A stretch of DNA of 64,000 nucleotides from an archaeon. Its GTDB lineage: Archaea > Nanobdellota > Nanobdellia > Woesearchaeales > GW2011-AR9. The position numbers and the translations under genes are program-made. The notes below the pieces were generated by a model. The model worked only from the letters and a program-made list of their open reading frames with translations. It ran no database searches and was not told the DNA's origin. Shown here in pieces: positions 1 to 64,000 of the stretch; within the stretch, counting starts at the first letter, position 1, and the number at the start of each line of letters is the position of its first letter. The DNA is taken from NCBI GenBank assembly GCA_043812455.1, contig JBDRMB010000029.1:8303-72302 (forward strand), read 5' to 3'.

Positions 1-934
1 CTACAAAGAAACCTTCAGTATCATTATCCTGTGGCCAGATTCTTAGCGTGTGTTTAACTTGAGGATTGTATATTGCTCCTTCAAATTCAGTTACTGGCTT
101 TCCAACTTTCAAACCCGGAAGAGTTATTTTTTCTAAAGTTGCGTTTGGAAAAGTTGTCAATAAATAGTCAATTACTCCTTCATTTTCTTCTGGTTCTAAA
201 GAACAAGTAGAATAAACCATTGTTCCACCAGGTTTAAGGTTATTGAATGCTGTAGTTGCTAATCGCTTTTGTTCTCGACAAATTTTCTTTACCATGCTCG
301 GATTCCAGATCCTTATTGTCTTCAAACTTTTCCTGATTGTTCCTGTACCAGAACAAGGTGCATCTACAAGAATCTTGTCAAATTGAAAATCTCTGAACCT
401 CGTACCGGACATTAAGGTTATGATTGTATTTGTCGCCCCACTGCGTTGTAGATTAATTCCTAACGGTTGTAACCTGATTCCTTGATAATCGTTAGCGATT
501 AACAGTCCTTTGTTTTGCATCATCGCTGCCATTTGTGTAGTTTTGCTTCCGGGAGAGGCACACATGTCCAGCACAATATCTCCCGGCTGTGGTTGTAACA
601 CTAACGGAGGTAGCATGCTGACAGCTTCCTGGATGTAAATTTTTCCAACGTGATGTTCCCAGAGATTACCTACATCTTTTCTATCAGTATGTCTGATCCA
701 GAACCCTTCTTTGCACCACGGAATGGGATCGAGAATCCATCCTTTTGCTTCGATAGATTCTTTGGTTTCTTTTATTGTGGTTTTTAATGTGTTAATTCTG
801 ATAGATCTTCTAAGGAATGATAATGAGAATGTTTTGAACTGTTCCCAATCTGTAAGTGCGGAATACCTTTTGATGAACCCTTCTTTGAATTCCATATCTT
901 CAGTGTTTGGTATTGGTGTTGGTTTTGATACCAT
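1..934 (-). CDS. tRNA/rRNA cytosine-C5 methyltransferase, NOL1/NOP2/Sun family (3' end lies beyond window start)
   Basis: The minus-strand frame opens at ATG 934..932 and stays open to position 1; it is not in the ORF track because there is no stop inside the window. The translation carries SAM-methyltransferase motifs DMCASPGSKT and DAPCSGTG and the TCSLEPEENE (TCS) motif typical of RsmB/Nop2/NSUN enzymes. Confidence 0.8.
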   Translation of the reverse strand, partial: MVSKPTPIPNTEDMEFKEGFIKRYSALTDWEQFKTFSLSFLRRSIRINTLKTTIKETKESIEAKGWILDPIPWCKEGFWIRHTDRKDVGNLWEHHVGKIYIQEAVSMLPPLVLQPQPGDIVLDMCASPGSKTTQMAAMMQNKGLLIANDYQGIRLQPLGINLQRSGATNTIITLMSGTRFRDFQFDKILVDAPCSGTGTIRKSLKTIRIWNPSMVKKICREQKRLATTAFNNLKPGGTMVYSTCSLEPEENEGVIDYLLTTFPNATLEKITLPGLKVGKPVTEFEGAIYNPQVKHTLRIWPQDNDTEGFFV

Positions 935-982
935 CTTTAGTACGATTTCTTACCACACTTAAATACATTTAGTTTATTTTAG

Positions 983-998
983 ACTACTTCAAAGTAGT
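983..998. promoter_or_regulatory. 16-nt palindrome ACTACTTCAAAGTAGT (7-bp arms) about 60 nt upstream of the small AbrB-like gene; candidate operator
   Basis: An inverted repeat read directly from the sequence. It lies in the divergent intergenic region between the Nop2-like gene and the AbrB-kinase pair, and TATA-like TTTATAAAG follows at about 1011. Confidence 0.3.
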
Positions 999-1058
999 TA
1001 CAAACCAAAAGATTTATAAAGAGAGTATGTTCTGGAATATGTATATTTTATACATAAA

Positions 1059-1202
1059 ATGAAACAGTTCACAATCACTAAAAAAATAGCAAAACATGGT
1101 AATCAAGCAATCATAGTTATACCTAGACTTATCGAGAAAGATCTTAAACCAGGAACTGTTGTTGAAGTAAAATTTAATATCCTGAAGGAGGCTAAAGAAT
1201 AA
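1059..1202 (+). CDS. small AbrB/MazE-type swapped-hairpin DNA-binding protein (47 aa), not in ORF track
   Basis: ATG 1059 to TAA 1200..1202 translates to MKQFTITKKIAKHGNQAIIVIPRLIEKDLKPGTVVEVKFNILKEAKE. The pattern hGNxxhhhIPxxhxxxLxLxxGDxVEh is typical of AbrB/SpoVT/MazE. Its stop overlaps the kinase ATG as TAATG. Confidence 0.6.
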   Translation: MKQFTITKKIAKHGNQAIIVIPRLIEKDLKPGTVVEVKFNILKEAKE

Positions 1203-3289
1203 TGGTAGCTCCAGACTTATTAGGACCAGTAAGAACAGTTGAAGATCTCATTAAACAATTATTGCCTTCTGAGAAATATAAAAATATTCAATTTTGGAAA
1301 TCTGGTGGAACAAGAGATCTTTACATGGCAGAATGGGGTCCAGGCAATGAAAAAAGAATTATTAAAGTAGACAAAAGTGAATTAGAAAGTCCTAGAGCTC
1401 AAAGACATGTTGAAAGAGGTTATGATACCTCTAATGATATCAGAGCTTTATCTGAGATATCAAACCCCGAAAGACACAACTTGATGCGTTTGGTTGATTA
1501 TTTTGATTTCAGCAAAACGCAAGGAATTACTGTTGCTGTTGAAAGACATTTTGAATCTCAATCTTTGGAAGAAAGAGTTCAAGATAAACCTTTAAAACTT
1601 AAAGAATTTGAAACTGTATTTTCGCAAGTGATTGAAGGTGCAAATTATTTCATTAACACTTGTGGAATGTACCATCGTGATCTAAAAGCTTCTAATATCC
1701 TAGTTAATGATGAACTAGAAGTCAGAATTACAGATTTTGCAAACGCTTGTAAGAAAAATGAAGTTCAGAAAAAATATATGCCAACTGCTGGCGGTCATTG
1801 GGTAAGTGATCCATTAGTTTTCTTCAATGGTTCTGAAAATGAATACAGAGAAACTTCAGAAATTTATGCAATTGGAACAGAGATGTTTTATGCTTTGACA
1901 GGGGAACATATTTTTGAGTATGATGCAGATAATGGTACAGGGATTTCTTGTTTTACAGGTGAAAGTTTACTTGATAAGAATGGTATTGTTGACAGAACAA
2001 GACATAATGCTACTTTAGATTATGCTCTCAAAAGATTACCATGGAGAATCAGAAGGAAATATGGTGAAGTTATCAAAAAAAGTTTAAGTTTGGATGACGA
2101 AGTAAGATATTCAAAAATCAGTGAATTGAAAAAAGATTTTGAAAATGAGAAAAATATGCCAAGTTGGTATCAGTATTTAACTTCAAGACTTATATTATCC
2201 TCACTATTGATTACGACAACTGGTTTTGCAATTGGTGGTGTTGGAATAATGCATCACTTAGAAAAAAAACTTGAAGAAACTCAAGCAGTTGCAGAAGAAA
2301 ATGCCAAATATTATGTCAAGCCAGAATGGGATGGCTTAAATCTTGAAATTAATAACAATCTTACAGAACTTGATTTAAAATTGTACATTCTTAATCGCAA
2401 AGGTCTTGATAATGATAGAGATTATGATAATTATCCCGAGTCTCATTTCCTAAAAGTTAACCCTGGAGAAAAATTGTCAGGATCAATTTCTTTTAGAGAA
2501 GTGGCGGGAGCCGATAATGGTGCTCTTGGACAGTGCAATGTTTCATTCTTCACTAGAGTATACATCGAAGGTTTTCCTGCTCAAGAGGAGTTTTATGTTC
2601 ATACAAGAGATCATGATAATTCTATAATTTATGGTATGGGAGCTATGGGATTGTACCAATTTCCAAACATTATTATTCCTGAGAACTTGCCTGACGGAAC
2701 TTATAATTTAATCATAGAGGCTTACTCTCCAAAAGATGATTCATATTTAAATGATAATATTATTGATGGTATGGAGAACTTAAGGTTCGATGAGTTCAGT
2801 CAGATTATACTAAGAAATCGTGTTCCTATAGTTGTTGGAAATCCTGAAGCTTTTGTGTCTGCAGAATATATGCGTGGAGATCTTGGACCAGCTATCCAAA
2901 TAAATAATCTGATAAGGAATCGTTATCATACCCCTGAGAATCTTTCAGGTAACTTAACATTTGAATTAGATTTGCTTGGAACTGACTATCACAAAGAATT
3001 TACTCCTCAAGGTCATTATGGTTCTTTATGGTTACCAAAAAAAGACAATCCAGAAGAACGGATATTACAAATAGTCACTCAGGACTCTGAAGGAGAAATG
3101 ATTTATTATACTTTTATCCCCATGGTTAATGAAATCCTTAACGAAGAAACTAGATATTCGCAATGGCGGCCAGGAATCCCAGGACCAGAATTCTACGAAA
3201 CTACAATTAAGTTAGGTCAAGCGTTGCGAGGAGAATCACATGATGAGCCCAGAGAGGGGACTGTTGGCCAGGTAGAAGTTCCTAATTGA
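1202..3289 (+). CDS. receptor-type Ser/Thr protein kinase-like membrane protein (cytoplasmic kinase domain, one TM, extracellular C-terminal domain)
   Basis: 695 aa. It has a catalytic-loop motif YHRDLKASNILV (HRDLKxxN) and a DFG-like TDFANA. A hydrophobic segment LILSSLLITTTGFAIGGVGIM lies near residue 340, followed by about 340 aa of predicted extracellular sequence. Confidence 0.7.
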   Translation: MVAPDLLGPVRTVEDLIKQLLPSEKYKNIQFWKSGGTRDLYMAEWGPGNEKRIIKVDKSELESPRAQRHVERGYDTSNDIRALSEISNPERHNLMRLVDYFDFSKTQGITVAVERHFESQSLEERVQDKPLKLKEFETVFSQVIEGANYFINTCGMYHRDLKASNILVNDELEVRITDFANACKKNEVQKKYMPTAGGHWVSDPLVFFNGSENEYRETSEIYAIGTEMFYALTGEHIFEYDADNGTGISCFTGESLLDKNGIVDRTRHNATLDYALKRLPWRIRRKYGEVIKKSLSLDDEVRYSKISELKKDFENEKNMPSWYQYLTSRLILSSLLITTTGFAIGGVGIMHHLEKKLEETQAVAEENAKYYVKPEWDGLNLEINNNLTELDLKLYILNRKGLDNDRDYDNYPESHFLKVNPGEKLSGSISFREVAGADNGALGQCNVSFFTRVYIEGFPAQEEFYVHTRDHDNSIIYGMGAMGLYQFPNIIIPENLPDGTYNLIIEAYSPKDDSYLNDNIIDGMENLRFDEFSQIILRNRVPIVVGNPEAFVSAEYMRGDLGPAIQINNLIRNRYHTPENLSGNLTFELDLLGTDYHKEFTPQGHYGSLWLPKKDNPEERILQIVTQDSEGEMIYYTFIPMVNEILNEETRYSQWRPGIPGPEFYETTIKLGQALRGESHDEPREGTVGQVEVPN

Positions 3290-4141
3290 AGCCATTAGAT
3301 GGTATACCATTAATGCTTCTTTACCTGTTTTCTTTTTCAGAAGGTTATATCCATCCCAATACAACAACTCTTTTTCTTTTTCGTGAACTTTTGCCAAAAG
3401 ATGAATGTCTTTGTTAAGATAAGACTTTTTTATAATTTCAAATATTTCTTGATTATCTTCTAAAAGTTTAATAATTTCCTTTGAAATGGGTATTTTACTG
3501 GTTAACAATTTACTGTTCAAATGATAAATTTCCCTTTGCCCTTGATTAATCAAAGTCATGAATGCCCATAAGAATTCAGAATTGTCTGCCTGAATTCTTT
3601 TTTTTGAAATAACTCTCCTACAAAAATTGTCAAATCTTTGTATTCTTTCTTCAACCTCAATAAATTCGTCATTCTTTACGTTACCGTTAATTCTATCTTT
3701 TGTTATTTCAAACAGTTCAGTAATATTATATAATATTTTTTTGAAGATTGTATCAAATTGGTCTGCAGTCGGTTCAGTTATATTTTCTATTGTGCAATAT
3801 CCCTTAGCTTTCTTTACAATTTCAAAACCCAATAGTCTTGTTTTTGTCACTTCGTTAAGAATTTTGAATTGAGATGGTTTGTCGTAAAATACTTTGACTT
3901 TATCGTAACCTCTTCGATAAGTGTTTGTAATTAATGTTCTTATTGATGATTCTGTTAAGTTTACTAATTTAATTTCTATTTCTGATTTAGTTTCAATTCC
4001 ACTTATTGAAATGATAAGGTTATTTCCAACCGCTTCGATATCAATCTCTGAACCTTTTTGGGCTTTGTTTTCTTTAACCCATTTGCTAGGTAAGCTGATC
4101 ATTAAAGTGCTTGTTCCTTGTTTTACTAGCTTTCTTCGCAT
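3236..4141 (-). CDS. AbrB-domain / PhoU-domain transcriptional regulator (archaeal phosphate-uptake-regulator-like)
   Basis: 301 aa. The N-terminus MRRKLVKQGTSTLMISLPSKWVKENKAQKGSEIDIE is a swapped-hairpin AbrB fold, followed by a helical PhoU-like body. The 3' end overlaps the kinase gene by 54 nt in convergent orientation. Confidence 0.75.
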   Translation of the reverse strand: MRRKLVKQGTSTLMISLPSKWVKENKAQKGSEIDIEAVGNNLIISISGIETKSEIEIKLVNLTESSIRTLITNTYRRGYDKVKVFYDKPSQFKILNEVTKTRLLGFEIVKKAKGYCTIENITEPTADQFDTIFKKILYNITELFEITKDRINGNVKNDEFIEVEERIQRFDNFCRRVISKKRIQADNSEFLWAFMTLINQGQREIYHLNSKLLTSKIPISKEIIKLLEDNQEIFEIIKKSYLNKDIHLLAKVHEKEKELLYWDGYNLLKKKTGKEALMVYHLMASIRNFYLANSPLSGLIM

Positions 4142-4179
4142 AGGTTGTTATTGTTTGGTGTATTTTTAAAACTTTTGCC

Positions 4180-4232
4180 AAAGTTTAAACATTTAAACTA
4201 AAATATATAGTTTAAACATAAAGTTTAAACAT
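4180..4232. promoter_or_regulatory. three copies of 13-mer A(A/T)AGTTTAAACAT plus one TTTAAAC half-copy; candidate operator array
   Basis: The palindrome GTTTAAAC occurs at 4183, 4210 and 4223, and TTTAAAC at 4193. The array lies in the divergent intergenic region between the AbrB-PhoU gene and the 4279 operon. The TATA-like AAAATATATA at 4201-4210 is interleaved with it. Confidence 0.4.
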
Positions 4233-4278
4233 TTCTTTCCAAAAACATTGTAACTACAAAAGAGTAAGAACACAAAAG

Positions 4279-5427
4279 GTGAGAACAATGAAATTAGAGA
4301 AAATACTTAACACAATCAAAAGAAAAATTACAGCACCATTAATTGCTGGTGCTTTAACAGTTGGTGCAATGATGCCAGCTTATGCTGCCGAGCAAGAATC
4401 AGTGGAAGCAGCCCAGGAAGATCCCAAAAAAACTGATGAATCATTTTTTCAAGGAAACTTAATCGGTTCAAACATTGATAACATAGTAACATTTAATCAT
4501 GATAACGGAGGAAGAGTACATTATGAAGCTGTCAACAGCCCATGGCAAGAAGTTCCTCAAAGTGATCATAGTTTAGGATTAAGAACTCCTTCTATTGCAG
4601 GAAAAGTCAGATTAAGTGGAACTTTAGATGCAAGTATTAGCTCTGAGAATTACCTAGGTGCTACTGAAATGGTTGAAGTTCTACCAGCAGATAATGTAAT
4701 TATTAGAGCTGGCGGAATTCAAAGTACTAGTGGCAAAATGGGAGGATTTGCAGGAGCAAAATTTACTCCAGAACATTTTACTGCAGATTTTGAAGCTTGG
4801 TATGACGGTACTAAATTTGACACTCACGGTTTCATTGCAGGAATAATTCCTGTAGGTAACGGAGAATTGTACCTAAGTATTGGTGGAGAATTAGGAGAGC
4901 GTGATATCAATACCACCAATGGTTGGTATAACGTTGGCGGAACAGGAATCTTTACTGGAACACACTTTGATATTGACAATAACACTCAAAGCTTGAAAGC
5001 AATAATTGTTCCAAAAGGTTACAGCAGAGGAAGAGGATTTAACGACTTTTATAGCCATATCAATAACAGAACAGAAATGCGAGCAGTAACTACTGGTTTT
5101 GTACAGGATAGTTGGGCACCTTTCGACGCTTTTGCTGTAGATGGTGAAAAAGGTCATGCAGCTGTTGCAGTGTATGCAAACAATAGTGAAGAAGCTATTG
5201 GTGGAAAAGCTCATCTTTATGTCAGACCGATACCACAAATATTCTTGGGAGTTGGTGCAGGATATTCTTATGACAAAGTTGCTGAAGAACATAATCCAAA
5301 CTTAGTTTTGGAAGCTTACGGTGCCGTACCTGGCACACCAGTAGAAGGTTGGATTACCATGGACCAGAACTTACGTACTGGCGAGCCTAATGTTACAGGT
5401 TATGTTGGTTTTGTGAACAAGTTTTAG
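4279..5427 (+). CDS. secreted beta-rich protein, possible beta-barrel (signal peptide, Gly-rich alternating strands, C-terminal Phe)
   Basis: 382 aa. The signal peptide is ...GALTVGAMMPAYA|AEQE. Gly/aromatic-rich amphipathic segments are abundant, and the C-terminus is ...TGYVGFVNKF. SD AGGTGA lies 8 nt upstream. Confidence 0.5.
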   Translation: MRTMKLEKILNTIKRKITAPLIAGALTVGAMMPAYAAEQESVEAAQEDPKKTDESFFQGNLIGSNIDNIVTFNHDNGGRVHYEAVNSPWQEVPQSDHSLGLRTPSIAGKVRLSGTLDASISSENYLGATEMVEVLPADNVIIRAGGIQSTSGKMGGFAGAKFTPEHFTADFEAWYDGTKFDTHGFIAGIIPVGNGELYLSIGGELGERDINTTNGWYNVGGTGIFTGTHFDIDNNTQSLKAIIVPKGYSRGRGFNDFYSHINNRTEMRAVTTGFVQDSWAPFDAFAVDGEKGHAAVAVYANNSEEAIGGKAHLYVRPIPQIFLGVGAGYSYDKVAEEHNPNLVLEAYGAVPGTPVEGWITMDQNLRTGEPNVTGYVGFVNKF

Positions 5428-6054
5428 GTGGAGAAAATGAATAGTAGAGATTGGGGACATTTTTGTTTTGGAGCTGCAGCAACACTAGGTTTAGGGATTG
5501 CAGCTTTTTCATATGTATCTTTTAGAGATAATCTTAACGTTGATAAAGATTATTACAAGAAAGGAGAACTCGAAATTGTTGTTAGTGATGTTGATAATGA
5601 TGGGGAGAGGGAAACTAACTTAATAGTAATTGACGAATACATTCGAGTTCCTTTAACCCATGATAATGTTAGAAGAAACTTTCCTGAAAAAGCAAATGAA
5701 AGACAAATTGAGAGAACTTACATGTTAAAAGAGTCAGGAACTCTTGATGATGGTACCAGACTTGGTAAACTTGGTGCTAGAAAGTTTGTGATAAATAATG
5801 TCAACTTGCCAATATCTCCTGGTTTTCATGAATTCATAGAATTAGATAACGGTGCTTATATTGGAAAATTAGGTGCTATGAGATATTTGCTTGATAAAGA
5901 TTGGAGTCCTACTTCTGCTGGATATCATGAAATAATTCCTAACAGTACAGGATATGATTCTATACTTGGCCAATGTCATTATACTTTAAGTTTGAAAGGA
6001 GAAATTCGGACCGCAAGTTCTGAAAAATGTAAACAATTACCAGAGAGTTATTAG
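5428..6054 (+). CDS. hypothetical membrane-anchored protein (N-terminal TM), translationally coupled to upstream gene
   Basis: 208 aa. The TM segment is FCFGAAATLGLGIAAFSYV. Its start is 1 nt after the upstream stop. Confidence 0.4.
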   Translation: MEKMNSRDWGHFCFGAAATLGLGIAAFSYVSFRDNLNVDKDYYKKGELEIVVSDVDNDGERETNLIVIDEYIRVPLTHDNVRRNFPEKANERQIERTYMLKESGTLDDGTRLGKLGARKFVINNVNLPISPGFHEFIELDNGAYIGKLGAMRYLLDKDWSPTSAGYHEIIPNSTGYDSILGQCHYTLSLKGEIRTASSEKCKQLPESY

Positions 6055-6055
6055 A

Positions 6056-6910
6056 ATGAAAAACCTTGAACTTATGACAAAATATTCTACTGGAAAACCT
6101 TTTTGGGAATCTCATAGTCCATACTACCAACCAGATTTCATTGAGGAATTGAGCCAATTACCAGAAGGCCCAGTTCTAGACGCGGGTTGTAGTGCTGGAT
6201 ATGATCACTTGGGTCTTCAAGATATTACTAAAAGAGAAATAATTGGGATTGATACAAATCCAAAAGCAATTGAAGAAGCAATTAAAAAAAGTCCAACTGG
6301 CACATTCTTTCGAAGAGATATTCAGGATACCAGTTTCAAAGATGAAACCTTTGCAGCGGTTTATATGATAAATGTTGCTCATTATCTTGATGACCAAGCA
6401 AAAGCCCTAAATGAAATGTACCGTGTATTAAAAACAGGAGGATATCTCTATATTCATTTTAATACAGAAATTATTGATAACGAAGGTAATATAGATTATC
6501 AACAAAGTGAAGAAGAAATTTCTGATTTAATTGAAAATTCTAAATTTCAGGTAGTATCTAAGAAAAATTTTACTAGAAGCGACCAGTTTCCAATACCACA
6601 TAAACATTCTGCAATCAAATATCTTCTCAAAAAAGAAGCTGAAAAAGAAAAGAAAAAAGTTAGTAAGCTTGGCACAGCTGTAATGATTGGAGCATTTGCC
6701 TTACTTTCTCAAATTGGTGGAAACCTTGCTATATATCAAAACCTAACAATCGAACTAAACAAGGGAGTAACAAAAGAAGAGATTGAAGCTAATTATTGTG
6801 GTAATGATCATGGTTTTGAGGAAGGTAGTTTACTTTGTCAATCTTTTTGGTACTTATCCGCACCAGCAAGGGAATTAGCTTATTGGAATCATGAGAGGAA
6901 AGAAAAATGA
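6056..6910 (+). CDS. class I SAM-dependent methyltransferase with C-terminal membrane segment
   Basis: Motif I is VLDAGCSAGYD, the post-I acidic residue is GIDTNP, and motif II-like is LKTGGYLYIHF. A C-terminal hydrophobic stretch LGTAVMIGAFALLSQIGG is present. Confidence 0.55.
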   Translation: MKNLELMTKYSTGKPFWESHSPYYQPDFIEELSQLPEGPVLDAGCSAGYDHLGLQDITKREIIGIDTNPKAIEEAIKKSPTGTFFRRDIQDTSFKDETFAAVYMINVAHYLDDQAKALNEMYRVLKTGGYLYIHFNTEIIDNEGNIDYQQSEEEISDLIENSKFQVVSKKNFTRSDQFPIPHKHSAIKYLLKKEAEKEKKKVSKLGTAVMIGAFALLSQIGGNLAIYQNLTIELNKGVTKEEIEANYCGNDHGFEEGSLLCQSFWYLSAPARELAYWNHERKEK

Positions 6911-7269
6911 AACCACGGAACGGTTGGGATTGGATAGAAACAACACTGGACGGAGAGTATAATGAAAACAAACAAATTGTAGTTGAGTTTTACTTCCGTA
7001 TGTTCTCAGAAGAATGTTGGAGTCGCAGAGTACCGTCATCGTATAGAGGAATTATCAGAAAAATTGGAGATCATTATTTATCATATTATATTGAATCCTC
7101 AGATGAAAAAACATATACAGATATTGATCACGATTTGCCAACAGCAGCTAGAAATATGTACCAACACATGAAAGAAAAATGCGATACACTTGCTGAGGAA
7201 AAAATAAGATTTATCGAAAGTATTGATGACAAATTAAGAGAAATTCTGGAGGGAGAAAATGAAACTTGA
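6907..7269 (+). CDS. hypothetical protein (120 aa)
   Basis: The ORF overlaps the upstream stop by 4 nt (operon-like). No recognisable motifs. Confidence 0.35.
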   Translation: MKPRNGWDWIETTLDGEYNENKQIVVEFYFRMFSEECWSRRVPSSYRGIIRKIGDHYLSYYIESSDEKTYTDIDHDLPTAARNMYQHMKEKCDTLAEEKIRFIESIDDKLREILEGENET

Positions 7270-7558
7270 ACAAGAAGATTTAGGAAAATGGATTGCTGTT
7301 ACTTTTAACCCACAAAAATTATCTGATGAAGATGTCGAATCGCAAAGAATACCTTATAGTTCTGTAATTGATTATGAATTGAGAGAAAAAGATGAAGAAT
7401 TTGAAAGATTCTTTGAACAGATTCCAACAGCAGGGATAGCAATGCCTGTAGTTGACAGTGTTAACCCATATTATGTCGGAAAACATTTAGGCGCAAGTAG
7501 AGGTATAATAAGAGGAAAATTAGAAGAAATTACAGACACTTACTTCAAATTAAAATAA
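7259..7558 (+). CDS. hypothetical protein (99 aa)
   Basis: The ORF overlaps the previous gene by 11 nt. No recognisable motifs. Confidence 0.3.
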   Translation: MKLEQEDLGKWIAVTFNPQKLSDEDVESQRIPYSSVIDYELREKDEEFERFFEQIPTAGIAMPVVDSVNPYYVGKHLGASRGIIRGKLEEITDTYFKLK

Positions 7559-7605
7559 AGCTTTAATCCATAAACTTTTAAAACTCCCGCGCACAAAACC
7601 AGTAC

Positions 7606-8529
7606 ATGACCAAAATATCGCTGATTGGTGCTGGTAACCTGGGAGCATCAATTGCATACGAAATTGCTACTAGAAACCTCGCAGATGAACTTGTTCTTGT
7701 AGATATTGCTAAAGAATTGTGTTGCGGTCAAGCAATGGACATTCAACAAGCCCTGCCGTTTAAGAACAAGACCAAAGTTTATGATGGAGATTATCCAAAC
7801 ATAGCAAATTCTGACATTATTGTAATTACTGCCGGCAAACCAAGAACACCAGACATGACAGACAGACTACAATTAGCTAAAATTAACATCAAAATCATGA
7901 ATAGTGTGTTAGAACAAATCAAACACCACTCCCCTAACTCAATTATTATTACAATTAGTAACCCATTAGATATTATCAATCATCACATTCACAAGTTTGG
8001 ATTTGACCGGCACAAAGTTATTGGTTCTAGTTCACAATTAGATTCTGCGCGGTTCAGAACTGTACTGGGCCATCCTGACAAAAAAGTTGAAGCTTATGTT
8101 ATTGGCGAACATGGTAATGATCAAGTTCCAGTATTCAGTAAAGTTAAGATTAACGGAGAACTAAAACAATTTACAGATGAAGAAAAACAATCTCTCAAAG
8201 AACAATTAAAATATTCTTCTCTTTGTGTGATTGAAAAGAAAGGTTGTACAGTTTTTGCTCCTACTTCAAACACAGTAGATTTAGTGGAAGCTATTGTTAA
8301 AGATCAAAACAAACTGGTAGTATGCTCAACAAACTTAGAAAATGATTACTATTGCAGTGACGTTTCTTTAGGAGTTCCAGTTATCTTAAACAAAAATGGA
8401 ATAAAAGAAGTTGTGGAATGGGACCTAAGCGCAGAAGAATTAGAACAGTTCAGGGCAGCCGCCAAAAAACTACAAGATTTCTATCAAGAACTTACAGAAT
8501 CAGTAGAAGTAGCACCAATACACGAGTGA
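7606..8529 (+). CDS. mdh: malate/L-lactate dehydrogenase (LDH/MDH family)
   Basis: The N-terminal Rossmann motif is KISLIGAGNLGASIAYEIA. The substrate and catalytic region IVITAGKPRTPDMTDRLQL and the His-bearing segment IGEHGNDQVPVF are present. Confidence 0.85.
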   Translation: MTKISLIGAGNLGASIAYEIATRNLADELVLVDIAKELCCGQAMDIQQALPFKNKTKVYDGDYPNIANSDIIVITAGKPRTPDMTDRLQLAKINIKIMNSVLEQIKHHSPNSIIITISNPLDIINHHIHKFGFDRHKVIGSSSQLDSARFRTVLGHPDKKVEAYVIGEHGNDQVPVFSKVKINGELKQFTDEEKQSLKEQLKYSSLCVIEKKGCTVFAPTSNTVDLVEAIVKDQNKLVVCSTNLENDYYCSDVSLGVPVILNKNGIKEVVEWDLSAEELEQFRAAAKKLQDFYQELTESVEVAPIHE

Positions 8530-8543
8530 TATATAGATTAACA

Positions 8544-8590
8544 TATTGGTTGCGGGAGGTGTTGCTCCTTACGGGAGGGCACCGCACTCG
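8544..8590. repeat. GC-rich structured element, copy a (GCGGGAGG..TGCTCCTTACGGGAGGGCACCGC), flanked by 7-nt direct repeats ATTAACA
   Basis: The local GC is far above the roughly one-third GC of its surroundings. ATTAACA occurs at 8537-8543 and again at 8591-8597. The core shares TGCTCCYTACGGGA with copies at 11686-11723 and 43603-43699. Confidence 0.35.
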
Positions 8591-8662
8591 ATTAACACTT
8601 AGAAAAAGCGAGTCCGCGCTACTCTCTAAGCAAATCATAACCAAAGATATTTAAACATCTAA

Positions 8663-8690
8663 TTCTTCTCAAATATATTACACTTAAGAG
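8663..8690 (+). promoter_or_regulatory. archaeal-type TATA box (AAATATATTA) plus SD AGGTGA for gap
   Basis: The A/T box lies about 27 nt upstream of ATG 8691, and GGTGA lies 6-10 nt upstream. Read from the sequence only. Confidence 0.35.
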
Positions 8691-9695
8691 GTGATTCCTA
8701 TGATAAATGTTGCAATTAATGGCTTTGGAAGAATCGGCCGGAACATTTTCCGAGCTGCATATAAAGATAAAAAAATCAATTTTGTGGCAGTAAACGACCT
8801 TACTGATCCAAGCTGCTTAGCATACTTACTAAAATACGATTCTGCCCATGGCAGATTTCCAGAAAAAGTTACCAGCACTCAAAGTTCTCTTAAAATAGGT
8901 AACAAAACTTTGAAAGTCTTTGCACAAAAAGATCCTGAACAATTACCTTGGAAAGAATTAAAGATTGATGTTGTAATTGAAAGTACTGGATTTTTCTTGA
9001 CAAAAGAACTAGCAAGCAAACATCTTAAAGCCGGAGCAAAAAAAGTCTTATTATCAGCACCTGCAAAAGATGATGCCATCAAAACTTTTGTGTATGGAGT
9101 TAATCACAAAAAATATAACAAAAAAACTGACCATATTGTAAGTAACGCTTCCTGTACAACTAACTGCTTAGCACCAGTAGCAATGGTCCTTGACAAAAAG
9201 TTTGGTATCACATCCGGACTCCTAACGACAACTCACGCTTATACCTCAACACAACGGATAGTTGACGGTCCAGCAAAGAAATTTAGAAGAGGACGAGCGG
9301 CTGGAGTAAATATGGTACCTACCACAACCGGAGCAGCAATTGCAACTACCAAAGTTTTGCCAAACTTAATCGGAAAAATTGATGGCCGAGCAATCAGAGT
9401 ACCAATAGTTGACGGTTCGATTTCAGACTTTACTTGCCAATTGAAAAAATCTGTAACTACAGAACAAGTTAATCAGGCATTCAAAGATGCTGCGATGAAA
9501 GAACTGAAAGGTGTACTTGAATATACTGAAGAGGAACTAGTTTCAAGCGACATTCTCAGCAACCCTTATTCCGCAATCCTAGACAGCAAATTGACCAAAG
9601 TAATTAACAAGAACATGGTAAAAGTTTTTGCTTGGTATGATAATGAATGGGGTTATAGTAATAGAATGATTGACATGGTTAAGTGGATTGCTTGA
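8691..9695 (+). CDS. gap: glyceraldehyde-3-phosphate dehydrogenase, class I (bacterial/eukaryotic type)
   Basis: INGFGRIGRNIFRAA is an NAD-binding motif. The active-site signature is SNASCTTNCLAP. The C-terminus WYDNEWGYSNRM is typical of class I GAPDH. Confidence 0.9.
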   Translation: MIPMINVAINGFGRIGRNIFRAAYKDKKINFVAVNDLTDPSCLAYLLKYDSAHGRFPEKVTSTQSSLKIGNKTLKVFAQKDPEQLPWKELKIDVVIESTGFFLTKELASKHLKAGAKKVLLSAPAKDDAIKTFVYGVNHKKYNKKTDHIVSNASCTTNCLAPVAMVLDKKFGITSGLLTTTHAYTSTQRIVDGPAKKFRRGRAAGVNMVPTTTGAAIATTKVLPNLIGKIDGRAIRVPIVDGSISDFTCQLKKSVTTEQVNQAFKDAAMKELKGVLEYTEEELVSSDILSNPYSAILDSKLTKVINKNMVKVFAWYDNEWGYSNRMIDMVKWIA

Positions 9696-11582
9696 TCATT
9701 CAAAAAATATTCTTTTTATTCCTTTTAATTTTAATAACCTATTAACAAGAACTTCAATAAGTTCCATTTCTTTAGGTACAATTACAAAAGAACATTCAGA
9801 ATCTTGACCAAGAAGTTTAGCTTTCGCTTCCCGGACTTCAAACTTAGCATTGACAATGGTATGCAACAAGTCTGCTAATAATCCTGACCGGTTTCCTGCA
9901 ACTACATAAAATTTGAAATTTTTGCTAAGAGTATCTTTCCAACTTACTTTGACCCATCGTTCTTCCTCTTTTTCAATTTGCTCACACTCTTTTTTATGTA
10001 CAGAAATCAATCTTCTTTTAGTAACCAAACCTACAATTTCATCACAAGGAACAGGATAACAACATCTCGCTAGAACACAAGAGGCCTGCTTAAATTCGGG
10101 GGAATATACCAAAGTTTCGTACTCTTCCATAACTTGTGGTTTTAAGATCCGATAATGTAATGCTGGTAATTTTTGATATTTCTTCACACCTTTCCTGATT
10201 TTTTGTTTAGCTCTAGATGAGATCACAAATTTAAGCCAGTTACGTCTTGGCAACTGTTTCTTAGAAGTTAAGACTTCAATAACATCCCCTTTTTTTAATT
10301 GAGTACGTAACGGAACAAACTTACCATTTACATTAGCTCCGACAGTACGATTACCTACTTCTTCATGTACAATGTACGCAAAATCTAATACCGTTGCTCC
10401 CAACGGCAAGTATTTAACGTCACCTTTAGGGGTATAACAATAAATCTGATCATTGAAAACGTCAATCTTAACATTTTCCAGAAATTCCCTTGCACTGGCA
10501 TCTTTTTGAAGGCTGAGGATATCCTTCATCCACTCCATTCGTTTCTCAAAATCAAAATCAGATTTCAGACCTTTATATCTCCAGTGTGCAGCCAAACCTT
10601 CTTCTGCAATATCATCCATTTCTTTAGTTCTGATCTGTACTTCTAAGAACTTGTTACCTTTCCATTTCAGTGCAGTATGGATTGACTGATAACCGTTAGG
10701 TTTTGGATGAGAGATGTAATCTTTTAATCTTCCTTCAATCGGTTCAAAATTTTCGTGCAGAAAACCAAGTACTGCATAACAATCATTTATTGTTTTTACA
10801 ACTACTCTTATCCCTAAAAAATCATAAATGTCCTGTAACCGTTTTCCTTTCTTGACAACTTTTTTGTAAATACTGTAAATATGTTTAGACCTTCCTTTGA
10901 CGTCAATAAATTCAACATTTTTCAAGGATTTAATCTTATCAATAGCTTCATTAACATCATCATCTCGTTCTTCTCGTGAAGTTTCTAAAAAATCAGCAAT
11001 CTCTTGAAATTTTTTTCGATTGATTGCTTTGAAAGCCAGATCTTCCAGCTCAGTCCTGATTCTTTCCATCCCTAGACGATAAGCTAACGGAGCATAAATG
11101 TCAAGAACTTCTTGAGAAATTCTGATTTGTTCATCTTTAGGTAAGGCATCAATATCTCTTTGATTATCTAACTTATCAGCAAGTTTAATGAAAATAACTC
11201 GGACATCGTTCACTGTTGCCAAAAGCACTTTTCTAATCGTTTCTGCAGTAAGTTTAATGTTTCTTTTCCTGATGGTAGTTATTTCATCCACACCTTTAAC
11301 TAAAGAAAGAACATCCTGACCAAACTTTTCTTTAATTTCCTGATCGGTTTTATACTTACTTGTCCCATGTATGATTGCTGCCAAGATAAGTTCAGGAGCA
11401 GCACCATTTTCTGCTAATATTTTCGCTACGCGCAAACTATGATCAAAATAATCATCTCCAGCCAATCTTTTTTTATCGCTTAAGATTTCTCTAGCAAAAA
11501 TAATTCCTTCTTCAAACTTAGTGATATCTTTATCGGAATAATCTTTTGTGTCCAGAAATCGAAAGAATGATTGAATATCCAT
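9696..11582 (-). CDS. bifunctional (p)ppGpp synthetase/hydrolase, RelA/SpoT homologue
   Basis: 628 aa. The HD hydrolase region is HSLRVAKILA. The synthetase motifs are DFLGIRVVVKTINDCYAVLGFLH and DYISHPKPNGYQSIHTAL. A TGS-like region (VYSPKGDVKYLPLGATVLDFAY) follows. Confidence 0.85.
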   Translation of the reverse strand: MDIQSFFRFLDTKDYSDKDITKFEEGIIFAREILSDKKRLAGDDYFDHSLRVAKILAENGAAPELILAAIIHGTSKYKTDQEIKEKFGQDVLSLVKGVDEITTIRKRNIKLTAETIRKVLLATVNDVRVIFIKLADKLDNQRDIDALPKDEQIRISQEVLDIYAPLAYRLGMERIRTELEDLAFKAINRKKFQEIADFLETSREERDDDVNEAIDKIKSLKNVEFIDVKGRSKHIYSIYKKVVKKGKRLQDIYDFLGIRVVVKTINDCYAVLGFLHENFEPIEGRLKDYISHPKPNGYQSIHTALKWKGNKFLEVQIRTKEMDDIAEEGLAAHWRYKGLKSDFDFEKRMEWMKDILSLQKDASAREFLENVKIDVFNDQIYCYTPKGDVKYLPLGATVLDFAYIVHEEVGNRTVGANVNGKFVPLRTQLKKGDVIEVLTSKKQLPRRNWLKFVISSRAKQKIRKGVKKYQKLPALHYRILKPQVMEEYETLVYSPEFKQASCVLARCCYPVPCDEIVGLVTKRRLISVHKKECEQIEKEEERWVKVSWKDTLSKNFKFYVVAGNRSGLLADLLHTIVNAKFEVREAKAKLLGQDSECSFVIVPKEMELIEVLVNRLLKLKGIKRIFFE

Positions 11583-11631
11583 AACAAGAGTTATTGGCTT
11601 AGATAATAAAAAACTTTCTCAAAGTGTGGGT

Positions 11632-11785
11632 GTGTTCCAAGAGTCCACCAGCATCAGTCAAAATGCCTTCCAATTAAACATTAAGTGCGTCGCGAGGGGA
11701 TGCTCCCTACGGGAACGCAGCACAAACAACTTAAGAAGTAAGCATTTTGAAGCTGGTGGTCGAGCGCCAGCGAGATTTGGAACAC
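11632..11785. ncRNA. candidate structured RNA containing GC-rich element copy b; long-range helices GUGUUCCAA/UUGGAACAC and CCACCAGC/GCUGGUGG enclose the core GUGCGUCGCGAGGGGAUGCUCCCUACGGGAACGCAGCAC
   Basis: A perfect 9-bp complement pairs 11632-11640 with 11777-11785. A perfect 8-bp complement pairs 11645-11652 with 11752-11759. The GC-rich hairpin core lies at 11686-11723, in a divergent intergenic region. Strand and identity are unknown. Confidence 0.35.
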
Positions 11786-11880
11786 ATCCGTTAAGTGCGA
11801 AAGTTTTAAATACAATTTACCTAAAGAACTACTTCAAAGTGGGAACTTATAAGTTAAAATTAAGAAATCAGCAAGAAGGT

Positions 11881-12522
11881 ATGTTCAAAGCAGTAATTAA
11901 ATCTATTATTGATGATGTCACTCACAATTATGTTAGAGGAATGCCTTTAGAGTTACTTCCAGAAGGAAGGCTAACTTACGTACCCCAATCTCCAGCGATG
12001 ATAGAAATTACCGGTGCTGAAAGTTCAGGAACATTATCTTTAAACGTAACTCATCGGAATTATCATAATGCCTATGAAGAATTAAGATGGGTAAAAGATC
12101 TTGTCATTGATGACATTGTAACTTTGTTTGAAAAGATAGAAGAGTTTGATGGTGCTTTAGATTACTTAAATCGTAAACCAGATAATTCAAAAACTTTTGG
12201 TTATGAATTTGATCTTAATAGTTGTCAACTAAGAAGTGCAGCAGAATATTTTGGCGAATTTGACCAACCAGGTTGGCGATGGTCAGAAAATAGAAGATAT
12301 CTCATTGAAGGTGAAAAGTTAGCTGGTCAAATGTCTTTGATCAGACCAGCTTACAAATATTTAGCTATAGTTTTAAGTGAATTAGAATCCCAATTTCGTC
12401 ATCACCAAACAACTACCAGTGATCAAAGAAAAATTGAACCATTCCTAAAGGTTTTACAAAGAATAAAAGATCCAAGAAACAAAGCTAAAACAATCAAAAA
12501 CCTTAGCAGAAGATTAAGTTAA
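11881..12522 (+). CDS. hypothetical protein (start trimmed from ORF-track 11626 to Met at 11881)
   Basis: Upstream of 11881 the ORF-track protein is Arg/Ser-rich and simply reads through the GC-rich structured element. From MFKAVIKSIID onward the composition is ordinary. No known motifs. Confidence 0.4.
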   Translation: MFKAVIKSIIDDVTHNYVRGMPLELLPEGRLTYVPQSPAMIEITGAESSGTLSLNVTHRNYHNAYEELRWVKDLVIDDIVTLFEKIEEFDGALDYLNRKPDNSKTFGYEFDLNSCQLRSAAEYFGEFDQPGWRWSENRRYLIEGEKLAGQMSLIRPAYKYLAIVLSELESQFRHHQTTTSDQRKIEPFLKVLQRIKDPRNKAKTIKNLSRRLS

Positions 12523-12524
12523 AA

Positions 12525-13556
12525 ATGAGACCAATAATTTCCAGATATCTTTCAAGTATTGCATTTATGGCTGCTTTAGCTCTAAGTCCAGGTTGTAATA
12601 AAGGTCCAGACTTTGAAACCAAACCAATAGAAATTATTGCAGATGCTGAAGAACAATTAGAAGATCTTTTACCAACAGAATGCCAAGGACGAACAACTGA
12701 ATACTTGCTTACTGAACAGGTTCTTCTTACTTTAAGAAAAAGTCCAAGAATAAGTGCAACCAAAGTTGGAGATGTTGAAAGATTTGATACATTAGAATTA
12801 TGTTCCAATGAGGAAAAGGAAGGTTGGCACGTCATCAGGAAAAATGGTACTGAAGGTTGGGCAGAGTTTGCTTTAGATGATATAGTCTTAAGTGAATGTC
12901 AAGGCCAAGATATATACATTGTTTCAAACAGTGCAAGAAATGGAATCACAATTTACGATAAAGCATATGGTAGTAAAGTATTAACCTATTTTAATCCTAG
13001 AGAAGTTTTCACTGCATGTGATAATATCACAGGTGGCGGAAGAAGAATGATAAAATTAAAAAGTGGGTCTATAGCATGGGCAAATATTGAACCAGGTTCA
13101 ATAATTGAGAAAGGTAAATTTGATAGAAGAATAGCTAATAACGTACTGATACCAAATCATGTTCGATTATATGAAAATAGTGAATCAAAAATCAGAACAT
13201 TCAAATTCTGCCAAACGAACAATATTGAGTGTGGTTATGATGACGGGTTTAATGTTGGAGATACTGTTTATTTTCAATTTAATTTTTTAGCTGATACTCC
13301 AGGAAGAAGAGTAGACTTAACTAAAAATTATAGAGTAATTAATCCTGAAGGAGAAATTATACGCGATTTTTCATCACAAGGTAAAATATATCAATTTCTT
13401 AGCCAGGATGATAATCATGGTTTTTCTAATATTCTAGTTGGTGGTAATAATTTTACATTAAGTTCTGACAGTATCCCGGGAACATATTTTTTAGTGGTTA
13501 CAATTAAAGATCACAATAATAAATATTATTTTCAAGAAGCTTTTGTTGTAAAATAA
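12525..13556 (+). CDS. secreted lipoprotein (lipobox ALALSPGC), member of a three-copy family with a C-terminal beta-sandwich-like module
   Basis: The N-terminus is MRPIISRYLSSIAFMAALALSPGCNK. It is a paralogue of the 50912..52351 protein (IEIIADAEEQLEDLLPTECQG versus IEIIEDAEKQLEEVRPLDCSN). The C-terminal module FKFC..C..GD.V.F.F...NYR.I.P.GE....PGTY.L.V also occurs in 18079..18651. Confidence 0.55.
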   Translation: MRPIISRYLSSIAFMAALALSPGCNKGPDFETKPIEIIADAEEQLEDLLPTECQGRTTEYLLTEQVLLTLRKSPRISATKVGDVERFDTLELCSNEEKEGWHVIRKNGTEGWAEFALDDIVLSECQGQDIYIVSNSARNGITIYDKAYGSKVLTYFNPREVFTACDNITGGGRRMIKLKSGSIAWANIEPGSIIEKGKFDRRIANNVLIPNHVRLYENSESKIRTFKFCQTNNIECGYDDGFNVGDTVYFQFNFLADTPGRRVDLTKNYRVINPEGEIIRDFSSQGKIYQFLSQDDNHGFSNILVGGNNFTLSSDSIPGTYFLVVTIKDHNNKYYFQEAFVVK

Positions 13557-13557
13557 T

Positions 13558-14949
13558 CTATTCATAATATTCACTTTTCTTGATTACCCAATTAACATAT
13601 TCTGCTTTGATAACTTTACCATCATTATTAACATCAAGATCACTATTCTTGCTATAAGCATCAGAACCTCGAGAAAATAAAACATAATCATCATTTTCTC
13701 CAACAGCATTTGGCCAGATTACTGCCATAGCAACATCACCTAAATCCTGCCCATCAAAGTTTGGATGGTGTTCTTTGATATCAACATAATATTTTTTAAC
13801 ATATTCTAACTGTTGAATTGCTGTCATACCTGATAAGATGCTAGTCGTTGTATCTAGGCCTTTAGCTGTACTTTCAACAAACTGAATTAAACCAACAGCA
13901 CTACTTCCGGGATTTTTTGCTGTCGGACTGAAAGTTCCTCCTGTTTCAAATTTCATTACTGCCAATAAATGTACAGGATTAATGTCAAGCTCTCCACAGA
14001 TTTCATTCAATTTGTCAATAAACCCAAGTTGATTATCAGTTAGATTATTCATATCTTCTTCCAATGTTCCGGAGTATACATTAACTTCAGAACTTAACAC
14101 TACAACATCTTCTGTTTTGCCAGTATAAATATTTTCAAAAGATTTCCAAGTAGATCTTACTGGATCCCAAACGGTATCTTCAGTCCCAATTATATTTGCT
14201 ACAGAAAGCCAGACCCTATCAAGTTCTTGACAAGTTTCCTGATTTTTACAATTTTCCTGTCCGGCAGATATTGTTGCACCAGCGATTTTGTTAACATCCC
14301 TATCAGCAGCAGTATTCCCACTTCTCTGCACTGAAGATTCTAACTTATCTCCAGTAGTGGTTTCTGGTGTTTCACTTGAAGTTATTTGTTCAGTTTCAGT
14401 ATAACCAAGACAAGGTGTTTCAGTTAAACTAAATGGATGGTACCCTTCTCCAACATAAAACTCATAGTCAGGAACTTCATAAACTGCAAATACCTTACTC
14501 TTATAGGTATTTTCTGTTTGTGCCGCAGGTTCAGATTCTACAAAACCTTCATTAAGATAAGAAAAATCAGCAATAAAACCGGTATTACCTAATTCTAAAC
14601 ATATTTCTGCTAACTGTTCTGTTGAAAATTCAGAATCCATTGGATAAATTATAGTATTATCAAGAAACTCACTACAATCATAATAGTTCCCATAAAGATA
14701 ATATTTGCCTACTTCTTGGCCTGCAACTTCTAAAAGTACATAATTATAATACCAACCAGAGCCATCTTCTTCATTAATTACCATTAAATATTTGCCATTT
14801 TCTACATGTTTAAAACAACCATTATCAGCCACACCATTCAGATCGTCATCAGTATAAAGAGTATCACTATAACTCAGAACCAGCATCGGAATAACTAGTA
14901 AAGAAAAAAGAACCATGGCCGACTTTCTGTTAATTTTGTTAAATTTCAT
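13558..14949 (-). CDS. secreted protein with C-terminal lytic-transglycosylase (SLT/GH23-like) domain
   Basis: There is an N-terminal signal or TM segment (AMVLFSLLVIPMLVLSYS). The C-terminal LAVMKFETGGTFSPTAKNPGSSAVGLIQFVESTA matches the SLT pattern E-[ST]..F.....N..G.AxGLMQ...T. It shares a CKxQ(E/D)TC(Q/E)ELD(R/K)VW module with the neighbouring gene. Confidence 0.6.
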   Translation of the reverse strand: MKFNKINRKSAMVLFSLLVIPMLVLSYSDTLYTDDDLNGVADNGCFKHVENGKYLMVINEEDGSGWYYNYVLLEVAGQEVGKYYLYGNYYDCSEFLDNTIIYPMDSEFSTEQLAEICLELGNTGFIADFSYLNEGFVESEPAAQTENTYKSKVFAVYEVPDYEFYVGEGYHPFSLTETPCLGYTETEQITSSETPETTTGDKLESSVQRSGNTAADRDVNKIAGATISAGQENCKNQETCQELDRVWLSVANIIGTEDTVWDPVRSTWKSFENIYTGKTEDVVVLSSEVNVYSGTLEEDMNNLTDNQLGFIDKLNEICGELDINPVHLLAVMKFETGGTFSPTAKNPGSSAVGLIQFVESTAKGLDTTTSILSGMTAIQQLEYVKKYYVDIKEHHPNFDGQDLGDVAMAVIWPNAVGENDDYVLFSRGSDAYSKNSDLDVNNDGKVIKAEYVNWVIKKSEYYE

Positions 14950-14951
14950 TT

Positions 14952-16775
14952 TTAATTTATACCCTTAACAACATCGCAATATCCTTCCCGACTGGTGTAC
15001 CTTGAATATTCATAAGGATTATCCGAGATTTCACAATTATCCTTAAACTCAAACCAACTGGTAGAACCATATTCAAAATGCCAGGTTTCTCCAGTATATC
15101 TCACCCAACCTTTACTGTACATGAAATTGTATAATTCTTCCCGTGGCAACTGCTTGCCACTTGAATCTCTTAACTGGATATCTACTGCAGACCCACTTAA
15201 ATGAGGGCAACTAGTGTAAGGGTCTGAACCAGTTGGATCACAAACTAAATCGGAATTGTGATACTGGTTCGAGTCGGAACAACCTTCCCAGAAATAATAT
15301 TGACCATACAAATTTCTATAAGCATAAGACACATAAATATTTTTCCCTTGAGTAGCAACCTCTTTGCCAACCGCTTCTAAAGCTGACCTCAAGTCAGATG
15401 TCCCATAACATGCCACTCCGCTTCCGCAAGTAATTCCATCTAACCCTTCAAGACTAACAAATCTTCTTTCAACAGCTTCTTGAGTTTCGTACGCTCGTCC
15501 TGCTCTTAAATAATCACAATCAAGACTTTCAGGAACAGCACTTAAATCAAAAGATGTGGGTGGTGAAGGTCCAGTAACACTCGAAGTGGTTGGACTGTAC
15601 TCAATTTGCCCATACAATTCATCCCAAGTTTTCCAAGCACCGCCCTCTGGTCCGAAACCCCAATACTTTTCACTGTTACTAGAAGATATTGCACCAGAGA
15701 TTAAACCCCACACTTTATCAAGTTCTTCACAAGTATCTTGATATTTGCAAGATTGAGCATAAACTTGTATTACTGCACCTGAACCTCGGTTAGTTACATA
15801 AGTCCCCACAACATTACCAGACTGCCATGATATTGACATTGTACCAATATCTTCATGATACATGTCCAGTGGCAGATAATTAATATTTGGATCAAAACTC
15901 TGTGCTACTGCAGGATCAAAATCAGTTATCCCTAATTCATTTTCAATAAAACTTTTAGTATTATCATAAGGATCAGGCATATATCCAAATCTAACCGGAT
16001 AACTTATCAAAAGATTTAATTCAACATTAGGATTATCTTTCACGTAACTGTTCCAAACAGATTCAGTTTGACTACCATAATCTGCATCTGAAAAAACCAC
16101 TCGGTCAACACCAATCTCAGCCATATCCCCATAAGATGCTGCTCTTCTTAACGCTGAACCACCAGCACTATGACCAATCATTGAAATTCTTCCAGAAGGA
16201 ATTTGTTGAACTCCTGATAATTGCCCAATTATTCCAATCACTTCATCATTTAGTTTACCTAAATCAGAATCTTGGCTGTTCCATACCAATGCATACTGTG
16301 AATCTACATGTCTTACTCCCCCTTCATCACCAGCAGACCATGGCAGTTCAGGGAAAATTATTACAAAATTTCTATTATCATCAATCATCTGTTTAATTTG
16401 TGGGGCTAACCGTTTATTGAAATCGTCATATTGATTAGTTCCGTCAGCATAATAAAACCCTTCAATACCATGAAAAAAATAAATTTTTTCAACACTTTTA
16501 GTGAAGTCAATATTGCTAGGAACAAAAATTATTGTCAATCTTCCAGCAGTACTTAACAGATAATTTTCATTAGCACCATTATTAGAAGAAACTCCGATCC
16601 AAGTCTTTCCGCAAACACTATCATCAGTTAAAGCCTTTTCCCATTCAGACAGATAAGTGTTCAAACGAGAATTGCTAGTTCCAGTCTCAGATTCTAAGCA
16701 ACCAGCACTAATAACACTACTACTTAACATAACCAAAAAAACAACTACAATCAAAACCAACAAAACTTTCCTCAT
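14952..16775 (-). CDS. secreted two-domain hydrolase: alpha/beta-hydrolase (GHSAG nucleophile elbow) plus C-terminal peptidase M15 (VanY / L-Ala-D-Glu peptidase-like)
   Basis: The signal peptide is [25 protein letters not shown]. The lipase/esterase elbow is [14 protein letters not shown]. The M15 zinc motifs are [12 protein letters not shown] (SxHxxGxAxD) and ETWHFEY (E.WH). Confidence 0.65.
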
Positions 16776-18037
16776 CTTTCACTCATGAACCTCTCAATAC
16801 GCAAAAGTTGATTATACTTAGCAGTCCGCTCCCCTCTACAAGGTGCACCAGCTTTAATCTGACCGCAACCAATACCAACTGCAAGATCAGCAATAAAAGG
16901 GTCAGTAGTCTCGCCACTTCTGTGAGACACCATCACTTGCCATTTGTTATCGTAAGCCATCCGTACAGCATCAAGAGCTTCAGATAAAGTTCCAATCTGA
17001 TTAACTTTCATCAACAGACAATTGCAGCTGTCTTCTTTGATTGCAATTTCAATCCGATTAACGTTAGTTACAGTAAGATCGTCGCCAACAACTTGTACTT
17101 CTTTATCTGCAAAATCTTCGCTCAACCTTTTCCTAAGCTTAGCAAAACTTTTGAAATCTTCTTGCTGGAAGGGATCTTCGATTGAAACTATTGGATATTT
17201 TCCAACCAACTGCAAATAATAATCTATTAATTGGTCAGCACTTTTCTTCCTAGGCAGTTTGTAATAACCACCACGACCACGTTTAACAAAAAATTCCGAA
17301 GCTGCTGCGTCCATGGCAATATCAACATAACCGGTATGACCTGCCTTAGCAATAGCAGTCTTTAACAATTCCAATGCTTCTTCAGCTTTCTTAACCGGTG
17401 GAACAAATCCGCCTTCATCACCAACATTGGCAGCATTCTTACCGTACTTCTTTTCAATAACTTTTTTCAAATGATGATATATCTCAGAACCCATCCGTAA
17501 AGCTTCACTAAACTTATCTGCTCGCGGTGAAATCATAAATTCTTGAAATCTAAGAAAACCTTCGGCATGTTTTCCACCATTGATTACGTTAAAGAATGGT
17601 CTTGGCATTAACAGTTCATTATCTCTTGACAAAAGATTGTTAATATATTCTGGCAAAGTTAAGTTATAATAATCAGCACCTGCACGTGCACATGCTAAAC
17701 TAATACCCAAAGTTGCGTTTGCACCTAATTTTGATTTATTGGTTGTTCCATCCAACTTGATCATGAAATCATCAATTTCACGCTGTCTGAATACTTCAAC
17801 TCCAATAAGTTTTGGAGCAATTTTCTTTTCAACATTTTTTACGGCATTCAATACACCTTTACCAAGATACCTGCTTCCACCGTCACGCAATTCCAGATCT
17901 TCATGTACACCAGTTGAAGCTCCGCTAGGTACTGCTGCAGAAAACTTACCATCAGTTGTGATAACATCCACTTCAATAGTAGGATTGCCTCTACTATCAA
18001 GAATTTCCATTGCTTTAATTTCTTTTATTATCGCCAT
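16772..18037 (-). CDS. eno: enolase (phosphopyruvate hydratase)
   Basis: 421 aa. The signature is SHRSGETTD, and the enolase N-terminus is [23 protein letters not shown]. Confidence 0.9.
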
Positions 18038-18078
18038 TTAACTACCTACTTACCACCCAAATTAACAAAATTTTATTT

Positions 18079-18651
18079 TTAATATGAAACAACGATCACA
18101 TCAAATGTTTTTGAATAAACTACTTCTTTCTCTAACATAGGATTTTCTATCACTAAATCTAAAGTATAAGTTCCAGGATAATCTTCATTGGAAAGAATGA
18201 AATAATCTGAATAGTAAACTGTTTCTTCATCTTTGTTACTAGTAGTTTCATAATAATAATTGTTTTCTTCTTCAACTTCTAACAATACTTTTCCGGAAGG
18301 ACTAATTAACCGATAATTTTCCACTAAGATGATATCCCCATAATAAGGTGTGGTTAAAACTTCAAAAAAGAAATGAACTTCATCACCTGGAAGAAAATTT
18401 AAAGCAGCAGTATTACACCCAGTAGCACTGCTATATTCATCACAAAACTTGAAATTTTGGATCACAACATTGCCACCACGACCAAAAGGCATGAATTCTG
18501 TATTGAGCATACTTGCACCAGTGTTAGAAGTTTGAGTTTCTTCTACGTTCAATAATCCTAACTTAACTAGTCCAAACACTGCTGCACTAGTTAACACCAC
18601 TGTAACTAAGACTACCAATGCTTCTTTTGCAATTGTTGCTTTTTTGTTCAT
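18079..18651 (-). CDS. membrane-anchored protein with the family beta-sandwich-like module (start trimmed to Met at 18651)
   Basis: From MNKKATIAKEALVVLVTVVLTSAAVFGL (TM), then FKFCDEYSSATGCN...GDEVHFFFEV...NYRLISPSGKVL...PGTYTLDLVIEN. The trimmed start lies 7 nt after the stop of the giant upstream gene. Confidence 0.5.
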   Translation of the reverse strand: MNKKATIAKEALVVLVTVVLTSAAVFGLVKLGLLNVEETQTSNTGASMLNTEFMPFGRGGNVVIQNFKFCDEYSSATGCNTAALNFLPGDEVHFFFEVLTTPYYGDIILVENYRLISPSGKVLLEVEEENNYYYETTSNKDEETVYYSDYFILSNEDYPGTYTLDLVIENPMLEKEVVYSKTFDVIVVSY

Positions 18652-18658
18652 TTTTAAT

Positions 18659-21600
18659 TTAATCACAACCATATCCGGAACTGTCATAATCATCAAGATT
18701 AATTTTGTCAGGCAATTCTTTTCCAACTTCACACATATACTTCCTGATCTTCTGGAACTCGGCAGTGTTAATGTCATCTTCATCAAAATCAAGTAAGGCA
18801 TAACCGTTAGCGTCCATCCGTAAAAAGAAGCGGTCAAATAACGGTTTGTAATCTCCTGATTTCCAATTACTGCCCAACTGAGCAATGACTGCTGCCATAT
18901 AATAATAAATTCCTATTGCTTCATCCAAATATCCTCGTAGTTCATCCATTTTCACAATGGCAAGCTGCATAACATCTTCATATCTTTGATTCTCAAAATA
19001 AGTATAAATCTCGCTAGTAGCTTCTTGAACTTCATGCTCTCTCTGAACCGTGATACTCTCAGGATGGCTAGATTTTCCTAAAGCAACAGTAGGCACTCTG
19101 TCTTTAGCACCGTAACATGAACCTAAACTGTTAGGTTCAAGTAAATCTGCAGTTACAGTCACTGTTCTTACATTGGAACTTGTACTTGACCTGCCTTGCT
19201 GGGTATTATACACACACGCTCCAGTACCAGTGGCACTGCCCAACACTCCACTTACTTGCATGTTGCCTACTGTAAATACAATATTATTAATCTCATCAAT
19301 GCCAAACTCATCATCACCGTTAGAGTTTACCAACTTACCACCTGTTAACTGGTATTGACTTCCAGCAACACTAATTCCTGCAGCAGAATTTACATTATCT
19401 AACACATAATCATTTCCACTCTTAGAAAAACCAAACGTGACTTCTTGACCTGGAGCAACTGTCCCGGAAGTATAAGAAGCGTCAATACTTCTTGGACAGC
19501 CACTATTACTTTTACTGCTAATCCTGTCCAGACCAGCATTTGAACCGCCAAACATTTCTTCATTAACAGTACCTAGACTAAACACCGGACCCATAAACCC
19601 GGCAGCACCAGCTGGTATTTCATAACTTCTTTCTCTGTTAGCTTCATCAATACCAGCAGAACTGGTCTTTAACCTTAAACAATAATTTTCTCCGTCAGTG
19701 TTCATGTGAACCTTAACTTTAATTTCATCGCCCATCAATAACATGTTAGGAGTATCACAGTCAACATAAGTACCAGCATTTTTATCATAACAAGTGATGT
19801 ACGGATCTTGCAGATAAGCCAGACCTTCACCATAGAACAGACCTGCCAGTTCTGGACAGGAATATTGTCCAGTAGAAGCTTCAACTTGACAACTTACTAC
19901 ACCAGGGGGTGAAGCGTCAGTGATCGGGAAATAAAACAAACCATCTTTATATCCCTCATCAAAACAGGCATCTGGATTCTCGTAAGGATCTAACTGTAGA
20001 TGAACAACTACATGATCGTACCTGAAATGTTTGTCAACCTTTTGCGGGGATTCAATTGGCAATTCTACCACACTACCCTGTTCTAAGTTAGAACCACGAC
20101 CACCATCAAGATAATGTATTCGTTCGCTAGCTAATGGTGAAGTACTACCAACGTTAAGACAATCACAACCTTGACTGCCACAATCAACTCCTGGATGACC
20201 CATATCTTCCGGTCCGACACATTTCAAATAAGTTTGGTATGAGGCAATTTTACAACCTGGGAAGATTACCGTTCCAACTTCATAATTGAACTGCGCAGTT
20301 AAAGTTTGAGGATTATAATTAGTTAGTTCTCTGAACGCTGGGAACACTAATACACTAGATTTCATTGGAACTGAATAAGCTACATCTTCAATAAAGTCAA
20401 AGCCCATTGGCCAGTCAAAACCAAAGGCCGCCATACAGATTGATTCTGCTACACCTTGCACTCCGCTGGCAAAATATTCGTTAAGTGCAGAATTGCCATA
20501 ATCACTTTGCAAGTCATCAATAGAATATTGCATTGAATCATAGATTGATTCTGTTCCGGCACCAAAAAGTTCAGCAGCTGTAGTTTGATTACCTTTGTTT
20601 GCATCTTTCAAACTTAATGGACTACACTTGCCACTGAAAGAAGCAATAAGTTTGTAAATCAAACCGCAAACGTGTTGCGAGAATAAAGTTTTACACATTC
20701 CAGCGTCATGGAATCCAGTATATTTCGCTTCTTCAATACATCTTCTTAATCCGTCTAAGATGCTACGTAACATTACTAACCGTGCTCTTATTCCAGTTAA
20801 ACATACTGTCTGGAATGCACTAATATGTTGAGTGTGCGGGTTAACTTGAGTTTTCTTTTTCAATTCGCTAGGTACTGCATAATCTGGAAGATAATCTAAC
20901 CCGAATGCACCAGATAGGTCTCTGCCGTCATAATATCTTAATTCAGAATAATGTGTTCCTTTGAAACCTTTACTTTCAGTGTATAATCGATCTTGTCGGT
21001 AACTGAACTTCTCTGCAACACCATCTTCCTTTAATGCTTCTCTATATCCAGTAGTTGTAATTTTCTTTTCGGAACCTTCACAGACACATTGGTACTTTTC
21101 CCCATCACTGCCTACAAAACAATCTTTAGTATGACCGCCAGAGATCATATTACCTTCCATTTTTCTTGAAGGACCAACTAATTGGTCGTCTTCTCCTACT
21201 CTATAACAAGAACCTCCTGTTGTACTAGAGATAATTTCAGATGGTGCCTCACTAGGGTCAACAACAATATCTGCGTCAGCGCTAGCAGCCTGCCCAGTAA
21301 TTGCTTCATCTGTAGAAGCAGTAGCAGTACTTACAATTCCACTAACCGAACCATCTTTAATTGTATACCCATCAGTCACTGCTTTATAACCAGAATTCTT
21401 TGCACAAACTGCTTTACAGGTAGTGTCAGGAGCACCACAATAACCACCGTTAGCTTCTTTGTAAACTAATATTGTTTGGGATTCAAAACCGGTTGACAGA
21501 CCATTACCACTCACTATCTTTTCTAACCGATAAATTCCGTTTTCTTCACTGACAAAATTATCAGGGTTCTTACCATTAAAATAATATAAAGAACCACTAA

Positions 21601-24139
21601 TGGTACCACCAGTACTACTTATCACATTTTCATTATCAAACCGTTCCCAACATTCTCCTGAAGCAGGTATCGCTGTAGTGTCAACTCGATGAATACTAGG
21701 CAAGGTATTTTTCACATACTGCCCGCAATTCTCAATTTTTCGTAACGGGATACAACCAGAAGTTACTGCACAACCTTTCTGAGTGGCAATCGCAGCTTCA
21801 ATCTCTTCTTCTGTTTTTTCTGAAGTCCATCCAGCAGGTACTGCTCGGCATAAGAACCGATCACATGTCCAACGATATGCTTGGTCCAATGCTTCTTCCG
21901 CTTTCCAGAGATTTGCAGTGTTTTCACATTTATCTTCTAAATTGTGTTTACCATCATTATAATCAGAAGGTAAATTGTTAGCGCCAGGATTTCCTGCTGC
22001 TAACTCATCCCACTTTTCCCTAGTCGTATCAAGATACAAATCACTTTGATCCAACGGACATCTTTCATCTTCAGGCTTATTTCTAGATGTAAGATATTCT
22101 GCTTTAGAACTGAATATCCTTGCGAACCTAATCACGGTCTTAACACCGACAGAAACGAAACAAGTAACACCAGTAACTAGAATAACTTTTTCCAGCACCG
22201 GTAAGATCTTGTCAATAACTGTTATCGTACCGTTAAGAACTTTGATTCCTTCATTGGCCATCCAGTCAGGAATAAGTTTCTCGCTGTCTACTGGAATGTC
22301 AACAAAATATCCTAAATCATAACAACTTGTTTGAGTTTTAGATTCTCCTAAGTTGCCTAAAGAATCATACTCTTGATAATTAACCATAACCTTTAACGGA
22401 AATACTACCTGCCGTTTCTTAAAATCGTTCCAGAAATCATCGTCAACATAACTTAAACCTTCTGTGGTTAACAAGTCCCATGTTAAGTAATATGCTGTCT
22501 TGTCGGGACTGTCTAAAACTTTTGGTCCGGAACTAGGTAAGATTGCACAACCCACACCAAACTGTTCATCATCCATCATTGACTGTGTACAAGCTTTCTC
22601 AAACCGGACACTGTTAACCTGGAAAGCGTCCCTATTTTCTTCACCGGTGACTATATCGCGTTCAGCAATTCCACTGCCAACATAACTTAAATTGAATACT
22701 GCAGTTGCAACTTCTCGGCCATCTTCAATCAAATCAGGGTTTAATCTCATTGGTTGCTGGAACTTAGCAATGCTAGTAATCTGAAAATCAAAATTTGACG
22801 AGTAACAGGTATGGACAGTAACCACATCATGCCAATAACCGCTTTTTCCACTTTTGTCAACAGAGATAAGATAAACGTTATAGGTCCATTCTTGTGCTTG
22901 ACTTACAGATTCGATTGGATAAATTGAAACACCTTCTAAGCCTGAAGGTACCAGTTCAAACTCAAAATCTTCAAAACTTAACGGTTCAGTTTCAAAGTTA
23001 ACTTTTTCAAACGTAAAATTTCCGTCCTCACCAGCTTCTACTGCAAACCACGGTCCCCTAAAGTCAGGTTCGTATTGATAACTTAACGGTCGGTAAATGA
23101 ATAGATATACTGTGGAACCTGGTTCTGTAGTTCCATGAAGATTAGTTGTTGCTCTGTTTTGATAATATTCATTCCCTTTTTCAAATTCTGCTTCAACGTC
23201 TGGCGGTTGAGTGTCAGCATCAATCTCAATCTTTTCTCTTGCCACCCAACCTGCTCGGTCAGTCGCTTCAATAGTAATTTTATTAATGCCTTCATCAAGA
23301 TGTAATTCTTCACTAAAACTAGTTCCTTCAGTATTGTAAATTGAATTTCCATTTACAAATATTTCAATACTACATTCTTCATTGACTGCTCCTTTCAATG
23401 TAACATGATCTTCAAGTGCAATTTCGCTATAAGTCTCAAGAGCAATTTCTGGATGAGTATTATCAGAATAAACTACTCCTGAATATGTTTGGACCTGACC
23501 GTCAGTTGTGGTGGCTTCTAAGTCTAGAACATTACTTTCGTCAGCATTCAAAGGTACATTCTGGAACTGAAAAGTTCCATCCGAAGCAGCAGTTTTCTTG
23601 GCATGATATCCGCCATTAACATAAACTCTAACTTCAGCGTTTGCCAGAGTACTTCCATTAATGTCAAAATATTCTCCAGCAACAATTTCTGGATGTTCCA
23701 CGCTCAAACTTAACGAACTGCTGCCAGTAGTTACAGTTTCTCCAGAACTTTCTCCACTAGCTTCAGTCGTTCCCAAAGTCTGGAAATTATAATTATTGCC
23801 AGAATTGTTCTCTGCCACGCCGTTGCTCATAACATAATAATAATAGTCTGTTCCTGGCATCAATCCGTCAATTGCAAGACTATGATCAGTAACAGCACTT
23901 GTATCACTCTCTACTCTTGTTAAACTGAACTCATTATCCCCATAATAAATAAAACTGTCTGCTTCTTCATCAGTGTTCCATTCAATAATTATTCCAGTTT
24001 CAGTAAGGTCCTTTTCAGTAATTCCAGAAATTTGTATTGCACTGACTAATGGTAGATTAACAACTAGAATCACTACTAAGATTGTCCAAAGTTTCCAATG
24101 CATACCAAACTTTTTATTTTCTACCATTTCATAAATCAA
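18659..24139 (-). CDS. giant secreted cell-surface protein (1826 aa), N-terminal FN3-like domain, Ig-like repeats, Cys-rich central and C-terminal region
   Basis: The signal peptide is WKLWTILVVILVVNLPLVSA. An FN3-like (purple-acid-phosphatase N-terminal type) segment is ISGITEKDLTETGIIIEWNTDEEADSFIYYGDNEFSL...PGTDYYYYV. The rest has many Cys pairs and Thr/Ser/Gly/Asn-rich segments. No catalytic motif recognised. Confidence 0.6.
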   Translation of the reverse strand: MIYEMVENKKFGMHWKLWTILVVILVVNLPLVSAIQISGITEKDLTETGIIIEWNTDEEADSFIYYGDNEFSLTRVESDTSAVTDHSLAIDGLMPGTDYYYYVMSNGVAENNSGNNYNFQTLGTTEASGESSGETVTTGSSSLSLSVEHPEIVAGEYFDINGSTLANAEVRVYVNGGYHAKKTAASDGTFQFQNVPLNADESNVLDLEATTTDGQVQTYSGVVYSDNTHPEIALETYSEIALEDHVTLKGAVNEECSIEIFVNGNSIYNTEGTSFSEELHLDEGINKITIEATDRAGWVAREKIEIDADTQPPDVEAEFEKGNEYYQNRATTNLHGTTEPGSTVYLFIYRPLSYQYEPDFRGPWFAVEAGEDGNFTFEKVNFETEPLSFEDFEFELVPSGLEGVSIYPIESVSQAQEWTYNVYLISVDKSGKSGYWHDVVTVHTCYSSNFDFQITSIAKFQQPMRLNPDLIEDGREVATAVFNLSYVGSGIAERDIVTGEENRDAFQVNSVRFEKACTQSMMDDEQFGVGCAILPSSGPKVLDSPDKTAYYLTWDLLTTEGLSYVDDDFWNDFKKRQVVFPLKVMVNYQEYDSLGNLGESKTQTSCYDLGYFVDIPVDSEKLIPDWMANEGIKVLNGTITVIDKILPVLEKVILVTGVTCFVSVGVKTVIRFARIFSSKAEYLTSRNKPEDERCPLDQSDLYLDTTREKWDELAAGNPGANNLPSDYNDGKHNLEDKCENTANLWKAEEALDQAYRWTCDRFLCRAVPAGWTSEKTEEEIEAAIATQKGCAVTSGCIPLRKIENCGQYVKNTLPSIHRVDTTAIPASGECWERFDNENVISSTGGTISGSLYYFNGKNPDNFVSEENGIYRLEKIVSGNGLSTGFESQTILVYKEANGGYCGAPDTTCKAVCAKNSGYKAVTDGYTIKDGSVSGIVSTATASTDEAITGQAASADADIVVDPSEAPSEIISSTTGGSCYRVGEDDQLVGPSRKMEGNMISGGHTKDCFVGSDGEKYQCVCEGSEKKITTTGYREALKEDGVAEKFSYRQDRLYTESKGFKGTHYSELRYYDGRDLSGAFGLDYLPDYAVPSELKKKTQVNPHTQHISAFQTVCLTGIRARLVMLRSILDGLRRCIEEAKYTGFHDAGMCKTLFSQHVCGLIYKLIASFSGKCSPLSLKDANKGNQTTAAELFGAGTESIYDSMQYSIDDLQSDYGNSALNEYFASGVQGVAESICMAAFGFDWPMGFDFIEDVAYSVPMKSSVLVFPAFRELTNYNPQTLTAQFNYEVGTVIFPGCKIASYQTYLKCVGPEDMGHPGVDCGSQGCDCLNVGSTSPLASERIHYLDGGRGSNLEQGSVVELPIESPQKVDKHFRYDHVVVHLQLDPYENPDACFDEGYKDGLFYFPITDASPPGVVSCQVEASTGQYSCPELAGLFYGEGLAYLQDPYITCYDKNAGTYVDCDTPNMLLMGDEIKVKVHMNTDGENYCLRLKTSSAGIDEANRERSYEIPAGAAGFMGPVFSLGTVNEEMFGGSNAGLDRISSKSNSGCPRSIDASYTSGTVAPGQEVTFGFSKSGNDYVLDNVNSAAGISVAGSQYQLTGGKLVNSNGDDEFGIDEINNIVFTVGNMQVSGVLGSATGTGACVYNTQQGRSSTSSNVRTVTVTADLLEPNSLGSCYGAKDRVPTVALGKSSHPESITVQREHEVQEATSEIYTYFENQRYEDVMQLAIVKMDELRGYLDEAIGIYYYMAAVIAQLGSNWKSGDYKPLFDRFFLRMDANGYALLDFDEDDINTAEFQKIRKYMCEVGKELPDKINLDDYDSSGYGCD

Positions 24140-26328
24140 ATCAGTTCTGGCACAGGCAATTCCTGGCTGTAATCATCCATGTTCGATAGGAACTCATAAT
24201 AGTAATCTTCATTGCTCGGACTAACTTCAAGAACATGGAACTGAATCATACTTCCTTCCTGCAAACTGGTCCAAGGTAATAACCACTGACCGCGGTAACC
24301 GCCGATCAAATCTTCTTCATTAACAAGATAAATCAAAACATCATATTCAAAATCTGCACCAGACAATAACTGCACTTTAGTTTCTTCTAAGATTTCAGTA
24401 TCTAACGTTGGTGAATAAACTAGCTCTACTTTATGTAATTCAGCACCACCTTGCAAGAACTCTCCTAGTTCTAATACATCAGAACTGGCACCGCCAGTTT
24501 CAAGATCCGTACCAGTTTCATTTCCAATAGTCTCATTTGTAGCTGTTTCAACTGGGGCTACTGGTGCACTTCCCGGGAAATATTTTATAGTTACTAAAGC
24601 AGTTTCATCATCATCTAATGCCTTACCATCTGATATGTCAAAACATAACACATCTTCACCTTGCATTTCAATTTCTTCATCAGTACAATCTCTTTCTTCA
24701 ACTTGATGCTTAACAACTTCAACATCCGCCATACTAAATTCAACTAGTGGTCTCATCTCAAGTTCCACAACTAAGTCGTCACTTGAAACTACATATTGCC
24801 AAGTTTCAAGATAACTTTCTTTATTACCGCGCATGATTGCTGCTGCACAGTATGGGAATTGATCACTAAGTCCAGCAACATCGCCTCGCTCTTCAAAGTC
24901 ATATTCAGTTTGACCCATTTCACACTTATAACGGATACAAGTATAACTTATGTTAACACCATCTAAAGGTTCTCTATAATACACACCTGTTGCTTCATTA
25001 GAAACTAAAGAATAAGTTTCTATACTCATCGGAACATAACTTGGACTGTTATAACAATAATCTTCATCAGTCACACTTGGAATATTTTGCGATTCTCTAG
25101 CAATTGCCGGACCTTTGTAAGGATAATTTCCAATCAGGTTTACAGTAAATGCCATCTGAAAAACTCCACCACTTTGTTCATCACGCAATTCAATAATTAC
25201 TGGGTAAATTACATCGTAAGTAAACTTCCAATTCTGGATACATAAGAAAGATAACATTGTTCCTCCGCCTAGACGATCACTGGTCATATAATTTCCTTCT
25301 CGAGGAGTTACCTGGAAAGTAAACGGATAAGTATTTTCAAATTTAAAAACTCCAGAAATGTCTTCATCATAATGTTCAATATCCCACACATAATGGTTTT
25401 GATAATAAGGTAAGTCATCAGGGAAATCTTGATAATCTGTCCCGTCAATCTTAAGGTTACGCAAATTTATCCGTAACATATCTTTTAAAGTATTTTCAGC
25501 AGTATCTACTCTCCACTTCTTTTCGTTACAGCTTATTTCCATTCCAGCAACTGGTACATCTTCATGCTCTAACGCGATCAAATCCTGAGTAATATCTTCT
25601 AATTTTAAAGTATCCATTTCAGAGTCAAGAACTGCGTCAGCCATTTCATATAAACTTTTGAACCTGATCCGAGATTCAGCAGTATGATCAATCAGTTCTG
25701 CTACCAATTCCCCTTCTTTATCTTTAACCAATAAGTTCCAATGAACATTAAACTGAGTTTTCCCACTAAGAAATTCAGTATCTGCTTCAATGTCGCTAAT
25801 TTCTACAATGTCATAAGTTTCCTGGAAAACTTCTGGATCGAACAAACAAGAAGGAACATTTTCTTCTATATAATCATCAACTTGAATTTTAATCTCATCT
25901 AAACTTGGCTGATCAATCTCAGCACCATTTGCCCATAACGGAACATACATAAACGGTGAAAGTTGGATACTCCAAGTGATATCATCAGTATAACGTTCTG
26001 GAACTTTAACATAACCGCCTTGTTTTCCAGCCAAAAGTAACGCTTCTTCCCCAACATTAGTTATACAATCAGTAACATAAGTTTCGACTGCCCCTTTCTG
26101 GATTAAAATTAAATCCTGACCAGGAAGTTTGATAAGTTCTTGCTGTAAAAGAATGATTAAAGCTACTGCAATTAACAAAATTATTCCTAAAATTATGTAA
26201 ACTGTAACCTGAGCTTTTCTATTTGATCTGTTGAGTATGTTGAGCGCATTTTTTCTTGCGTTGAGCCTTGAAAATAGGTTAGAACTAGCACTACTTTTAC
26301 CTCTATCACCACTCTTACTAAACATCAC
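24136..26328 (-). CDS. type II membrane-anchored protein with large extracellular domain (730 aa); first gene of the surface operon
   Basis: A basic cytoplasmic N-terminus is followed by a TM (VYIILGIILLIAVALIILL) and an acidic roughly 650-aa extracellular region. ATGA overlaps the giant gene. Confidence 0.5.
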   Translation of the reverse strand: MMFSKSGDRGKSSASSNLFSRLNARKNALNILNRSNRKAQVTVYIILGIILLIAVALIILLQQELIKLPGQDLILIQKGAVETYVTDCITNVGEEALLLAGKQGGYVKVPERYTDDITWSIQLSPFMYVPLWANGAEIDQPSLDEIKIQVDDYIEENVPSCLFDPEVFQETYDIVEISDIEADTEFLSGKTQFNVHWNLLVKDKEGELVAELIDHTAESRIRFKSLYEMADAVLDSEMDTLKLEDITQDLIALEHEDVPVAGMEISCNEKKWRVDTAENTLKDMLRINLRNLKIDGTDYQDFPDDLPYYQNHYVWDIEHYDEDISGVFKFENTYPFTFQVTPREGNYMTSDRLGGGTMLSFLCIQNWKFTYDVIYPVIIELRDEQSGGVFQMAFTVNLIGNYPYKGPAIARESQNIPSVTDEDYCYNSPSYVPMSIETYSLVSNEATGVYYREPLDGVNISYTCIRYKCEMGQTEYDFEERGDVAGLSDQFPYCAAAIMRGNKESYLETWQYVVSSDDLVVELEMRPLVEFSMADVEVVKHQVEERDCTDEEIEMQGEDVLCFDISDGKALDDDETALVTIKYFPGSAPVAPVETATNETIGNETGTDLETGGASSDVLELGEFLQGGAELHKVELVYSPTLDTEILEETKVQLLSGADFEYDVLIYLVNEEDLIGGYRGQWLLPWTSLQEGSMIQFHVLEVSPSNEDYYYEFLSNMDDYSQELPVPELI

Positions 26329-26484
26329 TTAAAGGATAACTTTTCCGTTTATAAAGCTTCTGTTTTATATAATATAAAATAAAGGAGAGAAAACACCTAA
26401 TGAAGCATTAAATAAAGGACTAAAATTAATAATTAAAATATTAAAACTATATCAAAATGAAAAAATTAAAATTGCACTTAACAA

Positions 26485-27837
26485 TTACTTAATTTTCCTA
26501 ACCTTAAATCCTTCCTTTTGATCATCAACAGAATAACCTTTCTTGGTCAGTTCATCCCTTAATTTGTCTGAAGTTGCCCAATCTTTAGTTTGCCTAGCTT
26601 TTTCCCGTTCTTTTGCAAGTTTCAGAATTTCAGCAGGAATCTTTTCTTCCTTAACATTTTCAAGACCCAATCCAAACACTTGGTCAAAATAATACAATAA
26701 ACATAACTTCTCGTTATCCTTAACAGTACTGTCTTTAAGCAAGTCCCACATTGTTGCTAAAGCTTGTGGAGTATTCAAATCATCACTAACTTGTTCCAAA
26801 AACAGGTCTTGATATCTTCTAGCTACACCTGAAAATTTTTCAGGATTAAGTTTTCCCTTACCAATTTTAACTTCTTCCTTCAAATCTAAAACTCGCTCAA
26901 CCAACTTTTCTCGAGCAGTTTTAGCGGACTCTAAAGCTTCATAGTCAAACATTAACGGCTTTCGGTAAACTGTTCCTAAGCAGAAATATCTATAATCAAG
27001 TGCAACAAAACCTTTTTCTTTCAAAGTAGATAAAGTGACAAAATTATCACCAGACTTGGCCATCTTTTCTCCTTTCTTCAAAACGAGAAATTCATTATGT
27101 AACCAATATTTAACCCACGGTTTTTTACCAGTTGCAGCTTCTGACTGTGCAATTTCATTTGTATGATGTACAGGAATATGATCAATGCCACCACAATGAA
27201 TGTCAAATTGTTCGCCTAGATATTTCATGCTCATTGCTGAACATTCCAAATGCCAGCCAGGATAACCCATCCCAAACGGAGAATCCCACTTCATTTCTTG
27301 TTCATCAAACTTAGATTTGGTAAACCATAACACAAAATCATAGGGATTTTTCTTGTTTATGTCTTTTTCAACCCTTGCTCTTGCCTTTTCTCCATCTTCT
27401 TCCAGATTCAATCGTGCAAGTTTTCCATAATCTTTCAGTTTAGAAGTATCAAAATAAACATTTCCGCCCGCTTGATAAATGAAACCTTTTTTCTCTAATT
27501 TTTTTATCAGTTCAATCTGTTCCTTGATATGTTCAGTGGCTTTGGGAAATACTTTTGGAAATAAAAGATTCAGTTCCTTAATGTCATTCTTGAAAGCTTT
27601 AGTGTAAAAATCTGCAACTTCCCAAACAGTCTTTTTTTCACGTTCAGCACCTTTCAATAATTTATCTTCTCCAGTGTCAGCATCAGAAGTAAGATGTCCA
27701 ACGTCAGTGATGTTCATGATATGTTCAACTTTAAAACTATTCAACTCCAGAACTCTTCTCAAAACATCTTCAAAGATATAACTACGCAAATTTCCGATAT
27801 GTGCATAATTGTAAACAGCATGCCCAAAATTTCTTAT
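26485..27837 (-). CDS. cysS: cysteine--tRNA ligase, main reading frame (HIGH motif through C-terminus)
   Basis: The HIGH motif is [13 protein letters not shown] and the KMSKS-like motif is KMAKSGDN. It is class I CysRS-like throughout ([19 protein letters not shown]). The frame is closed upstream by TAA at 27840-27838. Confidence 0.8.
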
Positions 27838-27944
27838 TTAGAAACTTTGTTTGGCCCGCAACAATATATGCCCACAGATTTGGAATTTATTGGTTCAAAT
27901 GTTTCTTTTTTCCTAGTTAAAGTATTATATACTTTTAATTTCAT
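27834..27944 (-). pseudogene. cysS: out-of-frame N-terminal fragment of cysS (36 codons, [31 protein letters not shown]...)
   Basis: ATG 27944 opens a frame matching the CysRS N-terminus up to CGP. It then runs NKVSK-stop. Deleting the 32 nt at 27817-27848 restores [13 protein letters not shown], which is collinear with CGPTVYDYxHxGH in other CysRS proteins. Confidence 0.55.
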
Positions 27945-27946
27945 CG

Positions 27947-29089
27947 TCACCCCACTACAAGGTTAATTAATTTGTTTTGTTTTCTGTCTAATGAATATCC
28001 AATGTATTTATAAAATTTTGTGAGGCTACCTTTCCTAGCAATATGTAAATCAAAGCAGAGACTGTATCTTCCAGCATGTGTTCTACTCAAGCGACCTGCA
28101 AAAATTCTGTTTTTAATATCAAGTTCCTTAAGAATTTTGGATTCTCCTTGCAAAAGTTTAGGAGCTTTATTTAACTCACTCAGTAACTTTTTATCTTCAA
28201 TTAGTCCTGATGCTTTCTTGATTGTAATAACCTTGGTTATATGTCCTGTAGGGAATTTGTTAATCAACATAAACTTATCAAGCAGTTCTAATTCTTTTAT
28301 TTGTTTTTTAGTTAAATTATTTAGATGCCTATAACGCGAAAGTGTGATATACCCATAATTTCCTTTCTTATCTTTGTACACTGAAGATTCATCATCAAAC
28401 GCTGCCTTCAAGTAATTCGCTTTCATTTCTTTAGTTCCTTTCTTTATCAACCAAGGTACTTCACCATCAACTGTCGCTTTTCTTCCAGAAATTGCTCCAA
28501 CTCTTAATAAGGACTCACCAATTATAGATGAGCCAATTCTAAGCAGAATACAATTTCTTACAAATTCTTTTTGTATGTGAACCTCGCCAAATAATTTATT
28601 TATTATTTTTATAAAATTCTCTGCAGATTGCTCCTCACCAGCAGCATATTTTGTTCTAAATTTGTTTCTTGCTTTCTTATCTTTGAAAATGCAACCATCA
28701 GAAACAATTAATCCTAAAAGATAAGCACCATCTTCATTGTTGAGGTTTATTGGAAATTTTGGATTTTTTATAGAAATAACTTTCCCTTTTTTAGTCATCA
28801 AGATTTTATCATTCATATAATTATAATTAATCCCTAAGTAATCCAACAATTTCTTAAGTTTCATAACAGAAACCATATTAACACCTTTATTGTTTATCAG
28901 ATTATAAAATGTGGGACTACTCAAGTTCAATTCATTACAAAGCAGAGACAGGTTACCAGCTTTTTTAATTCCTTTTAGGATTAATTTTTCTAGTAGATCA
29001 TCTTTTAGTTCAAATAGAAATGTATCTTTAAGTTGATACCAATGAGTTTCCCAATGAGGGATTGCCAAATCTTCATTAATTGAATTCAT
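27947..29089 (-). CDS. LAGLIDADG-family (double-motif) homing-endonuclease-like protein with N-terminal HTH-like region
   Basis: The two motifs are [14 protein letters not shown] and [14 protein letters not shown] (LAGLIDADG-like), about 100 aa apart. N-terminal [24 protein letters not shown] resembles an HTH. The start is trimmed to ATG 29089, preceded by SD GGAGGT. The stop lies 2 nt before the cysS ATG. Confidence 0.6.
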
Positions 29090-29098
29090 TTTTATTAC

Positions 29099-29128
29099 CT
29101 CCAAGTTTCCACCTACTTAAACTTGGAG
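29099..29128 (-). promoter_or_regulatory. 10-bp perfect inverted repeat (CTCCAAGTTT / AAACTTGGAG) whose 3' arm contains the SD of the LAGLIDADG gene
   Basis: The arms are 29099-29108 and 29119-29128 with a 10-nt loop. The SD GGAGGT (minus strand) lies at 29097-29102. The predicted mRNA hairpin would occlude the ribosome-binding site. Confidence 0.3.
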
Positions 29129-29336
29129 TTAGTTAGAAAAAGAGTAGTATAGCGTAACTCATTAAATTTCTTTATGTAAGGCAAAAGAATTTTATTGGGA
29201 GTTTTGCGTAGCTCTCTTTCTCTATTTTACTAGTTAAACTAGTATATAAAGAATTTGTATACTTGACCAGTGTATTTCGCTAGAAATAAACAGAAAATCT
29301 CTGATTTTCAAGTGGGTATGTGGTCAGATATATTAA

Positions 29337-29825
29337 TTACTTAACCTTAACATAATTTGTCAACCCCTGAGTTATTAACAATACTGCTAACGCCCCCAAA
29401 CATAACGATATTAACCAAACCAGATATCCAAATGCCTTAATCATACTTGCTAGCATTATTACCTCAGAAATAAATTGCGCAACAATTTTAGAACTTGATG
29501 CTGAATATTCTAGATATACTTCAGAACTGTTATCTTTCTGAACATTACGATATTCATCTTCAGTTAAACTATATTTTGACATTAAATAGTTATTATTAGT
29601 TTCTCCTACTTCTGCCCAAGATTCAGCAATATCTCTAATTCCTGAGACTAGAATTGCATCATCAGTATCATCATAAACATCATTTAAATCCCCTAAAAGT
29701 AAATCATAAGCAACATAATACGATCCAGCCAGTGCTAAAAATAGGAATACACAACCAAAAGCAATCTGCACCAAAGCAATATCTTTTAGAATTTTATTTT
29801 TATCTTTTATATCTTTCATTTTCAT
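29337..29825 (-). CDS. hypothetical membrane protein (two TM segments)
   Basis: 162 aa. The hydrophobic segments are IALVQIAFGCVFLFLALAGSYYVAY and VIMLASMIKAFGYLVWLISLCLGALAVLLI. Confidence 0.4.
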   Translation of the reverse strand: MKMKDIKDKNKILKDIALVQIAFGCVFLFLALAGSYYVAYDLLLGDLNDVYDDTDDAILVSGIRDIAESWAEVGETNNNYLMSKYSLTEDEYRNVQKDNSSEVYLEYSASSSKIVAQFISEVIMLASMIKAFGYLVWLISLCLGALAVLLITQGLTNYVKVK

Positions 29826-30488
29826 CTACCGTTCAGCCTTTTTCAAGTCTTTCCACCAATCATTGCAACTGATGGTTTCAATTTCCTTTAACATTCTCTT
29901 TGAATTTTCAGTCACTAAAACTTCTCTGATATTATCAATCCAGTTCTGAGCATCTTTATATCCAATTTCAATATATTCTTTTGCTTGGAAGGCATTTTCA
30001 AGCAGGTCAGCATCCCTAGCGATGATAGATTCTTTAGTTTTCTGCGCTTGAAATTCTTCATGAAATCCAAATATCTCTTCGCCAACATCCCCAAGATTTT
30101 CGGTCTGCTCTCCATGTGCAGCAGTTTCAGCTTTTCTGAAATCAATATAACGATGTCCTACTTTGTGTAAATCATTTAATCTTGCCTCATGTAAATCATT
30201 AAACAAGCACATCATTGTAACTTTATTAACATCAACACTACTAACATTAATATTATCTTTTCCTTTGAAGCTGTCTTTACTTTTTCCAGAGCCATTTTCC
30301 ATCTTTGCAAGAACATAACCTATAACCGCTGCCCGAAAACTGTGTTCAGCAACATTTTCTGGATCTTTAACATTGATCAGCCACCAGCCACTTCTTTTAA
30401 CATGTTTGAGAGCACCTAGTTCAAATAAAAAGTTAGTAAAATTGTTTACTTCACTAATTTTATTACTTTTAGCCATTGTTTTTGCCAT
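29826..30488 (-). CDS. HD-superfamily phosphohydrolase, YfbR-like 5'-deoxynucleotidase family (HD dyad reads ND)
   Basis: KRSGWWLINVKDPENVAEHSFRAAV and ARDADLLE match the YfbR-family pattern RSGW...ESVAEHS...K.ADKLE. The usual LxHDLxEA reads LFNDLHEA. Confidence 0.55.
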   Translation of the reverse strand: MAKTMAKSNKISEVNNFTNFLFELGALKHVKRSGWWLINVKDPENVAEHSFRAAVIGYVLAKMENGSGKSKDSFKGKDNINVSSVDVNKVTMMCLFNDLHEARLNDLHKVGHRYIDFRKAETAAHGEQTENLGDVGEEIFGFHEEFQAQKTKESIIARDADLLENAFQAKEYIEIGYKDAQNWIDNIREVLVTENSKRMLKEIETISCNDWWKDLKKAER

Positions 30489-30491
30489 CTT

Positions 30492-31127
30492 TTACAATTC
30501 TAACACTTCAGCTTTATTTAAACTTTCTTCTTGTAAAGTCTTCAGGTCTAGCTTTTTTAATTCCAGTTCAATATTCTCTTGCTTAGATCTAGTTGCAGGG
30601 TGTTTCGGTCCGAGCAAACAACAGATTTCTGGTCCTTTCGAAATTTCATAAGTTTCAATTTCTTTGGCAATTTCAATGATTTCTTGTTTGTCGTAAGTCA
30701 AAAGTGGCCGGAGAATTTCTAAGCTTAGTTGGCTGCTGATAACTTCAAGATTACTCAATGTCTGGCTGCTTACTTGCGCAAGATTTTCTCCTGTGATCAA
30801 AAATTTAGCGCCTTCTTTTTCAGCGACCATCTCTGCTGCTTGGAACATGGCAATCTTTTGCAAGATGAAATAATTCTTATGCTGACACTTATTTACTAAT
30901 TCTTTAAGCACATTAGCAAAAGGCACTAAATAAACTTTTTTAACGCCAAGCTTCTTAACCAGCTCTTTTACTTTGTCTAACTCTTTCTCATCGGTCAACG
31001 GCACTTGATGGAAATGCACTGCAATGATGTCTAATTTTTCTTTCATTAGGTACCCTGCAACTACTGAATCAAATCCCCCTGACAAGAGTAATATGGCTTT
31101 TTTCATCTTTTTATTGGAATCCTCCAT
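30492..31127 (-). CDS. PP-loop ATP pyrophosphatase, ThiI-like (tRNA 4-thiouridine synthase catalytic domain only, no THUMP)
   Basis: KKAILLLSGGFDSVVAGYLM is the SGGxDS PP-loop. IAVHFHQVPL resembles the ThiI HF motif. At 211 aa it is much shorter than full-length ThiI. Confidence 0.55.
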   Translation of the reverse strand: MEDSNKKMKKAILLLSGGFDSVVAGYLMKEKLDIIAVHFHQVPLTDEKELDKVKELVKKLGVKKVYLVPFANVLKELVNKCQHKNYFILQKIAMFQAAEMVAEKEGAKFLITGENLAQVSSQTLSNLEVISSQLSLEILRPLLTYDKQEIIEIAKEIETYEISKGPEICCLLGPKHPATRSKQENIELELKKLDLKTLQEESLNKAEVLEL

Positions 31128-32524
31128 TTTTGAACTTGACTATTAATTTTATATTTATAGACTTTGCCCGATTTATAACGTTCCAAAACATCACAGCTTA
31201 ACAAAAATTCTAAATATTTGTATAGAGTCGAATATCCAACTTCGGTTTCTCTGGAGATTTTAGATTTGAGCTCATAAAGAGTCTTGTCTTTACAATTAAA
31301 CAACATTAAAAAATCACCGAGCTTTACACTCATGCTTGAGTGTGAGAAACGATTTAAATAATCAGTTGCTACTACTAGAGATGCCGGTTTGTAAGAATAG
31401 TTTCTAGTTAATAATTCATATTTTGTAGTCCCAGGAAAAAATAAAAAAGATAAATCCTTATTACTTTTTTTCCTTACTTTTATTGTGTAACATCCTTTTT
31501 TGTCAACTTTTTTAGAACAATTGGAAATAATTTTCTTTTTATTAAAATAATTAGCTAAATCTACTGACATTAATTTACTTTTAGTTTGTAAATTTATGTT
31601 TCCATCTAATTCCACTGAACCATCAAATTGCAAAAAACCCCTGACAAATGCATCATTAAAAATTAATGAAGAAGTTTTAATAATTGAAGGGATACTTACA
31701 GAATTAGATTTTGCTCCGTGATTAAAGCCTAAGAATTTTATTAAATGGCGAATAATTATCTTATTTCCTATTGTAAGGTGCCAAGCTCCTACTTCTTTAA
31801 ACTTTTGAGGAGAATAAACAATTTCAAAGCAATTATTAAATTGTTTTGCTAATTTCTCCAAAGGTAATTTTGAACCTTCAACTATCCTTAAGAAATAACT
31901 TACTTTAATTCTCTCAAAGCACCCATAATCTTTTACTATTGGAAGTAATTTAGCAATTGAATCTTCATTAGAACAAAATGTAAAATAACAGTGTTTTATA
32001 GAAGAATCATAACAAACATTTACTTTCCTACCAAATTTCTTATTTACATCATCAATTAAACTAAGTTCTGGTTTAGTCTTAAAAATGATATTAATTCTCA
32101 ATGGAAGCGTGCCATCAGCAGCATGAGCTCCCGCAATTTCACATAAGGGGATAGTTAATTGCTTCAAAGCCTTAACTTTTTGTGAAGTCGAGCCTGCAGT
32201 CTTGAGTAACTTTATATTAGAATTAATCTCTTTTACAAGTTTACTTTTGCTTTTGGAAGAAATTTTCAGCAATTCTAAAAATAGAGGTATGGAAAACCAG
32301 CTTTTACGAAAACTTAGATATTTTTCAATTGTATCATACGAACAATTCAACTGTTCTGCGAGATAATTAATTAAATCTTTTTTATATTGATATTTTTGAA
32401 GAATATCTCTTAAAATAAAATTGATAGTTCTCCTAGTCTCATTGTTTAAATCAAAACAAATCCATGAAAAAGGTCTTACATCTATCCTTTCATCGTGAAG
32501 TTCTAATAAATTGAATTTTTTCAT
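31103..32524 (-). CDS. LAGLIDADG-family (double-motif) protein with N-terminal HTH-like region, second copy
   Basis: The two motifs are CEIAGAHAADGTL and FVRGFLQFDGSVELDG. The N-terminal DLINYLAEQLNCSYDTIEKYL is HTH-like. 473 aa. Confidence 0.5.
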   Translation of the reverse strand: MKKFNLLELHDERIDVRPFSWICFDLNNETRRTINFILRDILQKYQYKKDLINYLAEQLNCSYDTIEKYLSFRKSWFSIPLFLELLKISSKSKSKLVKEINSNIKLLKTAGSTSQKVKALKQLTIPLCEIAGAHAADGTLPLRINIIFKTKPELSLIDDVNKKFGRKVNVCYDSSIKHCYFTFCSNEDSIAKLLPIVKDYGCFERIKVSYFLRIVEGSKLPLEKLAKQFNNCFEIVYSPQKFKEVGAWHLTIGNKIIIRHLIKFLGFNHGAKSNSVSIPSIIKTSSLIFNDAFVRGFLQFDGSVELDGNINLQTKSKLMSVDLANYFNKKKIISNCSKKVDKKGCYTIKVRKKSNKDLSFLFFPGTTKYELLTRNYSYKPASLVVATDYLNRFSHSSMSVKLGDFLMLFNCKDKTLYELKSKISRETEVGYSTLYKYLEFLLSCDVLERYKSGKVYKYKINSQVQKWRIPIKR

Positions 32525-32802
32525 TGTTTTTAAATCACCAAGATATTAATTCATAATGAAGTAACATAAAATATTTCATCTTTCAGCGAAAGCTTAATTT
32601 AGTAACTGAAGGTACTTACAAGGGATTTAAATGATTAAGTAGAAAATTAATTTATAAGCTTTACGTCGATAATTGATCAGACCCGATAAAAGTGCAATCG
32701 CTTTTTGTTTTTTACTCATTTTTCTGAGCAATATATTTTTAACCTATTTTACAATACTTATCATATAACTTAAACAAAAAACTTAAAACGTTTAGATTAT
32801 TA

Positions 32803-34797
32803 TTGATTAATACCTTCACAAAAATGAGAAAAATTATCCTTTTGTTAATAATTATTAGCTTAATACTAGTTAGCACAGCAGTTGCAGAAAATCTTTACTT
32901 TTATGATAGTTTAGACATCAGCTTAGATGTTAACGGGCAACTATCTCTTTACGAAGCAGGAAATAATCCAGAGGTCAGTGAACTTACCACTACATTATTA
33001 CTCTATCCCGAAGAAGATTACCGACAAGAACTGTTAAGTTTCCAATCTAGTGGTGAAGTTGAAGAAAACAAAGTTGTTTTCTATTGGAAAGACCCTACCC
33101 TTGGCGAGAAGGATTATTCTTTCCAATCATTAGTAAGAACTACCTATCACCGCAACCAGATCAGCGAAAAAATATTTTTTCCAACAGAATTTACTGAACA
33201 AGAAATTGAAGAAGAACAGCTTTATTTATATTTAGAAGATTCTGAAATTATTGATTGGAATGAACCAAGTATTATTGCTCAAGCTAATGAACTTACTGCA
33301 GATAGTGACGATTATTTTGAAGTAGTTTTTTTACTGGCCTCTTGGGTAGAAGAAAACATTGAATATGATTTGAACTCATTGACTGCTAAATCCAGCCAAA
33401 AATCAAGTTGGGTATTAGAAAACAAAGAAGGGGTATGTGACGAAATGACTTCTTTATTCATCTCCATGTGTCGATCACAAGGAATTCCCGCTAGGTTTGT
33501 AACTGGAGTATCTTATACTAACTCACCATTATTTGCTGAACCTTGGCAAGCCCACGGTTGGGCAGAAGTTTATTTTCCTAATCATGGTTGGGTCAGTTTT
33601 GATCCTACGTTTGGGGAATATGGTTATATTGATTCCACTCATGTTAAACTTAAAGATGATGCTGATCCTAGTGAAGCTTCTACACTTTACGAATGGACTG
33701 CCCATAACGTTAATATTGTCAGCAAAGAACTTGACTTTGATGTTGATGTTGTTGGTTATGGAGATCAGATAGATAAAGAATTTTCATTAGAAATGTCAAG
33801 TTTGGGAGAAGAATTGGCCTTTGGCAGTTATAATTTGATTACAGCAATAATCAAAAATGAAAAGGAATATTATTCAGCAAGCACATTGACATTAACCGTG
33901 CCAGAAGAAATTCAAATTATTAATAATAAAAAACAAACAGTATTATTAGAACCTAAAGAAGTACAAGAATTATACTGGATTATCAAGATTCCTCAAAACC
34001 TAAATGAAGGATATCGATATGAATTTCCTTATACAATCTCCACTGAAAAGAATTTAAGTATTGAAGATTCTTTCTTCTCACAGAAAAGTGCAGTATCTTA
34101 CACTAAATCTGAAGTAGAAGATCTTATTCCAGAAGATCTTGACGAGAATAGTTACTCCAGGGTGCTTGTTTTATCTTGTGAATACCAAGAAGAAGTTCAA
34201 GTTAACCAAGATAATATAATTTCTTGTTCGTTAAAGAATTCAGGAGATACCAAACTCGAAAATCTTAATTTTTGTATTGCAAATGAATGTTTAAATATTG
34301 ATCAATTGCCAATTAGTAAAGAATATAGTTATGAAGTTGAATTAAGTTCATTAGAAGCTGGCTGGAAAACTGTCTTTGTCTCAGCAAAAAATGATCTGGT
34401 TCAAAAAGGCCAATACTTAACCTACCAAGTCTTAGATCAAGCTTCATTAGAATTTTCTTACTCAGTTTCAGAGAATATTCATTATGGCGAAGAATTCTTA
34501 ATTACAATCTCTTTGATTCCGGATTCATTTACAATACCACAAAACCTTACTATGACAATAACTTTGCCAGGGAAGATTAACACTTGGGAAATTAGTGAAC
34601 TTACCCAGCAACAAGACATTATTTTAGAGATTAATAGTCTGGGACTTGGCTCTGAAAACTATTTACCATTAGAACTTGCTTGGCAGGATGAACAAGGTAA
34701 TGAATTTAGTTATTATGAAGAAATTTTAGTTGAGATTGAAAGCAATACTTTTTGGGACAAAGTAGTCATGTTTTTTAACACACTAACCAGTTTTTAG
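32803..34797 (+). CDS. secreted transglutaminase-like cysteine protease superfamily protein
   Basis: The signal peptide is MRKIILLLIIISLILVSTAVA. The Cys-His-Asp triad context is EGVCDEMTSLFISMCRSQGIPARFV ... HGWAEVYFPNHGWVSFDPT. A long C-terminal beta-rich region follows. Confidence 0.65.
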   Translation: MINTFTKMRKIILLLIIISLILVSTAVAENLYFYDSLDISLDVNGQLSLYEAGNNPEVSELTTTLLLYPEEDYRQELLSFQSSGEVEENKVVFYWKDPTLGEKDYSFQSLVRTTYHRNQISEKIFFPTEFTEQEIEEEQLYLYLEDSEIIDWNEPSIIAQANELTADSDDYFEVVFLLASWVEENIEYDLNSLTAKSSQKSSWVLENKEGVCDEMTSLFISMCRSQGIPARFVTGVSYTNSPLFAEPWQAHGWAEVYFPNHGWVSFDPTFGEYGYIDSTHVKLKDDADPSEASTLYEWTAHNVNIVSKELDFDVDVVGYGDQIDKEFSLEMSSLGEELAFGSYNLITAIIKNEKEYYSASTLTLTVPEEIQIINNKKQTVLLEPKEVQELYWIIKIPQNLNEGYRYEFPYTISTEKNLSIEDSFFSQKSAVSYTKSEVEDLIPEDLDENSYSRVLVLSCEYQEEVQVNQDNIISCSLKNSGDTKLENLNFCIANECLNIDQLPISKEYSYEVELSSLEAGWKTVFVSAKNDLVQKGQYLTYQVLDQASLEFSYSVSENIHYGEEFLITISLIPDSFTIPQNLTMTITLPGKINTWEISELTQQQDIILEINSLGLGSENYLPLELAWQDEQGNEFSYYEEILVEIESNTFWDKVVMFFNTLTSF

Positions 34798-34849
34798 AAT
34801 TTATATATCAAAATTGGAATTATTGAAAAAAAAAGAAAAAAAATAAAAT

Positions 34850-35074
34850 TTATTTCTTCTTAGCAGTTTTCTTCTTAGCTACTTTTTTCTTAGCTACTTT
34901 TTTCTTAGCTACTTTTTTCTTAGCTACTTTTTTCTTAGCTACTGCTTTCTTAACTGCTTTCTTTTTAGCAACTTTTCTTTTAACTGCTTTTTTCTTAGCT
35001 ACTGCTTTCTTAGCAACTTTCCTTTTAACAGTCTTTTTCTTAGCTGCCTTCTTCTTCATAACTTTCTTAGCCAT
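34850..35074 (-). CDS. lysine/alanine-rich basic protein (74 aa) built of KKxVAKK repeats; histone-H1/Hc1-like nucleoid protein candidate
   Basis: The whole translation is low-complexity K/A/V and is encoded by 15-nt tandem repeats. Confidence 0.5.
   Translation of the reverse strand: MAKKVMKKKAAKKKTVKRKVAKKAVAKKKAVKRKVAKKKAVKKAVAKKKVAKKKVAKKKVAKKKVAKKKTAKKK
34876..34950. repeat. tandem repeat, 15-nt unit TAGCTACTTTTTTCT x about 5 (coding for KKVAK units on minus strand)
   Basis: Read directly from the sequence: four exact copies plus one variant (TAGCTACTGCTTTCT). Confidence 0.75.
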
Positions 35075-35384
35075 CGTAATTCACCTCTTATTTACTAAGT
35101 TGGGTGTAGAAAGTTTTTTTCCTTTTTAAAAGTTTCCTTTTTCAAAATATTTTTTAAAAATATTTTTGTTAACACTGATAATTAAAAATTTAAGATCATG
35201 AAAAATTAAAAATTAAACACATTATTTTATCGACGATAAAACTCTGCAAGATATCATTGGGATCAAGAATGAATAAAACTGTCAAAACAATAATTACAAA
35301 TTACTTAAATAAAACTTAATTACTTACTTTCAAACTTCAAAAAGTTTATATAATCAAAGCATTGAGAATATTCTGAGGGTAAAA

Positions 35385-36356
35385 ATGATAAGTTCAATCT
35401 GGACAGAAAAGTATCGGCCGCAACAATTTGGCGACGTTAAAGGTCAAAAAGAGATTATAGAAAAAGTTCAAGCATTTGTTAGTTCACACAATATGCCACA
35501 TTTATTATTCTCAGGTCCGGCTGGCGTTGGTAAAACTACATTATCATTAGTAATTGCTAAAGAATTATTTGGTGAAAGTTGGAGAGAAAACATCTTGGAG
35601 CTTAATGCCAGTGATGAACGTGGGATTGATGTTATCAGAACCAAGGTTAAAGATTTTGCAAGAACTAAAGCCATTGGAGATATACCTTTCAAAGTAATAT
35701 ATCTTGACGAAAGTGACGCTTTAACCAGGGAAGCACAACAAGCTTTACGTCGAACAATGGAAAATTATACCAAAACTTGCCGATTCATATTAAGTTGCAA
35801 TTTTTCATCCAAGATTATTGATCCAATCCAGTCAAGATGCGCAGTGTTTAGATTTAAACCATTAAGCAAAGATGATGTTATTGAAGTTATTAACAAGATT
35901 TCACAACAAGAAAGTCTTAGCGTTCCTGAAGATGTAAAAGATGCTTTATATGAAATATCTGATGGTGACTGCCGAAAGTTAGAGAACGTTTTACAAAGTT
36001 GTGCAGTTATCAAGAAAGATCTTGATTTAGAATTAGTATATTCTATGGCTTCTGCAGCAAAACCTAAAGAGATAAAGGAAGTGTTAGAACTTGCTTTAAA
36101 ACAAGATTTTCTGACCTCACGGAAAAAATTATTAGACCTTATGCTGAACTATGGTCTTTCTGGAATTGATGTAATCAAACAAGTTCAAAAGGCAATCTGG
36201 CAATTAGATTTTAATATAATATCCGATGATAAAAAAGTAACTTTGATTGATAAATGTGGTGAAATTGAGTTCAGAATAGTTGAAGGTAGTGATGAATATC
36301 TACAGTTGGAAGCTTTCTTAGCATTTGTAATGTTGCAAGGAACTAAATCTGTTTAA
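35385..36356 (+). CDS. rfcS: replication factor C small subunit
   Basis: Walker A FSGPAGVGKTT, DExx box IYLDESDAL, SRC motif IDPIQSRCAVFRF, and an N-terminal KYRP motif typical of RFC/clamp loaders. A TATA-like TTTATATAA lies about 32 nt upstream. Confidence 0.9.
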   Translation: MISSIWTEKYRPQQFGDVKGQKEIIEKVQAFVSSHNMPHLLFSGPAGVGKTTLSLVIAKELFGESWRENILELNASDERGIDVIRTKVKDFARTKAIGDIPFKVIYLDESDALTREAQQALRRTMENYTKTCRFILSCNFSSKIIDPIQSRCAVFRFKPLSKDDVIEVINKISQQESLSVPEDVKDALYEISDGDCRKLENVLQSCAVIKKDLDLELVYSMASAAKPKEIKEVLELALKQDFLTSRKKLLDLMLNYGLSGIDVIKQVQKAIWQLDFNIISDDKKVTLIDKCGEIEFRIVEGSDEYLQLEAFLAFVMLQGTKSV

Positions 36357-36371
36357 GATGAATAAATCACA

Positions 36372-36653
36372 ATGAAAAACCTAAAATTTCATCCTTCTTT
36401 GATTGAAAAAATTTTAAGTGGTCATAAAGTAACCACTTGGCGTTTATTTGATGATAAAGATTTGACTAAAGGTGATAATCTTATATTCCTAAATTCAGAT
36501 ACTAAAGAAGAGTTCGCTAAGGCAAGAATCGTTAGTGTTAAAGAAACAACTTTTGAGAATCTAACAGATAAAGATTGGGAAGGCCATGAAAAGTTTTCTT
36601 CAGATGAAGAAATGTATAGAGCATATCAAGATTATTATCAAAAAAAAAAGTAA
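36372..36653 (+). CDS. ASCH/PUA-like domain protein (93 aa)
   Basis: Its size and the pattern IEKILSGHKVTTWRL...GDNLIFL resemble ASCH-domain proteins. Weak. Confidence 0.4.
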   Translation: MKNLKFHPSLIEKILSGHKVTTWRLFDDKDLTKGDNLIFLNSDTKEEFAKARIVSVKETTFENLTDKDWEGHEKFSSDEEMYRAYQDYYQKKK

Positions 36654-36722
36654 ATAAGAATACAAAAGTTAAAGTGATAAAATTTAAATTAAAATAAAGA
36701 AAAAATAAAAATTCTTTGACAA

Positions 36723-37634
36723 TTAACTTGCACTTTCTTTGATTCTTAACTTCTCAAAAATCAAATCTTGGTAAGTGTATGAGAAAGTTAAAGTTATAGA
36801 ATCGCTGTAAAGATCACTCTCAGCCAAAGGTTCATTTAATCGACAGATAACTTCTGCTTTTCCATCAATCATCCTAGCTTCATTCAACTGACCACCAGAT
36901 TTACATTCCCAGTCTTCTGGACTTTCAATTTCGTAAGCCACTTGACTGAACCGATTATCAAAATCTTCACTTTGAATAGTGGAATCACCAGTGCCAACAT
37001 TACTTACTTGTATTTTTAACAACACAATTCCTTTCCCAGCAGTATCTTCCTCAACTGAAGTTATGGTAATTGGTGCTCCTGAAACTGAATAAGACTTGTA
37101 TTCTTGAACTTCGCAAACCTTTTCATCAGTTAGATCTCCCTTAAAACAAACATCATTAATGATTAATGTTGTTTCATAATCATACTTATAATTAATGTTC
37201 CAAGTAACATCGTTATATCCAATAATTTCGCTGTTATACTTAGCATAAGCATTTGGAGTAAAAGAGATTATTTCCTCACCACCAGTAGGATTGAATTCAG
37301 AAATTTTCTCAATTTCTTCAGTGTTTGACTTTTCCCAATCGGGAATATTACTAAAATCTTCATGTGCTGGGCCTATTAAGGTTAAAACCACATCACCAGG
37401 TTCAACAGTATTTTCACCCATGTTTTTTATTACCAATTCTATTGGAAAATCTTCAGTATCAAAAATAGTATAAACACCATCTTCCATAATACTAAACGGT
37501 TCGAAACTTAATACAATCCCGTCTGTTCCACCAATGAAAGCTCCACTTGTAGTATCAACTTGTTGACCCTGACAAGCTGTTAAAAGAATTAAACTGACCA
37601 AAGCCAGTACCAATAATAATTTTTTGAAAACCAT
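36723..37634 (-). CDS. secreted lipoprotein, paralogue 1 of a three-copy family in the surface cluster (lipobox LLTAC)
   Basis: The N-terminus is MVFKKLLLVLALVSLILLTACQG. It shares a segmental pattern with 38286 and 39336 (..ELxIKNxGxxxxxxxxxxLxLxGxxxxxF.., later GG.G.P....VEE). Confidence 0.5.
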   Translation of the reverse strand: MVFKKLLLVLALVSLILLTACQGQQVDTTSGAFIGGTDGIVLSFEPFSIMEDGVYTIFDTEDFPIELVIKNMGENTVEPGDVVLTLIGPAHEDFSNIPDWEKSNTEEIEKISEFNPTGGEEIISFTPNAYAKYNSEIIGYNDVTWNINYKYDYETTLIINDVCFKGDLTDEKVCEVQEYKSYSVSGAPITITSVEEDTAGKGIVLLKIQVSNVGTGDSTIQSEDFDNRFSQVAYEIESPEDWECKSGGQLNEARMIDGKAEVICRLNEPLAESDLYSDSITLTFSYTYQDLIFEKLRIKESAS

Positions 37635-37755
37635 CCTAACAACCTCTTTATGTTTGTCTTTAATCGTGTTTGATCAATAATTTAGTATTTAAACGTATTA
37701 AACTAAGAAAAAAAGAGTTTAGCTATAAAAAATCTTCGCTTTTCTAAGCTAAAAA

Positions 37756-38271
37756 TTGAAGAGGAATGCCGATATAGGACTCAATGAAAAAACATTTAAA
37801 TATCGCGGACTTTTCAGTTTTATCATGAAAACAGATTTAGTAATTGCAGGTTATATAATTCATCAAAACAAAGTTTTACTAATTCACCATAGAAAATTAA
37901 ATTTGTGGCTTCCGGTTGGTGGCCACATTGATGAAAACGAAACACCTAATCAAGCATTACTTCGCGAAATCAAAGAAGAAATTGGCATTGATGTAGAAAT
38001 ACTTAATAAAAGCAATATCCCCGCGGAGGGAAATATTAAATGCAATCTCGCTACTCCTTTTTATGTTAATGTTCATTCTGTTGGAGACCATGACCATTGT
38101 TGTTTATTCTATGTTTGTAAAGCGATTAATCCAGAACAATTGAAAATAAACAATGAACTAAAAAATTTTGAATGGTTCGCTAAAGATGACCTAAACAAAG
38201 ATCATGTCCCTGCTGATGTGAAAAATCAAAGCTTAGCAGCCCTAAAATTATATAATAATCTTCTAGATTAA
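37756..38271 (+). CDS. NUDIX hydrolase
   Basis: The Nudix box is GGHIDENETPNQALLREIKEEIGIDV (GX5EX7REUXEEXGU). Confidence 0.75.
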   Translation: MKRNADIGLNEKTFKYRGLFSFIMKTDLVIAGYIIHQNKVLLIHHRKLNLWLPVGGHIDENETPNQALLREIKEEIGIDVEILNKSNIPAEGNIKCNLATPFYVNVHSVGDHDHCCLFYVCKAINPEQLKINNELKNFEWFAKDDLNKDHVPADVKNQSLAALKLYNNLLD

Positions 38272-38285
38272 AACCTAGCGAGAAA

Positions 38286-39227
38286 TTAAGGTGTTTCAAT
38301 GATTTGGATGCTTTTTTGAAGATTTTCTATATAATTGTAATCTAAAGTTATCTGTAATGGGGTTTCGAACGCAGTAGCACCATTGATCCTGAAACTACAA
38401 ATGATCTTACCAGCATCGTTACTCATCCTTACCAACCAGTCAGAAGGAGTACATTTGATTAGACTTCCACCAGTCATTTCTACATTGTACAAGATCTTAT
38501 CCAAATCATCATAATCTAAACTTGCTTCACCACAATTAACAATGTCTGCATAAGGACTTAATACTCTGCCATTACCTGAATTTCGGACACTAATTTCAAA
38601 AATTGCAGTATCTCCAGTCATCTCTACTCCAACATAACTTACACTAACTGGCGCACCTTGACCGCCACCCATCATCACATTTTGTGGAGTACAAGCTTTC
38701 TGTTCAGAAGTTATCTGATAAAATAATGGATCTACACACACGCTTGGACTGGTCCTAGTTTGATAATTGTAACACATAACTAAATTTAAATTTGGTGAGT
38801 ATTCATAAGTTCCAGTCGGTAAATCAATGTTAGAAGATTCCCACTGTACTTGATTATAACCACCATCTAAGTTATAAACACTTTTACCATCAATATCTCC
38901 ACAAGATTGCACATAATTAATGCCTCTTATAATATTAGCATCAAACCCAGTTATCTGTAAATAACAATCGTACGCACTTAAATCATAATTACCTTTATTC
39001 TCTAGTTCAACAATCGCTACAAAATCGTTAATGTCATATATCTTACTTGGAGGATAACCTGTAACAAAACTTGCCTTTAAACCCTCTGTTCCAGACTGAA
39101 CTTGTGCAAGAGCTACAGAAGTTTCCATTGGTTCTTCACCAGCAGGAACCCTGTTACAAGATGCTAATAGAAATACTAAGAGAACTAAAGATACAACTAA
39201 CAACCCTTTTTTGATTCTAAATGCCAT
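38286..39227 (-). CDS. secreted lipoprotein, paralogue 2 (lipobox LLASC)
   Basis: The N-terminus is MAFRIKKGLLVVSLVLLVFLLASCNR. It is a paralogue of 39336 (YDINDFVAIVELENKGNYDLSAYDCYLQITGFDANII versus EVYQAEDIEFQIELKNEGAYDLSNGHLQILGFDSKYV). Confidence 0.5.
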   Translation of the reverse strand: MAFRIKKGLLVVSLVLLVFLLASCNRVPAGEEPMETSVALAQVQSGTEGLKASFVTGYPPSKIYDINDFVAIVELENKGNYDLSAYDCYLQITGFDANIIRGINYVQSCGDIDGKSVYNLDGGYNQVQWESSNIDLPTGTYEYSPNLNLVMCYNYQTRTSPSVCVDPLFYQITSEQKACTPQNVMMGGGQGAPVSVSYVGVEMTGDTAIFEISVRNSGNGRVLSPYADIVNCGEASLDYDDLDKILYNVEMTGGSLIKCTPSDWLVRMSNDAGKIICSFRINGATAFETPLQITLDYNYIENLQKSIQIIETP

Positions 39228-39335
39228 ACACCTATCAAAGCGATAATAAACTTTTTAGTTATTTAAAGCTTTTGTTTAAGTAGCTTTACTAATTATGCTT
39301 AAATCGTACCCACACTTTACTAAAAATCTAATTTC

Positions 39336-40235
39336 TTAACTCCTAACCCTTAAAGTATAATCTTTAGAGACTTTATAAGTATAAAAATATTCTAAGAATA
39401 ACGTTGTTGGATATGAAGAAGTAATATCATGATATTTTGTACAGACTAGTTCTGCATATTGTTCATCTTCAAACTCAAAACTTTTATCTCCGGTCTTTCT
39501 AAATTCACAATCAATAGTATCCTGACCTAGATTTGATTTAATTAAAGTAACTTCTTCAGCCTGACTTCTTGAACTACCCATATTTTCTATCAAAATTCTA
39601 AATTCAACTTTAGTACCTGTACTGATTTCTTCAATTTCAGTTACTGCTAATGGGCCGCCTTGCCCGCCTAACCTCATTGGATTTGGATAATCTCTACTAC
39701 CTACAGTACAGCCACCATAAACTTCATAATCCGGTTCAGAAGGATCAATACAGACATCAACTGCTAGCTCATTACTATAGTCATAAGTTGCAGTGATGAG
39801 ATAAGGAAAATCTTGCCGTTCAGCACCAACTTTAATGTCCCATACACTAGCTTCAAAATTTAAATTTTCTTTATCTCCAACCGGATTTGTAACACTTCTG
39901 CCTTCCATCACACCACCTTTAGTTGGAAAACTTTTACCTTCCCAATCATATATGTCAACATATTTAGAATCAAAACCTAAAATTTGTAAATGACCGTTAG
40001 ATAAATCGTATGCTCCTTCATTTTTTAGTTCAATTTGAAATTCAATATCTTCAGCTTGGTAAACTTCATCAGGAGGATAATTTTTCACTTTTTCAATTAC
40101 CAAACCAGTATAACCCTGTTTATATGTTCCTTCAAAGGCTGCACCAGTATCTTCAGAACTACAAGAACTTAAAAGTAAGCTTAACATTAAAATCGCACAG
40201 ATTACAATTGTAAATTTAATTTTTTTAATTTTCAT
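39336..40235 (-). CDS. secreted lipoprotein, paralogue 3 (lipobox LLSSC)
   Basis: The N-terminus is MKIKKIKFTIVICAILMLSLLLSSCSS. See the paralogy evidence above. Confidence 0.5.
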   Translation of the reverse strand: MKIKKIKFTIVICAILMLSLLLSSCSSEDTGAAFEGTYKQGYTGLVIEKVKNYPPDEVYQAEDIEFQIELKNEGAYDLSNGHLQILGFDSKYVDIYDWEGKSFPTKGGVMEGRSVTNPVGDKENLNFEASVWDIKVGAERQDFPYLITATYDYSNELAVDVCIDPSEPDYEVYGGCTVGSRDYPNPMRLGGQGGPLAVTEIEEISTGTKVEFRILIENMGSSRSQAEEVTLIKSNLGQDTIDCEFRKTGDKSFEFEDEQYAELVCTKYHDITSSYPTTLFLEYFYTYKVSKDYTLRVRS

Positions 40236-40266
40236 TTCTTATTTTATTTTTTTTAATTTCACTTTT

Positions 40267-42204
40267 TCAAACTATTGTAACAGTAATTGTATTTTGTGTA
40301 CTGATTTGATAATCATAATTCAAAATTGCATCAAAAGATTGTACTACAAAATCCTGGGCAGCAATCAAATCTTCCATCTCTGCACCCCATTCCAAGAAGC
40401 AAAGAGATAAAGGGATATCAGAACCTTTGCTAGTTTTATCAGGAACAATTACTGTACCACCTTGCAAACAACTAACATCTAAATCTCCTGGATTATACAT
40501 GTAAGGTTCCAAGTCAATAAAATAATCATTAACATTTATTATTTTTCCAGTACCAGCGTTTTCAATTGATGATACTAAAAGTAAATTATCATCTTTTTCT
40601 ATAATTGGATTAGTTTCTGGTTGACCAAACCCAAAATTTATCCGCGCAAATTCATCTGGTGCACTTGATAAAGCATTAGTACCTGAAAAGTATGTACTTC
40701 TTGCTTCTGCTAAAAGTTCATTATTTTCGTCATAATCTTCAACAAACATTCTAGTTAATGTTGAAGTAGTTTCCAGGCCACTAAACTCTGCTTGATAAGT
40801 TAATGTATAACTCCCATTCAGAAGTTGACCACTTGGTGGACTACAGATTGCCGCTAAAGTATCTGACTTCTCATTAAAAGTAATACTTGAACTTGGAGAA
40901 ATCTCACCTAAGAAACTTTCAGAATTGTCTGAACTACCAGTCTTAGTAAAATTACATATTAATGTTATTCCTAATTCTTGTTCTCTTGGGTTTTCAATTT
41001 CTAAGTTTATTGGATATTGTAAAGCTTGAGTTGTGCCAACACTGACTACTCGTTTTGTTGGAAAACTGTTTCTGTCAACCTTAAAACTAGCTTCGGTCTT
41101 TTCCAAGATTGATCTGTCAACAGTACCTTGTGCAGTTTGTTGTTCATCTTCTTCAATTCTAGTTTTTTCATCTTCTAAACAACGATTATAATCTGAACTT
41201 CCTTCAGTGAAACCATAAACATCGCTGCAAGTATACTTCACTTGAGAATTAAGCTGCCTTTCGGCCACGCAATCATCCACATCAAACCCACCAATGTCAG
41301 CAACGTTTTGTATTGCCTGAAGTGTACATATAAAATTTGACCAGCCCGGATTTTCAGTTTTCGGTGCTTGTTCTCTTAACTGTTCTTGTGCACCTTCAAG
41401 ATCCTCAAGACCTGGAACTACAGAATTTTCATAAGCCACAGTAGGAATCACTGGAATGAGTATTACAACAACCAAATAAAGGATTCCTATAACTCGTGCA
41501 ACATTAATAACGGTATTGCTGCCTTTACCTTCTTCAGTAGGCAACATTAACAATCCAAAAAATGCCCACCATGGCATAAAAAGTACCATGTATTCAAAAC
41601 CATCTTTAACTGCAAAACCTAAAGTTTCAACAAGAAAAGGAATAAGTCCGGCGTCTAGATAAAAAAATAGTACTGGCAACAAACCCCACAATTCTGGACG
41701 AGTTACCCTACCCTTAGTGATGACCATAGAACCAAAAAGGATTAGTATTGAAATTCCTCCAAAGTACATTAAAAAATTTGGGTCATAATTTCCACCAAAA
41801 ACAAAGTACCATAATATCCATATGGCCATTGGTATAAATACTGCAAATTTATCTACTTGAACCTTATTAGAAACAGCATAGCCTGCAAAGATAAATAGTA
41901 AAAAAGAAAGTATTAAAGTTAAGGTTGAATAACCGACAACAAGTTTAACGAAAAAATAAACACCACCGATGATCATCATCACAAAACTAATATTCTTCAA
42001 AGCACTAACAGCATTTGCACCCGCTGCAGCACCTGCACCCCAAATAACTCCCGGACCCGCACTTGCTGCAGCACCCGCACCGCCAGCAAGACCAGTAGCA
42101 CCTTTCAATGCTCCAAGAGCGCCAGCTGCTTTACTTCCAGCACCAGCTGCTGCACTACCTATTCCTTTTAACACTCCTCCTGCTGCTGCACTCTCGCCGG
42201 CCAT
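40267..42204 (-). CDS. polytopic membrane protein: Gly/Ala-rich low-complexity N-terminal region (about 70 aa), about 6-7 TM helices, then about 330-aa extracellular beta-rich domain
   Basis: The N-terminus is AAGGVLKGIGSAAAGAGSKAAGALGALKGATGLAGGAGAAASAGPGVIWGAGAAAG, encoded by a GC-rich island. There are multiple hydrophobic helices (IGGVYFFVKLVVGY, TLILSFLLFIFAGYAV, MAIWILWYFVFGG, ...). No known family recognised. Confidence 0.5.
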   Translation of the reverse strand: MAGESAAAGGVLKGIGSAAAGAGSKAAGALGALKGATGLAGGAGAAASAGPGVIWGAGAAAGANAVSALKNISFVMMIIGGVYFFVKLVVGYSTLTLILSFLLFIFAGYAVSNKVQVDKFAVFIPMAIWILWYFVFGGNYDPNFLMYFGGISILILFGSMVITKGRVTRPELWGLLPVLFFYLDAGLIPFLVETLGFAVKDGFEYMVLFMPWWAFFGLLMLPTEEGKGSNTVINVARVIGILYLVVVILIPVIPTVAYENSVVPGLEDLEGAQEQLREQAPKTENPGWSNFICTLQAIQNVADIGGFDVDDCVAERQLNSQVKYTCSDVYGFTEGSSDYNRCLEDEKTRIEEDEQQTAQGTVDRSILEKTEASFKVDRNSFPTKRVVSVGTTQALQYPINLEIENPREQELGITLICNFTKTGSSDNSESFLGEISPSSSITFNEKSDTLAAICSPPSGQLLNGSYTLTYQAEFSGLETTSTLTRMFVEDYDENNELLAEARSTYFSGTNALSSAPDEFARINFGFGQPETNPIIEKDDNLLLVSSIENAGTGKIINVNDYFIDLEPYMYNPGDLDVSCLQGGTVIVPDKTSKGSDIPLSLCFLEWGAEMEDLIAAQDFVVQSFDAILNYDYQISTQNTITVTIV

Positions 42205-42300
42205 CCATTTACCTCTTTACATTACTATCTAGTTCAATCGTCTAGCTTTTAATTTATATAATAAGAAATAAAAACTTAAGCATATAAAAAGGTTGCTACT

Positions 42301-43491
42301 CTAATCTTCCTTCAATTCAACAGTAAGTTCGCGAACTTCGATAGTCTTACTTGGTACCACTTGTAATGCATTGTTACCTTCAACAACATCATCACTAATA
42401 TCAATAGTATAAGACAATTCCCTAGTATCAAAATGACTTTTATCCCCGTTTACATTGATATAACCAGTCTTTTCAGAAGTGTCATCAACAAAATCTAAAG
42501 TTACTTTAACAAAACTATCTTCATCTTCAACAGATTCCAGTTCTTCTTTGTCAAGTCCAAAATAATAAGTAGTATACTCAATTTCTTCCAAATTAGAGAT
42601 AATTTTCATATGATAAAGTTCATACTCTTCATATTCAGTGTAAAAAGTAATATCATTCTCACCGCGATAAACTAGTTCTGGTGAAAACTCGATTGGAACC
42701 ATACTCAAACCACAATCTGGAACTCCAGAATAAATATTATAATCGTTAATTGTGATGATTAATCTTCCAACATCATCATAATCACATTCTGGCTGGAACC
42801 TCAATTCCAATGCTTCTAAGTTATCATATTCAGTTTCTGATATTAAGAAAGTATTGCTTGCAGATTGGAAATTTAAATCAGTTACTCTTCCTACAACTTT
42901 TACTCTTTCAATACTGGCAGAATTAGTTTTCCAGAATGCAAGTCCTGGTGAAGAAACGCTAATACTAACATTGTTAACATTTTCTAATGAATAATCAGGA
43001 ATAGTGATTATTGGATTTTCGTTCTCATCCAACGGTTTATTGTAAAGTTCTTCCCCATTAACAGTTATTATCAAATTCCCTTGTCCTGAACTTATGGAAA
43101 AACTCATTACAACACTATCAGTATTATCTAAATCATCAACTTCAAAAGTAAATTCAGCAGCTTCTTCAGAAAAAATACCATTTTTTGCATAAAGTGTACT
43201 TTTCTCTAACAGAATTTTACTTTCAGTTTTTGTATAAATGCGCATTGAAGCCAAGCTGTGTTCAACTTCATCCAAAGACAAATATTCAATTTTTCCAGGA
43301 TATTCACTTAAGAGAACTTGTTCTTCAACAGTTGAACTGGTATCTTCAACACTCCCCCCATCAGAATCGCCCAAAATGTTTGCTCTTTCTTCAGGAGATA
43401 CTACAATAATGAACATGATAATCAAACCAGCCACAATAGCTAAAAATATTGCTGCTGCTGCAGCTTGCCCCTTTTTACTTGACTTAAACAT
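42301..43491 (-). CDS. surface protein with class III (type IV pilin-like) signal peptide candidate; start trimmed to Met at 43491
   Basis: MFKSSKKGQAAAAAIFLAIVAGLIIMFIIVV consists of a basic stretch, KG|Q, and about a 22-aa hydrophobic helix, as in archaeal prepilin-peptidase substrates. The ORF-track extension upstream reads through GC-rich element copy c and was dropped. Confidence 0.45.
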   Translation of the reverse strand: MFKSSKKGQAAAAAIFLAIVAGLIIMFIIVVSPEERANILGDSDGGSVEDTSSTVEEQVLLSEYPGKIEYLSLDEVEHSLASMRIYTKTESKILLEKSTLYAKNGIFSEEAAEFTFEVDDLDNTDSVVMSFSISSGQGNLIITVNGEELYNKPLDENENPIITIPDYSLENVNNVSISVSSPGLAFWKTNSASIERVKVVGRVTDLNFQSASNTFLISETEYDNLEALELRFQPECDYDDVGRLIITINDYNIYSGVPDCGLSMVPIEFSPELVYRGENDITFYTEYEEYELYHMKIISNLEEIEYTTYYFGLDKEELESVEDEDSFVKVTLDFVDDTSEKTGYINVNGDKSHFDTRELSYTIDISDDVVEGNNALQVVPSKTIEVRELTVELKED

Positions 43492-43602
43492 CTTCAAGGT
43501 AAAATAAGTACTCTCTGATATATAAATATTGCTTTTCTTGAGGCACCGTAGAATTGCTTTTTGCATCCAAAGGTCAAAACTTTTTCTATAAACATAATCA
43601 GG

Positions 43603-43699
43603 CTCGTCGCGAGGGGTTGCCCCATACATGAAAATCAAAAACTATTGATTTTCAGTACTGAAATTAAGTAGTTTCTTAATTTCATGTACGGGAACGCAG
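43603..43699. repeat. GC-rich structured element, copy c, interrupted by a 62-nt AT-rich insertion (43628-43689) bounded by a 9-bp inverted repeat TACATGAAA/TTTCATGTA and containing three internal hairpins
   Basis: The core halves CTCGTCGCGAGGGGTTGCCCCATAC and GGGAACGCAG are collinear with copy b at 11686-11720. The insert has hairpins AATCAA-aaacta-TTGATT, TTCAG-ta-CTGAA and ATTAAG-tagttt-CTTAAT inside a closing stem, giving a cloverleaf-like fold. Confidence 0.35.
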
Positions 43700-43853
43700 A
43701 TCTATTGATAAAATATTGAAAGTTTTGAAGATGCATTTAGCAATTCTACAGAGCCTTTTCTTTAGAAGAGCTAAAAAGTTAGCATCCTGAGGTCACAAAA
43801 CAAGAAAAATTAAATAAAGCAACAGATAAACTAACTATAAGCACAAACCAAAA

Positions 43854-44906
43854 ATGGACATTATCAACAAAGATTTCAAAAAAGGTACTGTAAAGTTAAA
43901 AATTAACGATGCTGATGATCTATGGTATCTTAGCCATTTAATAGATCCTGGCGATTTTGTTAGAAGTAAAACTACTCGAAAAATTAAAATTGGTGATAAT
44001 GAAAATGCTTCGGTTGTCAAGAAGACTGTAACTTTAACAATTGAAGCCGAAAAAGTTGAGTATGTTGTAGAAAATAATATTCTTAGAGTTAATGGAAAAA
44101 TTGCGCAAGGTCCAGAAGAATATCCTAAAGGAAGTTACCAAAATATTAGTTTAGAAGAAGGTAGCGAATTCTTACTTGAAAAAGTTCACTGGATGAAATA
44201 TCAAAAAGATAAATTGAAAGAAGCTAGTGAAAAAAAATACAGTTATTTGATTTGCTTATTTGATCGCGAAGAAGCTTTATTTGCTTTAACTAAAAAGTCA
44301 GGCTACCAGATTCTTGGTAAAGCTACTAGTGATTTACCTAAAAAGGGTAATCCTAGCCCGGCACAACAAAGTAACTTTTATCAAGAAATAATCAAAGCAT
44401 TAGATACTTATCAAGCAAGATATAACTCTGAAAGTATTATTCTAGCTTCTCCAGCTTTTTATAGAGAAGATTTATTGAAACAAGTTAAAGATAAAGAGCT
44501 CAGAGCAAAGATTGTAAGTGTTGTGTGCAATTCCGTTAGTGACCCGGCTTTAGATGAAGTCATGCGCAGACCAGAACTTAGAGAAGTACTTAAACAAAGC
44601 AGAAATAGAGAAGAAATGCTTTTAGTCGAAGAATTGTTGGAAGAAATCGGTAAGAATGGTCTTTATTCTTACGGTAAAAAAGAAGTTCTTAGCGCAGTTG
44701 AAGCTGGTGCAGTTTCAAGATTGCTCTTAACGGAAAAACTAGTACAAAAAGAAAGAATGGAAGGGGATTATACTAAAATTGATGAAGCCCTGAAAATGGT
44801 TGATAACTTAAAAGGTGAAGTCCATATCATTTCAAGCGAAAATGATGCCGGTAAAAAAATTGATGGTTTAGGTGGAATTGCCGCAATTTTAAGATATAAA
44901 ATTTAA
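43854..44906 (+). CDS. pelA: Pelota/Dom34 homologue (mRNA surveillance, ribosome rescue)
   Basis: 350 aa. It has the eRF1-like three-domain organisation without a GGQ motif. The N-terminus MDIINKDFKKGTVKLKINDADDLWYLSHLIDPGDFV is typical of archaeal Pelota. Confidence 0.75.
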   Translation: MDIINKDFKKGTVKLKINDADDLWYLSHLIDPGDFVRSKTTRKIKIGDNENASVVKKTVTLTIEAEKVEYVVENNILRVNGKIAQGPEEYPKGSYQNISLEEGSEFLLEKVHWMKYQKDKLKEASEKKYSYLICLFDREEALFALTKKSGYQILGKATSDLPKKGNPSPAQQSNFYQEIIKALDTYQARYNSESIILASPAFYREDLLKQVKDKELRAKIVSVVCNSVSDPALDEVMRRPELREVLKQSRNREEMLLVEELLEEIGKNGLYSYGKKEVLSAVEAGAVSRLLLTEKLVQKERMEGDYTKIDEALKMVDNLKGEVHIISSENDAGKKIDGLGGIAAILRYKI

Positions 44907-45000
44907 TTCTGAGATTCCAATTTTTAGTAAACATTAGTATAAAAAGAATATACTTCTCTGAAAATAATTTCTAAAATATTGTTATTTATCCTCTATTTTT

Positions 45001-45020
45001 AAAAACTTTTAAAAGTTTTT
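45001..45020. terminator. perfect 20-nt palindrome AAAAACTTTTAAAAGTTTTT flanked by T-runs, downstream of pelota
   Basis: Read from the sequence. It is an oligo-T-rich context of the kind archaeal terminators use. It could equally be an operator for the downstream trmB-like gene. Confidence 0.3.
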
Positions 45021-45168
45021 TACCCCTTAAGCGTTATTTTGCAAAACCACAACCTTTTAATAGTAGTTCTTTTTACTGATAAGCTAGTAACAAAAAATTG
45101 AATTTACCAAAATTTGATGGTTGTTACAAGTTTAATTTGTTTCAAAAAAAGAGGGGGTTTGGGGTAAA

Positions 45169-45966
45169 ATGATTGTAAAAGACGATTTATTGGTCGAATT
45201 GAGAAGATATTTCGACTTGAACTTGTACGAAGTTAAACTGTGGGCAGCATTACTTAGTAGAGGTGTTTCTACAGCAGGTGAACTTTCTGATATTGCAGAC
45301 GTACCAAGAAGTAGAAGTTATGACGTTCTAGAATCTTTAGAAAAGAAAGGTTTTGTAGTAATGAAAACAGGTAAGCCAATCAAGTATATTGCAATTCCAC
45401 CAACTGAAGTAGTTAACAGAGTTAAGAAAAATATGCAAATTAACGCTCAGGAAAAAATTAAAAGATTAGATACCGTTAAGAACTCAGAATTATTAAATGA
45501 ATTAGAATCACTACATTCTAACGGAATTGCTTTAGTTGATCCAACAGAATTGAGTGGATGTTTGAAAGGCCGACATAATTTATACAACCATTTAGATTAC
45601 TTAATTAAGAATTCTAAGAAAAGTGTTAACATTATGACCACTGATCAAGGATTTTTAAGAAAAGCAGAAGGTTTAAAATCTTCATTGGAAAAAGCTAGGA
45701 AAAGAGGAGTTAAAGTTAGGATTGCAGCTCCAATGAACAAAGAAAACAAAAAAGCTAAAGATGGTCTGAAAGGTATTGCTGACATTAGAAACTTAACTAA
45801 AATTAATTCCAGGTTTGTTAATGTTGATGGAAAAGATTTGGTGTTTATGATGTTGAACGATAAAGAGGTTCACCCAACTTATGATTTAGGAATTTGGGTA
45901 AAGACTCCATTCTTCGCAACATCTATGGACAGCATGTTTGACCATGTTTGGAATACCTTAAAATAA
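45169..45966 (+). CDS. TrmB-family transcriptional regulator
   Basis: The N-terminal wHTH is LNLYEVKLWAALLSRGVSTAGELSDIADVPRSRSYDVLESLEKKGFV. Its length and C-terminal domain are consistent with TrmB. Confidence 0.7.
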   Translation: MIVKDDLLVELRRYFDLNLYEVKLWAALLSRGVSTAGELSDIADVPRSRSYDVLESLEKKGFVVMKTGKPIKYIAIPPTEVVNRVKKNMQINAQEKIKRLDTVKNSELLNELESLHSNGIALVDPTELSGCLKGRHNLYNHLDYLIKNSKKSVNIMTTDQGFLRKAEGLKSSLEKARKRGVKVRIAAPMNKENKKAKDGLKGIADIRNLTKINSRFVNVDGKDLVFMMLNDKEVHPTYDLGIWVKTPFFATSMDSMFDHVWNTLK

Positions 45967-46044
45967 GGTTTTTTTAACCTTAATTTTTATTTTTCTCTTT
46001 CTTAATTTATTGCTTTTAACTTTACAACCGAGTTAATTTTATAA

Positions 46045-47634
46045 ATGAACATCCATTCTTATTCTCTCATTATGGGGAATGAGGATTTGAGTAAAATAAG
46101 TTCTAAATTACATCCATTAGAACGGAAAATATTACCAGTATTAAAGGAAACTATTGATTACAATAAGATTATTGAACTTTCTGAACTGCAAGAAATTGAA
46201 ATTATGCGAGCTTTGCAGTGGTTAGCTAACAAAGAGGTTATTGAACTTAAACAAGAATCTTTCAAAGTTGTAATTTTGGATCAGAATGGATTAAAATATT
46301 CAAAAGAAGGCCTTCCAGAACGAAAATTCTTAGAAGTTCTTAACGAAAAATCAGATCAAGCATTAAGTGTTGATGAGATCCAAGAAAAAACCGGTCTTTC
46401 CAAAGAAGAACTTAACGTTAGTTTAGGGCAACTTAAACGTAAAATCGCAATTGAAATTGAAAAAGGCGATAAGGGATTAAGTGCTAAGATTACACAACGA
46501 GGTAAACAATTACTAAGAGAAGCTAGTCCAGAAGAAAAATTCTTAATGCGCAAATTTCCAATTAAGCTTGAAGATATCAAAGATCTTGATAAATTAGCAT
46601 TTGATGAACTGAAAAAGAGAAAAGGCTTTGTTAAAGTTGATGATGTGAAAAAAAATGAGATTACTTTGACTAAATTAGGCGAAAAACTGTGTCAAGAAGA
46701 TTTTAGTGCTGAAGTTGTTAATCGATTGACGACAAACATGCTAAAAACTGGCAGTTGGAAAGATCAATCATTTCGTGCTTATGATGTAGAAATCAACGTG
46801 CCTAAAATTTATCCTGGGAAAGTACATTTTGTGAACCAGGCTGTAGATTATATTAAAAGTATTTGGCTAGAGATGGGCTTTCAGGAAATGAATGGTAATT
46901 ATGTTCAATCGTCATTTTGGGATCTGGACGCTTTATTTGTTCCACAAGATCATCCTGCTAGAGAAATGCAAGACACTTTTTATTTAAATGGTAAAGCTAA
47001 ATTGCCAGATTTCTGGGAAAAAGTAAAACAGGTCCACGAAAACGGTGCTGATACTAACAGTAAAGGATGGAACTACAAATTTTCTAAAGAAGAAACTGAA
47101 AAATTATTGTTGAGAACTCATACTACTGTCCTTTCAGCACAAACTATTGCTTATTTGAAAAAAGGAACTGAAGAAGAAACAAGAAAAAATCTTCCTGCCA
47201 AATTTTTTGCAGTAGGTAAAGTTTTTAGGAATGAAACTTTAGACTGGAAACATTTGTTTGAATTTTATCAAGTTGAAGGTATTGTTATTGACCCAAACGC
47301 TAATTTGAAACATTTGAAAGGTTATCTTCGTGAATTTTACAAAAAAATGGGTTATACTGATGTTAGAATGAGACCTGCACATTTCCCGTACACAGAACCA
47401 AGTGTTGAAGTTGACGTTTATCATCCTGTGAAAAAAGAATGGGTTGAACTTGGCGGAGCAGGAATATTCCGACCTGAAGTTGTCAAACCTCTGCTAGGAT
47501 TTGAATGTCCAGTACTTGCTTGGGGACAAGGGATGGGTAGAATCATTTCTGAATATTGGAAAATTACTGACATCAGAGATCTTTACAAGAACGATCTGAA
47601 ACAGTTAAGAGAAATGAAAGCGTGGTTGAAATAG
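46045..47634 (+). CDS. pheS: phenylalanine--tRNA ligase alpha subunit, archaeal/eukaryotic type
   Basis: 529 aa with an N-terminal wHTH extension. The class II motifs are FRNETLDWKHLFEFYQVEGIVI and GAGIFRPEV. Confidence 0.9.
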   Translation: MNIHSYSLIMGNEDLSKISSKLHPLERKILPVLKETIDYNKIIELSELQEIEIMRALQWLANKEVIELKQESFKVVILDQNGLKYSKEGLPERKFLEVLNEKSDQALSVDEIQEKTGLSKEELNVSLGQLKRKIAIEIEKGDKGLSAKITQRGKQLLREASPEEKFLMRKFPIKLEDIKDLDKLAFDELKKRKGFVKVDDVKKNEITLTKLGEKLCQEDFSAEVVNRLTTNMLKTGSWKDQSFRAYDVEINVPKIYPGKVHFVNQAVDYIKSIWLEMGFQEMNGNYVQSSFWDLDALFVPQDHPAREMQDTFYLNGKAKLPDFWEKVKQVHENGADTNSKGWNYKFSKEETEKLLLRTHTTVLSAQTIAYLKKGTEEETRKNLPAKFFAVGKVFRNETLDWKHLFEFYQVEGIVIDPNANLKHLKGYLREFYKKMGYTDVRMRPAHFPYTEPSVEVDVYHPVKKEWVELGGAGIFRPEVVKPLLGFECPVLAWGQGMGRIISEYWKITDIRDLYKNDLKQLREMKAWLK

Positions 47635-47689
47635 AACATAATTTATTTTTACTAAAATACATTAAAACAAACAAAAAAAAATACAAAAA

Positions 47690-48454
47690 ATGACAAAAGC
47701 AAAAGACATAGCTAAATATTTGGACGAAGAACTAAAGGTCGCAGAGATTGAAGACCATTCTAATAATGGTTTGCAAGTTCAAAATAGTGATAATACAGAG
47801 ATCAAAAAAGTAGCCTTTGCAGTTGATGCTAATGTTGAAACCTTTGAAAAAGCTGCCCAAGCGGGGTGCCAGATGCTTATAGTTCATCATGGCCTAATTT
47901 GGGATGGTATCAAATCCGTTACTGGACTAGACTATTCACGAGTCAAGTTCCTTATTGAAAATGATTTGGCATTATATGGTGTGCACCTCCCTTTAGATGC
48001 CCATCCAAAGTATGGTAATAATTCCCAATTAGCTAAATTGCTAAGTTTGAAAAATTTGAAAGAATTTGGAAAATATCATGGAACTGCAATAGGTTTTATT
48101 GGACAATTTTCAGGAACTCTAGCTGATGTTAAAAAAATCTTAGAAAATAATGATATAAACACAAAATGCTGGGAATTTGGTAAGAAGGATAACGAACAGA
48201 TTAAAACCATTGGTATAGTTTCTGGTGGTGGAATGATGTCAATTAAAGAAGCTAGCGAAATAGCTGCAGATTTATTGCTAACTGGAGATGATAGTAGTTA
48301 TAGTGCTTACTCCTGGGCAAAGGAATTGCAACTTACTGTAATCATTGGCGGACACTACAAAACTGAAGTTTGGGGAGTAAAGGCTTTGATGCCAATTATC
48401 AAAGAAAAATTTAATGTTGGCGTTGAATTTATTGATGTGCCAACTCCAATTTAA
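47690..48454 (+). CDS. Nif3-family dinuclear metal-centre protein (YqfO/GTP cyclohydrolase 1 type 2 homologue)
   Basis: LIVHHGLIWDG and GGHYKTEVWG are the characteristic metal-binding segments. Confidence 0.75.
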   Translation: MTKAKDIAKYLDEELKVAEIEDHSNNGLQVQNSDNTEIKKVAFAVDANVETFEKAAQAGCQMLIVHHGLIWDGIKSVTGLDYSRVKFLIENDLALYGVHLPLDAHPKYGNNSQLAKLLSLKNLKEFGKYHGTAIGFIGQFSGTLADVKKILENNDINTKCWEFGKKDNEQIKTIGIVSGGGMMSIKEASEIAADLLLTGDDSSYSAYSWAKELQLTVIIGGHYKTEVWGVKALMPIIKEKFNVGVEFIDVPTPI

Positions 48455-48463
48455 GATTGTAAT

Positions 48464-48499
<36 letters not shown>

Positions 48500-48539
48500 C
48501 AATCAGAAGAGGTTATGATAAATAAAAATAACAAATCAA

Positions 48540-49211
48540 TTGAGGTTTAAAAAAATGATGAATAGATTTTTTGCAACTTGGAAAAATGTTGTGTTCAACC
48601 CCATGGAAACTTTCCAACAGTTACCTAACAAAAACCAAATTAAAAATGGTTCTTGGTTTTTCATTAAAGTGCAGGTTCTTATGGCAGCAGTGCTTTTATT
48701 GTTTTTTCTAATAACCTTACCATTAAGAATGTTACCTTACGCTTTTCAAGGGGGAAGTGAAACTTTAATTGGTGGTTTTGGATTATTTGCTAGTGCTTTA
48801 ATCATGGTGATAGCTGTCCCATTTATAATATTAATATCTTGGGGATTTTTATTTGTAGGCGCAGGAATATTACATTTATTCGTTAAATTATTTGGTGGAA
48901 AAGGACCTTACCGTGAAACTTTTCAGGCAGTAGCTTATGCTTCAGCGCCAGCAGTTTTTAATGGAATACCAATAATAGGATATTTTGCTCCAATTTACAT
49001 AGTAGTATTACAAGTGATTGGTATCAATAAAAGACAAAAACTTTCTGTTGGAAGAAGTGTTGGAGTAGTATTGTTGCCGGGAGCAATTATACTTGCAATA
49101 TTAATGATATTACTGATTATAGGACTTATTTTCTTGTTCGCAACTGCAGCAGGTGGTGCAATGTTAACAGGAAATTCGGTTTTATCAGGACTTGGAGGAT
49201 TACTTAACTAA
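48540..49211 (+). CDS. Yip1-like multi-pass membrane protein
   Basis: 223 aa. The soluble N-terminus (NVVFNPMETFQQLP) is followed by 4-5 hydrophobic helices. Weak family call. Confidence 0.45.
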   Translation: MRFKKMMNRFFATWKNVVFNPMETFQQLPNKNQIKNGSWFFIKVQVLMAAVLLLFFLITLPLRMLPYAFQGGSETLIGGFGLFASALIMVIAVPFIILISWGFLFVGAGILHLFVKLFGGKGPYRETFQAVAYASAPAVFNGIPIIGYFAPIYIVVLQVIGINKRQKLSVGRSVGVVLLPGAIILAILMILLIIGLIFLFATAAGGAMLTGNSVLSGLGGLLN

Positions 49212-50870
49212 ATGCCAACCATAACTGTCAATAAAGAAGTTTTTGAAGAACTGGTCGGGAAGAAATTACCTCTTGAAGAACTGAAAGATCGAATTAGTAT
49301 GCTAGGTACCGATCTTGAAGGGATTGAAGGTAATGAAATCAAAGTAGAGATTTTTCCTAACCGGCCAGACATGCTTTCTGTGCAAGGTTTTGCCAGAGCA
49401 TTTTCTTCTTTTATTGGAGTTAATACTGGATTGAAAGAGTATAAGGTTGAAAGTTTTGGAAGTTCTTTAACTGTTAAGGATTTACCTTCACAATGGCCTT
49501 ATGCGATTGCATGTATTGTTAAAGGTTTAAATTTTGACAATGAGAAGATTAAAGAAATAATCCAAGTACAAGAGAAGCTTGGTACAACATTCACCCGAAA
49601 TAGAAAGAAAGGGGGGTTAGGATTATACCCGCTTGAAAAAATTAATTTCCCAGTAACTTTTACTAGTAAAAAACCAGAAGATATAACATTTCGACCATTA
49701 GAGTTTCCAACAGAATTAACTGCAAAACAAATCCTTTCAAAACATCCAAAAGGTAGAGAACATGGTTACATCATGGAGGGGTGGGACAAATATCCAGTTT
49801 TTATTGATTCTAAAAACAAAATTATGTCTATGCCACCTATTATCAATTCTCATGATGTTGGAAAGATTGACGAAACTACTACTGATGTTTTCATTGAAGG
49901 AACTGGTCCAGATCTAAACACGATAATGAGTTCACTCTATATTCTTACCACAACTTTAGCTGATATGGGAGGAAAAATTTATTCCTTAGAAATAATCTAT
50001 CCTGACAAAAAATTTCTATTTCCTGATTTCACTCCAGAAAAAATTGAACTTGACTTAAAGTATATTAACAAAATTTTAGGTTTGGAACTTGATGAAAAAA
50101 AGGCTTCTGAATTGCTGGCACGGATGGGTTTCGGCTATGAGAATGGAAAAGTGCAAGTTCCTGCGTACAGATCAGATATCTTACATCAAATAGATTTTGC
50201 AGAAGATATTGCAATTGCCTATGGATATGAAAATTTCGAAGAAGTTATCCCTAAAGTTGCAACTGTTGCTAGTGAAGATAAGTTTGAAAGGTTTGCGAAA
50301 AAATTGCGTGAGATTCTCATTGGAGTACGATTACTTGAAATCAAAAATTATCATTTAGTTAAGTATGAAGATCTTACAGAAAAAATGCTGGAAGGAGAAA
50401 AGTTAATTGATGATGTTATTAAACTCAAGAATTCTTTAGGTGAGCATAATACCTTACGTTATAATTTGATGGTAAGTTTGCTGAAAACTTTAACTGACAA
50501 TCAAGATAAAGAACAGCCATTAAATATATTTGAAATTGGCAGAGTATTTTCCAAAGATAAATCCACAGAAACTGGAATTTTAGAAAAAGAACATTTAGCA
50601 GTTGCTATATGTCACGAAAAAGCGGACTTCACTGAACTCAAACAAGTGCTTGAAATTCTCGGCACTGATTTAGGTGTTGAATTGATAGTTAAAGAATCTG
50701 ATGAAGATAATTTCATTTCAGGTAGAGCTGGGAAAATTATGCTTGAAGGTGAAGAAGTTGGAATCATTGGCGAAGTTCATCCACAAGTTCTTAATAATTG
50801 GAATTTGGTTGTTCCAGTAAGCCTTTTTGAAATTGATGTAGAATTGTTATTGGGTAAGATATTATTTTAA
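49212..50870 (+). CDS. pheT: phenylalanine--tRNA ligase beta subunit, archaeal type
   Basis: 552 aa, adjacent to pheS. It has a B3/B4 and B5 domain-like organisation, and the N-terminus MPTITVNKEVFEELVGKKLPLEELKDRISMLGTDLE is typical of archaeal PheT. Confidence 0.85.
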   Translation: MPTITVNKEVFEELVGKKLPLEELKDRISMLGTDLEGIEGNEIKVEIFPNRPDMLSVQGFARAFSSFIGVNTGLKEYKVESFGSSLTVKDLPSQWPYAIACIVKGLNFDNEKIKEIIQVQEKLGTTFTRNRKKGGLGLYPLEKINFPVTFTSKKPEDITFRPLEFPTELTAKQILSKHPKGREHGYIMEGWDKYPVFIDSKNKIMSMPPIINSHDVGKIDETTTDVFIEGTGPDLNTIMSSLYILTTTLADMGGKIYSLEIIYPDKKFLFPDFTPEKIELDLKYINKILGLELDEKKASELLARMGFGYENGKVQVPAYRSDILHQIDFAEDIAIAYGYENFEEVIPKVATVASEDKFERFAKKLREILIGVRLLEIKNYHLVKYEDLTEKMLEGEKLIDDVIKLKNSLGEHNTLRYNLMVSLLKTLTDNQDKEQPLNIFEIGRVFSKDKSTETGILEKEHLAVAICHEKADFTELKQVLEILGTDLGVELIVKESDEDNFISGRAGKIMLEGEEVGIIGEVHPQVLNNWNLVVPVSLFEIDVELLLGKILF

Positions 50871-50911
50871 ATTATTCTTATTAAATTTAACATTCTCGGA
50901 ACAATAAAACC

Positions 50912-52351
50912 TTAGCGATTATAACATTGTTTAAACTTGAAACGCAAGTCTATAGAATCACCGGCTTCAATAGAAAAAGTTTTTTCCTGAGCAGGCACAT
51001 CTAAAGAACTGGTTTTATCTTTCGCAAGACAAGTAAATGGACTTAATTCAAGTTTATATTCACCTTCAGACAGATTTAATCTTCCAGATCCATTATTAAT
51101 ATTGAATCTGTCTATTCTTCTATAATCATTACCTATTTTTTCATATAATGATGCTTTTACTGAAGGAATATTCCCATAAGCACTCTGAACATAAATTATT
51201 GCCGCACCGCCAAGATCAACAATAAAATCTTCCTCTACAGAAGTGCTTAAGCTAGGAAACTCTGAATTAGTTACCTCGCCTTTAAACTGACAATTTGTTC
51301 TTTCAGAATTAACTCCAATACCTCGACTAATTTGCCCAAAATAAGAACTGTTTGATCTGCTAGTTGATACATTCCTCCATTGAGTATCGGGTTCACAGAG
51401 ATAAGAAACATTGACGTTAGGTGTACCTCTTTCCTGGTAAGTATCAACACTAAAAGAAAAAGACAAATCGGGAAACAAAAATCTTTCCGTAAATCTTGCA
51501 CCACCATGACCTTCTATCTGATAATCTGTTAAAAAACTTGTTTCTCCTCTTGAACATTTGCTAGTTGTACCTTTACAAATTTTGAGCCCTTTAATTTTCA
51601 AATCATTGTAAACAAAAGATCCGCTTTCTTCCACTAGCTCTCCTTTAGTATCTTCAAGTTCAATTCTTAATGTATACTTACCTAAGTCCAAACCGCCAAG
51701 ATCAATCTCATCACTAAATAAAAACTTTCCAGAAGAACCTTTTTGCTCAGAAAGTTCTTTTTCTAAATTAATTTCCCCTGAACGAACCACTTCCCCATCA
51801 CTGCTTAACAATTGATAATTTCCATTAATCTTAATCTCTCTTCTTTCATAATTTTGGTATCCTAAGACCGCAGAAAAAGAAACCGTTTTTTGAGCTCCTC
51901 TCAAAAATAAATCTGATAGTTCTAAACAAGAATCATTAATAACCTCACTACAAAACATTATATTTTTAATATTTATACTTTCATTATCTAAAGCTTGCCT
52001 GCTAACAATTTCCTGACCTTGCTTAATCCATCCTAATTGCCCATTGTAATTAGCTAACTGCCAACTGCTTCTCACGTCACCAGAACAAAGTTCAAACCAA
52101 GTATTTTGAGGAATTTTTGATAATTCAGTACTTTCATCCCTGTCTTCATAAACTAATATCCCTTCTTCTTCAAGTACTAAATGCTCCAAAGCATTACTAC
52201 AATCTAACGGTCTAACTTCTTCCAATTGCTTTTCAGCATCTTCAATAATTTCTATCTGTCTGATATCAGCTTCTTTATTACAGCCAGAAGATAAAGCTAA
52301 CACTCCTAAAAAAGAAACTATAGTTGCTAATCTTCGGAAAACCATAATCAT
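50912..52351 (-). CDS. secreted lipoprotein, paralogue of 12525..13556 (lipobox ALSSGC)
   Basis: The N-terminus is MIMVFRRLATIVSFLGVLALSSGCNKEADIRQIEIIEDAEKQLEEVRPLDCSN. The family beta-sandwich-like module is IMFCSEVINDSC...NYQLLSSDGEVV...GKYTLRIELEDTKGE. Confidence 0.55.
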   Translation of the reverse strand: MIMVFRRLATIVSFLGVLALSSGCNKEADIRQIEIIEDAEKQLEEVRPLDCSNALEHLVLEEEGILVYEDRDESTELSKIPQNTWFELCSGDVRSSWQLANYNGQLGWIKQGQEIVSRQALDNESINIKNIMFCSEVINDSCLELSDLFLRGAQKTVSFSAVLGYQNYERREIKINGNYQLLSSDGEVVRSGEINLEKELSEQKGSSGKFLFSDEIDLGGLDLGKYTLRIELEDTKGELVEESGSFVYNDLKIKGLKICKGTTSKCSRGETSFLTDYQIEGHGGARFTERFLFPDLSFSFSVDTYQERGTPNVNVSYLCEPDTQWRNVSTSRSNSSYFGQISRGIGVNSERTNCQFKGEVTNSEFPSLSTSVEEDFIVDLGGAAIIYVQSAYGNIPSVKASLYEKIGNDYRRIDRFNINNGSGRLNLSEGEYKLELSPFTCLAKDKTSSLDVPAQEKTFSIEAGDSIDLRFKFKQCYNR

Positions 52352-52451
52352 CTTAATAATATAAATAATATTTAAAGGTTTCCTAAAGTTAGTACTAAAT
52401 AGAAGTAAAAATACAAAATCTTTTTAAATTACAAGCATTATTGAGTTATTA

Positions 52452-53972
52452 ATGGAATCAGACTTAATGATCACTAAGGATTTGCTATTTGAGCAAGGTT
52501 TAATTGAAAGCTTAGAACCTGAAAGAATCTATTGTCTTAATGAAACAGACGTTTTTCCATTCTCAGATTATTATGGTGCTCTGATCTTAGCAGAAAGATT
52601 GGTTCAGCTGGAGCAAGGCACTGGAAGTGACTATAAGAATGAAGTTTTGGAAAAGTTAGCTCAAAATGTTAAAGTACCTAACTTTCATACATCCAACGGT
52701 AATTTACAAGACAGGATTCTAAAGCTGATACATGATGCTAATCGGCCAAAAGAATTAAATCAAGGGTCATTGACAAAAAAAGTTGCAGGTATGTTTGGAA
52801 ATTCTGGCCGTCAGGAGGAAACTTATTCGCCGAATACCAGCAGTTTGACTGTAAAAAATTTACTTTTTGACTTAGAACTGATTAAAAGTCTTGATCCAGC
52901 CAATATTAAATTTTTAGGTGATTCTGAGATCTTTCAATTCTCAGACTATTACGGTGCTTTAGTTCTTGCTGAAGAATTCCTCAGGATACAGGACATTTAT
53001 AGGCAAAGAAACAAGGCAAATGCTGGTCTCTTTGAGATACAAAAGGCAAAAGTTGTAAAACGTTTAACAAAAAATATGAGTGTTCCACAGCTTAATACAA
53101 CTAATGGCAATCTGCAGGAAAGAATCATGTTCTTAATCAATAACGCAAATAATCCAAACATACTTAACCAAAAACTGCAGATTGCAGGACAGAGTCCAAA
53201 GAATGCTGATAATCTTACAGAATTAACTGAAAGTTACAAACCAGGTTTTAAATTCAAACTGCCAGAATTTGATCTTTCAGGAATAAACACTCGTGCTGTT
53301 GTTGGTGTGGGTTTAGTTGCTTTAGCTGGAGTTCTGACATTAGGTACAGTTGTAGGAGTATCTCCACGGTTAAGGAATGGTTTAGGTCTGCCAATTAGTG
53401 ATAGTGAAAAAGTTAGAATTCTTTTAGATGAAGGTAATCTTGACAAAGCATATGAGTTAGCAGAAAACATGGAAGGACCAAAAGGAGCTTACTTATCAAC
53501 ACAAGTTTATTTTGCAAATTTCGATGATCTTTTATCTCACATTAGAGCTTCTGAAGTTCATAGCATGACTCCACGTCTTGATGTGCTTATGGGAAGACTG
53601 GAAGGCAGCAGATATGAAACTCAAGTAATGGAAAATCTAGTTCAACATGGGTTTGTTAAGTATAAATCTAACATTTTTGCTCAGGATGATTATTCAACAA
53701 GAACAAGTGCAGCAGTTTCACATCTAACCTCAATTTTAAGTGCCAATAGCGAAGAACAAAAAGGCTTAGAACCTGAAGAAAGAATTATTAGGTTAAATTT
53801 GCAAGAACATTCCATTTTAATGTTCAGAGAGACTGGTAACAAGGTAAGTTTTACCGCTTATGAGAATGGTCCAAGAACTCGTGCGACTGAAGATTATGTT
53901 TTAACATTTACATTAGAAGAAAATAATGGAAAATACCAAGTTACAGAAATTGTAACTCAACAGATAAAATGA
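52452..53972 (+). CDS. membrane protein with internally duplicated about 140-aa N-terminal domain, one TM, extracellular C-terminal domain
   Basis: Repeat 1 is LLFEQGLIESLEPERIYCLNETDVFPFSDYYGALILAE...VPNFHTSNGNLQDRILKLIHDANRP. Repeat 2 is LLFDLELIKSLDPANIKFLGDSEIFQFSDYYGALVLAE...VPQLNTTNGNLQERIMFLINNANNP. The TM is AVVGVGLVALAGVLTLGTVVGV. Confidence 0.45.
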   Translation: MESDLMITKDLLFEQGLIESLEPERIYCLNETDVFPFSDYYGALILAERLVQLEQGTGSDYKNEVLEKLAQNVKVPNFHTSNGNLQDRILKLIHDANRPKELNQGSLTKKVAGMFGNSGRQEETYSPNTSSLTVKNLLFDLELIKSLDPANIKFLGDSEIFQFSDYYGALVLAEEFLRIQDIYRQRNKANAGLFEIQKAKVVKRLTKNMSVPQLNTTNGNLQERIMFLINNANNPNILNQKLQIAGQSPKNADNLTELTESYKPGFKFKLPEFDLSGINTRAVVGVGLVALAGVLTLGTVVGVSPRLRNGLGLPISDSEKVRILLDEGNLDKAYELAENMEGPKGAYLSTQVYFANFDDLLSHIRASEVHSMTPRLDVLMGRLEGSRYETQVMENLVQHGFVKYKSNIFAQDDYSTRTSAAVSHLTSILSANSEEQKGLEPEERIIRLNLQEHSILMFRETGNKVSFTAYENGPRTRATEDYVLTFTLEENNGKYQVTEIVTQQIK

Positions 53973-54688
53973 CATTAGACCAAGAACTGGAACTGGCAAG
54001 AAGCAAAGAGCTTGAGCTGTTAGGAAAAGGAAAACAGCAAGGTGTAAGCTTTAGTTCAGGTACTGCTCTGCTTAACAAACGAAATTTTATACGCGCAGGA
54101 GCAGGTCTGGGAATATTGCTGGCTGCCATTCTAGGAATAAAAACTTGCACCTGTGTTTGCTCAAGCACAGTTAATGGTGTTAGTGAAGTTATCAGTAAAA
54201 AAAATAAGTATGTTCCAAAAGGTTTTGAAGGAGTACATTTAGGAATGAGTTATGAAGAGTTGCAAGAAGTTAGACCATTTGTAAAAACTGGTGATGAAAT
54301 TAGTGAAGCTTATGAGATGGTTAAAGATAATGATGACTTTACTGGAACAGATTTTAACAATTACAGAACATTCTTTGGTTATGAACCTGAACTTCCTAAT
54401 AAAAGTGATATAATGGATTTAACTGTGACTTATCGCTTTTATGATAATGAACTTCAAGAAATCACTTTTACTGCAACAGGTTGGAAAGGTTCTAATGATT
54501 TAAGAGGAGATCTTTGCCCAGGAGCTTATGGGAAATTAGAAACTCTAGCTACAGGTAAAGAACATAGTTATGATGCTTTAAGGGAAATTGAAACAGAACA
54601 AACTTGGTCAGCAGGTGATATTAATATTAGTTTTGCATGTCTTGACGGCAGATTTGAGATTATGAAGTATAGTTTGACTGGGAGATAA
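53969..54688 (+). CDS. hypothetical membrane-anchored protein
   Basis: 239 aa. The TM is FIRAGAGLGILLAAILGI. ATGA overlaps the upstream gene. Confidence 0.4.
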   Translation: MTLDQELELARSKELELLGKGKQQGVSFSSGTALLNKRNFIRAGAGLGILLAAILGIKTCTCVCSSTVNGVSEVISKKNKYVPKGFEGVHLGMSYEELQEVRPFVKTGDEISEAYEMVKDNDDFTGTDFNNYRTFFGYEPELPNKSDIMDLTVTYRFYDNELQEITFTATGWKGSNDLRGDLCPGAYGKLETLATGKEHSYDALREIETEQTWSAGDINISFACLDGRFEIMKYSLTGR

Positions 54689-54703
54689 TGTCGAGTTAAC
54701 TTA

Positions 54704-55408
54704 TCATTCTCCACCCAGATATACTTTCTTTATTTTTTTGTTATGAATAATCTCTTTCCCACCAACTAAAGCAATCTTGCCATCTTCCAACAAATAAGTT
54801 CTGTCAGCCATCTCAATAGCTTTCTTGGCGTTTTGTTCAACAATCAGAATTGCAAGACCTTCATCCCTCAACTTTTCAATAATGGCAAAAATTTCTTGCT
54901 GTAATTTCGGACTCAATCCTAAAGAAGGTTCATCCATCAACAATAATCTTGGCTTTTGCATTAAAGATCTGCCAATCGCTAACATTTGTCGTTGCCCGCC
55001 ACTTAGCGCAAACGCTTGCTGTTTTCTTCGCTCTTTCAAGATTGGAAATTTTTGATAAACTTCTTCCAACCTTTGCTTGATGATATCTGAATTTCTAATG
55101 TGATTACAAGCAATTTCTAAATTTTCCTGAACAGTTAAGTGGTCAAACACAATTCTTCCTTGTGGCATATAACTTACTCTTCTAGAAAGGAGTTGATGAG
55201 TTTTTAATTTTGAGATGTTTTTGTTATTGAAAACTATTGCACCAGAATACTGGTCAGCTATACTGTACACAGATTTGATAACTGTACTCTTTCCAGCACC
55301 GTTCGGTCCGATTAAAGCGACAACTTCATTTTCATTTACTTCTAGGTCCACTCCTTTCAGTATCTTAAGTTCCCCGTACCCAGCACGTAAATCTTTTATT
55401 TTTAACAT
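54704..55408 (-). CDS. livF: branched-chain amino acid ABC transporter ATP-binding protein (LivF-like); start trimmed to Met 55408
   Basis: Walker A GPNGAGKST, the ABC signature LSGGQRQMLAIGRSL, and Walker B LLLMDEPS. Confidence 0.8.
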   Translation of the reverse strand: MLKIKDLRAGYGELKILKGVDLEVNENEVVALIGPNGAGKSTVIKSVYSIADQYSGAIVFNNKNISKLKTHQLLSRRVSYMPQGRIVFDHLTVQENLEIACNHIRNSDIIKQRLEEVYQKFPILKERRKQQAFALSGGQRQMLAIGRSLMQKPRLLLMDEPSLGLSPKLQQEIFAIIEKLRDEGLAILIVEQNAKKAIEMADRTYLLEDGKIALVGGKEIIHNKKIKKVYLGGE

Positions 55409-55415
55409 TTTAATC

Positions 55416-56150
55416 TCACCCTCCCAGATACGCCTCAAGAACCTTTTTGTCATTCTGCACTTCCTTAGGCTTGCCGTGTGCAATAACCTTCCCAGCGTCA
55501 AGAACAAAAACATAATCCGCAATGTCCATCACAAAATTCATATCGTGCTCAATAAGAATTACGGTTTCGCCTTGACCTTTCAAATTTCTCAAAATCTCTT
55601 TGATCTTAACTCTTAATTTCGGATTAACCCCAGCAACAGGTTCATCAAGCATCAACAGGTAATGTGGTTTAGCAATCGCAACTGCAAGATCAAGTAATTT
55701 CCGTTGACCGTAACTTAAATCATTAGCATAAGTTTCAAGAGGTTTGTTCAACCCCACTAACTCAAGAACTTTTTTGATCTTATCAATACTATTACGTTTC
55801 TGGTTCAGGATACTCCACAACATACTTTCATCTTTCTTAGAGAAAGTTATTCCCAAATGATCTTGAATCGTTAAATTTTTGAATAGTCTAACTTCCTGGA
55901 AAGTTCTTGAAACTCCAGCTTTAGCAATCTTATAATCTTCAAGTTTAGTAAGATCTCTTTTACCTAAAGTTATTTTCCCAGTATCAGGTTTGATCAATTT
56001 TGAAATCACATTGAATAGAGTTGTCTTTCCAGAACCATTCGGACCAATGATAGCTGTAATTTCTCCTTGCTCAACGGTTAGCTGACAATTATCTAATGCT
56101 TTCACACCGCCAAAATTTTTACTGATTCCTCGGATTTCTAACAGACTCAT
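55416..56150 (-). CDS. livG: branched-chain amino acid ABC transporter ATP-binding protein (LivG-like)
   Basis: Walker A GPNGSGKTT, the signature LSYGQRKLLDLAVAI, and Walker B LLMLDEPVAG. Confidence 0.85.
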   Translation of the reverse strand: MSLLEIRGISKNFGGVKALDNCQLTVEQGEITAIIGPNGSGKTTLFNVISKLIKPDTGKITLGKRDLTKLEDYKIAKAGVSRTFQEVRLFKNLTIQDHLGITFSKKDESMLWSILNQKRNSIDKIKKVLELVGLNKPLETYANDLSYGQRKLLDLAVAIAKPHYLLMLDEPVAGVNPKLRVKIKEILRNLKGQGETVILIEHDMNFVMDIADYVFVLDAGKVIAHGKPKEVQNDKKVLEAYLGG

Positions 56151-57019
56151 TCTAGATCAACCCTCCCAAATATTCCCCGTGGTCGGTAAATTAAGATCAG
56201 CAATAATACTACTGCATAGAAAACCATCCTTAACGGACCTAACAGATGTCCAGGTAATGGAATAAACCGTAGCAATTCTAATAAGATGAAAATTATAAAA
56301 GTTCCAATGATCGAACCACTGATTGAAGCAATCCCACCGATAATTACAATTGTGAAAATGAAAATAACTTCTAAAATTGTAAAGTGAGTCGGATCAATGT
56401 AAGATAAATAATGTGCTAGAAGACTACCAGCAATCCCTGCAAAGAACGCAGAAATCATCATCGCTTTATACTTTAATCTAAAAGTATTCTTACCAAGTAC
56501 TCTTAACCCAACTTCATCATCTCTGGTAGCTTCCAATAATCTGCCAAATGGTGAACGCATCAACAAATACATGATAAGAACTGAGAGAACTGTGATAATT
56601 GCAACTAGTATTAAGTAAGACCAACTTGCAGAAAATGCTATTCCAAAAATTTCCGGTTTTGGAATACCTGGCAAGCCTAAAGGTCCACCGGTTAAACTGC
56701 TCCAATTAATAAGTACTGCATAAACAACAAAACTAAACCCTAAAGTTGTCAATGCCAAATAATCTCCCCTTAGTCTTTTGGTAGCACTTGTTAATATAAA
56801 ACCAAACAAGCTGGCAAACAACCCTGCGATGATCAATGAGAAGAAAAACGGTACTCCGGCAATATTCAATAATGCTGAAGTGTAAGCTCCTACTGCAAAG
56901 AAAGCCACATGACCTAAGTTCAATAATCCAGTATAACCTAATGCAACATTCAAGCTTACTGCTAGGATAATATAAATACCAATCATGATTAAGATGTGAA
57001 TAAGGTATGCTTCAATCAT
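56147..57019 (-). CDS. livM: branched-chain amino acid ABC transporter permease (LivM-like)
   Basis: 290 aa with about 8 hydrophobic helices, positioned between the ATPase and LivH-like genes. Confidence 0.75.
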   Translation of the reverse strand: MIEAYLIHILIMIGIYIILAVSLNVALGYTGLLNLGHVAFFAVGAYTSALLNIAGVPFFFSLIIAGLFASLFGFILTSATKRLRGDYLALTTLGFSFVVYAVLINWSSLTGGPLGLPGIPKPEIFGIAFSASWSYLILVAIITVLSVLIMYLLMRSPFGRLLEATRDDEVGLRVLGKNTFRLKYKAMMISAFFAGIAGSLLAHYLSYIDPTHFTILEVIFIFTIVIIGGIASISGSIIGTFIIFILLELLRFIPLPGHLLGPLRMVFYAVVLLLILIYRPRGIFGRVDLE

Positions 57020-57891
57020 TTTCTCGCCCCCTTATCAACACCAAACAATCCTTGTGGTCTCAGTAACAAAAATAAGAACAGTAAGATGAAAGTAATCGCA
57101 TCCTTAAATCCAGAAGGCAAAAACCAAATTCCAAAATTTTCTGCTAAACCCAAAATATAACTTCCAATAATTGAGCCTGGTACAAAACCTATCCCTCCTA
57201 TAATTGCGCCGGTAAAACCTTTGATGATAAGATTAGTTCCCATAGCCGTCATCAAAGTTTGTTCTAACGCTATCAAGATACCAGCAACTCCTGCCAAGAA
57301 TGAACCAAGTATGAAAGAATAATCTGCAATTTTTTTACTGTCAATACCGGTTATGTCAGCTAATTCCTTATTATCAGCAACTGCCCGGAAATTTCTTCCA
57401 AGCTTAGTTTTTTTCATCAGCAGATAAAGTAAGATGAATAATACAACTGAAACAATAAAAATGATAATTTGTAGTACTGTTACTGTTGCTCCAAAAATAG
57501 TAATAGCTAACGGCCGGACAAATTCTAACGTTTTGATGTTAGGCCCGAACGCAATCAATATTAAATTTTCAAACAAAACTAATAATCCTACGGAAGCGAT
57601 TAATAATATAACATTAGACGATTTTCTCTGCTGTAACGGTCTGTAAATTAATCTGGACATCAATAATCCAAATATGCTTGTTAAGGTTAAAGTTAATAAA
57701 CATGATATGACAAAAGGCATTCCCAGCATTGAGAACGTCCAATACAGCAAGTAAGAGCTAACTACTACTGCCACACCATGTGCAAAGTGCATGAACTTGT
57801 TTGTGGAATATACTAGCGAGAACCCACAGGCTACGAGAGCATAGATTGATCCTATTACAAGTGAGTTTGCTAGTATTTGCGTGAATGTCAT
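57016..57891 (-). CDS. livH: branched-chain amino acid ABC transporter permease (LivH-like)
   Basis: 291 aa, polytopic. ATGA overlaps livM. Confidence 0.75.
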   Translation of the reverse strand: MTFTQILANSLVIGSIYALVACGFSLVYSTNKFMHFAHGVAVVVSSYLLYWTFSMLGMPFVISCLLTLTLTSIFGLLMSRLIYRPLQQRKSSNVILLIASVGLLVLFENLILIAFGPNIKTLEFVRPLAITIFGATVTVLQIIIFIVSVVLFILLYLLMKKTKLGRNFRAVADNKELADITGIDSKKIADYSFILGSFLAGVAGILIALEQTLMTAMGTNLIIKGFTGAIIGGIGFVPGSIIGSYILGLAENFGIWFLPSGFKDAITFILLFLFLLLRPQGLFGVDKGARK

Positions 57892-58212
57892 CTACTCTTC
57901 CCTCAACTTTTCTAAATTCTCATAAGTAAGTGGAACGTCATAGCATTCTCTTTCTTTTCCACCGTTAATACAATATGAAAGATAAGTTTCACGTAATCCA
58001 TCCTTGTCCCCATCATATGAATGAATTGATAAGGCATTATCAAAAGAATTAAGATAATCAGGATTATCAATAGGAGAATTTTTAACCACAAATCCAAATA
58101 CACCAATAGCAGATAAGAGACAAACACCAAATACTACTTGTGCTTTGATTTCTCCAGGAATTTTATAGTACAAGTCCTCTATTGTGTCTATTAGTTTCAT
58201 TCCTCCAAACAC
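57892..58212 (-). CDS. small single-TM protein, paralogue A (DGDKDG..ETYL motif)
   Basis: The TM is VVFGVCLLSAIGVFGFVV. A shared motif with the next gene is NSPIDNPDYL...DGDKDGLRETYLSY...ENLEKL. The true start may be Met5 at 58200. Confidence 0.4.
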   Translation of the reverse strand: MFGGMKLIDTIEDLYYKIPGEIKAQVVFGVCLLSAIGVFGFVVKNSPIDNPDYLNSFDNALSIHSYDGDKDGLRETYLSYCINGGKERECYDVPLTYENLEKLREE

Positions 58213-58505
58213 CCAACCATCTTCTCAAGGTTATCATCTGTCAAAGGAATTCTTACTTTACCATCATCTTGTTTAACATCGAGATAAGTTTCCTTGTAAC
58301 CATCTTTATCAGTATCTTTGACCACGATTGAAACTTCTTCATCTTTCAAATAATCTGGAGATACATTATTATTAGATAATGTTTTAGTTATAGCAAATGT
58401 TAATGACATAGATGCCATTCCTACTGCTACCCCTAACAAATAATCTTTGAATCCTTCCATTTCCCATTCACCTATTCCTAGTAAAACGATTATACAAAGC
58501 ATCAA
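58197..58505 (-). CDS. small single-TM protein, paralogue B (DTDKDGYKETYL motif)
   Basis: The TM is LLGVAVGMASMSLTFAI. The motif is SPDYL...DTDKDGYKETYLDV...DNLEKM. Start uncertain (Met1 or Met16). Confidence 0.4.
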   Translation of the reverse strand: MMLCIIVLLGIGEWEMEGFKDYLLGVAVGMASMSLTFAITKTLSNNNVSPDYLKDEEVSIVVKDTDKDGYKETYLDVKQDDGKVRIPLTDDNLEKMVGCLEE

Positions 58506-58737
58506 CTATGGCCCCACCCAGAATCCCTGTGCTATAAGAAGGAACTGCAATTACGCCCATTACAAGAACATCCAATGTCCCCCTACCAACAGTACTTTCA
58601 ATATTCATAGCATCATTAATTGCGGTACCTATTTCATATCCGCCCCAAAATGTAGCAATAGAAGCTCCAACAAATCCTGCTCCAACACATAGCATCTTAA
58701 GGTTACTAGGTTCATCATTATCAGTATATCTTTTCAT
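58468..58737 (-). CDS. small glycine-zipper membrane protein (start trimmed to MKRYTDND)
   Basis: GAGFVGASIATFWGGYEIG and GVIAVPSYSTGILGGAI are GxxxG-type glycine-zipper helices. Confidence 0.35.
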   Translation of the reverse strand: MKRYTDNDEPSNLKMLCVGAGFVGASIATFWGGYEIGTAINDAMNIESTVGRGTLDVLVMGVIAVPSYSTGILGGAIVDALYNRFTRNR

Positions 58738-58800
58738 TTTTATTCCTCCATCTAACAACCCCAGAAACCACAAAATAAAAAAAATAAAAAAAAGTAAAAT

Positions 58801-59940
58801 TTACTTCAAAAGTACAGACTCACTATCTTTGATCATGAAGAAATCATAACCAGCAGATGCAATGTCACCAATCTCATCAAACTGAATCAAATCATTAGAT
58901 TCTCCTGAATAAGAAGTATCTCTTAACGCTGCTTTGATATCGTTTGCATCAGTACTGCCAGCATCTTCAATCGCTTCTACCATTACCATGAAAGCATCGT
59001 ATCCTAAAGATGCTGCAATGGAAATCTCTAGATTTTCATAACCAGGTAAAGCGTGGATTTTGTTTTCAAAAGCATTTGACTGTTCGATACTTACAGTAGA
59101 GTAAATTGCTCCGTCACCATAACCGCTGGCCCAAACTTCTTCACCCTGCCAAGCATCGCCGCCAAGCATTGGTAAATTTAAACTAAGTTCTTCTGCTTGC
59201 TTGAAAAATGCTACCGCGTTAGTTGGATAGATTGGAGCAAAGATTGCTTCTGCGCCACTGTTTTTAATTTTGGTAATTTCAGTTCTGAAATCAGTATCTG
59301 TTTGTAACACTCCGCTTTCGTAAACAATTTCGCCGCCCATTTCTTCAAATGATTTAGTGAAAACGTTTTTCATACCTTCTCCCCAATCATTCTTGGTGTA
59401 AACCAAAGCAACTTTATCATAACCAAGTTCTTCCATCATATATTCAGCACCGACAACTCCTTGCAATGAATCGCTAGGGTAAATTCTGAATATACAATCA
59501 CCTACACTTGTAAGATCTGGAGCAGACGCTGCTACCATCATAACAGGTACGTTAGCACTTTGTGCAATAGGAATTGCTGGACCTGCTGCTGCGGAACAGA
59601 TTGGACCAACAATAGCATCAACCTGATCAACATTAACTTCTTTGTTAAAAGCTGCAACACTACTAGCGCTACAACTATCATCTTCTAAAACAACCTCAAC
59701 TTCCTGACCGCTAATTCCACCTTGTGCATTAACTTCATTTAAAGCTAAAGTAATTCCCGCAAAAGCATTTTCTCCCCAAGAAGCTGCTTCACCAGTCATT
59801 GGTAATACAACACCAATCTTAATTGGATCATCACTTCCAACTTTCACATATTCTCCAGTCGGACTTTGTGTACATCCAACTACTGAAAATAGTAACATTG
59901 CTGTTACTAAACTAAACATTAGTACATTCATTATTTTCAT
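58801..59940 (-). CDS. livK: branched-chain amino acid ABC transporter substrate-binding lipoprotein (LivK/LivJ-like)
   Basis: The signal plus lipobox is MLLFSVVGCTQS. The LIVBP family pattern is IKIGVVLPMTGEAASWGENAFAGITLALNEVNAQGGISGQEV. Confidence 0.8.
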   Translation of the reverse strand: MKIMNVLMFSLVTAMLLFSVVGCTQSPTGEYVKVGSDDPIKIGVVLPMTGEAASWGENAFAGITLALNEVNAQGGISGQEVEVVLEDDSCSASSVAAFNKEVNVDQVDAIVGPICSAAAGPAIPIAQSANVPVMMVAASAPDLTSVGDCIFRIYPSDSLQGVVGAEYMMEELGYDKVALVYTKNDWGEGMKNVFTKSFEEMGGEIVYESGVLQTDTDFRTEITKIKNSGAEAIFAPIYPTNAVAFFKQAEELSLNLPMLGGDAWQGEEVWASGYGDGAIYSTVSIEQSNAFENKIHALPGYENLEISIAASLGYDAFMVMVEAIEDAGSTDANDIKAALRDTSYSGESNDLIQFDEIGDIASAGYDFFMIKDSESVLLK

Positions 59941-60031
59941 TTTTTACTTTCCCCCACAATTTTTTAATTGTACCTAAAAAGTGGTTAATGATTCCTGAGA
60001 AAAATATATTAATTTTCTGTTAGTATACTAT

Positions 60032-60055
60032 ATATCTATATATATATATAGATAT
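60032..60055. promoter_or_regulatory. perfect 24-nt palindrome ATATCTATATATATATATAGATAT in divergent intergenic region upstream of the second AbrB-PhoU gene
   Basis: Read from the sequence. It could be TATA-box-rich promoter DNA, an operator, or both. Confidence 0.4.
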
Positions 60056-60096
60056 TTTAGAAAGATTTATATAAAATCATTGCCAAGAACAACTAA

Positions 60097-60999
60097 ATGA
60101 AAAGAAAAATTGTCAAACTCGGACCTGCGACATTAGTAGTCAGTTTACCAAGCAAGTGGGTAAGAAAAATTAATGTTAAAGTGGGAGATGAAGTAGAATT
60201 AGAAGAAAGAGACGATGGTCTGTTAATTAGTCCAGAAAGAACTAGTAGAACGATGAAAGACAATTTAGAATTCATTAAGCCAAATCGCTTAATGCGCAGA
60301 ATTGTTGCAGCTAAATATATGAAAGGTGCTGATGAGATTGATATTAAAGTTGGATCGACAGCAATCTCAAGAGAAATCCAGAAAAGAGTTGATCAAATGA
60401 TTGGTATGGAAATTGTTGATCAATCAAAAGATAAACTGCTAATTAAAAGTCTTGGGATCAGCGAAGAAGATAATATTGAAACAATCTCTAAAAGAATATT
60501 ATATTTACTCCAATCAATTTCTGATGAAAGTCTTAATGCCATTAAAAACAGAGAGACTGATTTGGAATATCTGAAAGATATGGAACTTAACGTTAACAAG
60601 TTTTCAGAATATTGTTTTCGATTATTAAATAAGAAAGGACATCCTCAACCGAGCAAAACTGCTAGTTTTTATTGCAGTTTATTTTTGTTAGAAGAACTGG
60701 CCGATGAATACAAGAAACTTATCGATCACATTAATGATAACAAGGTTAAATTAAATAATAAATTAACTGATATTTATGCTAAAATTAATTCTTATCAAAA
60801 AAGCATGAACAAGATCTTTCTTAAATACAATGAAGAGAAAGCATTATCTTTAGCCAAAGAATATGATATTATTTCTAAAGATATTGAACTTGAACTGAAG
60901 AAGACCAAATCCGTTAAGGAAGCAATTGTCTTAAAAACTTTTGAAAACATTTCCCATATCATAATTAAGATCATGAATGAGTTCATGAATATCAATTAA
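60097..60999 (+). CDS. AbrB-domain / PhoU-domain transcriptional regulator, second copy
   Basis: The N-terminus MKRKIVKLGPATLVVSLPSKWVRKINVKVGDEVELEE is a swapped-hairpin, with a helical PhoU-like remainder. It is a paralogue of 3236..4141. Confidence 0.75.
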   Translation: MKRKIVKLGPATLVVSLPSKWVRKINVKVGDEVELEERDDGLLISPERTSRTMKDNLEFIKPNRLMRRIVAAKYMKGADEIDIKVGSTAISREIQKRVDQMIGMEIVDQSKDKLLIKSLGISEEDNIETISKRILYLLQSISDESLNAIKNRETDLEYLKDMELNVNKFSEYCFRLLNKKGHPQPSKTASFYCSLFLLEELADEYKKLIDHINDNKVKLNNKLTDIYAKINSYQKSMNKIFLKYNEEKALSLAKEYDIISKDIELELKKTKSVKEAIVLKTFENISHIIIKIMNEFMNIN

Positions 61000-63095
61000 A
61001 AATCTTCTTCCCGTGGAGTAGCAAAGTATAAAGAACCAATATTATCACTAGCAGGACCATAATTCATCGCAGCATAAACTAATTCTCTGATGTCTTTAGA
61101 TATTATTTCATTATACGGATTGTTTAAATCAATCAAATTATAAGCGCATTCGGGACAACTAGAAGACCCCATATTACCAAGATCTCTTTCTTGAGGAGTA
61201 TAAAATTCATACAATGCTGCTTTTATATATCCATTATGTTTTTCTACCAATTGTGCTAATCTAGCAGCACCTTGATCCAAATTTTCTAATGGGTCAATTG
61301 TATTATCCCCATCTTTAAAATCTCGGTCAGCAAGTAAGGGGTCAAGAATATTTATATCAATTGTCCTCTCACTTTCTCGCATTATTCCTTGCCAACCATA
61401 GAGACGATTACTCTCCAACATATTTCTCAAAACTTTTGGTTCTAAAGAATATTTGTTTGCAATTTGATTTACAACTTCATCACCAATTTCATAACGTCCA
61501 TTTTCTACTTTACCATCAAGAATATCACTTTTAGCTGTTTCAAATGATCCGGTGAAGTTTATTCGATAGAGCTCTTCGCGAATTCCCTGCATATCAAAAA
61601 GCAAATCTTCCTGCCTTTCAATTTCATTCCTTCTTTCTTCCAAATACCTTGCACCAACTGCAACACCAACAATTGCAGATAGTCCAACAACTGGAAGCAT
61701 AACTCGATAAATTGCCCTTTTCCATTTTTTTTTTCTAATCTCTTTCCTTATTTTGGCAATCTCATCACTAGCGTTCTCTTCTACCAACTCAGTCAGAGGT
61801 ACCGGGGAAGCATTCTCCTGAGTCATGGCCTCGTGCGGATTACATCTCTCTTTCAACTGACGATAATCTCCTTCCATAAGTTCTCTAACAGAATATTTTC
61901 CGACAAACGGTCTATTCTCCCTGACAGCTTTCAAAAATTCTTGACTTACGATTCCCCGTGCCGTGGCATCGCCAATCCTCCTGGTAGCATCATTATACAA
62001 TACATTAGCCATGTTTTGCAACTTCTGAGCACTTAAATCATCTTCAGCGTTATCAGCCATCTTAATATACTTCTTAACAGCAACAAGTTCTTGCAAGATT
62101 TTGTTCTTAACGTAAATTCCAAAAGATTGAGTTTGCATCTCTTCATCATCCTCATGTAACTTCTCAGCAGCGTACATTGTTAATTGATATTCCGTATCCA
62201 TATCTAAGTTAGATTTGGTCAGCAATTTCCTCAAATCAAATTCAAAGAATCCATCAGAACAGGCAGCTGCCCAATCTAAATAAACAAACTTTCCATTAAC
62301 AAGAATATTGTTACCATGTAAATCACCATGAATGTTACTTCCTTTAGCAGCATTGAGATCGTCACCGATATCTTGCTTAAACAATTCGCACAACTTAGAA
62401 TCATCAGAATAAGACCTTACAAAATATTCATTAAAATCTGCTAACCTTTTTGGAAGGTCTAACCGTTCTCTAAATTCTTTAATATTAAGTACAGTATACA
62501 AACCAACATAATCATCAATCACTTTTTCGAGCAATGCAACATTATTTGCTTCATAATTTATATCCTGCAATGTTTTCAAAGTACTTCCTTCTACGAAAGG
62601 TGTGATAGTAATTCTTTTTCTTCTGTTGATAAAAGGCAGTGTTGGTACTTGACCTTCATAGGCTGTTCCTTCCAACAAATCACTTAATTCTCTTTGAGTC
62701 CTAACTGCAATTTTGAAATCTTCTTTCTTTGAAGATTTTTTTACTATATGTCTGATTGCAACTTTATCAGTTAATTGAAGAACTGCTTCTGCCACATAAC
62801 CGTCTTGTTCAGAAGTGTTTAATGTTACAGCATCTAAGAACCTTAATTCAGCTGCAAGAACATCAATACCTTTATCAGTTACAGCATTAGCTATCTTGCT
62901 TAATTGTTGGGGTGAGATTACACCACTTGCACTTAAACGTTCCAGTTCTGGCAATACAATTTGCTCTATGTATGCATCACAAGTTCTGTTTCCTAATGTT
63001 TCTCGTAATGGAAGATTCATAGCTTGGGCAAAGTGTTGTTTTCCAAACTTTTTTACTAAGTCCATATCAATCCTTCCCGGTACTTCTGAACTCAT
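60996..63095 (-). CDS. membrane-anchored protein-kinase-like protein (APH/CotS/RIO-like fold), one TM, extracellular C-terminal domain
   Basis: The beta3 Lys context is VAIRHIVKK. The catalytic loop is NIHGDLHGNNILVN. The metal-binding element is VYLDWAAA. The TM is AIYRVMLPVVGLSAIVGVAVGA near residue 460. About 230 aa of extracellular sequence have weak SLT-like spacing (RESER ... GAARLAQL ... YIKAALYEFY). Confidence 0.65.
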   Translation of the reverse strand: MSSEVPGRIDMDLVKKFGKQHFAQAMNLPLRETLGNRTCDAYIEQIVLPELERLSASGVISPQQLSKIANAVTDKGIDVLAAELRFLDAVTLNTSEQDGYVAEAVLQLTDKVAIRHIVKKSSKKEDFKIAVRTQRELSDLLEGTAYEGQVPTLPFINRRKRITITPFVEGSTLKTLQDINYEANNVALLEKVIDDYVGLYTVLNIKEFRERLDLPKRLADFNEYFVRSYSDDSKLCELFKQDIGDDLNAAKGSNIHGDLHGNNILVNGKFVYLDWAAACSDGFFEFDLRKLLTKSNLDMDTEYQLTMYAAEKLHEDDEEMQTQSFGIYVKNKILQELVAVKKYIKMADNAEDDLSAQKLQNMANVLYNDATRRIGDATARGIVSQEFLKAVRENRPFVGKYSVRELMEGDYRQLKERCNPHEAMTQENASPVPLTELVEENASDEIAKIRKEIRKKKWKRAIYRVMLPVVGLSAIVGVAVGARYLEERRNEIERQEDLLFDMQGIREELYRINFTGSFETAKSDILDGKVENGRYEIGDEVVNQIANKYSLEPKVLRNMLESNRLYGWQGIMRESERTIDINILDPLLADRDFKDGDNTIDPLENLDQGAARLAQLVEKHNGYIKAALYEFYTPQERDLGNMGSSSCPECAYNLIDLNNPYNEIISKDIRELVYAAMNYGPASDNIGSLYFATPREEDF

Positions 63096-63226
63096 TTTTT
63101 ATTCCCCATCCGTTTAAGCGCATATTCAAAAGCGTGCGATCTATTTCTGAACTTTCCAGTTAGAACACTAGCATCTACATCTACTAAAACATCTTCATTT
63201 ACAGTGATACTGATCTTACGCTTCAT
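63092..63226 (-). CDS. small ribbon-helix-helix (CopG/Arc-like) DNA-binding protein, 44 aa, not in ORF track
   Basis: The translation is MKRKISITVNEDVLVDVDASVLTGKFRNRSHAFEYALKRMGNKK, with a beta-strand (KISITV) followed by two helices as in RHH. Its stop TGA overlaps the kinase ATG (ATGA). A TATA-like TTTATAAA lies about 27 nt upstream. Confidence 0.5.
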   Translation of the reverse strand: MKRKISITVNEDVLVDVDASVLTGKFRNRSHAFEYALKRMGNKK

Positions 63227-63373
63227 ACAGTGTGATATTATCCCACCCCATTTATAAAGCTTTTGGTTATTTGTTACTTAGAAGGAGTTACAGATACACG
63301 GAGTCACAATAAATCCTATTGATCAAAAAATAAGAATTAAAATATTAAGAAATAAAATAAAAAAAGGAAGAAT

Positions 63374-63754
63374 TTACTCTTCTACTGCTTTTTCAAGCTT
63401 AGTTTCTGGAGCTTTAGCTTTAGGAGCCTTCTTCTCCTTAACCGGCTTAGTTTTCTTAACAGGAGCTTTAACCTTAACTTTTCTAGGTTTTGTAGGTCTT
63501 TTAGCAGGAGTTTTACTTTTCTTTTCCTTGACTTCAATACCTAAAGCTTTAGCTACAGCAGCAGTATCAGCATTCTCTTTAATGTCAACCATTTCAGCAG
63601 AAGGTTCTAAATGTTTAACATTAACTTTCCTTCTTCTGGTTTCTCCGTCAACTAGAACAAAGATATCATCAACTTTGCTAACAACAACACATTTCTTTCC
63701 AGCATCTCGGCCAGCAATCTTGATACAAACCCGTCCTATTTCGTATAGACTCAT
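63374..63754 (-). CDS. rpl14e: ribosomal protein L14e (KOW domain) with lysine-rich C-terminal tail; start trimmed to MSLYEIGR
   Basis: EIGRVCIKIAGRDAGKKCVVV is the KOW motif of L14e. A basic K/P/A-rich tail follows. ATGA overlaps the L34e stop. Confidence 0.8.
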   Translation of the reverse strand: MSLYEIGRVCIKIAGRDAGKKCVVVSKVDDIFVLVDGETRRRKVNVKHLEPSAEMVDIKENADTAAVAKALGIEVKEKKSKTPAKRPTKPRKVKVKAPVKKTKPVKEKKAPKAKAPETKLEKAVEE

Positions 63755-64000
63755 TCTTCTGACCTCGCTCTTTCTTTCATCATCATTCGCAAACATTTAG
63801 TACACAATAATCCACCGTAAGGTCTTTCTGGCCTTTTCTTGGACTTTGGTATGTTTGCCATCTTTGCTGGCAGTTCTCTAGGTACAGTAGTTAGTATTGC
63901 ACCGCAAGCACCACAATGTGCTCGGGAAGGTTTTCTTTTTCTGTAATGTAGAACATTCTTCCCACTAGGAGTTTTCACGAAAACTCTTCGTAACGTTCTT
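63751..64000 (-). CDS. rpl34e: ribosomal protein L34e (5' end lies beyond window end)
   Basis: RTLRRVFVKTPSGKNVLHYRKRKPSRAHCGACGAIL...CTKC is the L34e zinc-ribbon. The frame stays open to position 64000. Confidence 0.8.
   Translation of the reverse strand, partial: RTLRRVFVKTPSGKNVLHYRKRKPSRAHCGACGAILTTVPRELPAKMANIPKSKKRPERPYGGLLCTKCLRMMMKERARSEE

Follow-up and report, generated by a model that had tools for sequence, protein, structure and literature searches.

A hairpin-shaped element next to relA/spoT in a DPANN archaeon is probably an old copy of a MITE family with a conserved apical core

The window, that is the whole 64-kb stretch of archaeal DNA analysed here, includes among its genes pelota, TrmB and the archaeal-type PheRS alpha subunit, which mark it as archaeal; its RelA protein carries the NCBI label 'Nanoarchaeota archaeon'. 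Upstream of a relA/spoT gene, which starts at 11582 on the minus strand, lies a hairpin-shaped element of 162 nt, hereafter referred to as element b. On its other side an open reading frame (ORF) of 298 aa has been called from a GTG at 11626, with the gene caller reading through b; since the true start of this ORF is most likely the ATG at 11881, the called start is a read-through of the element, and b is intergenic, both as stated in an earlier note that had described the region as a candidate structured RNA of about 150 nt. The features of b and of its flanks, with helices named P1 to P4 from the outside inwards and TIR standing for terminal inverted repeat, are the following.

11619-11627, no strand: left copy of a presumed, decayed 9-bp target-site duplication, TCAAAGTGT (weak evidence alone)
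11628-11789, plus strand: element b, probably a complete, single-module, hairpin-shaped copy of a non-autonomous DNA transposon (MITE), 162 nt, defined by the match to covariance model R1 (see below) and the outer inverted repeat
11628-11640, plus strand: left TIR (5' strand of P1a), GGGTGTGTTCCAA, a GG-type end, pairs with 11777-11789
11645-11652, plus strand: 5' strand of P1b, CCACCAGC, pairs with 11752-11759; equals the inner P1 of the family alignment
11657-11666, plus strand: 5' strand of P2, GTCAAAATGC, preceded by the conserved bulge ATCA, pairs with 11742-11751
11685-11723, plus strand: apical GC-rich module, 39 nt, whose exact match is unique within the window
11685-11688 with 11720-11723, plus strand: P3, GTGC/GCAC
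11692-11694 with 11716-11718, plus strand: P4, GCG/CGC
11695-11715, plus strand: core, A-GGGG-ATG-CTCCC-TAC-GGGAA
11742-11751, plus strand: 3' strand of P2, GCATTTTGAA, pairs with 11657-11666
11752-11759, plus strand: 3' strand of P1b, GCTGGTGG, pairs with 11645-11652
11761-11774, plus strand: junction hairpin, optional in the family, C-GA-GC-GCCA-GC-GA-G, containing tandem G·A pairs and placed in a three-way junction with P1a and P1b
11777-11789, plus strand: right TIR (3' strand of P1a), TTGGAACACATCC, pairs with 11628-11640
11790-11798, no strand: right copy of the presumed, decayed target-site duplication, GTTAAGTGC

The two perfect helices reported earlier are present exactly where they had been placed, one formed by GTGTTCCAA (11632-11640) and its complement TTGGAACAC (11777-11785) and the other by 11645-11652 and 11752-11759, and the GC-rich hairpin described inside them was found at 11685-11723. 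The outer helix is longer than first reported, with 13 bp including one G·T, and this outer inverted repeat sets the limits of b at 11628-11789. Folded as RNA, the plus strand of b reaches -66.8 kcal/mol (z -5.4) and 0 of 200 shuffles are as good, which bears out the contention that nested helices of this kind exceed chance; the minus strand gives z -3.4. Both strands also fold well when treated as DNA (z -6.1 and -5.0).

The region had also been designated as one copy, "b", of a GC-rich element, and in fact the plus strand of the window has three occurrences of the core motif GAGGNGNTGCNCCNTAC (8556, 11694 and 43611) against 0.2 expected by chance. The window holds two copies of one family (b and c) and one related element (a), located as follows.

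8497-8632, plus strand: element a, a hairpin element akin to b and c yet distinct from them, having the apical core in common (GAGGTGTTGCTCCTTACGGGAG) and recognised by the core motif
43542-43755, plus strand: element c, a second family copy, 214 nt (R1 72.1 bits; fold z -7.7)

Elements b and c have a common architecture and outer helices of different sequence. Element c carries a hairpin of about 60 nt, AT-rich, inserted in the core after TAC, and it is flanked directly at its ends by TTTTCTTGA (43533-43541) and TTTTCTTTA (43756-43764), which are alike at 8 of 9 bases. Element a reaches only 12.4 bits with R1, and elements resembling it were found in loci L066, L093 and L040. Within the window, further copies of the ends of b or c do not occur beyond chance.

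Known RNA families were searched across the window with Rfam 15, as the earlier note had recommended, without any match at the gathering score, and relaxing the limit to E<=10 around b and c brought up nothing but noise; ARAGORN found neither tRNA nor tmRNA, in line with the earlier remark that the region does not resemble a tRNA. Hammerhead motifs as well as C/D and H/ACA boxes were sought and are absent from b. Rfam searches on ten loci of the other classes bearing the core returned nothing relevant, and an identity of the L018 and L037 classes as RNase P or SRP RNA was rejected, there being only a sequence resemblance with no Rfam support.

The family to which b belongs was defined by scanning a degenerate 23-nt pattern of the core against 185,579 species genomes. 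The scan gave 93 stretches, nearly all of them from metagenome-assembled genomes (MAGs) of Nanoarchaeota/Woesearchaeota; MAGs labelled 'Methanosarcinales' in one TPA series are, we infer, of the same clade. An alignment of 24 members, all from other genomes (A1), was used for an RNAalifold consensus and, with a hand-assigned structure, for the covariance model R1. This model, built on related elements of other genomes only, matches b at 11641-11765 with 96.5 bits (E 3.5e-20), and it has 100 matches of 120-215 nt in the collected loci. About 83 of 97 motif hits represent one family with the consensus CGTY-GYG-AGGGG-WTG-CTCCN-TAC-GGGAA-CRC-AG, the members of which are small, dispersed in many copies and without an ORF of their own. 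Copy-rich MAGs hold from 5 to 12 loci (12 in DATDSP01, 8 in CAYPXA01 and 7 in JAZDID01); DPANN archaea have very small genomes, yet they tolerate 5-12 or more copies. In several cases a true contig end is about 55 nt away, a position to be expected because repeats break assemblies. Viral contigs gave no match to the core. A census of prokaryotic MITEs includes one Woesearchaeal genome with 105 MITEs per Mb and does not describe the present family (PMC11602168), and a full-text literature search found nothing on it.

The ends of the elements are those of a transposable element. In 69 of 69 full-length copies with the main-family core, this core lies between two perfectly complementary stretches of 8-16 nt, the sequence of which varies from copy to copy; the pairs span 94-237 nt, and for a few copies it was an inner helix that was matched. 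Perfect 8/8 flanks were observed in 19 of these 69 copies and 7/8 flanks in 7 more, against 0.5% perfect 8-mers and 3% with 7/8 in mismatched left/right controls. Once the ends are exact, the duplications are perfect in nearly every copy (for example CATCATAT, CATTACTT, CAGGGTGC, TGGAAAAA, CTTTTCTT and CAAGAAAG), and the perfect inverted repeats that bound the members measure 9-16 bp. Duplications are 8 bp long where the ends are of the GTA type and 9 bp long where they are of the GG(C) type, and the 9-bp duplications are perfect in GG(C)-type relatives (the DATDSP copies, L026, L055 and L089). The end of b, GGGTGTGTTCCAAG, groups with the elements having 9-bp duplications and not with the GTAA/GTR...CAGCA TIRs that go with 8-bp repeats; compared by eye, its left TIR agrees at 9 of 14 bases with the GGCAGCGTTCAAAA end of the family member L072. 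The flanks of b itself agree in register at 5 of 9 bases, with the core AAGTG, which is weak on its own; since the match is no better than 5/9, b is probably an old copy, and it is probably immobile now.

We consider it probable, taking copy number, ends and duplications together, that b is an old copy of a MITE belonging to a family specific to DPANN archaea (Nanoarchaeota/Woesearchaeota). The earlier note had left the choice between a novel sRNA and a long-hairpin repeat; the repeat has held up, being multi-copy and provided with inverted repeats and duplications, and a stand-alone sRNA is unproven. From the perspective of annotation, candidates for "structured RNA" of about 150 nt in DPANN genomes become recognisable as MITE copies.

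A comparison with the closest available relative (RelA 83% identical, P0002, locus L095) is consistent with insertion. The spacer upstream of relA in L095 measures 84 nt, follows the window collinearly as far as 11622, which is six bases short of b, and then runs straight into the orthologue of the window gene at 13558-14949 with no trace of b; the same locus also lacks the two genes next to b (11881-13556), which limits how far the absence of b can be taken as a sign of a separate insertion. Element a is likewise absent, the spacer between the malate/lactate dehydrogenase (MDH) and GAPDH genes being 75 nt long in L095 versus at least 161 nt in the window. R1 had no match over 18 kb of three related loci.

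For part of the family a transposase can be named. A 22-nt inverted repeat, GTAATACTTCAGnnnTCTGAAG, occurs in four MAGs in composites that consist of one canonical and one divergent module placed head to head and that have perfect or 7/8 duplications of 8 bp, and a metagenome scan for this repeat gave more than 120 loci. The TIR GTAATACTTCAGnnnnCTGAAG bounds elements of 1,564-1,574 bp (L126, L131, L120 and L213), one of which, L131, is flanked by the duplication GCATTTAA. These 1.57-kb elements encode a protein of 447 aa with the domains PF03050 DDE_Tnp_IS66 (E 7.6e-28) and zf-IS66, scoring 213.6 bits against the NCBIfam equivalog for the IS66 transposase (cut-off 180), and homologues of it (62-100% identity) adjoin the 22-nt repeat in at least 17 loci. 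MITEs of 164-167, 266 and 296-299 bp with the same TIR hold one or two modules. Since ends of the GTAATACTTCAG type are thus common to a MITE subfamily and to 1.57-kb insertion sequences of the IS66 family (ISBst12 group), P1 of the GTA-type elements is taken to be an IS66-type TIR. ISDge4, a member of the ISBst12 group, has the TIR GTAACTGCTCAGCA, a transposase of 449 aa and an 8-bp direct repeat (PMC12898284); the stand-alone end GTATGTGCATAGCA agrees with the TIR of ISDge4 at 10 of 14 bases. The GTA-type subfamilies do fit the ends and the 8-bp direct repeats of the ISBst12 group, and the subfamily tied to the ISBst12-like IS66 transposase offers a testable pair of an archaeal MITE and its transposase.

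Element b, on account of its GG-type end and its 9-bp class, was not filed as an IS66 derivative. MITEs of the IS66 family (ISBst12 group) resemble the present elements in their GTA(A/T)...AGCA TIRs, 8-bp duplications, noncoding nature and many copies, whereas b and c belong to the class with GG-type ends and 9-bp duplications, and the interior of the present elements is a conserved, covarying hairpin module, with no remnant of an insertion sequence, that is also found behind other ends. The autonomous IS66-like element contains no copy of the module. A search of the window and of the collected loci found no transposase for the GG-type ends of b and c; the ten unannotated ORFs of the window that were checked include no transposase, and an all-against-all comparison of the ORFs of the 93 loci showed no recurrent one. 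Pairs of inward-facing modules (L094, L053 and L043) were considered as autonomous copies and rejected, as ordinary genes and no transposase lie between them, namely an MNT/HEPN-like pair, membrane proteins, RecJ-like and ribosomal protein S15 genes.

The position of b, about 95 nt upstream of the start codon at 11881 and on the same strand, and the like position of c before the pelota gene, would suit a cis-regulatory RNA (riboswitch, leader or thermometer) of the gene at 11881. Across the family, 88 of 97 insertions are intergenic and their orientation is random, the upstream gene being opposite in 40 and same-strand in 37 cases and the downstream gene same-strand in 43 and opposite in 33. 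The random orientation and the unrelated neighbours of the 88 intergenic copies effectively refute this explanation, copies are also found at the 3' ends of genes and inside a gene, and Rfam gave no match, so that a regulatory role of this kind appears extremely improbable.

Covariation had been proposed in the earlier note as a check for its RNA reading. The helices pass this check: the RNAalifold consensus has double compensatory changes in 24 of 38 pairs, the R1 alignment has changes on both sides in 30 of 34 pairs, and 94.7% of the cells pair, compared with 70.2% after shuffling and 38-45% when the partners are slid. From the outside inwards, the common architecture consists of P1, a bulge of 4-6 nt, P2, variable internal loops, P3 (4 bp), P4 and the apical core; in b, P1 is split into P1a and P1b by the junction hairpin (11761-11774). 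The first pairs of P2 covary across the family (GUC/GAA, GCC/GGA, GUG/CAA and GUA/UAA), and so do P3 and P4, the latter alternating between GCG/CGC and GUG/CAC. RNA as such is not supported in the same way. The covariation of P1 is accounted for by its being a TIR, because TIRs covary for reasons unrelated to RNA. Moreover, over the 52 best-aligned distinct members, the 1,525 cells of P1-P4 comprise 1,469 Watson-Crick pairs, 13 G·U and 13 A·C (0.85% each). In an RNA under selection, G·U is as a rule far better tolerated than A·C, and parity of the two is the pattern of inverted repeats or hairpins of DNA; the helices are therefore read as inverted repeats at the DNA level rather than as evolving RNA, and the random orientation already described points the same way. 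A plain MITE requires nothing but its ends and would not account for the covariation of the inner helices P2-P4.

In one alternative the element would be, or would carry, a functional structured non-coding RNA (for instance the RNA of an L7Ae-type K-turn ribonucleoprotein) that hitch-hikes between transposon ends and has the core as its working part, after the model of the SINEs, which derive from tRNA or 7SL RNA. The strong fold and the compensated changes in 30 of 34 pairs speak for it, together with a core that is nearly invariant, strand-asymmetric and keeps its G·U in 82 of 93 sequences, that recurs behind different closing helices in other hairpin elements, and that belongs to a module missing from the autonomous insertion sequence, as would a cargo and not a relic of its ends. 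Furthermore, the junction hairpin with its tandem G·A pairs would be in keeping with an archaeal RNA-protein complex, and so would GUGAUGA...CUGA, a C/D-like and K-turn-like motif of L018, which is of a related class. Archaeal RNAs with K-turns bound by L7Ae (C/D and H/ACA guides, RNase P RNA) share with the junction hairpin the signature of tandem sheared G·A pairs, but b is without C/D or ACA boxes and without an Rfam match, and its hairpin, made of tandem GA/GA, a 2-bp stem and a loop in a three-way junction, is without the standard C-stem and bulge. This hairpin is also optional in the family: the insert (CGAGCGAAGCGAG, CGAGCGTAAGCGAG and similar) is shared with L013, L017, L026, L089, L091 and others and is missing from many members, c among them. 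GCGAAGC and GCGTAGC are classic ultra-stable mini-hairpins of DNA, and the sequence of the junction hairpin is equally typical of such stable DNA mini-hairpins. When the absence of an Rfam family even at E<=10, the equality of G·U and A·C in P1-P4, the lack of orientation bias with respect to genes, the lack (by inspection) of a conserved promoter-like box at a fixed distance and the copy in frame within a GTPase gene are added, a functional RNA is an unlikely account of the family. A/T-rich boxes that precede the core in b, in c and in the DATDSP copies were considered as an internal archaeal promoter and discarded, being absent elsewhere, for example in L004.

Helices that covary as Watson-Crick pairs without conservation of sequence, the folding of both DNA strands, the stable mini-hairpins of DNA type and the mirror-symmetric purine runs that covary three ways would also be in keeping with a single-stranded DNA site for recombination or replication, attC- or HUH-like, that is known by its fold and is not a substrate of a DDE transposase. 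The attC sites of integrons are imperfect inverted repeats in which the fold is conserved over the sequence and which act as single-stranded DNA, and in both respects, imperfect inverted repeats and a fold kept rather than a sequence, the present elements are like them. However, attC sites stand in cassette arrays beside an integrase and are not known to have TIRs, duplications or an invariant apical core, while the present copies are scattered singly, with duplicated flanks and with no integrase or HUH gene seen alongside. Target duplications of a fixed 8 or 9 bp and TIRs, both shown by the present family, are hallmarks of DDE transposition and not of attC or HUH systems, and one type of end is common to a gene for an IS66-family transposase. 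A single-stranded DNA site in place of a DDE substrate is accordingly very improbable.

The core is the one part of the MITE family that could still reward study. Its 21 nt are almost invariant in about 100 members, and the consensus covers about 25 nt (AGGGG-WUG-CUCCC-UAC-GGGAA). Two mutually exclusive hairpins can form in it, GGGG/CUCC or UCCC/GGGA, and both survive in variants; a G·U under hairpin H1 is conserved in 82 of 93 sequences, and only the core has a conserved G·U. In core variants the 5' purine, the pyrimidine and the 3' purine runs change jointly, from A/U/A to G/C/G in at least six variant types and to GA/CU/AG in two more, the 5' purine run mirroring the 3' run. These joint changes would fit alternative hairpins or a small purine-motif triplex. 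Two further readings were rejected: a small peptide, with GAGGGG-ATG in the core taken for a ribosome-binding site and its start codon, given the zero spacing, the alternation of ATG with TTG and the covarying helix that follows downstream, and an 11-nt GAAA-tetraloop receptor (CCUAAG), given a bulge of variable sequence and the lack of the partner strand UAUGG.

Elements with 8-bp duplications and elements with 9-bp duplications carry this same core at their apex, as do element a, the elements related to it and the classes L018 and L037, and other hairpin elements close it by different helices (GCG/CGC, GGG/CCC and GUGG/CCAC). Its presence on different backbones suggests an exchange of the module between transposons. 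The covariation of P2-P4, together with the near-invariant and strand-asymmetric core, points to a function beyond the binding of a transposase. With rather low probability, the GC-rich apex, which a covarying helix always closes, may be regarded as a self-contained functional module (bistable hairpins or triplex) that has been captured repeatedly by unrelated ends (IS66-type with 8-bp and GG-type with 9-bp duplications) and by other hairpin elements in DPANN archaea; the apex could then bring in a host factor or a transposase factor, or serve as RNA, and the module rather than the ends would be the unit under selection, which, if true, would make it a new kind of MITE cargo.

For the MITE reading of b, the mechanism that we propose is the following. 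The outer helix would be the pair of TIRs bound and cut by a transposase supplied in trans, the staggered cut of the target producing the flanking duplication; as judged from its GG-type end, its 5/9 duplication and the one mismatch in its TIR, b would have been inserted by a transposase that makes 9-bp duplications. P2-P4 and the core would be carried along for helping the elements to spread or persist, possibly by folding, as single-stranded or cruciform DNA, into a hairpin that draws the two ends together or to which a host factor binds. When transcribed through, the element is predicted to form an RNA hairpin as well; a role of the conserved core at the RNA level is unproven. If functional, the core would be a concrete lead as to where the advantage of MITEs comes from, and perhaps also to a motif of structured DNA or RNA confined to these archaea. 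As an analogy for a MITE whose centre is functional, the Correia elements of Neisseria (CREE/NEMIS) come closest; they have a central IHF-binding site and transcripts that form processed hairpins. They too are hairpin MITEs of about 100-160 bp with many intergenic copies and a conserved middle; unlike the present elements, they are bacterial, with TIRs of 26 bp, a TA duplication and no invariant GC-rich apex.

Some copies alter genes. Such an in-frame insertion surfaced in the all-against-all ORF comparison of the 93 loci: in L052 and L063 a Nog1/DRG-like GTPase has the element as an insert of 47 codons, placed between its G2 and G3 motifs, and the homologue of this GTPase in L076 is without the insert. 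An archaeal bulge-helix-bulge intron was considered for the copy within the gene and rejected: in place of a pair of 3-nt bulges separated by 4 bp, the base of P1 in L052 has a single bulge of 6 nt. Rickettsia palindromic elements can reportedly sit in frame in protein genes and be translated. Those short palindromic repeats differ from the present family in having no recognised system of TIRs and duplications or partner transposase, and the present copies are mostly intergenic (88 of 97); the likeness lies in the in-frame GTPase insert and in the end of the MDH gene of the window, whose last 10 codons and stop come from element a. MITE copies of this family thus break assemblies, extend gene calls, as with the 298-aa call at 11626, and alter the ends or the interior of genes, as in MDH and the GTPase.

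Comparison with the locus of the closest available relative (L095, 83% RelA identity) places element b, the MITE copy at window 11628-11789, at the start of an indel of about 1.9 kb. In the window, positions 11881-13556 hold two genes, encoding products of 213 and 343 aa for which no Pfam or NCBIfam match was found; both are missing from the relative, where relA is directly followed by the orthologue of the window gene 13558-14949.

Element a (window 8497-8632) is a hairpin element that differs from b and from the second MITE copy, c, and has the same apical core. The malate/lactate dehydrogenase gene (7606-8529) owes its final 10 codons and its stop codon to this element, which is absent from the 83% relative, whose dehydrogenase is 10 codons shorter at its end. 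A family member was also identified in frame within a Nog1/DRG-like GTPase gene, as an insert of 47 codons between the G2 and G3 motifs that is kept in two MAGs (L052 2622-2750; L063 6200-6328) and is absent from the L076 homologue.

In copy c (43542-43755), an AT-rich double hairpin of about 60 nt (43628-43689) lies in the core directly after TAC, and TAC is present on both of its sides; this double hairpin is possibly a further, very small insertion within the element. Composite MITEs, in which IS66-type ends enclose two head-to-head modules, one canonical and the other closed by an ACA...UGU helix, were found at four loci:

L007 4091-4389, composite MITE
L075 1925-2275, composite MITE
L088 7584-7878, composite MITE
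L022 6609-7025, composite MITE; expanded GC-rich insertion within the core of the second module

At L094 (2400-4270), two inward-facing family members are separated by 1.9 kb containing a nucleotidyltransferase/HEPN-like gene pair, two small ORFs and no transposase; this arrangement may be coincidental or may represent a composite unit that carries cargo.

Two further classes of longer hairpin elements have the same core (GGGAGGGGTTGCTCCCTACGGGAA):

L018 ~2690-2900, with a C/D-box-like GUGAUGA...CUGA motif; also L092, L006, L021
L037, L025 (copies from one and the same MAG) and L087

An Rfam search gave no match for either class, and these elements may represent an RNA gene or another mobile element.

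Other features of the window are:

27950-29104 and 31106-32524, two ORFs with weak LAGLIDADG_3 (homing-endonuclease-like) domain matches, situated between housekeeping genes (CysRS at 26488-27789)
34853-35056, some 11-13 tandem copies (80% matches) of the 15-nt unit TTTTTTCTTAGCTAC, just downstream of ORF 32803-34797

Follow-up and report, generated by a model that had tools for sequence, protein, structure and literature searches.

Two adjacent genes of a Woesearchaeales archaeon, located on the minus strand of a stretch of 64,000 nucleotides that was analysed as a whole (the window), encode proteins that, with an estimated probability of about two in three, are exported via Sec, cut bacterial murein outside the DPANN cell and are tethered to an apparatus at its surface. 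The product of gene 1 (13558..14949) has 463 aa and comprises a signal anchor, an orphan N-terminal domain, a Trp-rich module and a lytic transglycosylase (LT) domain, and that of gene 2 (14952..16775) has 607 aa and comprises a signal peptide, an alpha/beta hydrolase, the Trp-rich module and an M15 peptidase. The two tightly spaced ORFs lie exactly where the first-pass annotation had placed them and every motif it had quoted was recovered, although the M15 motif that it had written as SxHxxGxAxD needs respacing: the Ser precedes His525 by three residues, i.e. SxxHxxGxAxD.

The catalytic domains of the gene pair

The gene 1 product is identical to MBU1111227.1 (in NCBI nr 'lytic transglycosylase domain-containing protein') and that of gene 2 to MFH1396467.1 ('hypothetical protein' at NCBI). 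An archaeal origin of the contig is supported by the labels of these records ('Nanoarchaeota archaeon' and 'archaeon') and by the archaeal markers in the window, namely the RFC small subunit, aRF1/Pelota, TrmB and archaeal PheRS. Hydropathy analysis revealed one N-terminal hydrophobic segment per protein and no others, which fits export, and both products are probably exported. In the case of gene 2 this segment is a predicted signal peptide (~aa 1-25; 16701..16775, minus strand), delineated by hydropathy and by a comparison of N-termini in which AxA-type signal peptides appeared among the family members; the Cys that follows 'VISAG' is more likely the conserved N-terminal Cys of the family than part of a lipobox.

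The SLT/GH23 signature that had been noted at the end of gene 1 proved well founded, given the strong match to a solved phage enzyme and the invariance of the catalytic Glu. The LT domain (aa ~305-460; 13570..14037, minus strand) is of the phage baseplate-hub type: it matches PDB entry 9udh ('bacteriophage lytic transglycosidase') at E=6.6e-30 in a single-sequence phmmer search and at 1e-78 with a profile, and phrog_196 ('baseplate hub') at 9.5e-40, it is present in 298 phage records (tblastn), and its closest non-archaeal homologs bear the Pfam baseplate hub E217_GP41. The AF2 model (pLDDT >90) yielded 9udh in Foldseek (E=1.2e-10, TMt 0.78, 39% identity) with MltF as the next match, and in having a solved phage member as well as a lysozyme-like helical fold the domain is SLT-like. 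Its motifs, KFE335TGG...SAVG353LIQ356F...T and A431-Y432..N435, follow the GH23 pattern (E-[ST], G-L-[MI]-Q, A-Y-x-x-N), and in an alignment of 20 sequences F334, E335, G353, L354, I355, Q356 and N435 are invariant (the catalytic Glu335 in 20/20) and Y432 nearly so. Glu335 would serve as the acid/base in cleaving the MurNAc-beta1,4-GlcNAc bond to yield 1,6-anhydroMurNAc. Against Pfam SLT (PF01464) the single gene 1 sequence scores 17.9 bits, below the gathering threshold of 21.3, which is passed by homologs with the same domain (P0009 27.1, P0012 33.3 and P0004 21.4 bits).

Three libraries converge on the assignment of the gene 2 C-terminus (aa ~450-607; 14955..15428, minus strand) to the VanY/VanX-like M15 (LAS) zinc peptidases, as had been proposed. 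Pfam Peptidase_M15 scores 20.3-24.6 bits (E=2.5e-5; threshold 27) and VanY 14.6-17.8 bits (E=2.9e-3; threshold 25); the ortholog, at 1.4e-6 and 3.6e-6 respectively, also stays below the Pfam thresholds. NCBIfam DdpX matches at 1.6e-5. The family profile retrieves from the PDB the DD-carboxypeptidase family protein 4mph (6e-11) and the structures of YodJ, VanX, VanY and LdcB. The motifs H525-LSGSAV-D532 and E563-T-W-H566 align with those of VanX (PDB 1r44), and Arg487, His525, Asp532, Glu563 and His566, i.e. the substrate-binding Arg, the His-x6-Asp pair, the Glu of E-x-x-H and the distal His, are all invariant in a family alignment of nine sequences and occur in the same order as in VanY, the LdcB/YodJ carboxypeptidases and the VanX dipeptidase. 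Unlike known M15 peptidases, the domain is very divergent and is fused to an alpha/beta hydrolase; a search of 5.8 billion proteins yielded no close homolog other than the ortholog, and the AF2 model, computed from an alignment with one homolog only, has a pLDDT <50. As the single-sequence Pfam scores for both SLT and M15 are sub-threshold, these two assignments rest on the deeper profile, structure and conservation evidence.

By analogy with the solved enzymes, His525, Asp532 and His566 would bind the zinc, Glu563 would act as the base and Arg487 would stabilise the substrate, which would consist of stem peptides that contain D-amino acids; this specificity is suggested by the sequence relationships. 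The M15 family includes endopeptidases too. The earlier idea that the pair forms a complete sacculus-cutting kit is not established, because the solved enzymes that come closest to the M15 domain are carboxypeptidases and dipeptidases, which trim stem peptides and neither cut cross-links nor open the sacculus.

The serine hydrolase that had been read from the GHSAG elbow (G201-H-S203-A-G205) is confirmed by a confidently predicted alpha/beta fold (aa 33-320; 15816..16679, minus strand; AF2 pLDDT 70-93) and a Ser-Asp-His triad that is conserved across the family. The proposed catalytic set consists of the oxyanion pair His102-Gly103, the nucleophile Ser203 (GHSAGG), the acid Asp230 and His307. 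Family-wide, His102 is kept in 157/157, Ser203 in 120/143, Asp230 in 122/141 and His307 in 49/49 sequences, so that the triad residues are found in 84-100% of the members. In this the domain conforms to the superfamily pattern of a G-x-S-x-G elbow, an acid behind strand 7 and a His behind strand 8. Foldseek points to CE1 feruloyl esterases (probability 1.0), PHB depolymerases and acylaminoacyl peptidases. With the CE1/esterase-D hydrolases (feruloyl and acetyl-xylan esterases, PHB depolymerases; PF00756) the domain shares the fold, the G-x-S-x-G and H-G motifs and the Ser-Asp-His order, but it differs from them in that its identity to any solved structure is 10-15%; actinophage esterases/LysB can be likened to it by analogy. 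A PDB sequence search with the domain gave no match, and no named alpha/beta family of Pfam or NCBIfam matched gene 2 at threshold; the best sub-threshold Pfam matches among the relatives are PF00756 Esterase (2.6e-5 to 1.6e-2) and Abhydrolase_6.

With 363 cluster representatives in 1.84 billion proteins the alpha/beta family is a small one, and it is seen almost exclusively in fusions with murein hydrolases of Woesearchaeota-type archaea, with one further case in a Patescibacteria MAG. Nearly all Pfam matches in 63 representative relatives are to murein hydrolases, namely VanY (13), M15_4 (8), M23 (6), Muramidase (5), M74 (5), SLT (2) and Amidase_2 (1). These bona fide co-occurring domains support the earlier proposition that bacterial murein, not an archaeal wall, is the target. 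The hydrolase would most likely free the wall or envelope of a substituent bound through an ester, with the O-acetyl group on MurNAc C6, a blocker of lytic transglycosylases, as the leading candidate; the occurrence in some relatives of an SGNH or CE4 esterase besides the alpha/beta domain weakens this O-acetyl esterase reading.

A shared module and a conserved locus around a giant surface protein

The two proteins have one Trp-rich module in common, in gene 1 at aa 232-276 (14122..14256, minus strand; CKNQETCQELDRVW...VW...TWKSFENIY) and in gene 2 at ~aa 341-389 (15609..15755, minus strand; ending in ...YW...AWKTWDELY). The similarity, which had been noticed by eye, is real and beyond chance, as judged by BLASTP (gene 1 209-275 versus gene 2 318-388: E=1e-9, 32% identity) and by an HMM that detects the module in more than 30 further proteins, once in each. 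The designation 'linker' falls short: the module is a conserved unit of ~45 aa of which there is one per protein. Of 154 alpha/beta relatives, 27 contain exactly one copy, and both the alpha/beta domain and the module are found almost only beside M23, M74, M15_4, VanY, Amidase_2/3, Muramidase or SLT.

The genomic context of the pair is conserved. The stop of the enolase gene (16772..18037, minus strand) overlaps the start of gene 2 by 4 nt, and the same neighbourhood is seen in relatives. Beyond it lie, on the same strand, the genes for p190 (18079..18651), which has a signal anchor and a beta-rich domain and whose true start is Met79 of a 268-aa ORF; for a giant Cys-rich surface protein of 1826 aa with a signal peptide (18659..24139); and for p730 (24136..26328), which is membrane-anchored, conserved upstream of the giant protein and devoid of Pfam matches. 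The order p730 (730 aa), giant protein, p190 (190 aa) and a hypervariable cassette of murein hydrolases recurs in at least eight related genomes, and all related loci have p190 between the giant protein and the cassette; a giant protein followed by p190 and module-bearing hydrolases was found in the window, in L001/L002, L003, L005, L007, L009 and L014, and on contigs of P0041 and P0044. The giant protein has Ig/fn3-like domains towards its N-terminus and a single hydrophobic helix in the middle. Taken literally, its signal peptide and central helix would put the C-terminal half in the cytoplasm.

Homologs of the giant protein in other genomes carry fused-on domains of the alpha/beta hydrolase, M74 and phosphoesterase types, and fusions of giant protein and hydrolase were seen in L006, P0059, P0071 and P0072. 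Every free-standing cassette protein with a scannable sequence carries exactly one module, whereas hydrolases fused to the giant protein do not (<=0.3 bits in four fusion proteins, even with the HMMER filters off). Because of this distribution we infer that the module most likely tethers the cassette enzymes to the surface apparatus of the giant protein. The presence/absence pattern behind this reading includes four fusion cases only, and a counter-case exists in L016, where the giant protein is fused to an alpha/beta domain, yet p190 and a module-bearing neighbour are retained.

Compared with the closest relative, the neighbouring genes (GAPDH excepted) are 82-92% identical with dN 0.06-0.10, and gene 2 is 59% identical with dN 0.31. 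For the orphan N-terminal region of gene 1 (aa ~28-205; 14335..14868, minus strand), BLASTP gave no alignment with the ortholog, and a forced alignment gave 26% identity and dN 0.88; this region is a candidate for target recognition. In the catalytic domains dN/dS is ~0.1-0.25, values that are rough since dS is near saturation. The pair thus diverges fast under purifying selection.

Possible roles of the encoded enzymes

According to the favoured reading, genes 1 and 2 would form the variable 'effector cassette' of the p730-giant-p190-hydrolase locus, in which gene 1 supplies an LT of the type that phages place in baseplate hubs or ejection proteins and that pierces the wall from outside; the wall of a contacted bacterium, be it host or prey, would be breached locally. 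This bears on the question whether Woesearchaeota/Pacearchaeota-type DPANN have bacterial hosts or prey; to our knowledge, no such archaeon with enzymes of this kind has been cultivated with a partner. One may tentatively go further and view the entire locus as a contact-dependent machine, i.e. a giant membrane-associated scaffold (with p730 and p190) that displays fast-evolving murein-degrading effectors together with new wall-directed esterases, though we give this extension clearly less than an even chance. The effectors would then be interchangeable and docked non-covalently via the 45-residue module, in the manner of cohesin and dockerin, and the esterase family would remove the groups that shield the glycan. 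If true, this would be direct genomic evidence that a Woesearchaeota lineage lives or preys on bacteria, not archaea.

That the enzymes are instead freely secreted scavengers, which digest murein of necromass or shed muropeptides to provide an auxotrophic archaeon with amino acids and amino sugars, with neither host contact nor a link to the giant protein, appears unlikely. The affinity of the M15 domain to D-Ala-releasing carboxypeptidases and dipeptidases, the tight gene string with enolase and the proposal that dead-cell peptidoglycan is an amino acid source for Pacearchaeota (PMC11537232) would suit such a diet; however, in many genomes the hydrolase genes adjoin the gene for the giant surface protein, hydrolase domains have repeatedly become part of that protein, the LT belongs to the wall-piercing phage type, and the marked acceleration and the exchange of domains in the cassette look more like an arms race than like bulk nutrition.

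The proteins could also be diffusible, bacteriocin-like lysins that serve competition and not symbiosis or predation, as has been shown for haloarchaeal M23 peptidoglycan hydrolases (PGHs). Archaeal PGHs do kill bacteria and Nanoarchaeota are rich in them, as reported in Strock 2025 (PMC12352652), and fast evolution with modular shuffling resembles that of bacteriocins. We nevertheless regard this as improbable, as Pfam and NCBIfam scans recognised no cell-wall-binding domain in either protein, the genes are chromosomal and reside in a stable syntenic locus, neither plasmid-borne nor patchy, and the tie to the giant surface protein suggests that the enzymes are used on contact.

Lytic transglycosylases depend on MurNAc whose C6-OH is free, and the substrates of VanY/LdcB-type enzymes are peptides ending in D-Ala; pseudomurein is built from N-acetyltalosaminuronic acid and only L-amino acids. 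A non-murein explanation (remodelling of the own envelope, an archaeal host wall of pseudomurein or other material, inactive relics of phage or bacteria, or a mis-binned bacterial contig) could invoke the archaeal hosts of cultivated DPANN, the sub-threshold Pfam scores and one alpha/beta relative (L011) in a MAG labelled Methanosarcinales, but is highly improbable given that the catalytic Glu and the His/Asp ligands are intact and under purifying selection, that the proteins group neither with pseudomurein-active nor with unrelated enzymes, that pseudomurein offers neither substrate, that the contig has an archaeal character on either side of the pair and shows synteny with several archaeal MAGs, and that the scanned ORFs of the window include no murein synthesis genes.

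The locus yields two enzymes that are small enough to be expressed and whose catalytic residues are defined. They are candidates for new antibacterial lysins, and the chemistry that they accept (peptidoglycan chemotype, O-acetylation) might reveal which bacteria are targeted. The conserved module is a tag with which its binding partner could be fished out, and together with the alpha/beta domain it provides HMM markers for the whole arsenal in metagenomes, including members missed by Pfam surveys.

Relation to known systems

Phage virion-associated LTs share 39-54% identity with the catalytic domain of gene 1; they comprise baseplate hubs of the Pseudomonas phage E217 gp41 type, in which PF22759 is joined by an SLT-like C-terminal domain, the enzyme of 9udh, and 9k2v, an internal protein from the pre-ejectosome of cyanophage A4. 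The gene 1 domain has their fold and their E-[ST], G-L-[IM]-Q and A-Y..N motifs and would likewise attack the wall from outside. Unlike the phage LTs, gene 1 is archaeal-chromosomal and part of a stable locus, and a signal anchor, orphan N-domain and module replace the baseplate or ejection body.

As analogies only, the placement of variable lytic enzymes at a fixed spot beside a large surface component recalls T6SS VgrG/PAAR-effector loci and polymorphic toxin cassettes, and one small conserved tag per enzyme that is dispensable once the enzyme is fused to the scaffold recalls the cohesin-dockerin pairs of cellulosomes. The cassette locus differs from these systems in having no sequence or structural relationship to them and in that its docking partner is hypothetical; immunity genes are not expected at the cassette because the producer has no murein.

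Murein hydrolases in Woesearchaeota/Nanoarchaeota, and DPANN that attack or bind bacterial walls, are already on record in the literature. Castelle 2021 (PMC8204110) describes giant 'murein-like lytic transglycosylase' proteins of Woese-/Pacearchaeota (family fam00969) that contain the LT domain themselves; a Pfam scan of the window's giant protein gave no SLT match. Vigneron 2022 (PMC9723730) describes GH23 in 'vampiristic' Woesearchaeota. With the enzymes of these two papers and of Strock 2025 the present pair shares the lineage, the notion of extracellular enzymes directed at bacterial walls and the link to very large surface proteins. The passages of these papers that were considered hold no description of the alpha/beta domain, the module, the p730-giant-p190-cassette locus or its hypervariability. 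The Pfam-based definition of modular archaeal PGHs in Strock 2025 would miss both proteins because their catalytic scores are sub-threshold and they carry no LysM, PG_binding, SH3 or similar domain.

A possible accessory protein, absent from the closest relative, is encoded next to gene 1 and convergently with it (12525..13556, plus strand); it has a lipobox-like signal, two sub-threshold SH3b-like repeats and a C-terminal domain that is paralogous to p190.

A gene pair in an archaeal operon-like string

The two hydrolase genes lie at the end of an operon-like string of about 12.8 kb, all on the minus strand, in which the upstream genes are spaced by 0-41 nt. The string runs from p730 (24136-26328, 730 aa) through a gene for a giant protein (18659-24139, 1826 aa), p190 (18079-18651, about 190 aa) and enolase (16772-18037), whose stop shares 4 nt with the start of gene 2 (14952-16775, 607 aa), to gene 1 (13558-14949, 463 aa), which starts 2 nt after gene 2. 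The genome is archaeal, and the RFC small subunit, aRF1/Pelota, TrmB and archaeal-type PheRS are all encoded within the window. The identical deposited proteins are labelled as MAG proteins of a 'Nanoarchaeota archaeon' or 'archaeon' (in nr the gene 1 product is named 'lytic transglycosylase domain-containing protein' and that of gene 2 'hypothetical protein'), and the relatives come from Woesearchaeota MAGs. Scans of the window for tRNAs and Rfam families gave no matches, and a scan for sigma-70 promoters and terminators was uninformative, the sigma-70 model not being applicable to an archaeon. An origin of the pair from a mobile element or prophage is rejected, as the locus keeps its synteny with housekeeping genes across several genomes.

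Both proteins have one N-terminal hydrophobic segment and none elsewhere, and classical AxA-type signal peptides are found in the relatives. The reading of gene 2 as a lipobox lipoprotein (VISAG-C) was downgraded, since the relatives combine an AxA-type signal peptide with a conserved Cys that lies slightly downstream, by a few residues.

Catalytic domains of the two proteins

A first-pass annotation, made from the sequence alone, had described gene 1 as an SLT-type lytic transglycosylase (LT) and gene 2 as a serine hydrolase joined to an M15 peptidase. All the motifs that it quoted are present, the single slip being the spacing of the Ser before His525. At the level of HMMs, SLT and Peptidase_M15 stay below threshold and no alpha/beta family reaches it, whereas the matches to the structure 9udh and those of an M15 profile bear the assignments out. 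In the case of gene 1, Pfam SLT scored 17.9 bits against a cutoff of 21.3, and residues 305-460 matched the 'bacteriophage lytic transglycosidase' 9udh with E=6.6e-30 as a single sequence and 1e-78 as a profile (a literature search found no publication on this PDB entry). The AlphaFold model of the LT domain (pLDDT >90) superposes on 9udh with a TMt of 0.78 and 39% identity, followed by the cyanophage A4 pre-ejectosome protein and MltF. The catalytic Glu, on whose presence the SLT-type reading depended, is found as Glu335 (F-E-T-G-G) and is invariant in 20 sequences, as are G353-L-I-Q356 and N435, Y432 being nearly so. The PHROGs assignment of the domain is 'baseplate hub' (9.5e-40), the nearest non-archaeal homologs (50-54% identical) contain the Pfam baseplate-hub domain E217_GP41, the domain is encoded in 298 phage records, and its fusion partners in homologs are LysM, PG_binding_1, M23, M74, Amidase_2, CHAP and tape-measure domains. 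For the N-terminal 200 residues of gene 1 no homologs were found, and their model is poorly folded.

The proposed serine hydrolase of gene 2 is upheld by a confident alpha/beta-hydrolase model of residues 33-320 (pLDDT 70-93) and by a triad that is conserved across the family. The nearest folds, at 10-15% identity, are CE1 feruloyl esterases, PHB depolymerases, poly(Asp) hydrolase and acylaminoacyl peptidases; no match at threshold was obtained with Pfam, NCBIfam or PDB sequences, the best Pfam matches being weak ones to PF00756 'Esterase' in relatives. When 1.84 billion cluster representatives were searched exhaustively with a profile, only 363 relatives were recovered (243 at E<=1e-10), in which His102 (157/157), Gly205 (144/144), Ser203 (120/143), Asp230 (122/141) and His307 (49/49) point to a standard oxyanion H-G and Ser-Asp-His triad. 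Within species-representative genomes the domain occurs in nine Woesearchaeota, Nanoarchaeota or unclassified archaeal MAGs, as well as in a Patescibacteria MAG and in one that is labelled Methanosarcinales. Nearly every Pfam match among 63 representatives of the family is a murein hydrolase domain (VanY 13, M15_4 8, M23 6, Muramidase 5, M74 5, SLT 2, Amidase_2 1), and it is mainly because of this fusion and pairing that a bacterial-envelope substrate is proposed. A tblastn search of 50,697 phage records with the alpha/beta and M15 domains gave no matches; judged by sequence, the phage-like part among the three domains is the LT domain only.

Two further members of the family have their own architecture. 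The protein of the Patescibacteria MAG (L010:3165-5639, JBAZZL010000002.1) combines a T4SS_pilin-like N-terminus, an M23 peptidase and the alpha/beta domain, so that this rare domain is common to ultrasmall archaea and, with this CPR member, ultrasmall bacteria. A Nanoarchaeota MAG protein (L008:1-2163) carries the alpha/beta domain, the module described below and M15_4, and by eye its C-terminal segment is phage lysozyme/transglycosylase-like (…AAGRYQF…), with no Pfam match there.

The sequence evidence for M15 from the gene 2 protein alone is borderline, yet convergent: Peptidase_M15 reaches 24.6 bits against a cutoff of 27 (E=2.5e-5) and VanY E=2.9e-3 (1.4e-6 and 3.6e-6, respectively, in an ortholog), NCBIfam DdpX gives 1.6e-5 and the VanX structure 1r44 gives 5.5e-3. 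The motifs SH..GSA.D and E.WH, which had been taken for zinc motifs, indeed fall on the zinc site in the VanX alignment. A homolog search with the M15 domain alone returned no matches, the query protein itself included; more M15-type copies were recovered among the relatives of the alpha/beta domain, namely P0070 (33% identical, E=1e-8) and a series of VanY-domain proteins. In the resulting alignment of nine sequences five catalytic residues (Arg487, His525, Asp532, Glu563 and His566) are invariant, and its profile matches the structures of the DD-carboxypeptidase family protein 4mph (6e-11), YodJ/LdcB, VanX, VanY and VanXY. The model of this domain is of low confidence (pLDDT <50). The solved M15 enzymes that are nearest trim stem peptides and do not cut cross-links; thus a part for the M15 domain in the 'sacculus-cutting' kit that had been envisaged is not established.

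A shared module and a conserved locus

The segment that had been noted in both proteins is significantly similar between them (BLASTP E=1e-9, 32% identity over 71 residues) and follows the pattern C-x(4,5)-C-x-[EQ]-[IL]-D-x-[VA]-W ... [VI]-W ... W-[KQ]-[ST]-[FW]-x-x-[LIV]-Y over about 45 residues, with two invariant Trp, a nearly invariant Asp and a Cys pair that is missing in about half of the copies; its models are of low confidence (pLDDT 27-65). An HMM of the module detected it in 27/154 proteins of the alpha/beta family and in additional genes nearby, never more than once per protein. The copy directly follows the signal peptide or separates two domains, and in every case it precedes the first wall-cleaving domain. 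Because even a four-domain protein of the related locus L003 has a single copy, the module is not a generic inter-domain linker.

In the closest relative (L001/L002) the gene order is that of the window: giant protein, p190, enolase, gene 2, gene 1, RelA/SpoT, GAPDH, MDH. Seven other loci (L003, L005, L007, L009, L014 and the contigs of P0041 and P0044) encode a giant-protein homolog (35-40% identity) and a p190 homolog (27-43%), with between one and three hydrolase genes directly after them; enolase and RelA/SpoT usually come next. The content of this cassette differs in every genome compared, its repertoire comprising SGNH esterase, CE4 deacetylase, DUF218, SLT, phage-type LT, Amidase_3, M15_4, VanY-like M15, M23, M74, metallophosphatase, Exo_endo_phos and alpha/beta domains, and the module is present in each cassette hydrolase gene of the seven loci whose DNA was scanned. 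L007 mirrors the window, with module and SLT adjoining module, M15_4 and alpha/beta.

In L006, P0059, P0071 and P0072 the giant protein is itself fused to alpha/beta, M74 or phosphoesterase domains, and these fusions are without the module (<=0.3 bits with HMM filters off). Such 'Rosetta-stone' fusions, together with the conserved neighbourhood, imply that the enzymes are functionally tied to the giant surface protein, and the distribution of the module suggests that it may tether the free enzymes to the giant-protein apparatus. The rule is not a simple one, since in L016 a fused giant protein occurs alongside p190 and a module-bearing neighbour; the same locus contradicts the idea that p190 serves as the exclusive adaptor of module-bearing enzymes and is missing from loci with fused enzymes.

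Besides its signal peptide, the giant protein contains 43 Cys and a single hydrophobic helix, located centrally (aa 644-671). On a literal reading of this topology the C-terminal 1150 residues, which are Cys-rich, would be cytoplasmic, yet the same part is fused to wall hydrolases in other genomes; the helix may not cross the producer's membrane. Two plus-strand genes (11626-12522 and 12525-13556) that are absent from the closest relative are inserted between gene 1 and RelA/SpoT. The 343-aa product of the second of them (12525-13556) carries a lipobox-like signal (LSPGC) and two SH3b-like repeats that stay sub-threshold (Pfam SH3_3 E=1.2e-3); its last 110 aa or so form a domain paralogous to p190 (BLASTP E=1e-9). 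This protein may be a wall-binding accessory lipoprotein.

Proposed action, evolutionary rate and neighbouring genes

In the proposed mechanism both proteins would be exported, the LT of gene 1 would cut glycan strands, the M15 enzyme of gene 2 would act on D-amino-acid stem peptides and its alpha/beta hydrolase would take off an ester-linked group. Lytic transglycosylases require a free MurNAc C6-OH and are blocked by O-acetyl groups or phosphodiester-linked polymers, which provides a rationale for the recurrence of carboxyl- and phospho-esterases in the cassettes. As some cassettes already have SGNH or CE4 domains on top of the alpha/beta domain, the latter may instead act on a lipid or lipoprotein ester. 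Chemistry speaks against pseudomurein as the target, as do the domains that accompany these enzymes, and this reading is rejected.

Compared with L001, the neighbouring genes are 82-92% identical (dN 0.06-0.10), with the exception of GAPDH (58%). Gene 2 is 59% identical (dN 0.31 overall, 0.19 for alpha/beta and 0.43 for M15). In gene 1 the identity of the LT domain is 79% (dN 0.14), and the N-domain has essentially been replaced (dN 0.88). With a dN/dS of about 0.1-0.25 in the catalytic domains, at a dS near saturation, both genes are thus functional, yet evolve 2-4x faster than the genes around them, a rate to be expected of proteins confronted with a changing target.

Large extracellular LT-bearing proteins have been described in Woese- and Pacearchaeota, with bacterial partners inferred, by Castelle et al. 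2021 (PMC8204110), who cite earlier reports in three genomes, and Vigneron et al. 2022 (PMC9723730) describe GH23 enzymes with pore-forming toxins in 'vampiristic' Woesearchaeota. Strock et al. 2025 (PMC12352652) combine a survey, in which Nanoarchaeota are especially rich in peptidoglycan hydrolase genes, with experimental killing by haloarchaeal M23 enzymes. As described in the available text, that survey needs both a Pfam catalytic domain and a Pfam wall-binding domain, so the proteins of genes 1 and 2 would escape it. Relative to the available text of these three papers, the alpha/beta family, the one-per-protein module, the conserved locus of p730, giant protein, p190 and cassette with its fusions, and the accelerated evolution of the cassette appear to be new.

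Several other genes in the window deserve mention. The low identity of GAPDH (8691-9695, plus strand) to its L001 counterpart suggests gene replacement or unusually fast evolution. The full-length RelA/SpoT (RSH) homolog (9696-11582, minus strand; HD_4, RelA_SpoT, TGS and ACT domains), whose position is kept in at least four related genomes, would give a DPANN archaeon (p)ppGpp metabolism of the bacterial type. LAGLIDADG_3 homing-endonuclease-like matches were found in two minus-strand ORFs (27947-29104 and 31103-32524), one of which adjoins a truncated-looking ThiI-like gene (30492-31127), and a 664-aa protein (32803-34797, plus strand) has a transglutaminase-core (Cys protease-like) domain. 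A eukaryotic-type Ser/Thr protein kinase of 695 aa (1202-3289, plus strand) adjoins a gene for a 301-aa protein with a MazE/AbrB-like N-terminal domain (3236-4141, minus strand), and both are conserved in L001.

Follow-up and report, generated by a model that had tools for sequence, protein, structure and literature searches.

A 32-nt bulge-helix-bulge element in the cysS gene of a DPANN archaeon, most likely an mRNA intron, and its linkage to a LAGLIDADG gene

The window, as we call the whole 64-kb stretch of DNA that was analysed, carries on its minus strand a CysRS gene (cysS) whose coding sequence is divided between two frames. The ATG at 27944-27942 starts a short frame of about 36-37 aa that is ended by a TAA at 27836-27834, and a different frame, closed upstream, carries the rest of CysRS (VYNYAHIGN... 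down to the stop at 26485). Exon 1 was assigned to 27851..27944 and provides codons 1-31, read as 31 residues, and the A that opens the Thr32 codon. Exon 2 (26485..27818, minus strand) runs from the last two bases of the Thr32 codon to the stop codon and comprises the ORF 26485..27789 together with the open frame upstream of that ORF; its called product, P0001, matches Pfam tRNA-synt_1e/CysS_C. The only output of gene callers for the interrupted gene is a truncated product of 404-410 aa. Joined, the two exons give a 475-aa CysRS with 65-81% identity over its full length to CysRS of Woesearchaeota and Nanoarchaeota, which are its best matches. The window also holds the archaeal markers RFC, an aRF1-family protein, TrmB and an archaeal PheRS, and the host is a DPANN archaeon of the Woesearchaeota/Nanoarchaeota type.

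The interruption of cysS is real. The same sequence is found in ENA ERZ27247128 (L003) and in Logan SRR6514274 (L004), and the three independent assemblies are identical. Another organism, L001, has the insert as well; its CysRS shares 85% identity with that of the window. Here a 60-nt stretch across the insert is 100% identical between the two organisms, though exon 2 is only 82% identical and the codons that flank the stretch differ. The preliminary description of this DNA had reported an out-of-frame insert with a stop codon in cysS, and the minus-strand frames, the three assemblies and L001 all bear this out.

We identified the insert as a 32-nt element, ACAAAGUUUCUAAAUAAGAAAUUUUGGGCAUG, at 27819..27850 on the minus strand, with the UAA at 27836-27834 as its in-frame stop. 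The boundaries were set by the rule that cuts fall between the second and third residue of a bulge (PMC2738675). Combined with a bulge-helix-bulge (BHB) model of a 4-bp helix with a 3-nt bulge at each side (PMC4090602), this rule predicts exactly 27850..27819. The motif itself, which appears in the fold, the consensus fold and the covariance model, spans 27815..27859 (minus strand). It consists of an outer helix (GCG 27859-27857 with UGU 27817-27815), a central helix (GGCC 27856-27853 with GGCA 27824-27821, three Watson-Crick pairs and a conserved G.A), a 5' bulge (AAA 27852-27850), an inner hairpin of 10 bp with the loop AAAUA (27849-27825) and a 3' bulge (UGC 27820-27818); exon 1 ends just after base 2 of the 5' bulge. 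The MFE fold of the region has -25.9 kcal/mol (z = -3.9) and agrees with the RNAalifold consensus in the succession of helix, 3-nt bulge, short helix, 3-nt bulge and hairpin. In the consensus the conserved G pairs with the bulge C, leaving a central helix of 3 bp; this register, combined with cutting after residue 2, puts the 3' cut one base too early, and the canonical 4-bp spacing of the central helix is reached only if the conserved G.A opposition is counted. The motif is relaxed rather than a strict hBHBh', a designation we use because the central helix has only three Watson-Crick pairs, and cleavage by the host EndA is assumed.

Cutting in silico after base 2 of each 3-nt bulge joins CCA A|CU GUU, and the junction expected after splicing is GGGCCAA|CUGUUUAC. 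Among 32-nt deletions, only that of 27850..27819 yields CGPTVY with its Thr. The deletion put forward in the preliminary description, 27817-27848, does restore the frame, but its boundaries are 2 nt off and it gives CGPN-VY, whereas the structure-defined 27819-27850, which lies 2 nt upstream, gives CGPT-VY. The same CGPTVY motif is encoded by the closest ortholog without the intron (L002, where the site is TGTTGTGGACCCACGGTTTATAATTATGCACAT) and is read in the other intron-less loci compared.

An element at the same site of cysS was found in 21 loci, as 17 distinct sequences. The loci include L010, L026, L067, L070, L098 and L104 as well as 13 GTDB genomes (L085-L097), so that variants are known from 13 GTDB representative genomes and six other metagenome contigs; the exact intron sequence of the window had no match in the GTDB genomes. 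L085-L097 were found by a degenerate, structure-aware pattern in which only the hairpin and the N positions were free to vary; as most of the BHB core was prescribed, the conservation of its columns in these genomes is in part a product of the search. The 17 variants are 27, 28, 29, 30, 31, 32 or 33 nt long and cover all three classes modulo 3. Each of the 17 contains an in-frame stop, and in each the same cut, made in silico, restores the frame and CGPT(V/I)Y...HIGN. The genes that bear the intron are deeply diverged, and their exons are intact throughout.

We then examined covariation. In an alignment of 15 of the sequences, 96.4% of cells were paired, against 17-59% with slid partners, and double (compensatory) changes were seen in 11 cells at 4 pairs; the covariation score was reached in none of 500 shuffles. 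A central-helix G-C is replaced by A-U in L067 and L104, and an A-U pair of the inner helix by U-A in L098. These compensatory changes support the helices of the cysS intron. L098 and L104, which had been left out when the covariance model was built, were recovered by it. On the window intron the model (R1) scored 70 bits with E = 8.5e-18, and it had no other credible match within the window.

The 32-base break is most likely a tiny BHB intron that is removed from the mRNA by tRNA-splicing enzymes, and we hold it probable that 27850..27819 is an EndA-spliced intron within the cysS coding sequence; the partnership with an endonuclease is a second layer, held with moderate confidence. The cysS transcript, probably co-transcribed with the LAGLIDADG gene upstream, would fold so as to bring GGCC at the end of exon 1 and GGCA at the 3' end of the intron together in a short helix, flanked by the AAA and UGC bulges. 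EndA would cut after the second base of both bulges (after A27851 and G27819), and RtcB would ligate CCA-A to CU-GUU, rebuilding the Thr codon of the universally conserved CGPTVY and placing the active-site motif HIGN in frame along with the 443 codons that remain. Unspliced mRNA would end translation at the stop codon of the intron. DPANN lineages including Woesearchaeota have EndA, with a loop tied to a broad substrate range (PMC5829648); neither EndA nor RtcB is encoded within the 64-kb window.

Directly upstream of cysS, at 27947..29104 on the minus strand, lies a free-standing gene of the LAGLIDADG homing-endonuclease type, as indicated by Pfam, motifs and AF2/Foldseek. It encodes 385 aa from a TTG, or 380 aa from the ATG at 29089, and its stop (TGA 27949-27947) is 2 nt ahead of the cysS ATG. 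Pfam LAGLIDADG_3 matches the ORF with E = 1.9e-5. The protein has two motifs, GLIVSDG and YLKAAFDDE, and D136, D238 and E239 are invariant in 40 homologs. Its AF2 model (pLDDT 92.7) has the two-motif, pseudo-dimeric alpha-beta-beta-alpha-beta-beta-alpha arrangement and an extra N-terminal helical domain. The top Foldseek matches were the archaeal homing endonucleases PI-PfuI, I-Tsp061I and I-DmoI, which together with PI-SceI had E values of 2e-7 to 1e-4, and TM scores against I-DmoI and I-Tsp061I were 0.62-0.69 (normalised to target). Structure comparison was needed here; a profile of the family searched against PDB sequences found I-DmoI only, at a marginal E of 0.21. Judged by the invariant acids and the AF2 model, the product would be a two-motif LAGLIDADG homing endonuclease. 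Its ORF is situated outside the 32-nt intron, upstream of the cysS start, and not within an intron or intein. A second LAGLIDADG-like family is represented in the window 5' of thiI, where the intron is absent.

The LAGLIDADG protein family has 57 members, and in every member with a locus examined the gene is positioned directly 5' of cysS. In L002, which is syntenic and has no LAGLIDADG gene, an orthologous membrane-protein gene (75% identical) abuts cysS; by this comparison of gene order the LAGLIDADG gene appears as an insertion. The preliminary description had found the LAGLIDADG neighbour intriguing, and the gene does co-occur with the intron: it was present at 10 of 15 intron-bearing loci and at none of 55 intron-less loci (Fisher p = 7.6e-9), with the loci ascertained through cysS or the intron and one of the 10 represented only by a 25-aa remnant. 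Five intron-bearing loci are without the endonuclease gene, and two endonuclease-bearing loci are without the intron; these two read CGITSY and CGPTCY, not CGPTVY. No endonuclease-positive locus carried an unmodified intron-less CGPTVY allele, the site being split by the intron or reading CGITSY or CGPTCY.

Both elements are distributed sporadically among close relatives. The window and L001 have the endonuclease gene and L002 does not, its presence also differs between L026 and L025, L094 has a degraded remnant of 25 aa, and other intron-bearing loci have lost the gene; sporadic presence among close relatives and degenerate copies are expected of a homing cycle. On a CysRS tree of 92 taxa, intron-bearing cysS genes are often sister to intron-less ones, and the presence of the intron requires at least 10 state changes. 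Between intron-bearing and intron-less sisters, exon 1 is 59-72% similar and exon 2 79-85% similar, a discordance that is based on about 73-85 nt of exon 1 and is noisy. Co-conversion was also examined by comparing the nearest neighbours of exon 1 with those of exon 2; the outcome was suggestive and, at 73 nt, too noisy to count as evidence.

We propose with moderate confidence, from comparison of the loci, that an ORF-less BHB mRNA intron has a free-standing homing endonuclease as its partner, an arrangement known as collaborative homing, and that the neighbouring gene probably spreads the intron. The probable target of the endonuclease is cysS DNA without the intron, cut at the stretch that codes for CGPTVY or close to it. 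When the break is mended from a donor allele, the intron, exon 1 and the endonuclease gene would be copied as one, and a gene that already carries the intron would be safe from cutting because its recognition site is split. The fuller form of this proposal is a composite selfish element that spreads among DPANN cysS genes by collaborative homing and consists of the putative endonuclease gene at the 5' end of cysS and, about 95 bp downstream, an ORF-less BHB intron of 27-33 nt that shields the CGPTVY-coding target; in genomes of bacterial appearance the endonuclease would have arrived alone, with substitutions in the target site taking the place of the intron. We put the chances of this fuller form at about even.

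A real and spliced intron could also stand next to a LAGLIDADG protein that has no part in its mobility. The protein might be a domesticated DNA-binding regulator of cysS, a homing endonuclease with another target, or a linked hitchhiker. The LAGLIDADG fold can serve a non-nuclease regulator, as in WhiA, a nuclease-dead LAGLIDADG transcription factor, and WhiA was among the structural matches of our model. The additional N-terminal domain, the five intron loci without the gene and the two gene loci without the intron, and the intron-free LAGLIDADG-like family beside thiI would also suit such a role. However, the catalytic acids of both motifs are invariant across 40 sequences at 40-68% identity, presence and absence differ between close relatives (the window and L002, L026 and L025), the remnant in L094 fits the life cycle of a selfish element, and the gene is never beside an unmodified CGPTVY allele. 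We regard this alternative as possible and clearly the less favoured of the two.

We consider pseudogene formation, assembly artefact, frameshifting and a split protein to be excluded in practice because the same element, its stops, the restoration of the frame and the compensatory pairs recur from locus to locus. Translational recoding, in which the ribosome would frameshift or bypass the insert as in phage T4 gene 60, is suggested superficially by a short insert with a hairpin and a stop right after the take-off region. It is nonetheless very improbable: inserts of 27-33 nt span all three frames, so that no single frameshift would work; the take-off and landing codons are unmatched (CCA/AAC at the 5' side, GCU/GUU at the 3' side); the junction is predicted by the conserved bulge positions and not by codon identity; and covariation keeps an exon-intron helix that is typical of EndA substrates.

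No more credit can be given to a split protein, in which an N-terminal peptide of 37 aa would associate non-covalently with a C-terminal fragment that has its own start, in the manner of the Nanoarchaeum split genes. DPANN archaea are known for split genes, and gene callers suggest a TTG start at 27789. That TTG, however, is the first start codon in the exon-2 frame and lies past HIGN, there being none upstream of this motif; the AUG in GGGCAUGCU is out of frame; and a fragment without TVY..HIGN would miss the class-I signature. A split gene would also have no use for a BHB that is conserved, covaries and differs in length.

The preliminary description had offered three options, namely a recent disruption of an essential gene, an artefact, and an unusual recoding or tiny intervening element; the first two are refuted, and the intervening element was the right choice, which can now be specified as an archaeal BHB intron. 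A recently disrupted cysS pseudogene, tolerated by way of another Cys-tRNA route (SepRS/SepCysS or a second cysS), would be the literal reading of a gene broken by a stop codon and a frameshift for which gene callers give a truncated product only. We consider it most improbable, since decay would scatter random lesions and not keep one structured insert, and 21 loci, drawn from many species-level genomes, have an interruption at this one site, as 17 variants whose RNA structure is upheld by compensatory changes, with both exons intact over about 1.4 kb and the 60-nt block unchanged between L001 and the window. SepRS/SepCysS need not be invoked. An assembly error or strain-heterogeneity artefact, conceivable in principle for a short AT-rich hairpin that could be a chimeric join in a metagenome-type assembly, is the least probable of all, given an identical junction in JGI/ENA and Logan assemblies of different runs and variants in so many other genomes and contigs.

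We also compared the element with known systems. Introns of BHB type inside archaeal protein-coding sequence are very rare; in the papers searched, which run to 2025, they are known only from cbf5 of Crenarchaeota, to which one Haloferax 5'-UTR intron can be added (PMC7714728, PMC12397907). The cbf5 pre-mRNA introns (Watanabe 2002; Yoshinari 2006; Yokobori 2009; PMC2738675) resemble the cysS intron in being short (16-44 nt, compared with 27-33 nt), ORF-less and within protein-coding sequence, in having mostly "unconventional" BHBs, predicted to be cut after residue 2 of the bulge, and in their patchy gain and loss among relatives. They differ in the gene, which here is an essential class-I aaRS split between its CGP and HIGH motifs, and in the hosts, which are Desulfurococcales/Sulfolobales for cbf5 and DPANN Woesearchaeota/Nanoarchaeota for cysS, with different types of EndA. 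The cbf5 intron has no homing endonuclease and is too short to encode one according to its authors, whereas the cysS intron is linked to a free-standing one. In Haloferax volcanii, the HVO_1309 mRNA has a BHB that is processed by the tRNA-splicing endonuclease, as we propose for cysS, but that intron is in the 5' UTR and leaves the frame uninterrupted, while the cysS intron breaks it (PMC7714728).

The archaeal rRNA and tRNA BHB introns with I-DmoI, I-Tsp061I and I-PorI likewise pair a LAGLIDADG enzyme with a BHB splice motif. In those systems the endonuclease ORF is inside the intron of a stable-RNA gene; in the cysS case the mRNA intron is ORF-less and the enzyme has its gene outside the intron, some 95 bp upstream of it and immediately ahead of the start codon of the host gene. 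Collaborative homing is known from phages, in F-CphI beside the intron-containing psbA of cyanophage S-PM2 (PMC6083498) and in mobE / I-TevIII of T4 (PMC2790892). There, too, a free-standing endonuclease gene adjoins a gene whose intron has no ORF or a defunct one; the two elements undergo co-conversion, and immunity is believed to come from the intron's interruption of the enzyme's target. The cysS locus shares the adjacency and the co-occurrence. The phage introns, however, are self-splicing group I introns with HNH or Endo VII-type enzymes, whereas that of cysS is a BHB intron, predicted to be spliced by proteins, with a LAGLIDADG enzyme in a cellular archaeon, and cleavage by the enzyme is predicted here. 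A group I or II intron was rejected for cysS, as 27-33 nt is far too small for a ribozyme, the architecture is that of a BHB, and there is no Rfam match. A more distant likeness is to HAC1/XBP1, where the removal of a small frame-shifting intron from an mRNA likewise depends on an endonuclease that is a protein and on a tRNA ligase, which in metazoa is RtcB; the endonuclease is IRE1, the motif is another, splicing is stress-regulated, and there is no homology to the cysS element (PMC4090602).

As a second family of such introns, in an essential aminoacyl-tRNA synthetase of DPANN archaea, the cysS element suggests that the tRNA machinery splices mRNAs more widely than had been assumed. Mis-annotation of cysS as a truncated CysRS of 404-410 aa inflates the apparent number of "missing essential genes" in reduced genomes, and a genome-wide search for frame-restoring BHBs is now worthwhile. 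The linkage to the endonuclease offers a testable answer to how ORF-less archaeal mini-introns, including tRNA introns, arise and spread, and the 57 LAGLIDADG proteins form a new family of enzymes whose target is probably well-defined and highly conserved. If the proposal is true, it would show for the first time how an ORF-less BHB mini-intron moves, and would be the first collaborative homing outside phage group I introns.

The window was searched for further elements as well. ARAGORN and Rfam detected no tRNA or known RNA family within it, the intron hairpin had no further copy elsewhere in it, and across the window and 0.5 Mb of loci every member detected by the covariance model was in cysS. 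A candidate second intron at 18666..18597, which would fuse an 1826-aa ORF with the ORF 18079..18885, was rejected: the L001 ortholog has 1818 aa without the fusion, the 268-aa ORF has no Pfam family, and the covariance model gives no match. A naive scan for BHB motifs, alone or with an ORF-fusion criterion, was unspecific, with thousands of matches, like shuffled sequence. It produced many chance fusions at gene junctions, and the match with the longest inner helix was the cysS intron.

We read the minus strand of the window across cysS, the cysteinyl-tRNA synthetase (CysRS) gene, and confirmed the account in the preliminary description of a gene split between two frames. The ATG at 27944 starts a canonical CysRS N-terminus that runs into NKVSK and a TAA stop (27836-27834), while VYNYAHIGN and the remainder of CysRS lie in a different frame that extends to a stop at 26485. 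When all removals of 29, 32 or 35 nt at the break were tried, many restored an open frame; the expected CysRS sequence with CGPTVY was obtained only when 27850..27819 was removed. The deletion originally proposed, 27848..27817, does restore the frame but gives CGPNVY, and its boundaries are 2 nt off. In L002, the closest intron-less ortholog (81% identical), the site reads TGT GGA CCC ACG GTT TAT, encoding CGPTVY. An assembly artefact, also offered earlier as a cause of the interruption, was ruled out: L003, an ENA/JGI contig, and L004, from a Logan assembly of SRR6514274, have the identical insert-bearing sequence.

A 91-nt segment spanning the break has a predicted folding energy of -25.9 kcal/mol (z = -3.9). 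Outermost is a helix pairing the two exons, and inside it the 3' strand carries a 3-nt bulge. Next come a short G/C helix, formed by GGCC at the end of exon 1 and GGCA at the insert's 3' end, then the 3-nt AAA bulge of the 5' strand, and finally a 10-bp hairpin. The archaeal bulge-helix-bulge (BHB) splice motif is laid out in this way, with two 3-nt bulges flanking a 4-bp helix and the 5' exon paired with the intron (PMC4090602). BHB introns are cleaved between bulge residues 2 and 3 (PMC2738675); by this rule, cuts are predicted after A27851 and after G27819, and thus a 32-nt intron at 27850..27819 with the junction CCA A/CU GUU, or Pro-Thr-Val. At position 4 of the central helix a G faces an A, and RNAalifold favours pairing that G with the C of the 3' bulge to leave a 3-bp helix. 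The register is therefore ambiguous between these two forms and we describe the motif as relaxed, as are most cbf5 introns (PMC2738675).

The insertion is also present in L001, a relative from a different sample with a CysRS 85% identical; a 60-nt block across the insertion is 100% identical between the two, and exon 2 is 82% identical. Scanning metagenomes with the spliced CysRS protein gave 80 related loci; L010, L026, L067 and L070 carried an insertion at this very site, and the others were uninterrupted CGPTVY-type genes. A degenerate pattern derived from these inserts retrieved 13 more loci from GTDB representative genomes labelled Woesearchaeota, Nanoarchaeota, "archaeon", "Euryarchaeota SM23-78" and "uncultured Methanosarcinales". 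The pattern fixed much of the BHB core, so invariance in these 13 is partly by construction, and the "DDKTI" CysRS clade was ascertained through it only. Two extra variants outside the pattern, L098 and L104, were reached via the neighbouring endonuclease gene, for a total of 21 loci and 17 distinct insert sequences.

These 17 variants are 27, 28, 29, 30 (six variants), 31 (three), 32 (four) and 33 nt long. Every one contains a stop in the exon-1 frame, and both exons are intact in every intron-bearing cysS. Read-through of the insert was ruled out because the variants of in-frame length contain stops too, and a fixed ribosomal frameshift because the lengths span all three classes modulo 3. 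Cutting after the second base of each bulge (AA/A ... UG/C or AG/C), by contrast, gave in-frame CGPT(V/I)Y..HIGN in every case. The stop usually lies in or beside the hairpin loop (27836-27834 in the window) and limits the unspliced mRNA to a peptide of about 31-42 aa; it has possibly been selected for.

We examined covariation in a 15-sequence alignment against the canonical BHB structure. Standard pairs occupied 96.4% of cells, versus 17-59% when partners were slid by 1-3 columns. Double substitutions affected four pairs in 11 cells, and the observed covariation score was reached in 0 of 500 shuffles. A central-helix G-C pair is replaced by A-U in L067 and L104, and an inner-helix A-U pair by U-A in L098. 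A covariance model built from the intron alignment scored the window copy at 70 bits and recovered L098 and L104, which had been left out of it; it matched nothing else in the window, nor in related loci totalling 0.5 Mb.

Directly 5' of cysS is a free-standing ORF (27947..29104, minus strand) that ends 2 nt from the cysS ATG and matches Pfam LAGLIDADG_3 above threshold. Only 57 of 5.8 billion proteins belong to its family (40-100% identity), and DPANN-type sources account for all of them. Two LAGLIDADG motifs are kept in a 40-member alignment, with D136, D238 and E239 invariant. The AlphaFold model (pLDDT 92.7, pTM 0.89) best matched the archaeal homing endonucleases TliVMA intein endonuclease, PI-PfuI, intron-encoded I-Tsp061I and I-DmoI, with the nuclease-dead regulator WhiA likewise among the matches. 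Judged by Pfam, family alignment and model, the ORF is a predicted homing endonuclease. In L002 only 6 nt separate cysS from the ortholog (75% identical) of the upstream membrane-protein gene, versus 1.39 kb in the window, and by this comparison the endonuclease gene is an insertion. In the window and at several other loci, at most a few nt separate the endonuclease stop from the cysS ATG, and the final endonuclease codons (e.g. GGAGGTGA, GTGGGGTGA) resemble the cysS ribosome-binding site. At L098 (~1320-1378) the 3' end of the endonuclease ORF runs, in a different frame, into the initial ~60 nt of exon 1. This arrangement implies probable co-transcription with cysS.

A tblastn search with the window endonuclease placed homologs immediately before cysS in the window itself and at L001, L010, L026, L070/L091, L092, L087, L088 and L097; at the intron-bearing L094 (6076-6150) a 25-aa C-terminal remnant is left. 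No homolog was found upstream of intron-bearing cysS in L085, L086, L090, L096 and L093, or at any of 55 distinct intron-less loci, each extending 1.4 kb or more upstream. The gene thus accompanied 10 of 15 intron-bearing loci (including the L094 remnant) and 0 of 55 intron-less loci (Fisher p = 7.6e-9). The remnant and the endonuclease-less intron loci fit decay or loss of the endonuclease after fixation, as in a homing cycle.

Approached from the protein side, the family yielded four more lineages, and in each the gene directly precedes cysS. Two have introns, of 30 nt (L098) and 27 nt (L104). The other two lack one: L103 (endonuclease 2501-3859, cysS 3864-5264) has the motif CGPTCY, and L100-102 (in L100, endonuclease ~2180-3433, cysS 3510-4910) has CGITSY. 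Since endonuclease-positive loci were intron-split, CGPTCY or CGITSY, the gene was never beside an unmodified CGPTVY-coding site among the loci examined. The flanks of L100-102 are bacterial-looking (ribosomal protein bS6, SSB, DnaX), with an IS (rve-family) integrase gene just upstream, which suggests that the endonuclease gene may have been transferred between domains without the intron. The homologs at L100-102 and L103 are 45% identical to the window endonuclease, and the same gene block occurs in differing surroundings across L100-102.

An NJ tree of 92 CysRS sequences implied at least 10 gains or losses of the intron. Intron-bearing and intron-less sister pairs (L026/L025, L010/L013, L070/L047, and window plus L001/L002) were 59-72% identical in exon 1 versus 79-85% in exon 2. 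Lower exon 1 similarity would be expected from co-conversion with the endonuclease gene; exon 1 is short and the difference is only suggestive.

From these comparisons and by analogy with F-CphI/psbA (PMC6083498) and mobE/I-TevIII (PMC2790892), we infer that the intron was probably spread by the linked LAGLIDADG enzyme. The enzyme would cleave intron-less cysS at the conserved CGPTVY-coding DNA, and repair would copy the endonuclease gene, exon 1 and intron together. Immunity would come from the intron or from rare V-to-C/S substitutions, and later decay (L094) or loss (L085, L086, L090, L096) of the endonuclease gene would leave a vertically inherited intron. Given what is established for EndA and RtcB, the tRNA-splicing endonuclease EndA would cut both bulges of the cysS transcript and RtcB would ligate the exons; an unspliced transcript would give only a 37-aa peptide.

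Aligned end to end, the 475-aa spliced CysRS shares 65-81% identity with CysRS proteins from Woesearchaeota/Nanoarchaeota MAGs. The window (34% G+C) also carries genes for RFC, an aRF1-family protein, TrmB and both PheRS subunits (alpha and beta) of archaeal type. By these matches and this gene content the host is a DPANN archaeon. Neither endA nor rtcB was found within the 64-kb window. At its exon-intron boundaries the insert has a relaxed BHB that is conserved and covaries, its removal restores the gene exactly in silico, and the host is archaeal. In the literature searched, the only CDS-interrupting BHB intron named was that of cbf5 in Crenarchaeota, besides one 5'-UTR BHB intron in Haloferax (PMC2738675, PMC7714728, PMC5829648, PMC12397907). 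Searches on BHB with cysS or aaRS, DPANN, and free-standing LAGLIDADG found no relevant report. The probable cysS intron is of the same kind as that of cbf5, but both the gene and the phylum are new; being paired with a predicted free-standing homing endonuclease, the whole would be a variant form both of BHB-intron mobility and of collaborative homing.

A second free-standing LAGLIDADG-like gene (31103..32524, minus strand; 473 aa) adjoins a thiI-like gene (30492..31127, minus strand). It has a weak Pfam match, belongs to a family of only 11 proteins, and keeps its two motifs, AGAHAADGT and FVRGFLQFDGS, invariant in nine homologs. It directly precedes thiI in the window and in three of three distant members examined, and is absent from the syntenic L001 and L002; the adjacent thiI has no intron. 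Relative to L002, the first ~40 codons of thiI, including the PP-loop SGGxDS region, are far more diverged than the rest.

Elsewhere in the window, a 268-aa ORF without a Pfam family (18079..18885, minus strand) overlaps the last 227 nt of a 1826-aa surface-protein-like gene (18659..24139, minus strand). A BHB-like pairing at 18666..18597 that would fuse the two is probably due to chance, as the gene call for the L001 ortholog has 1818 aa. At 9696..11582 (minus strand) the window encodes a full-length bacterial-type RelA/SpoT homolog (HD_4 + RelA_SpoT + TGS + ACT); long RSH enzymes are not known to be common in Archaea. Three short overlapping ORFs (106, 102 and 101 aa) in different frames and without a Pfam family (57892..58773, minus strand) sit between a periplasmic-binding-protein gene (58801..59940) and the remainder of a branched-chain-amino-acid-type ABC transporter cluster (54704..57891), and could represent a fragmented or otherwise interrupted gene.
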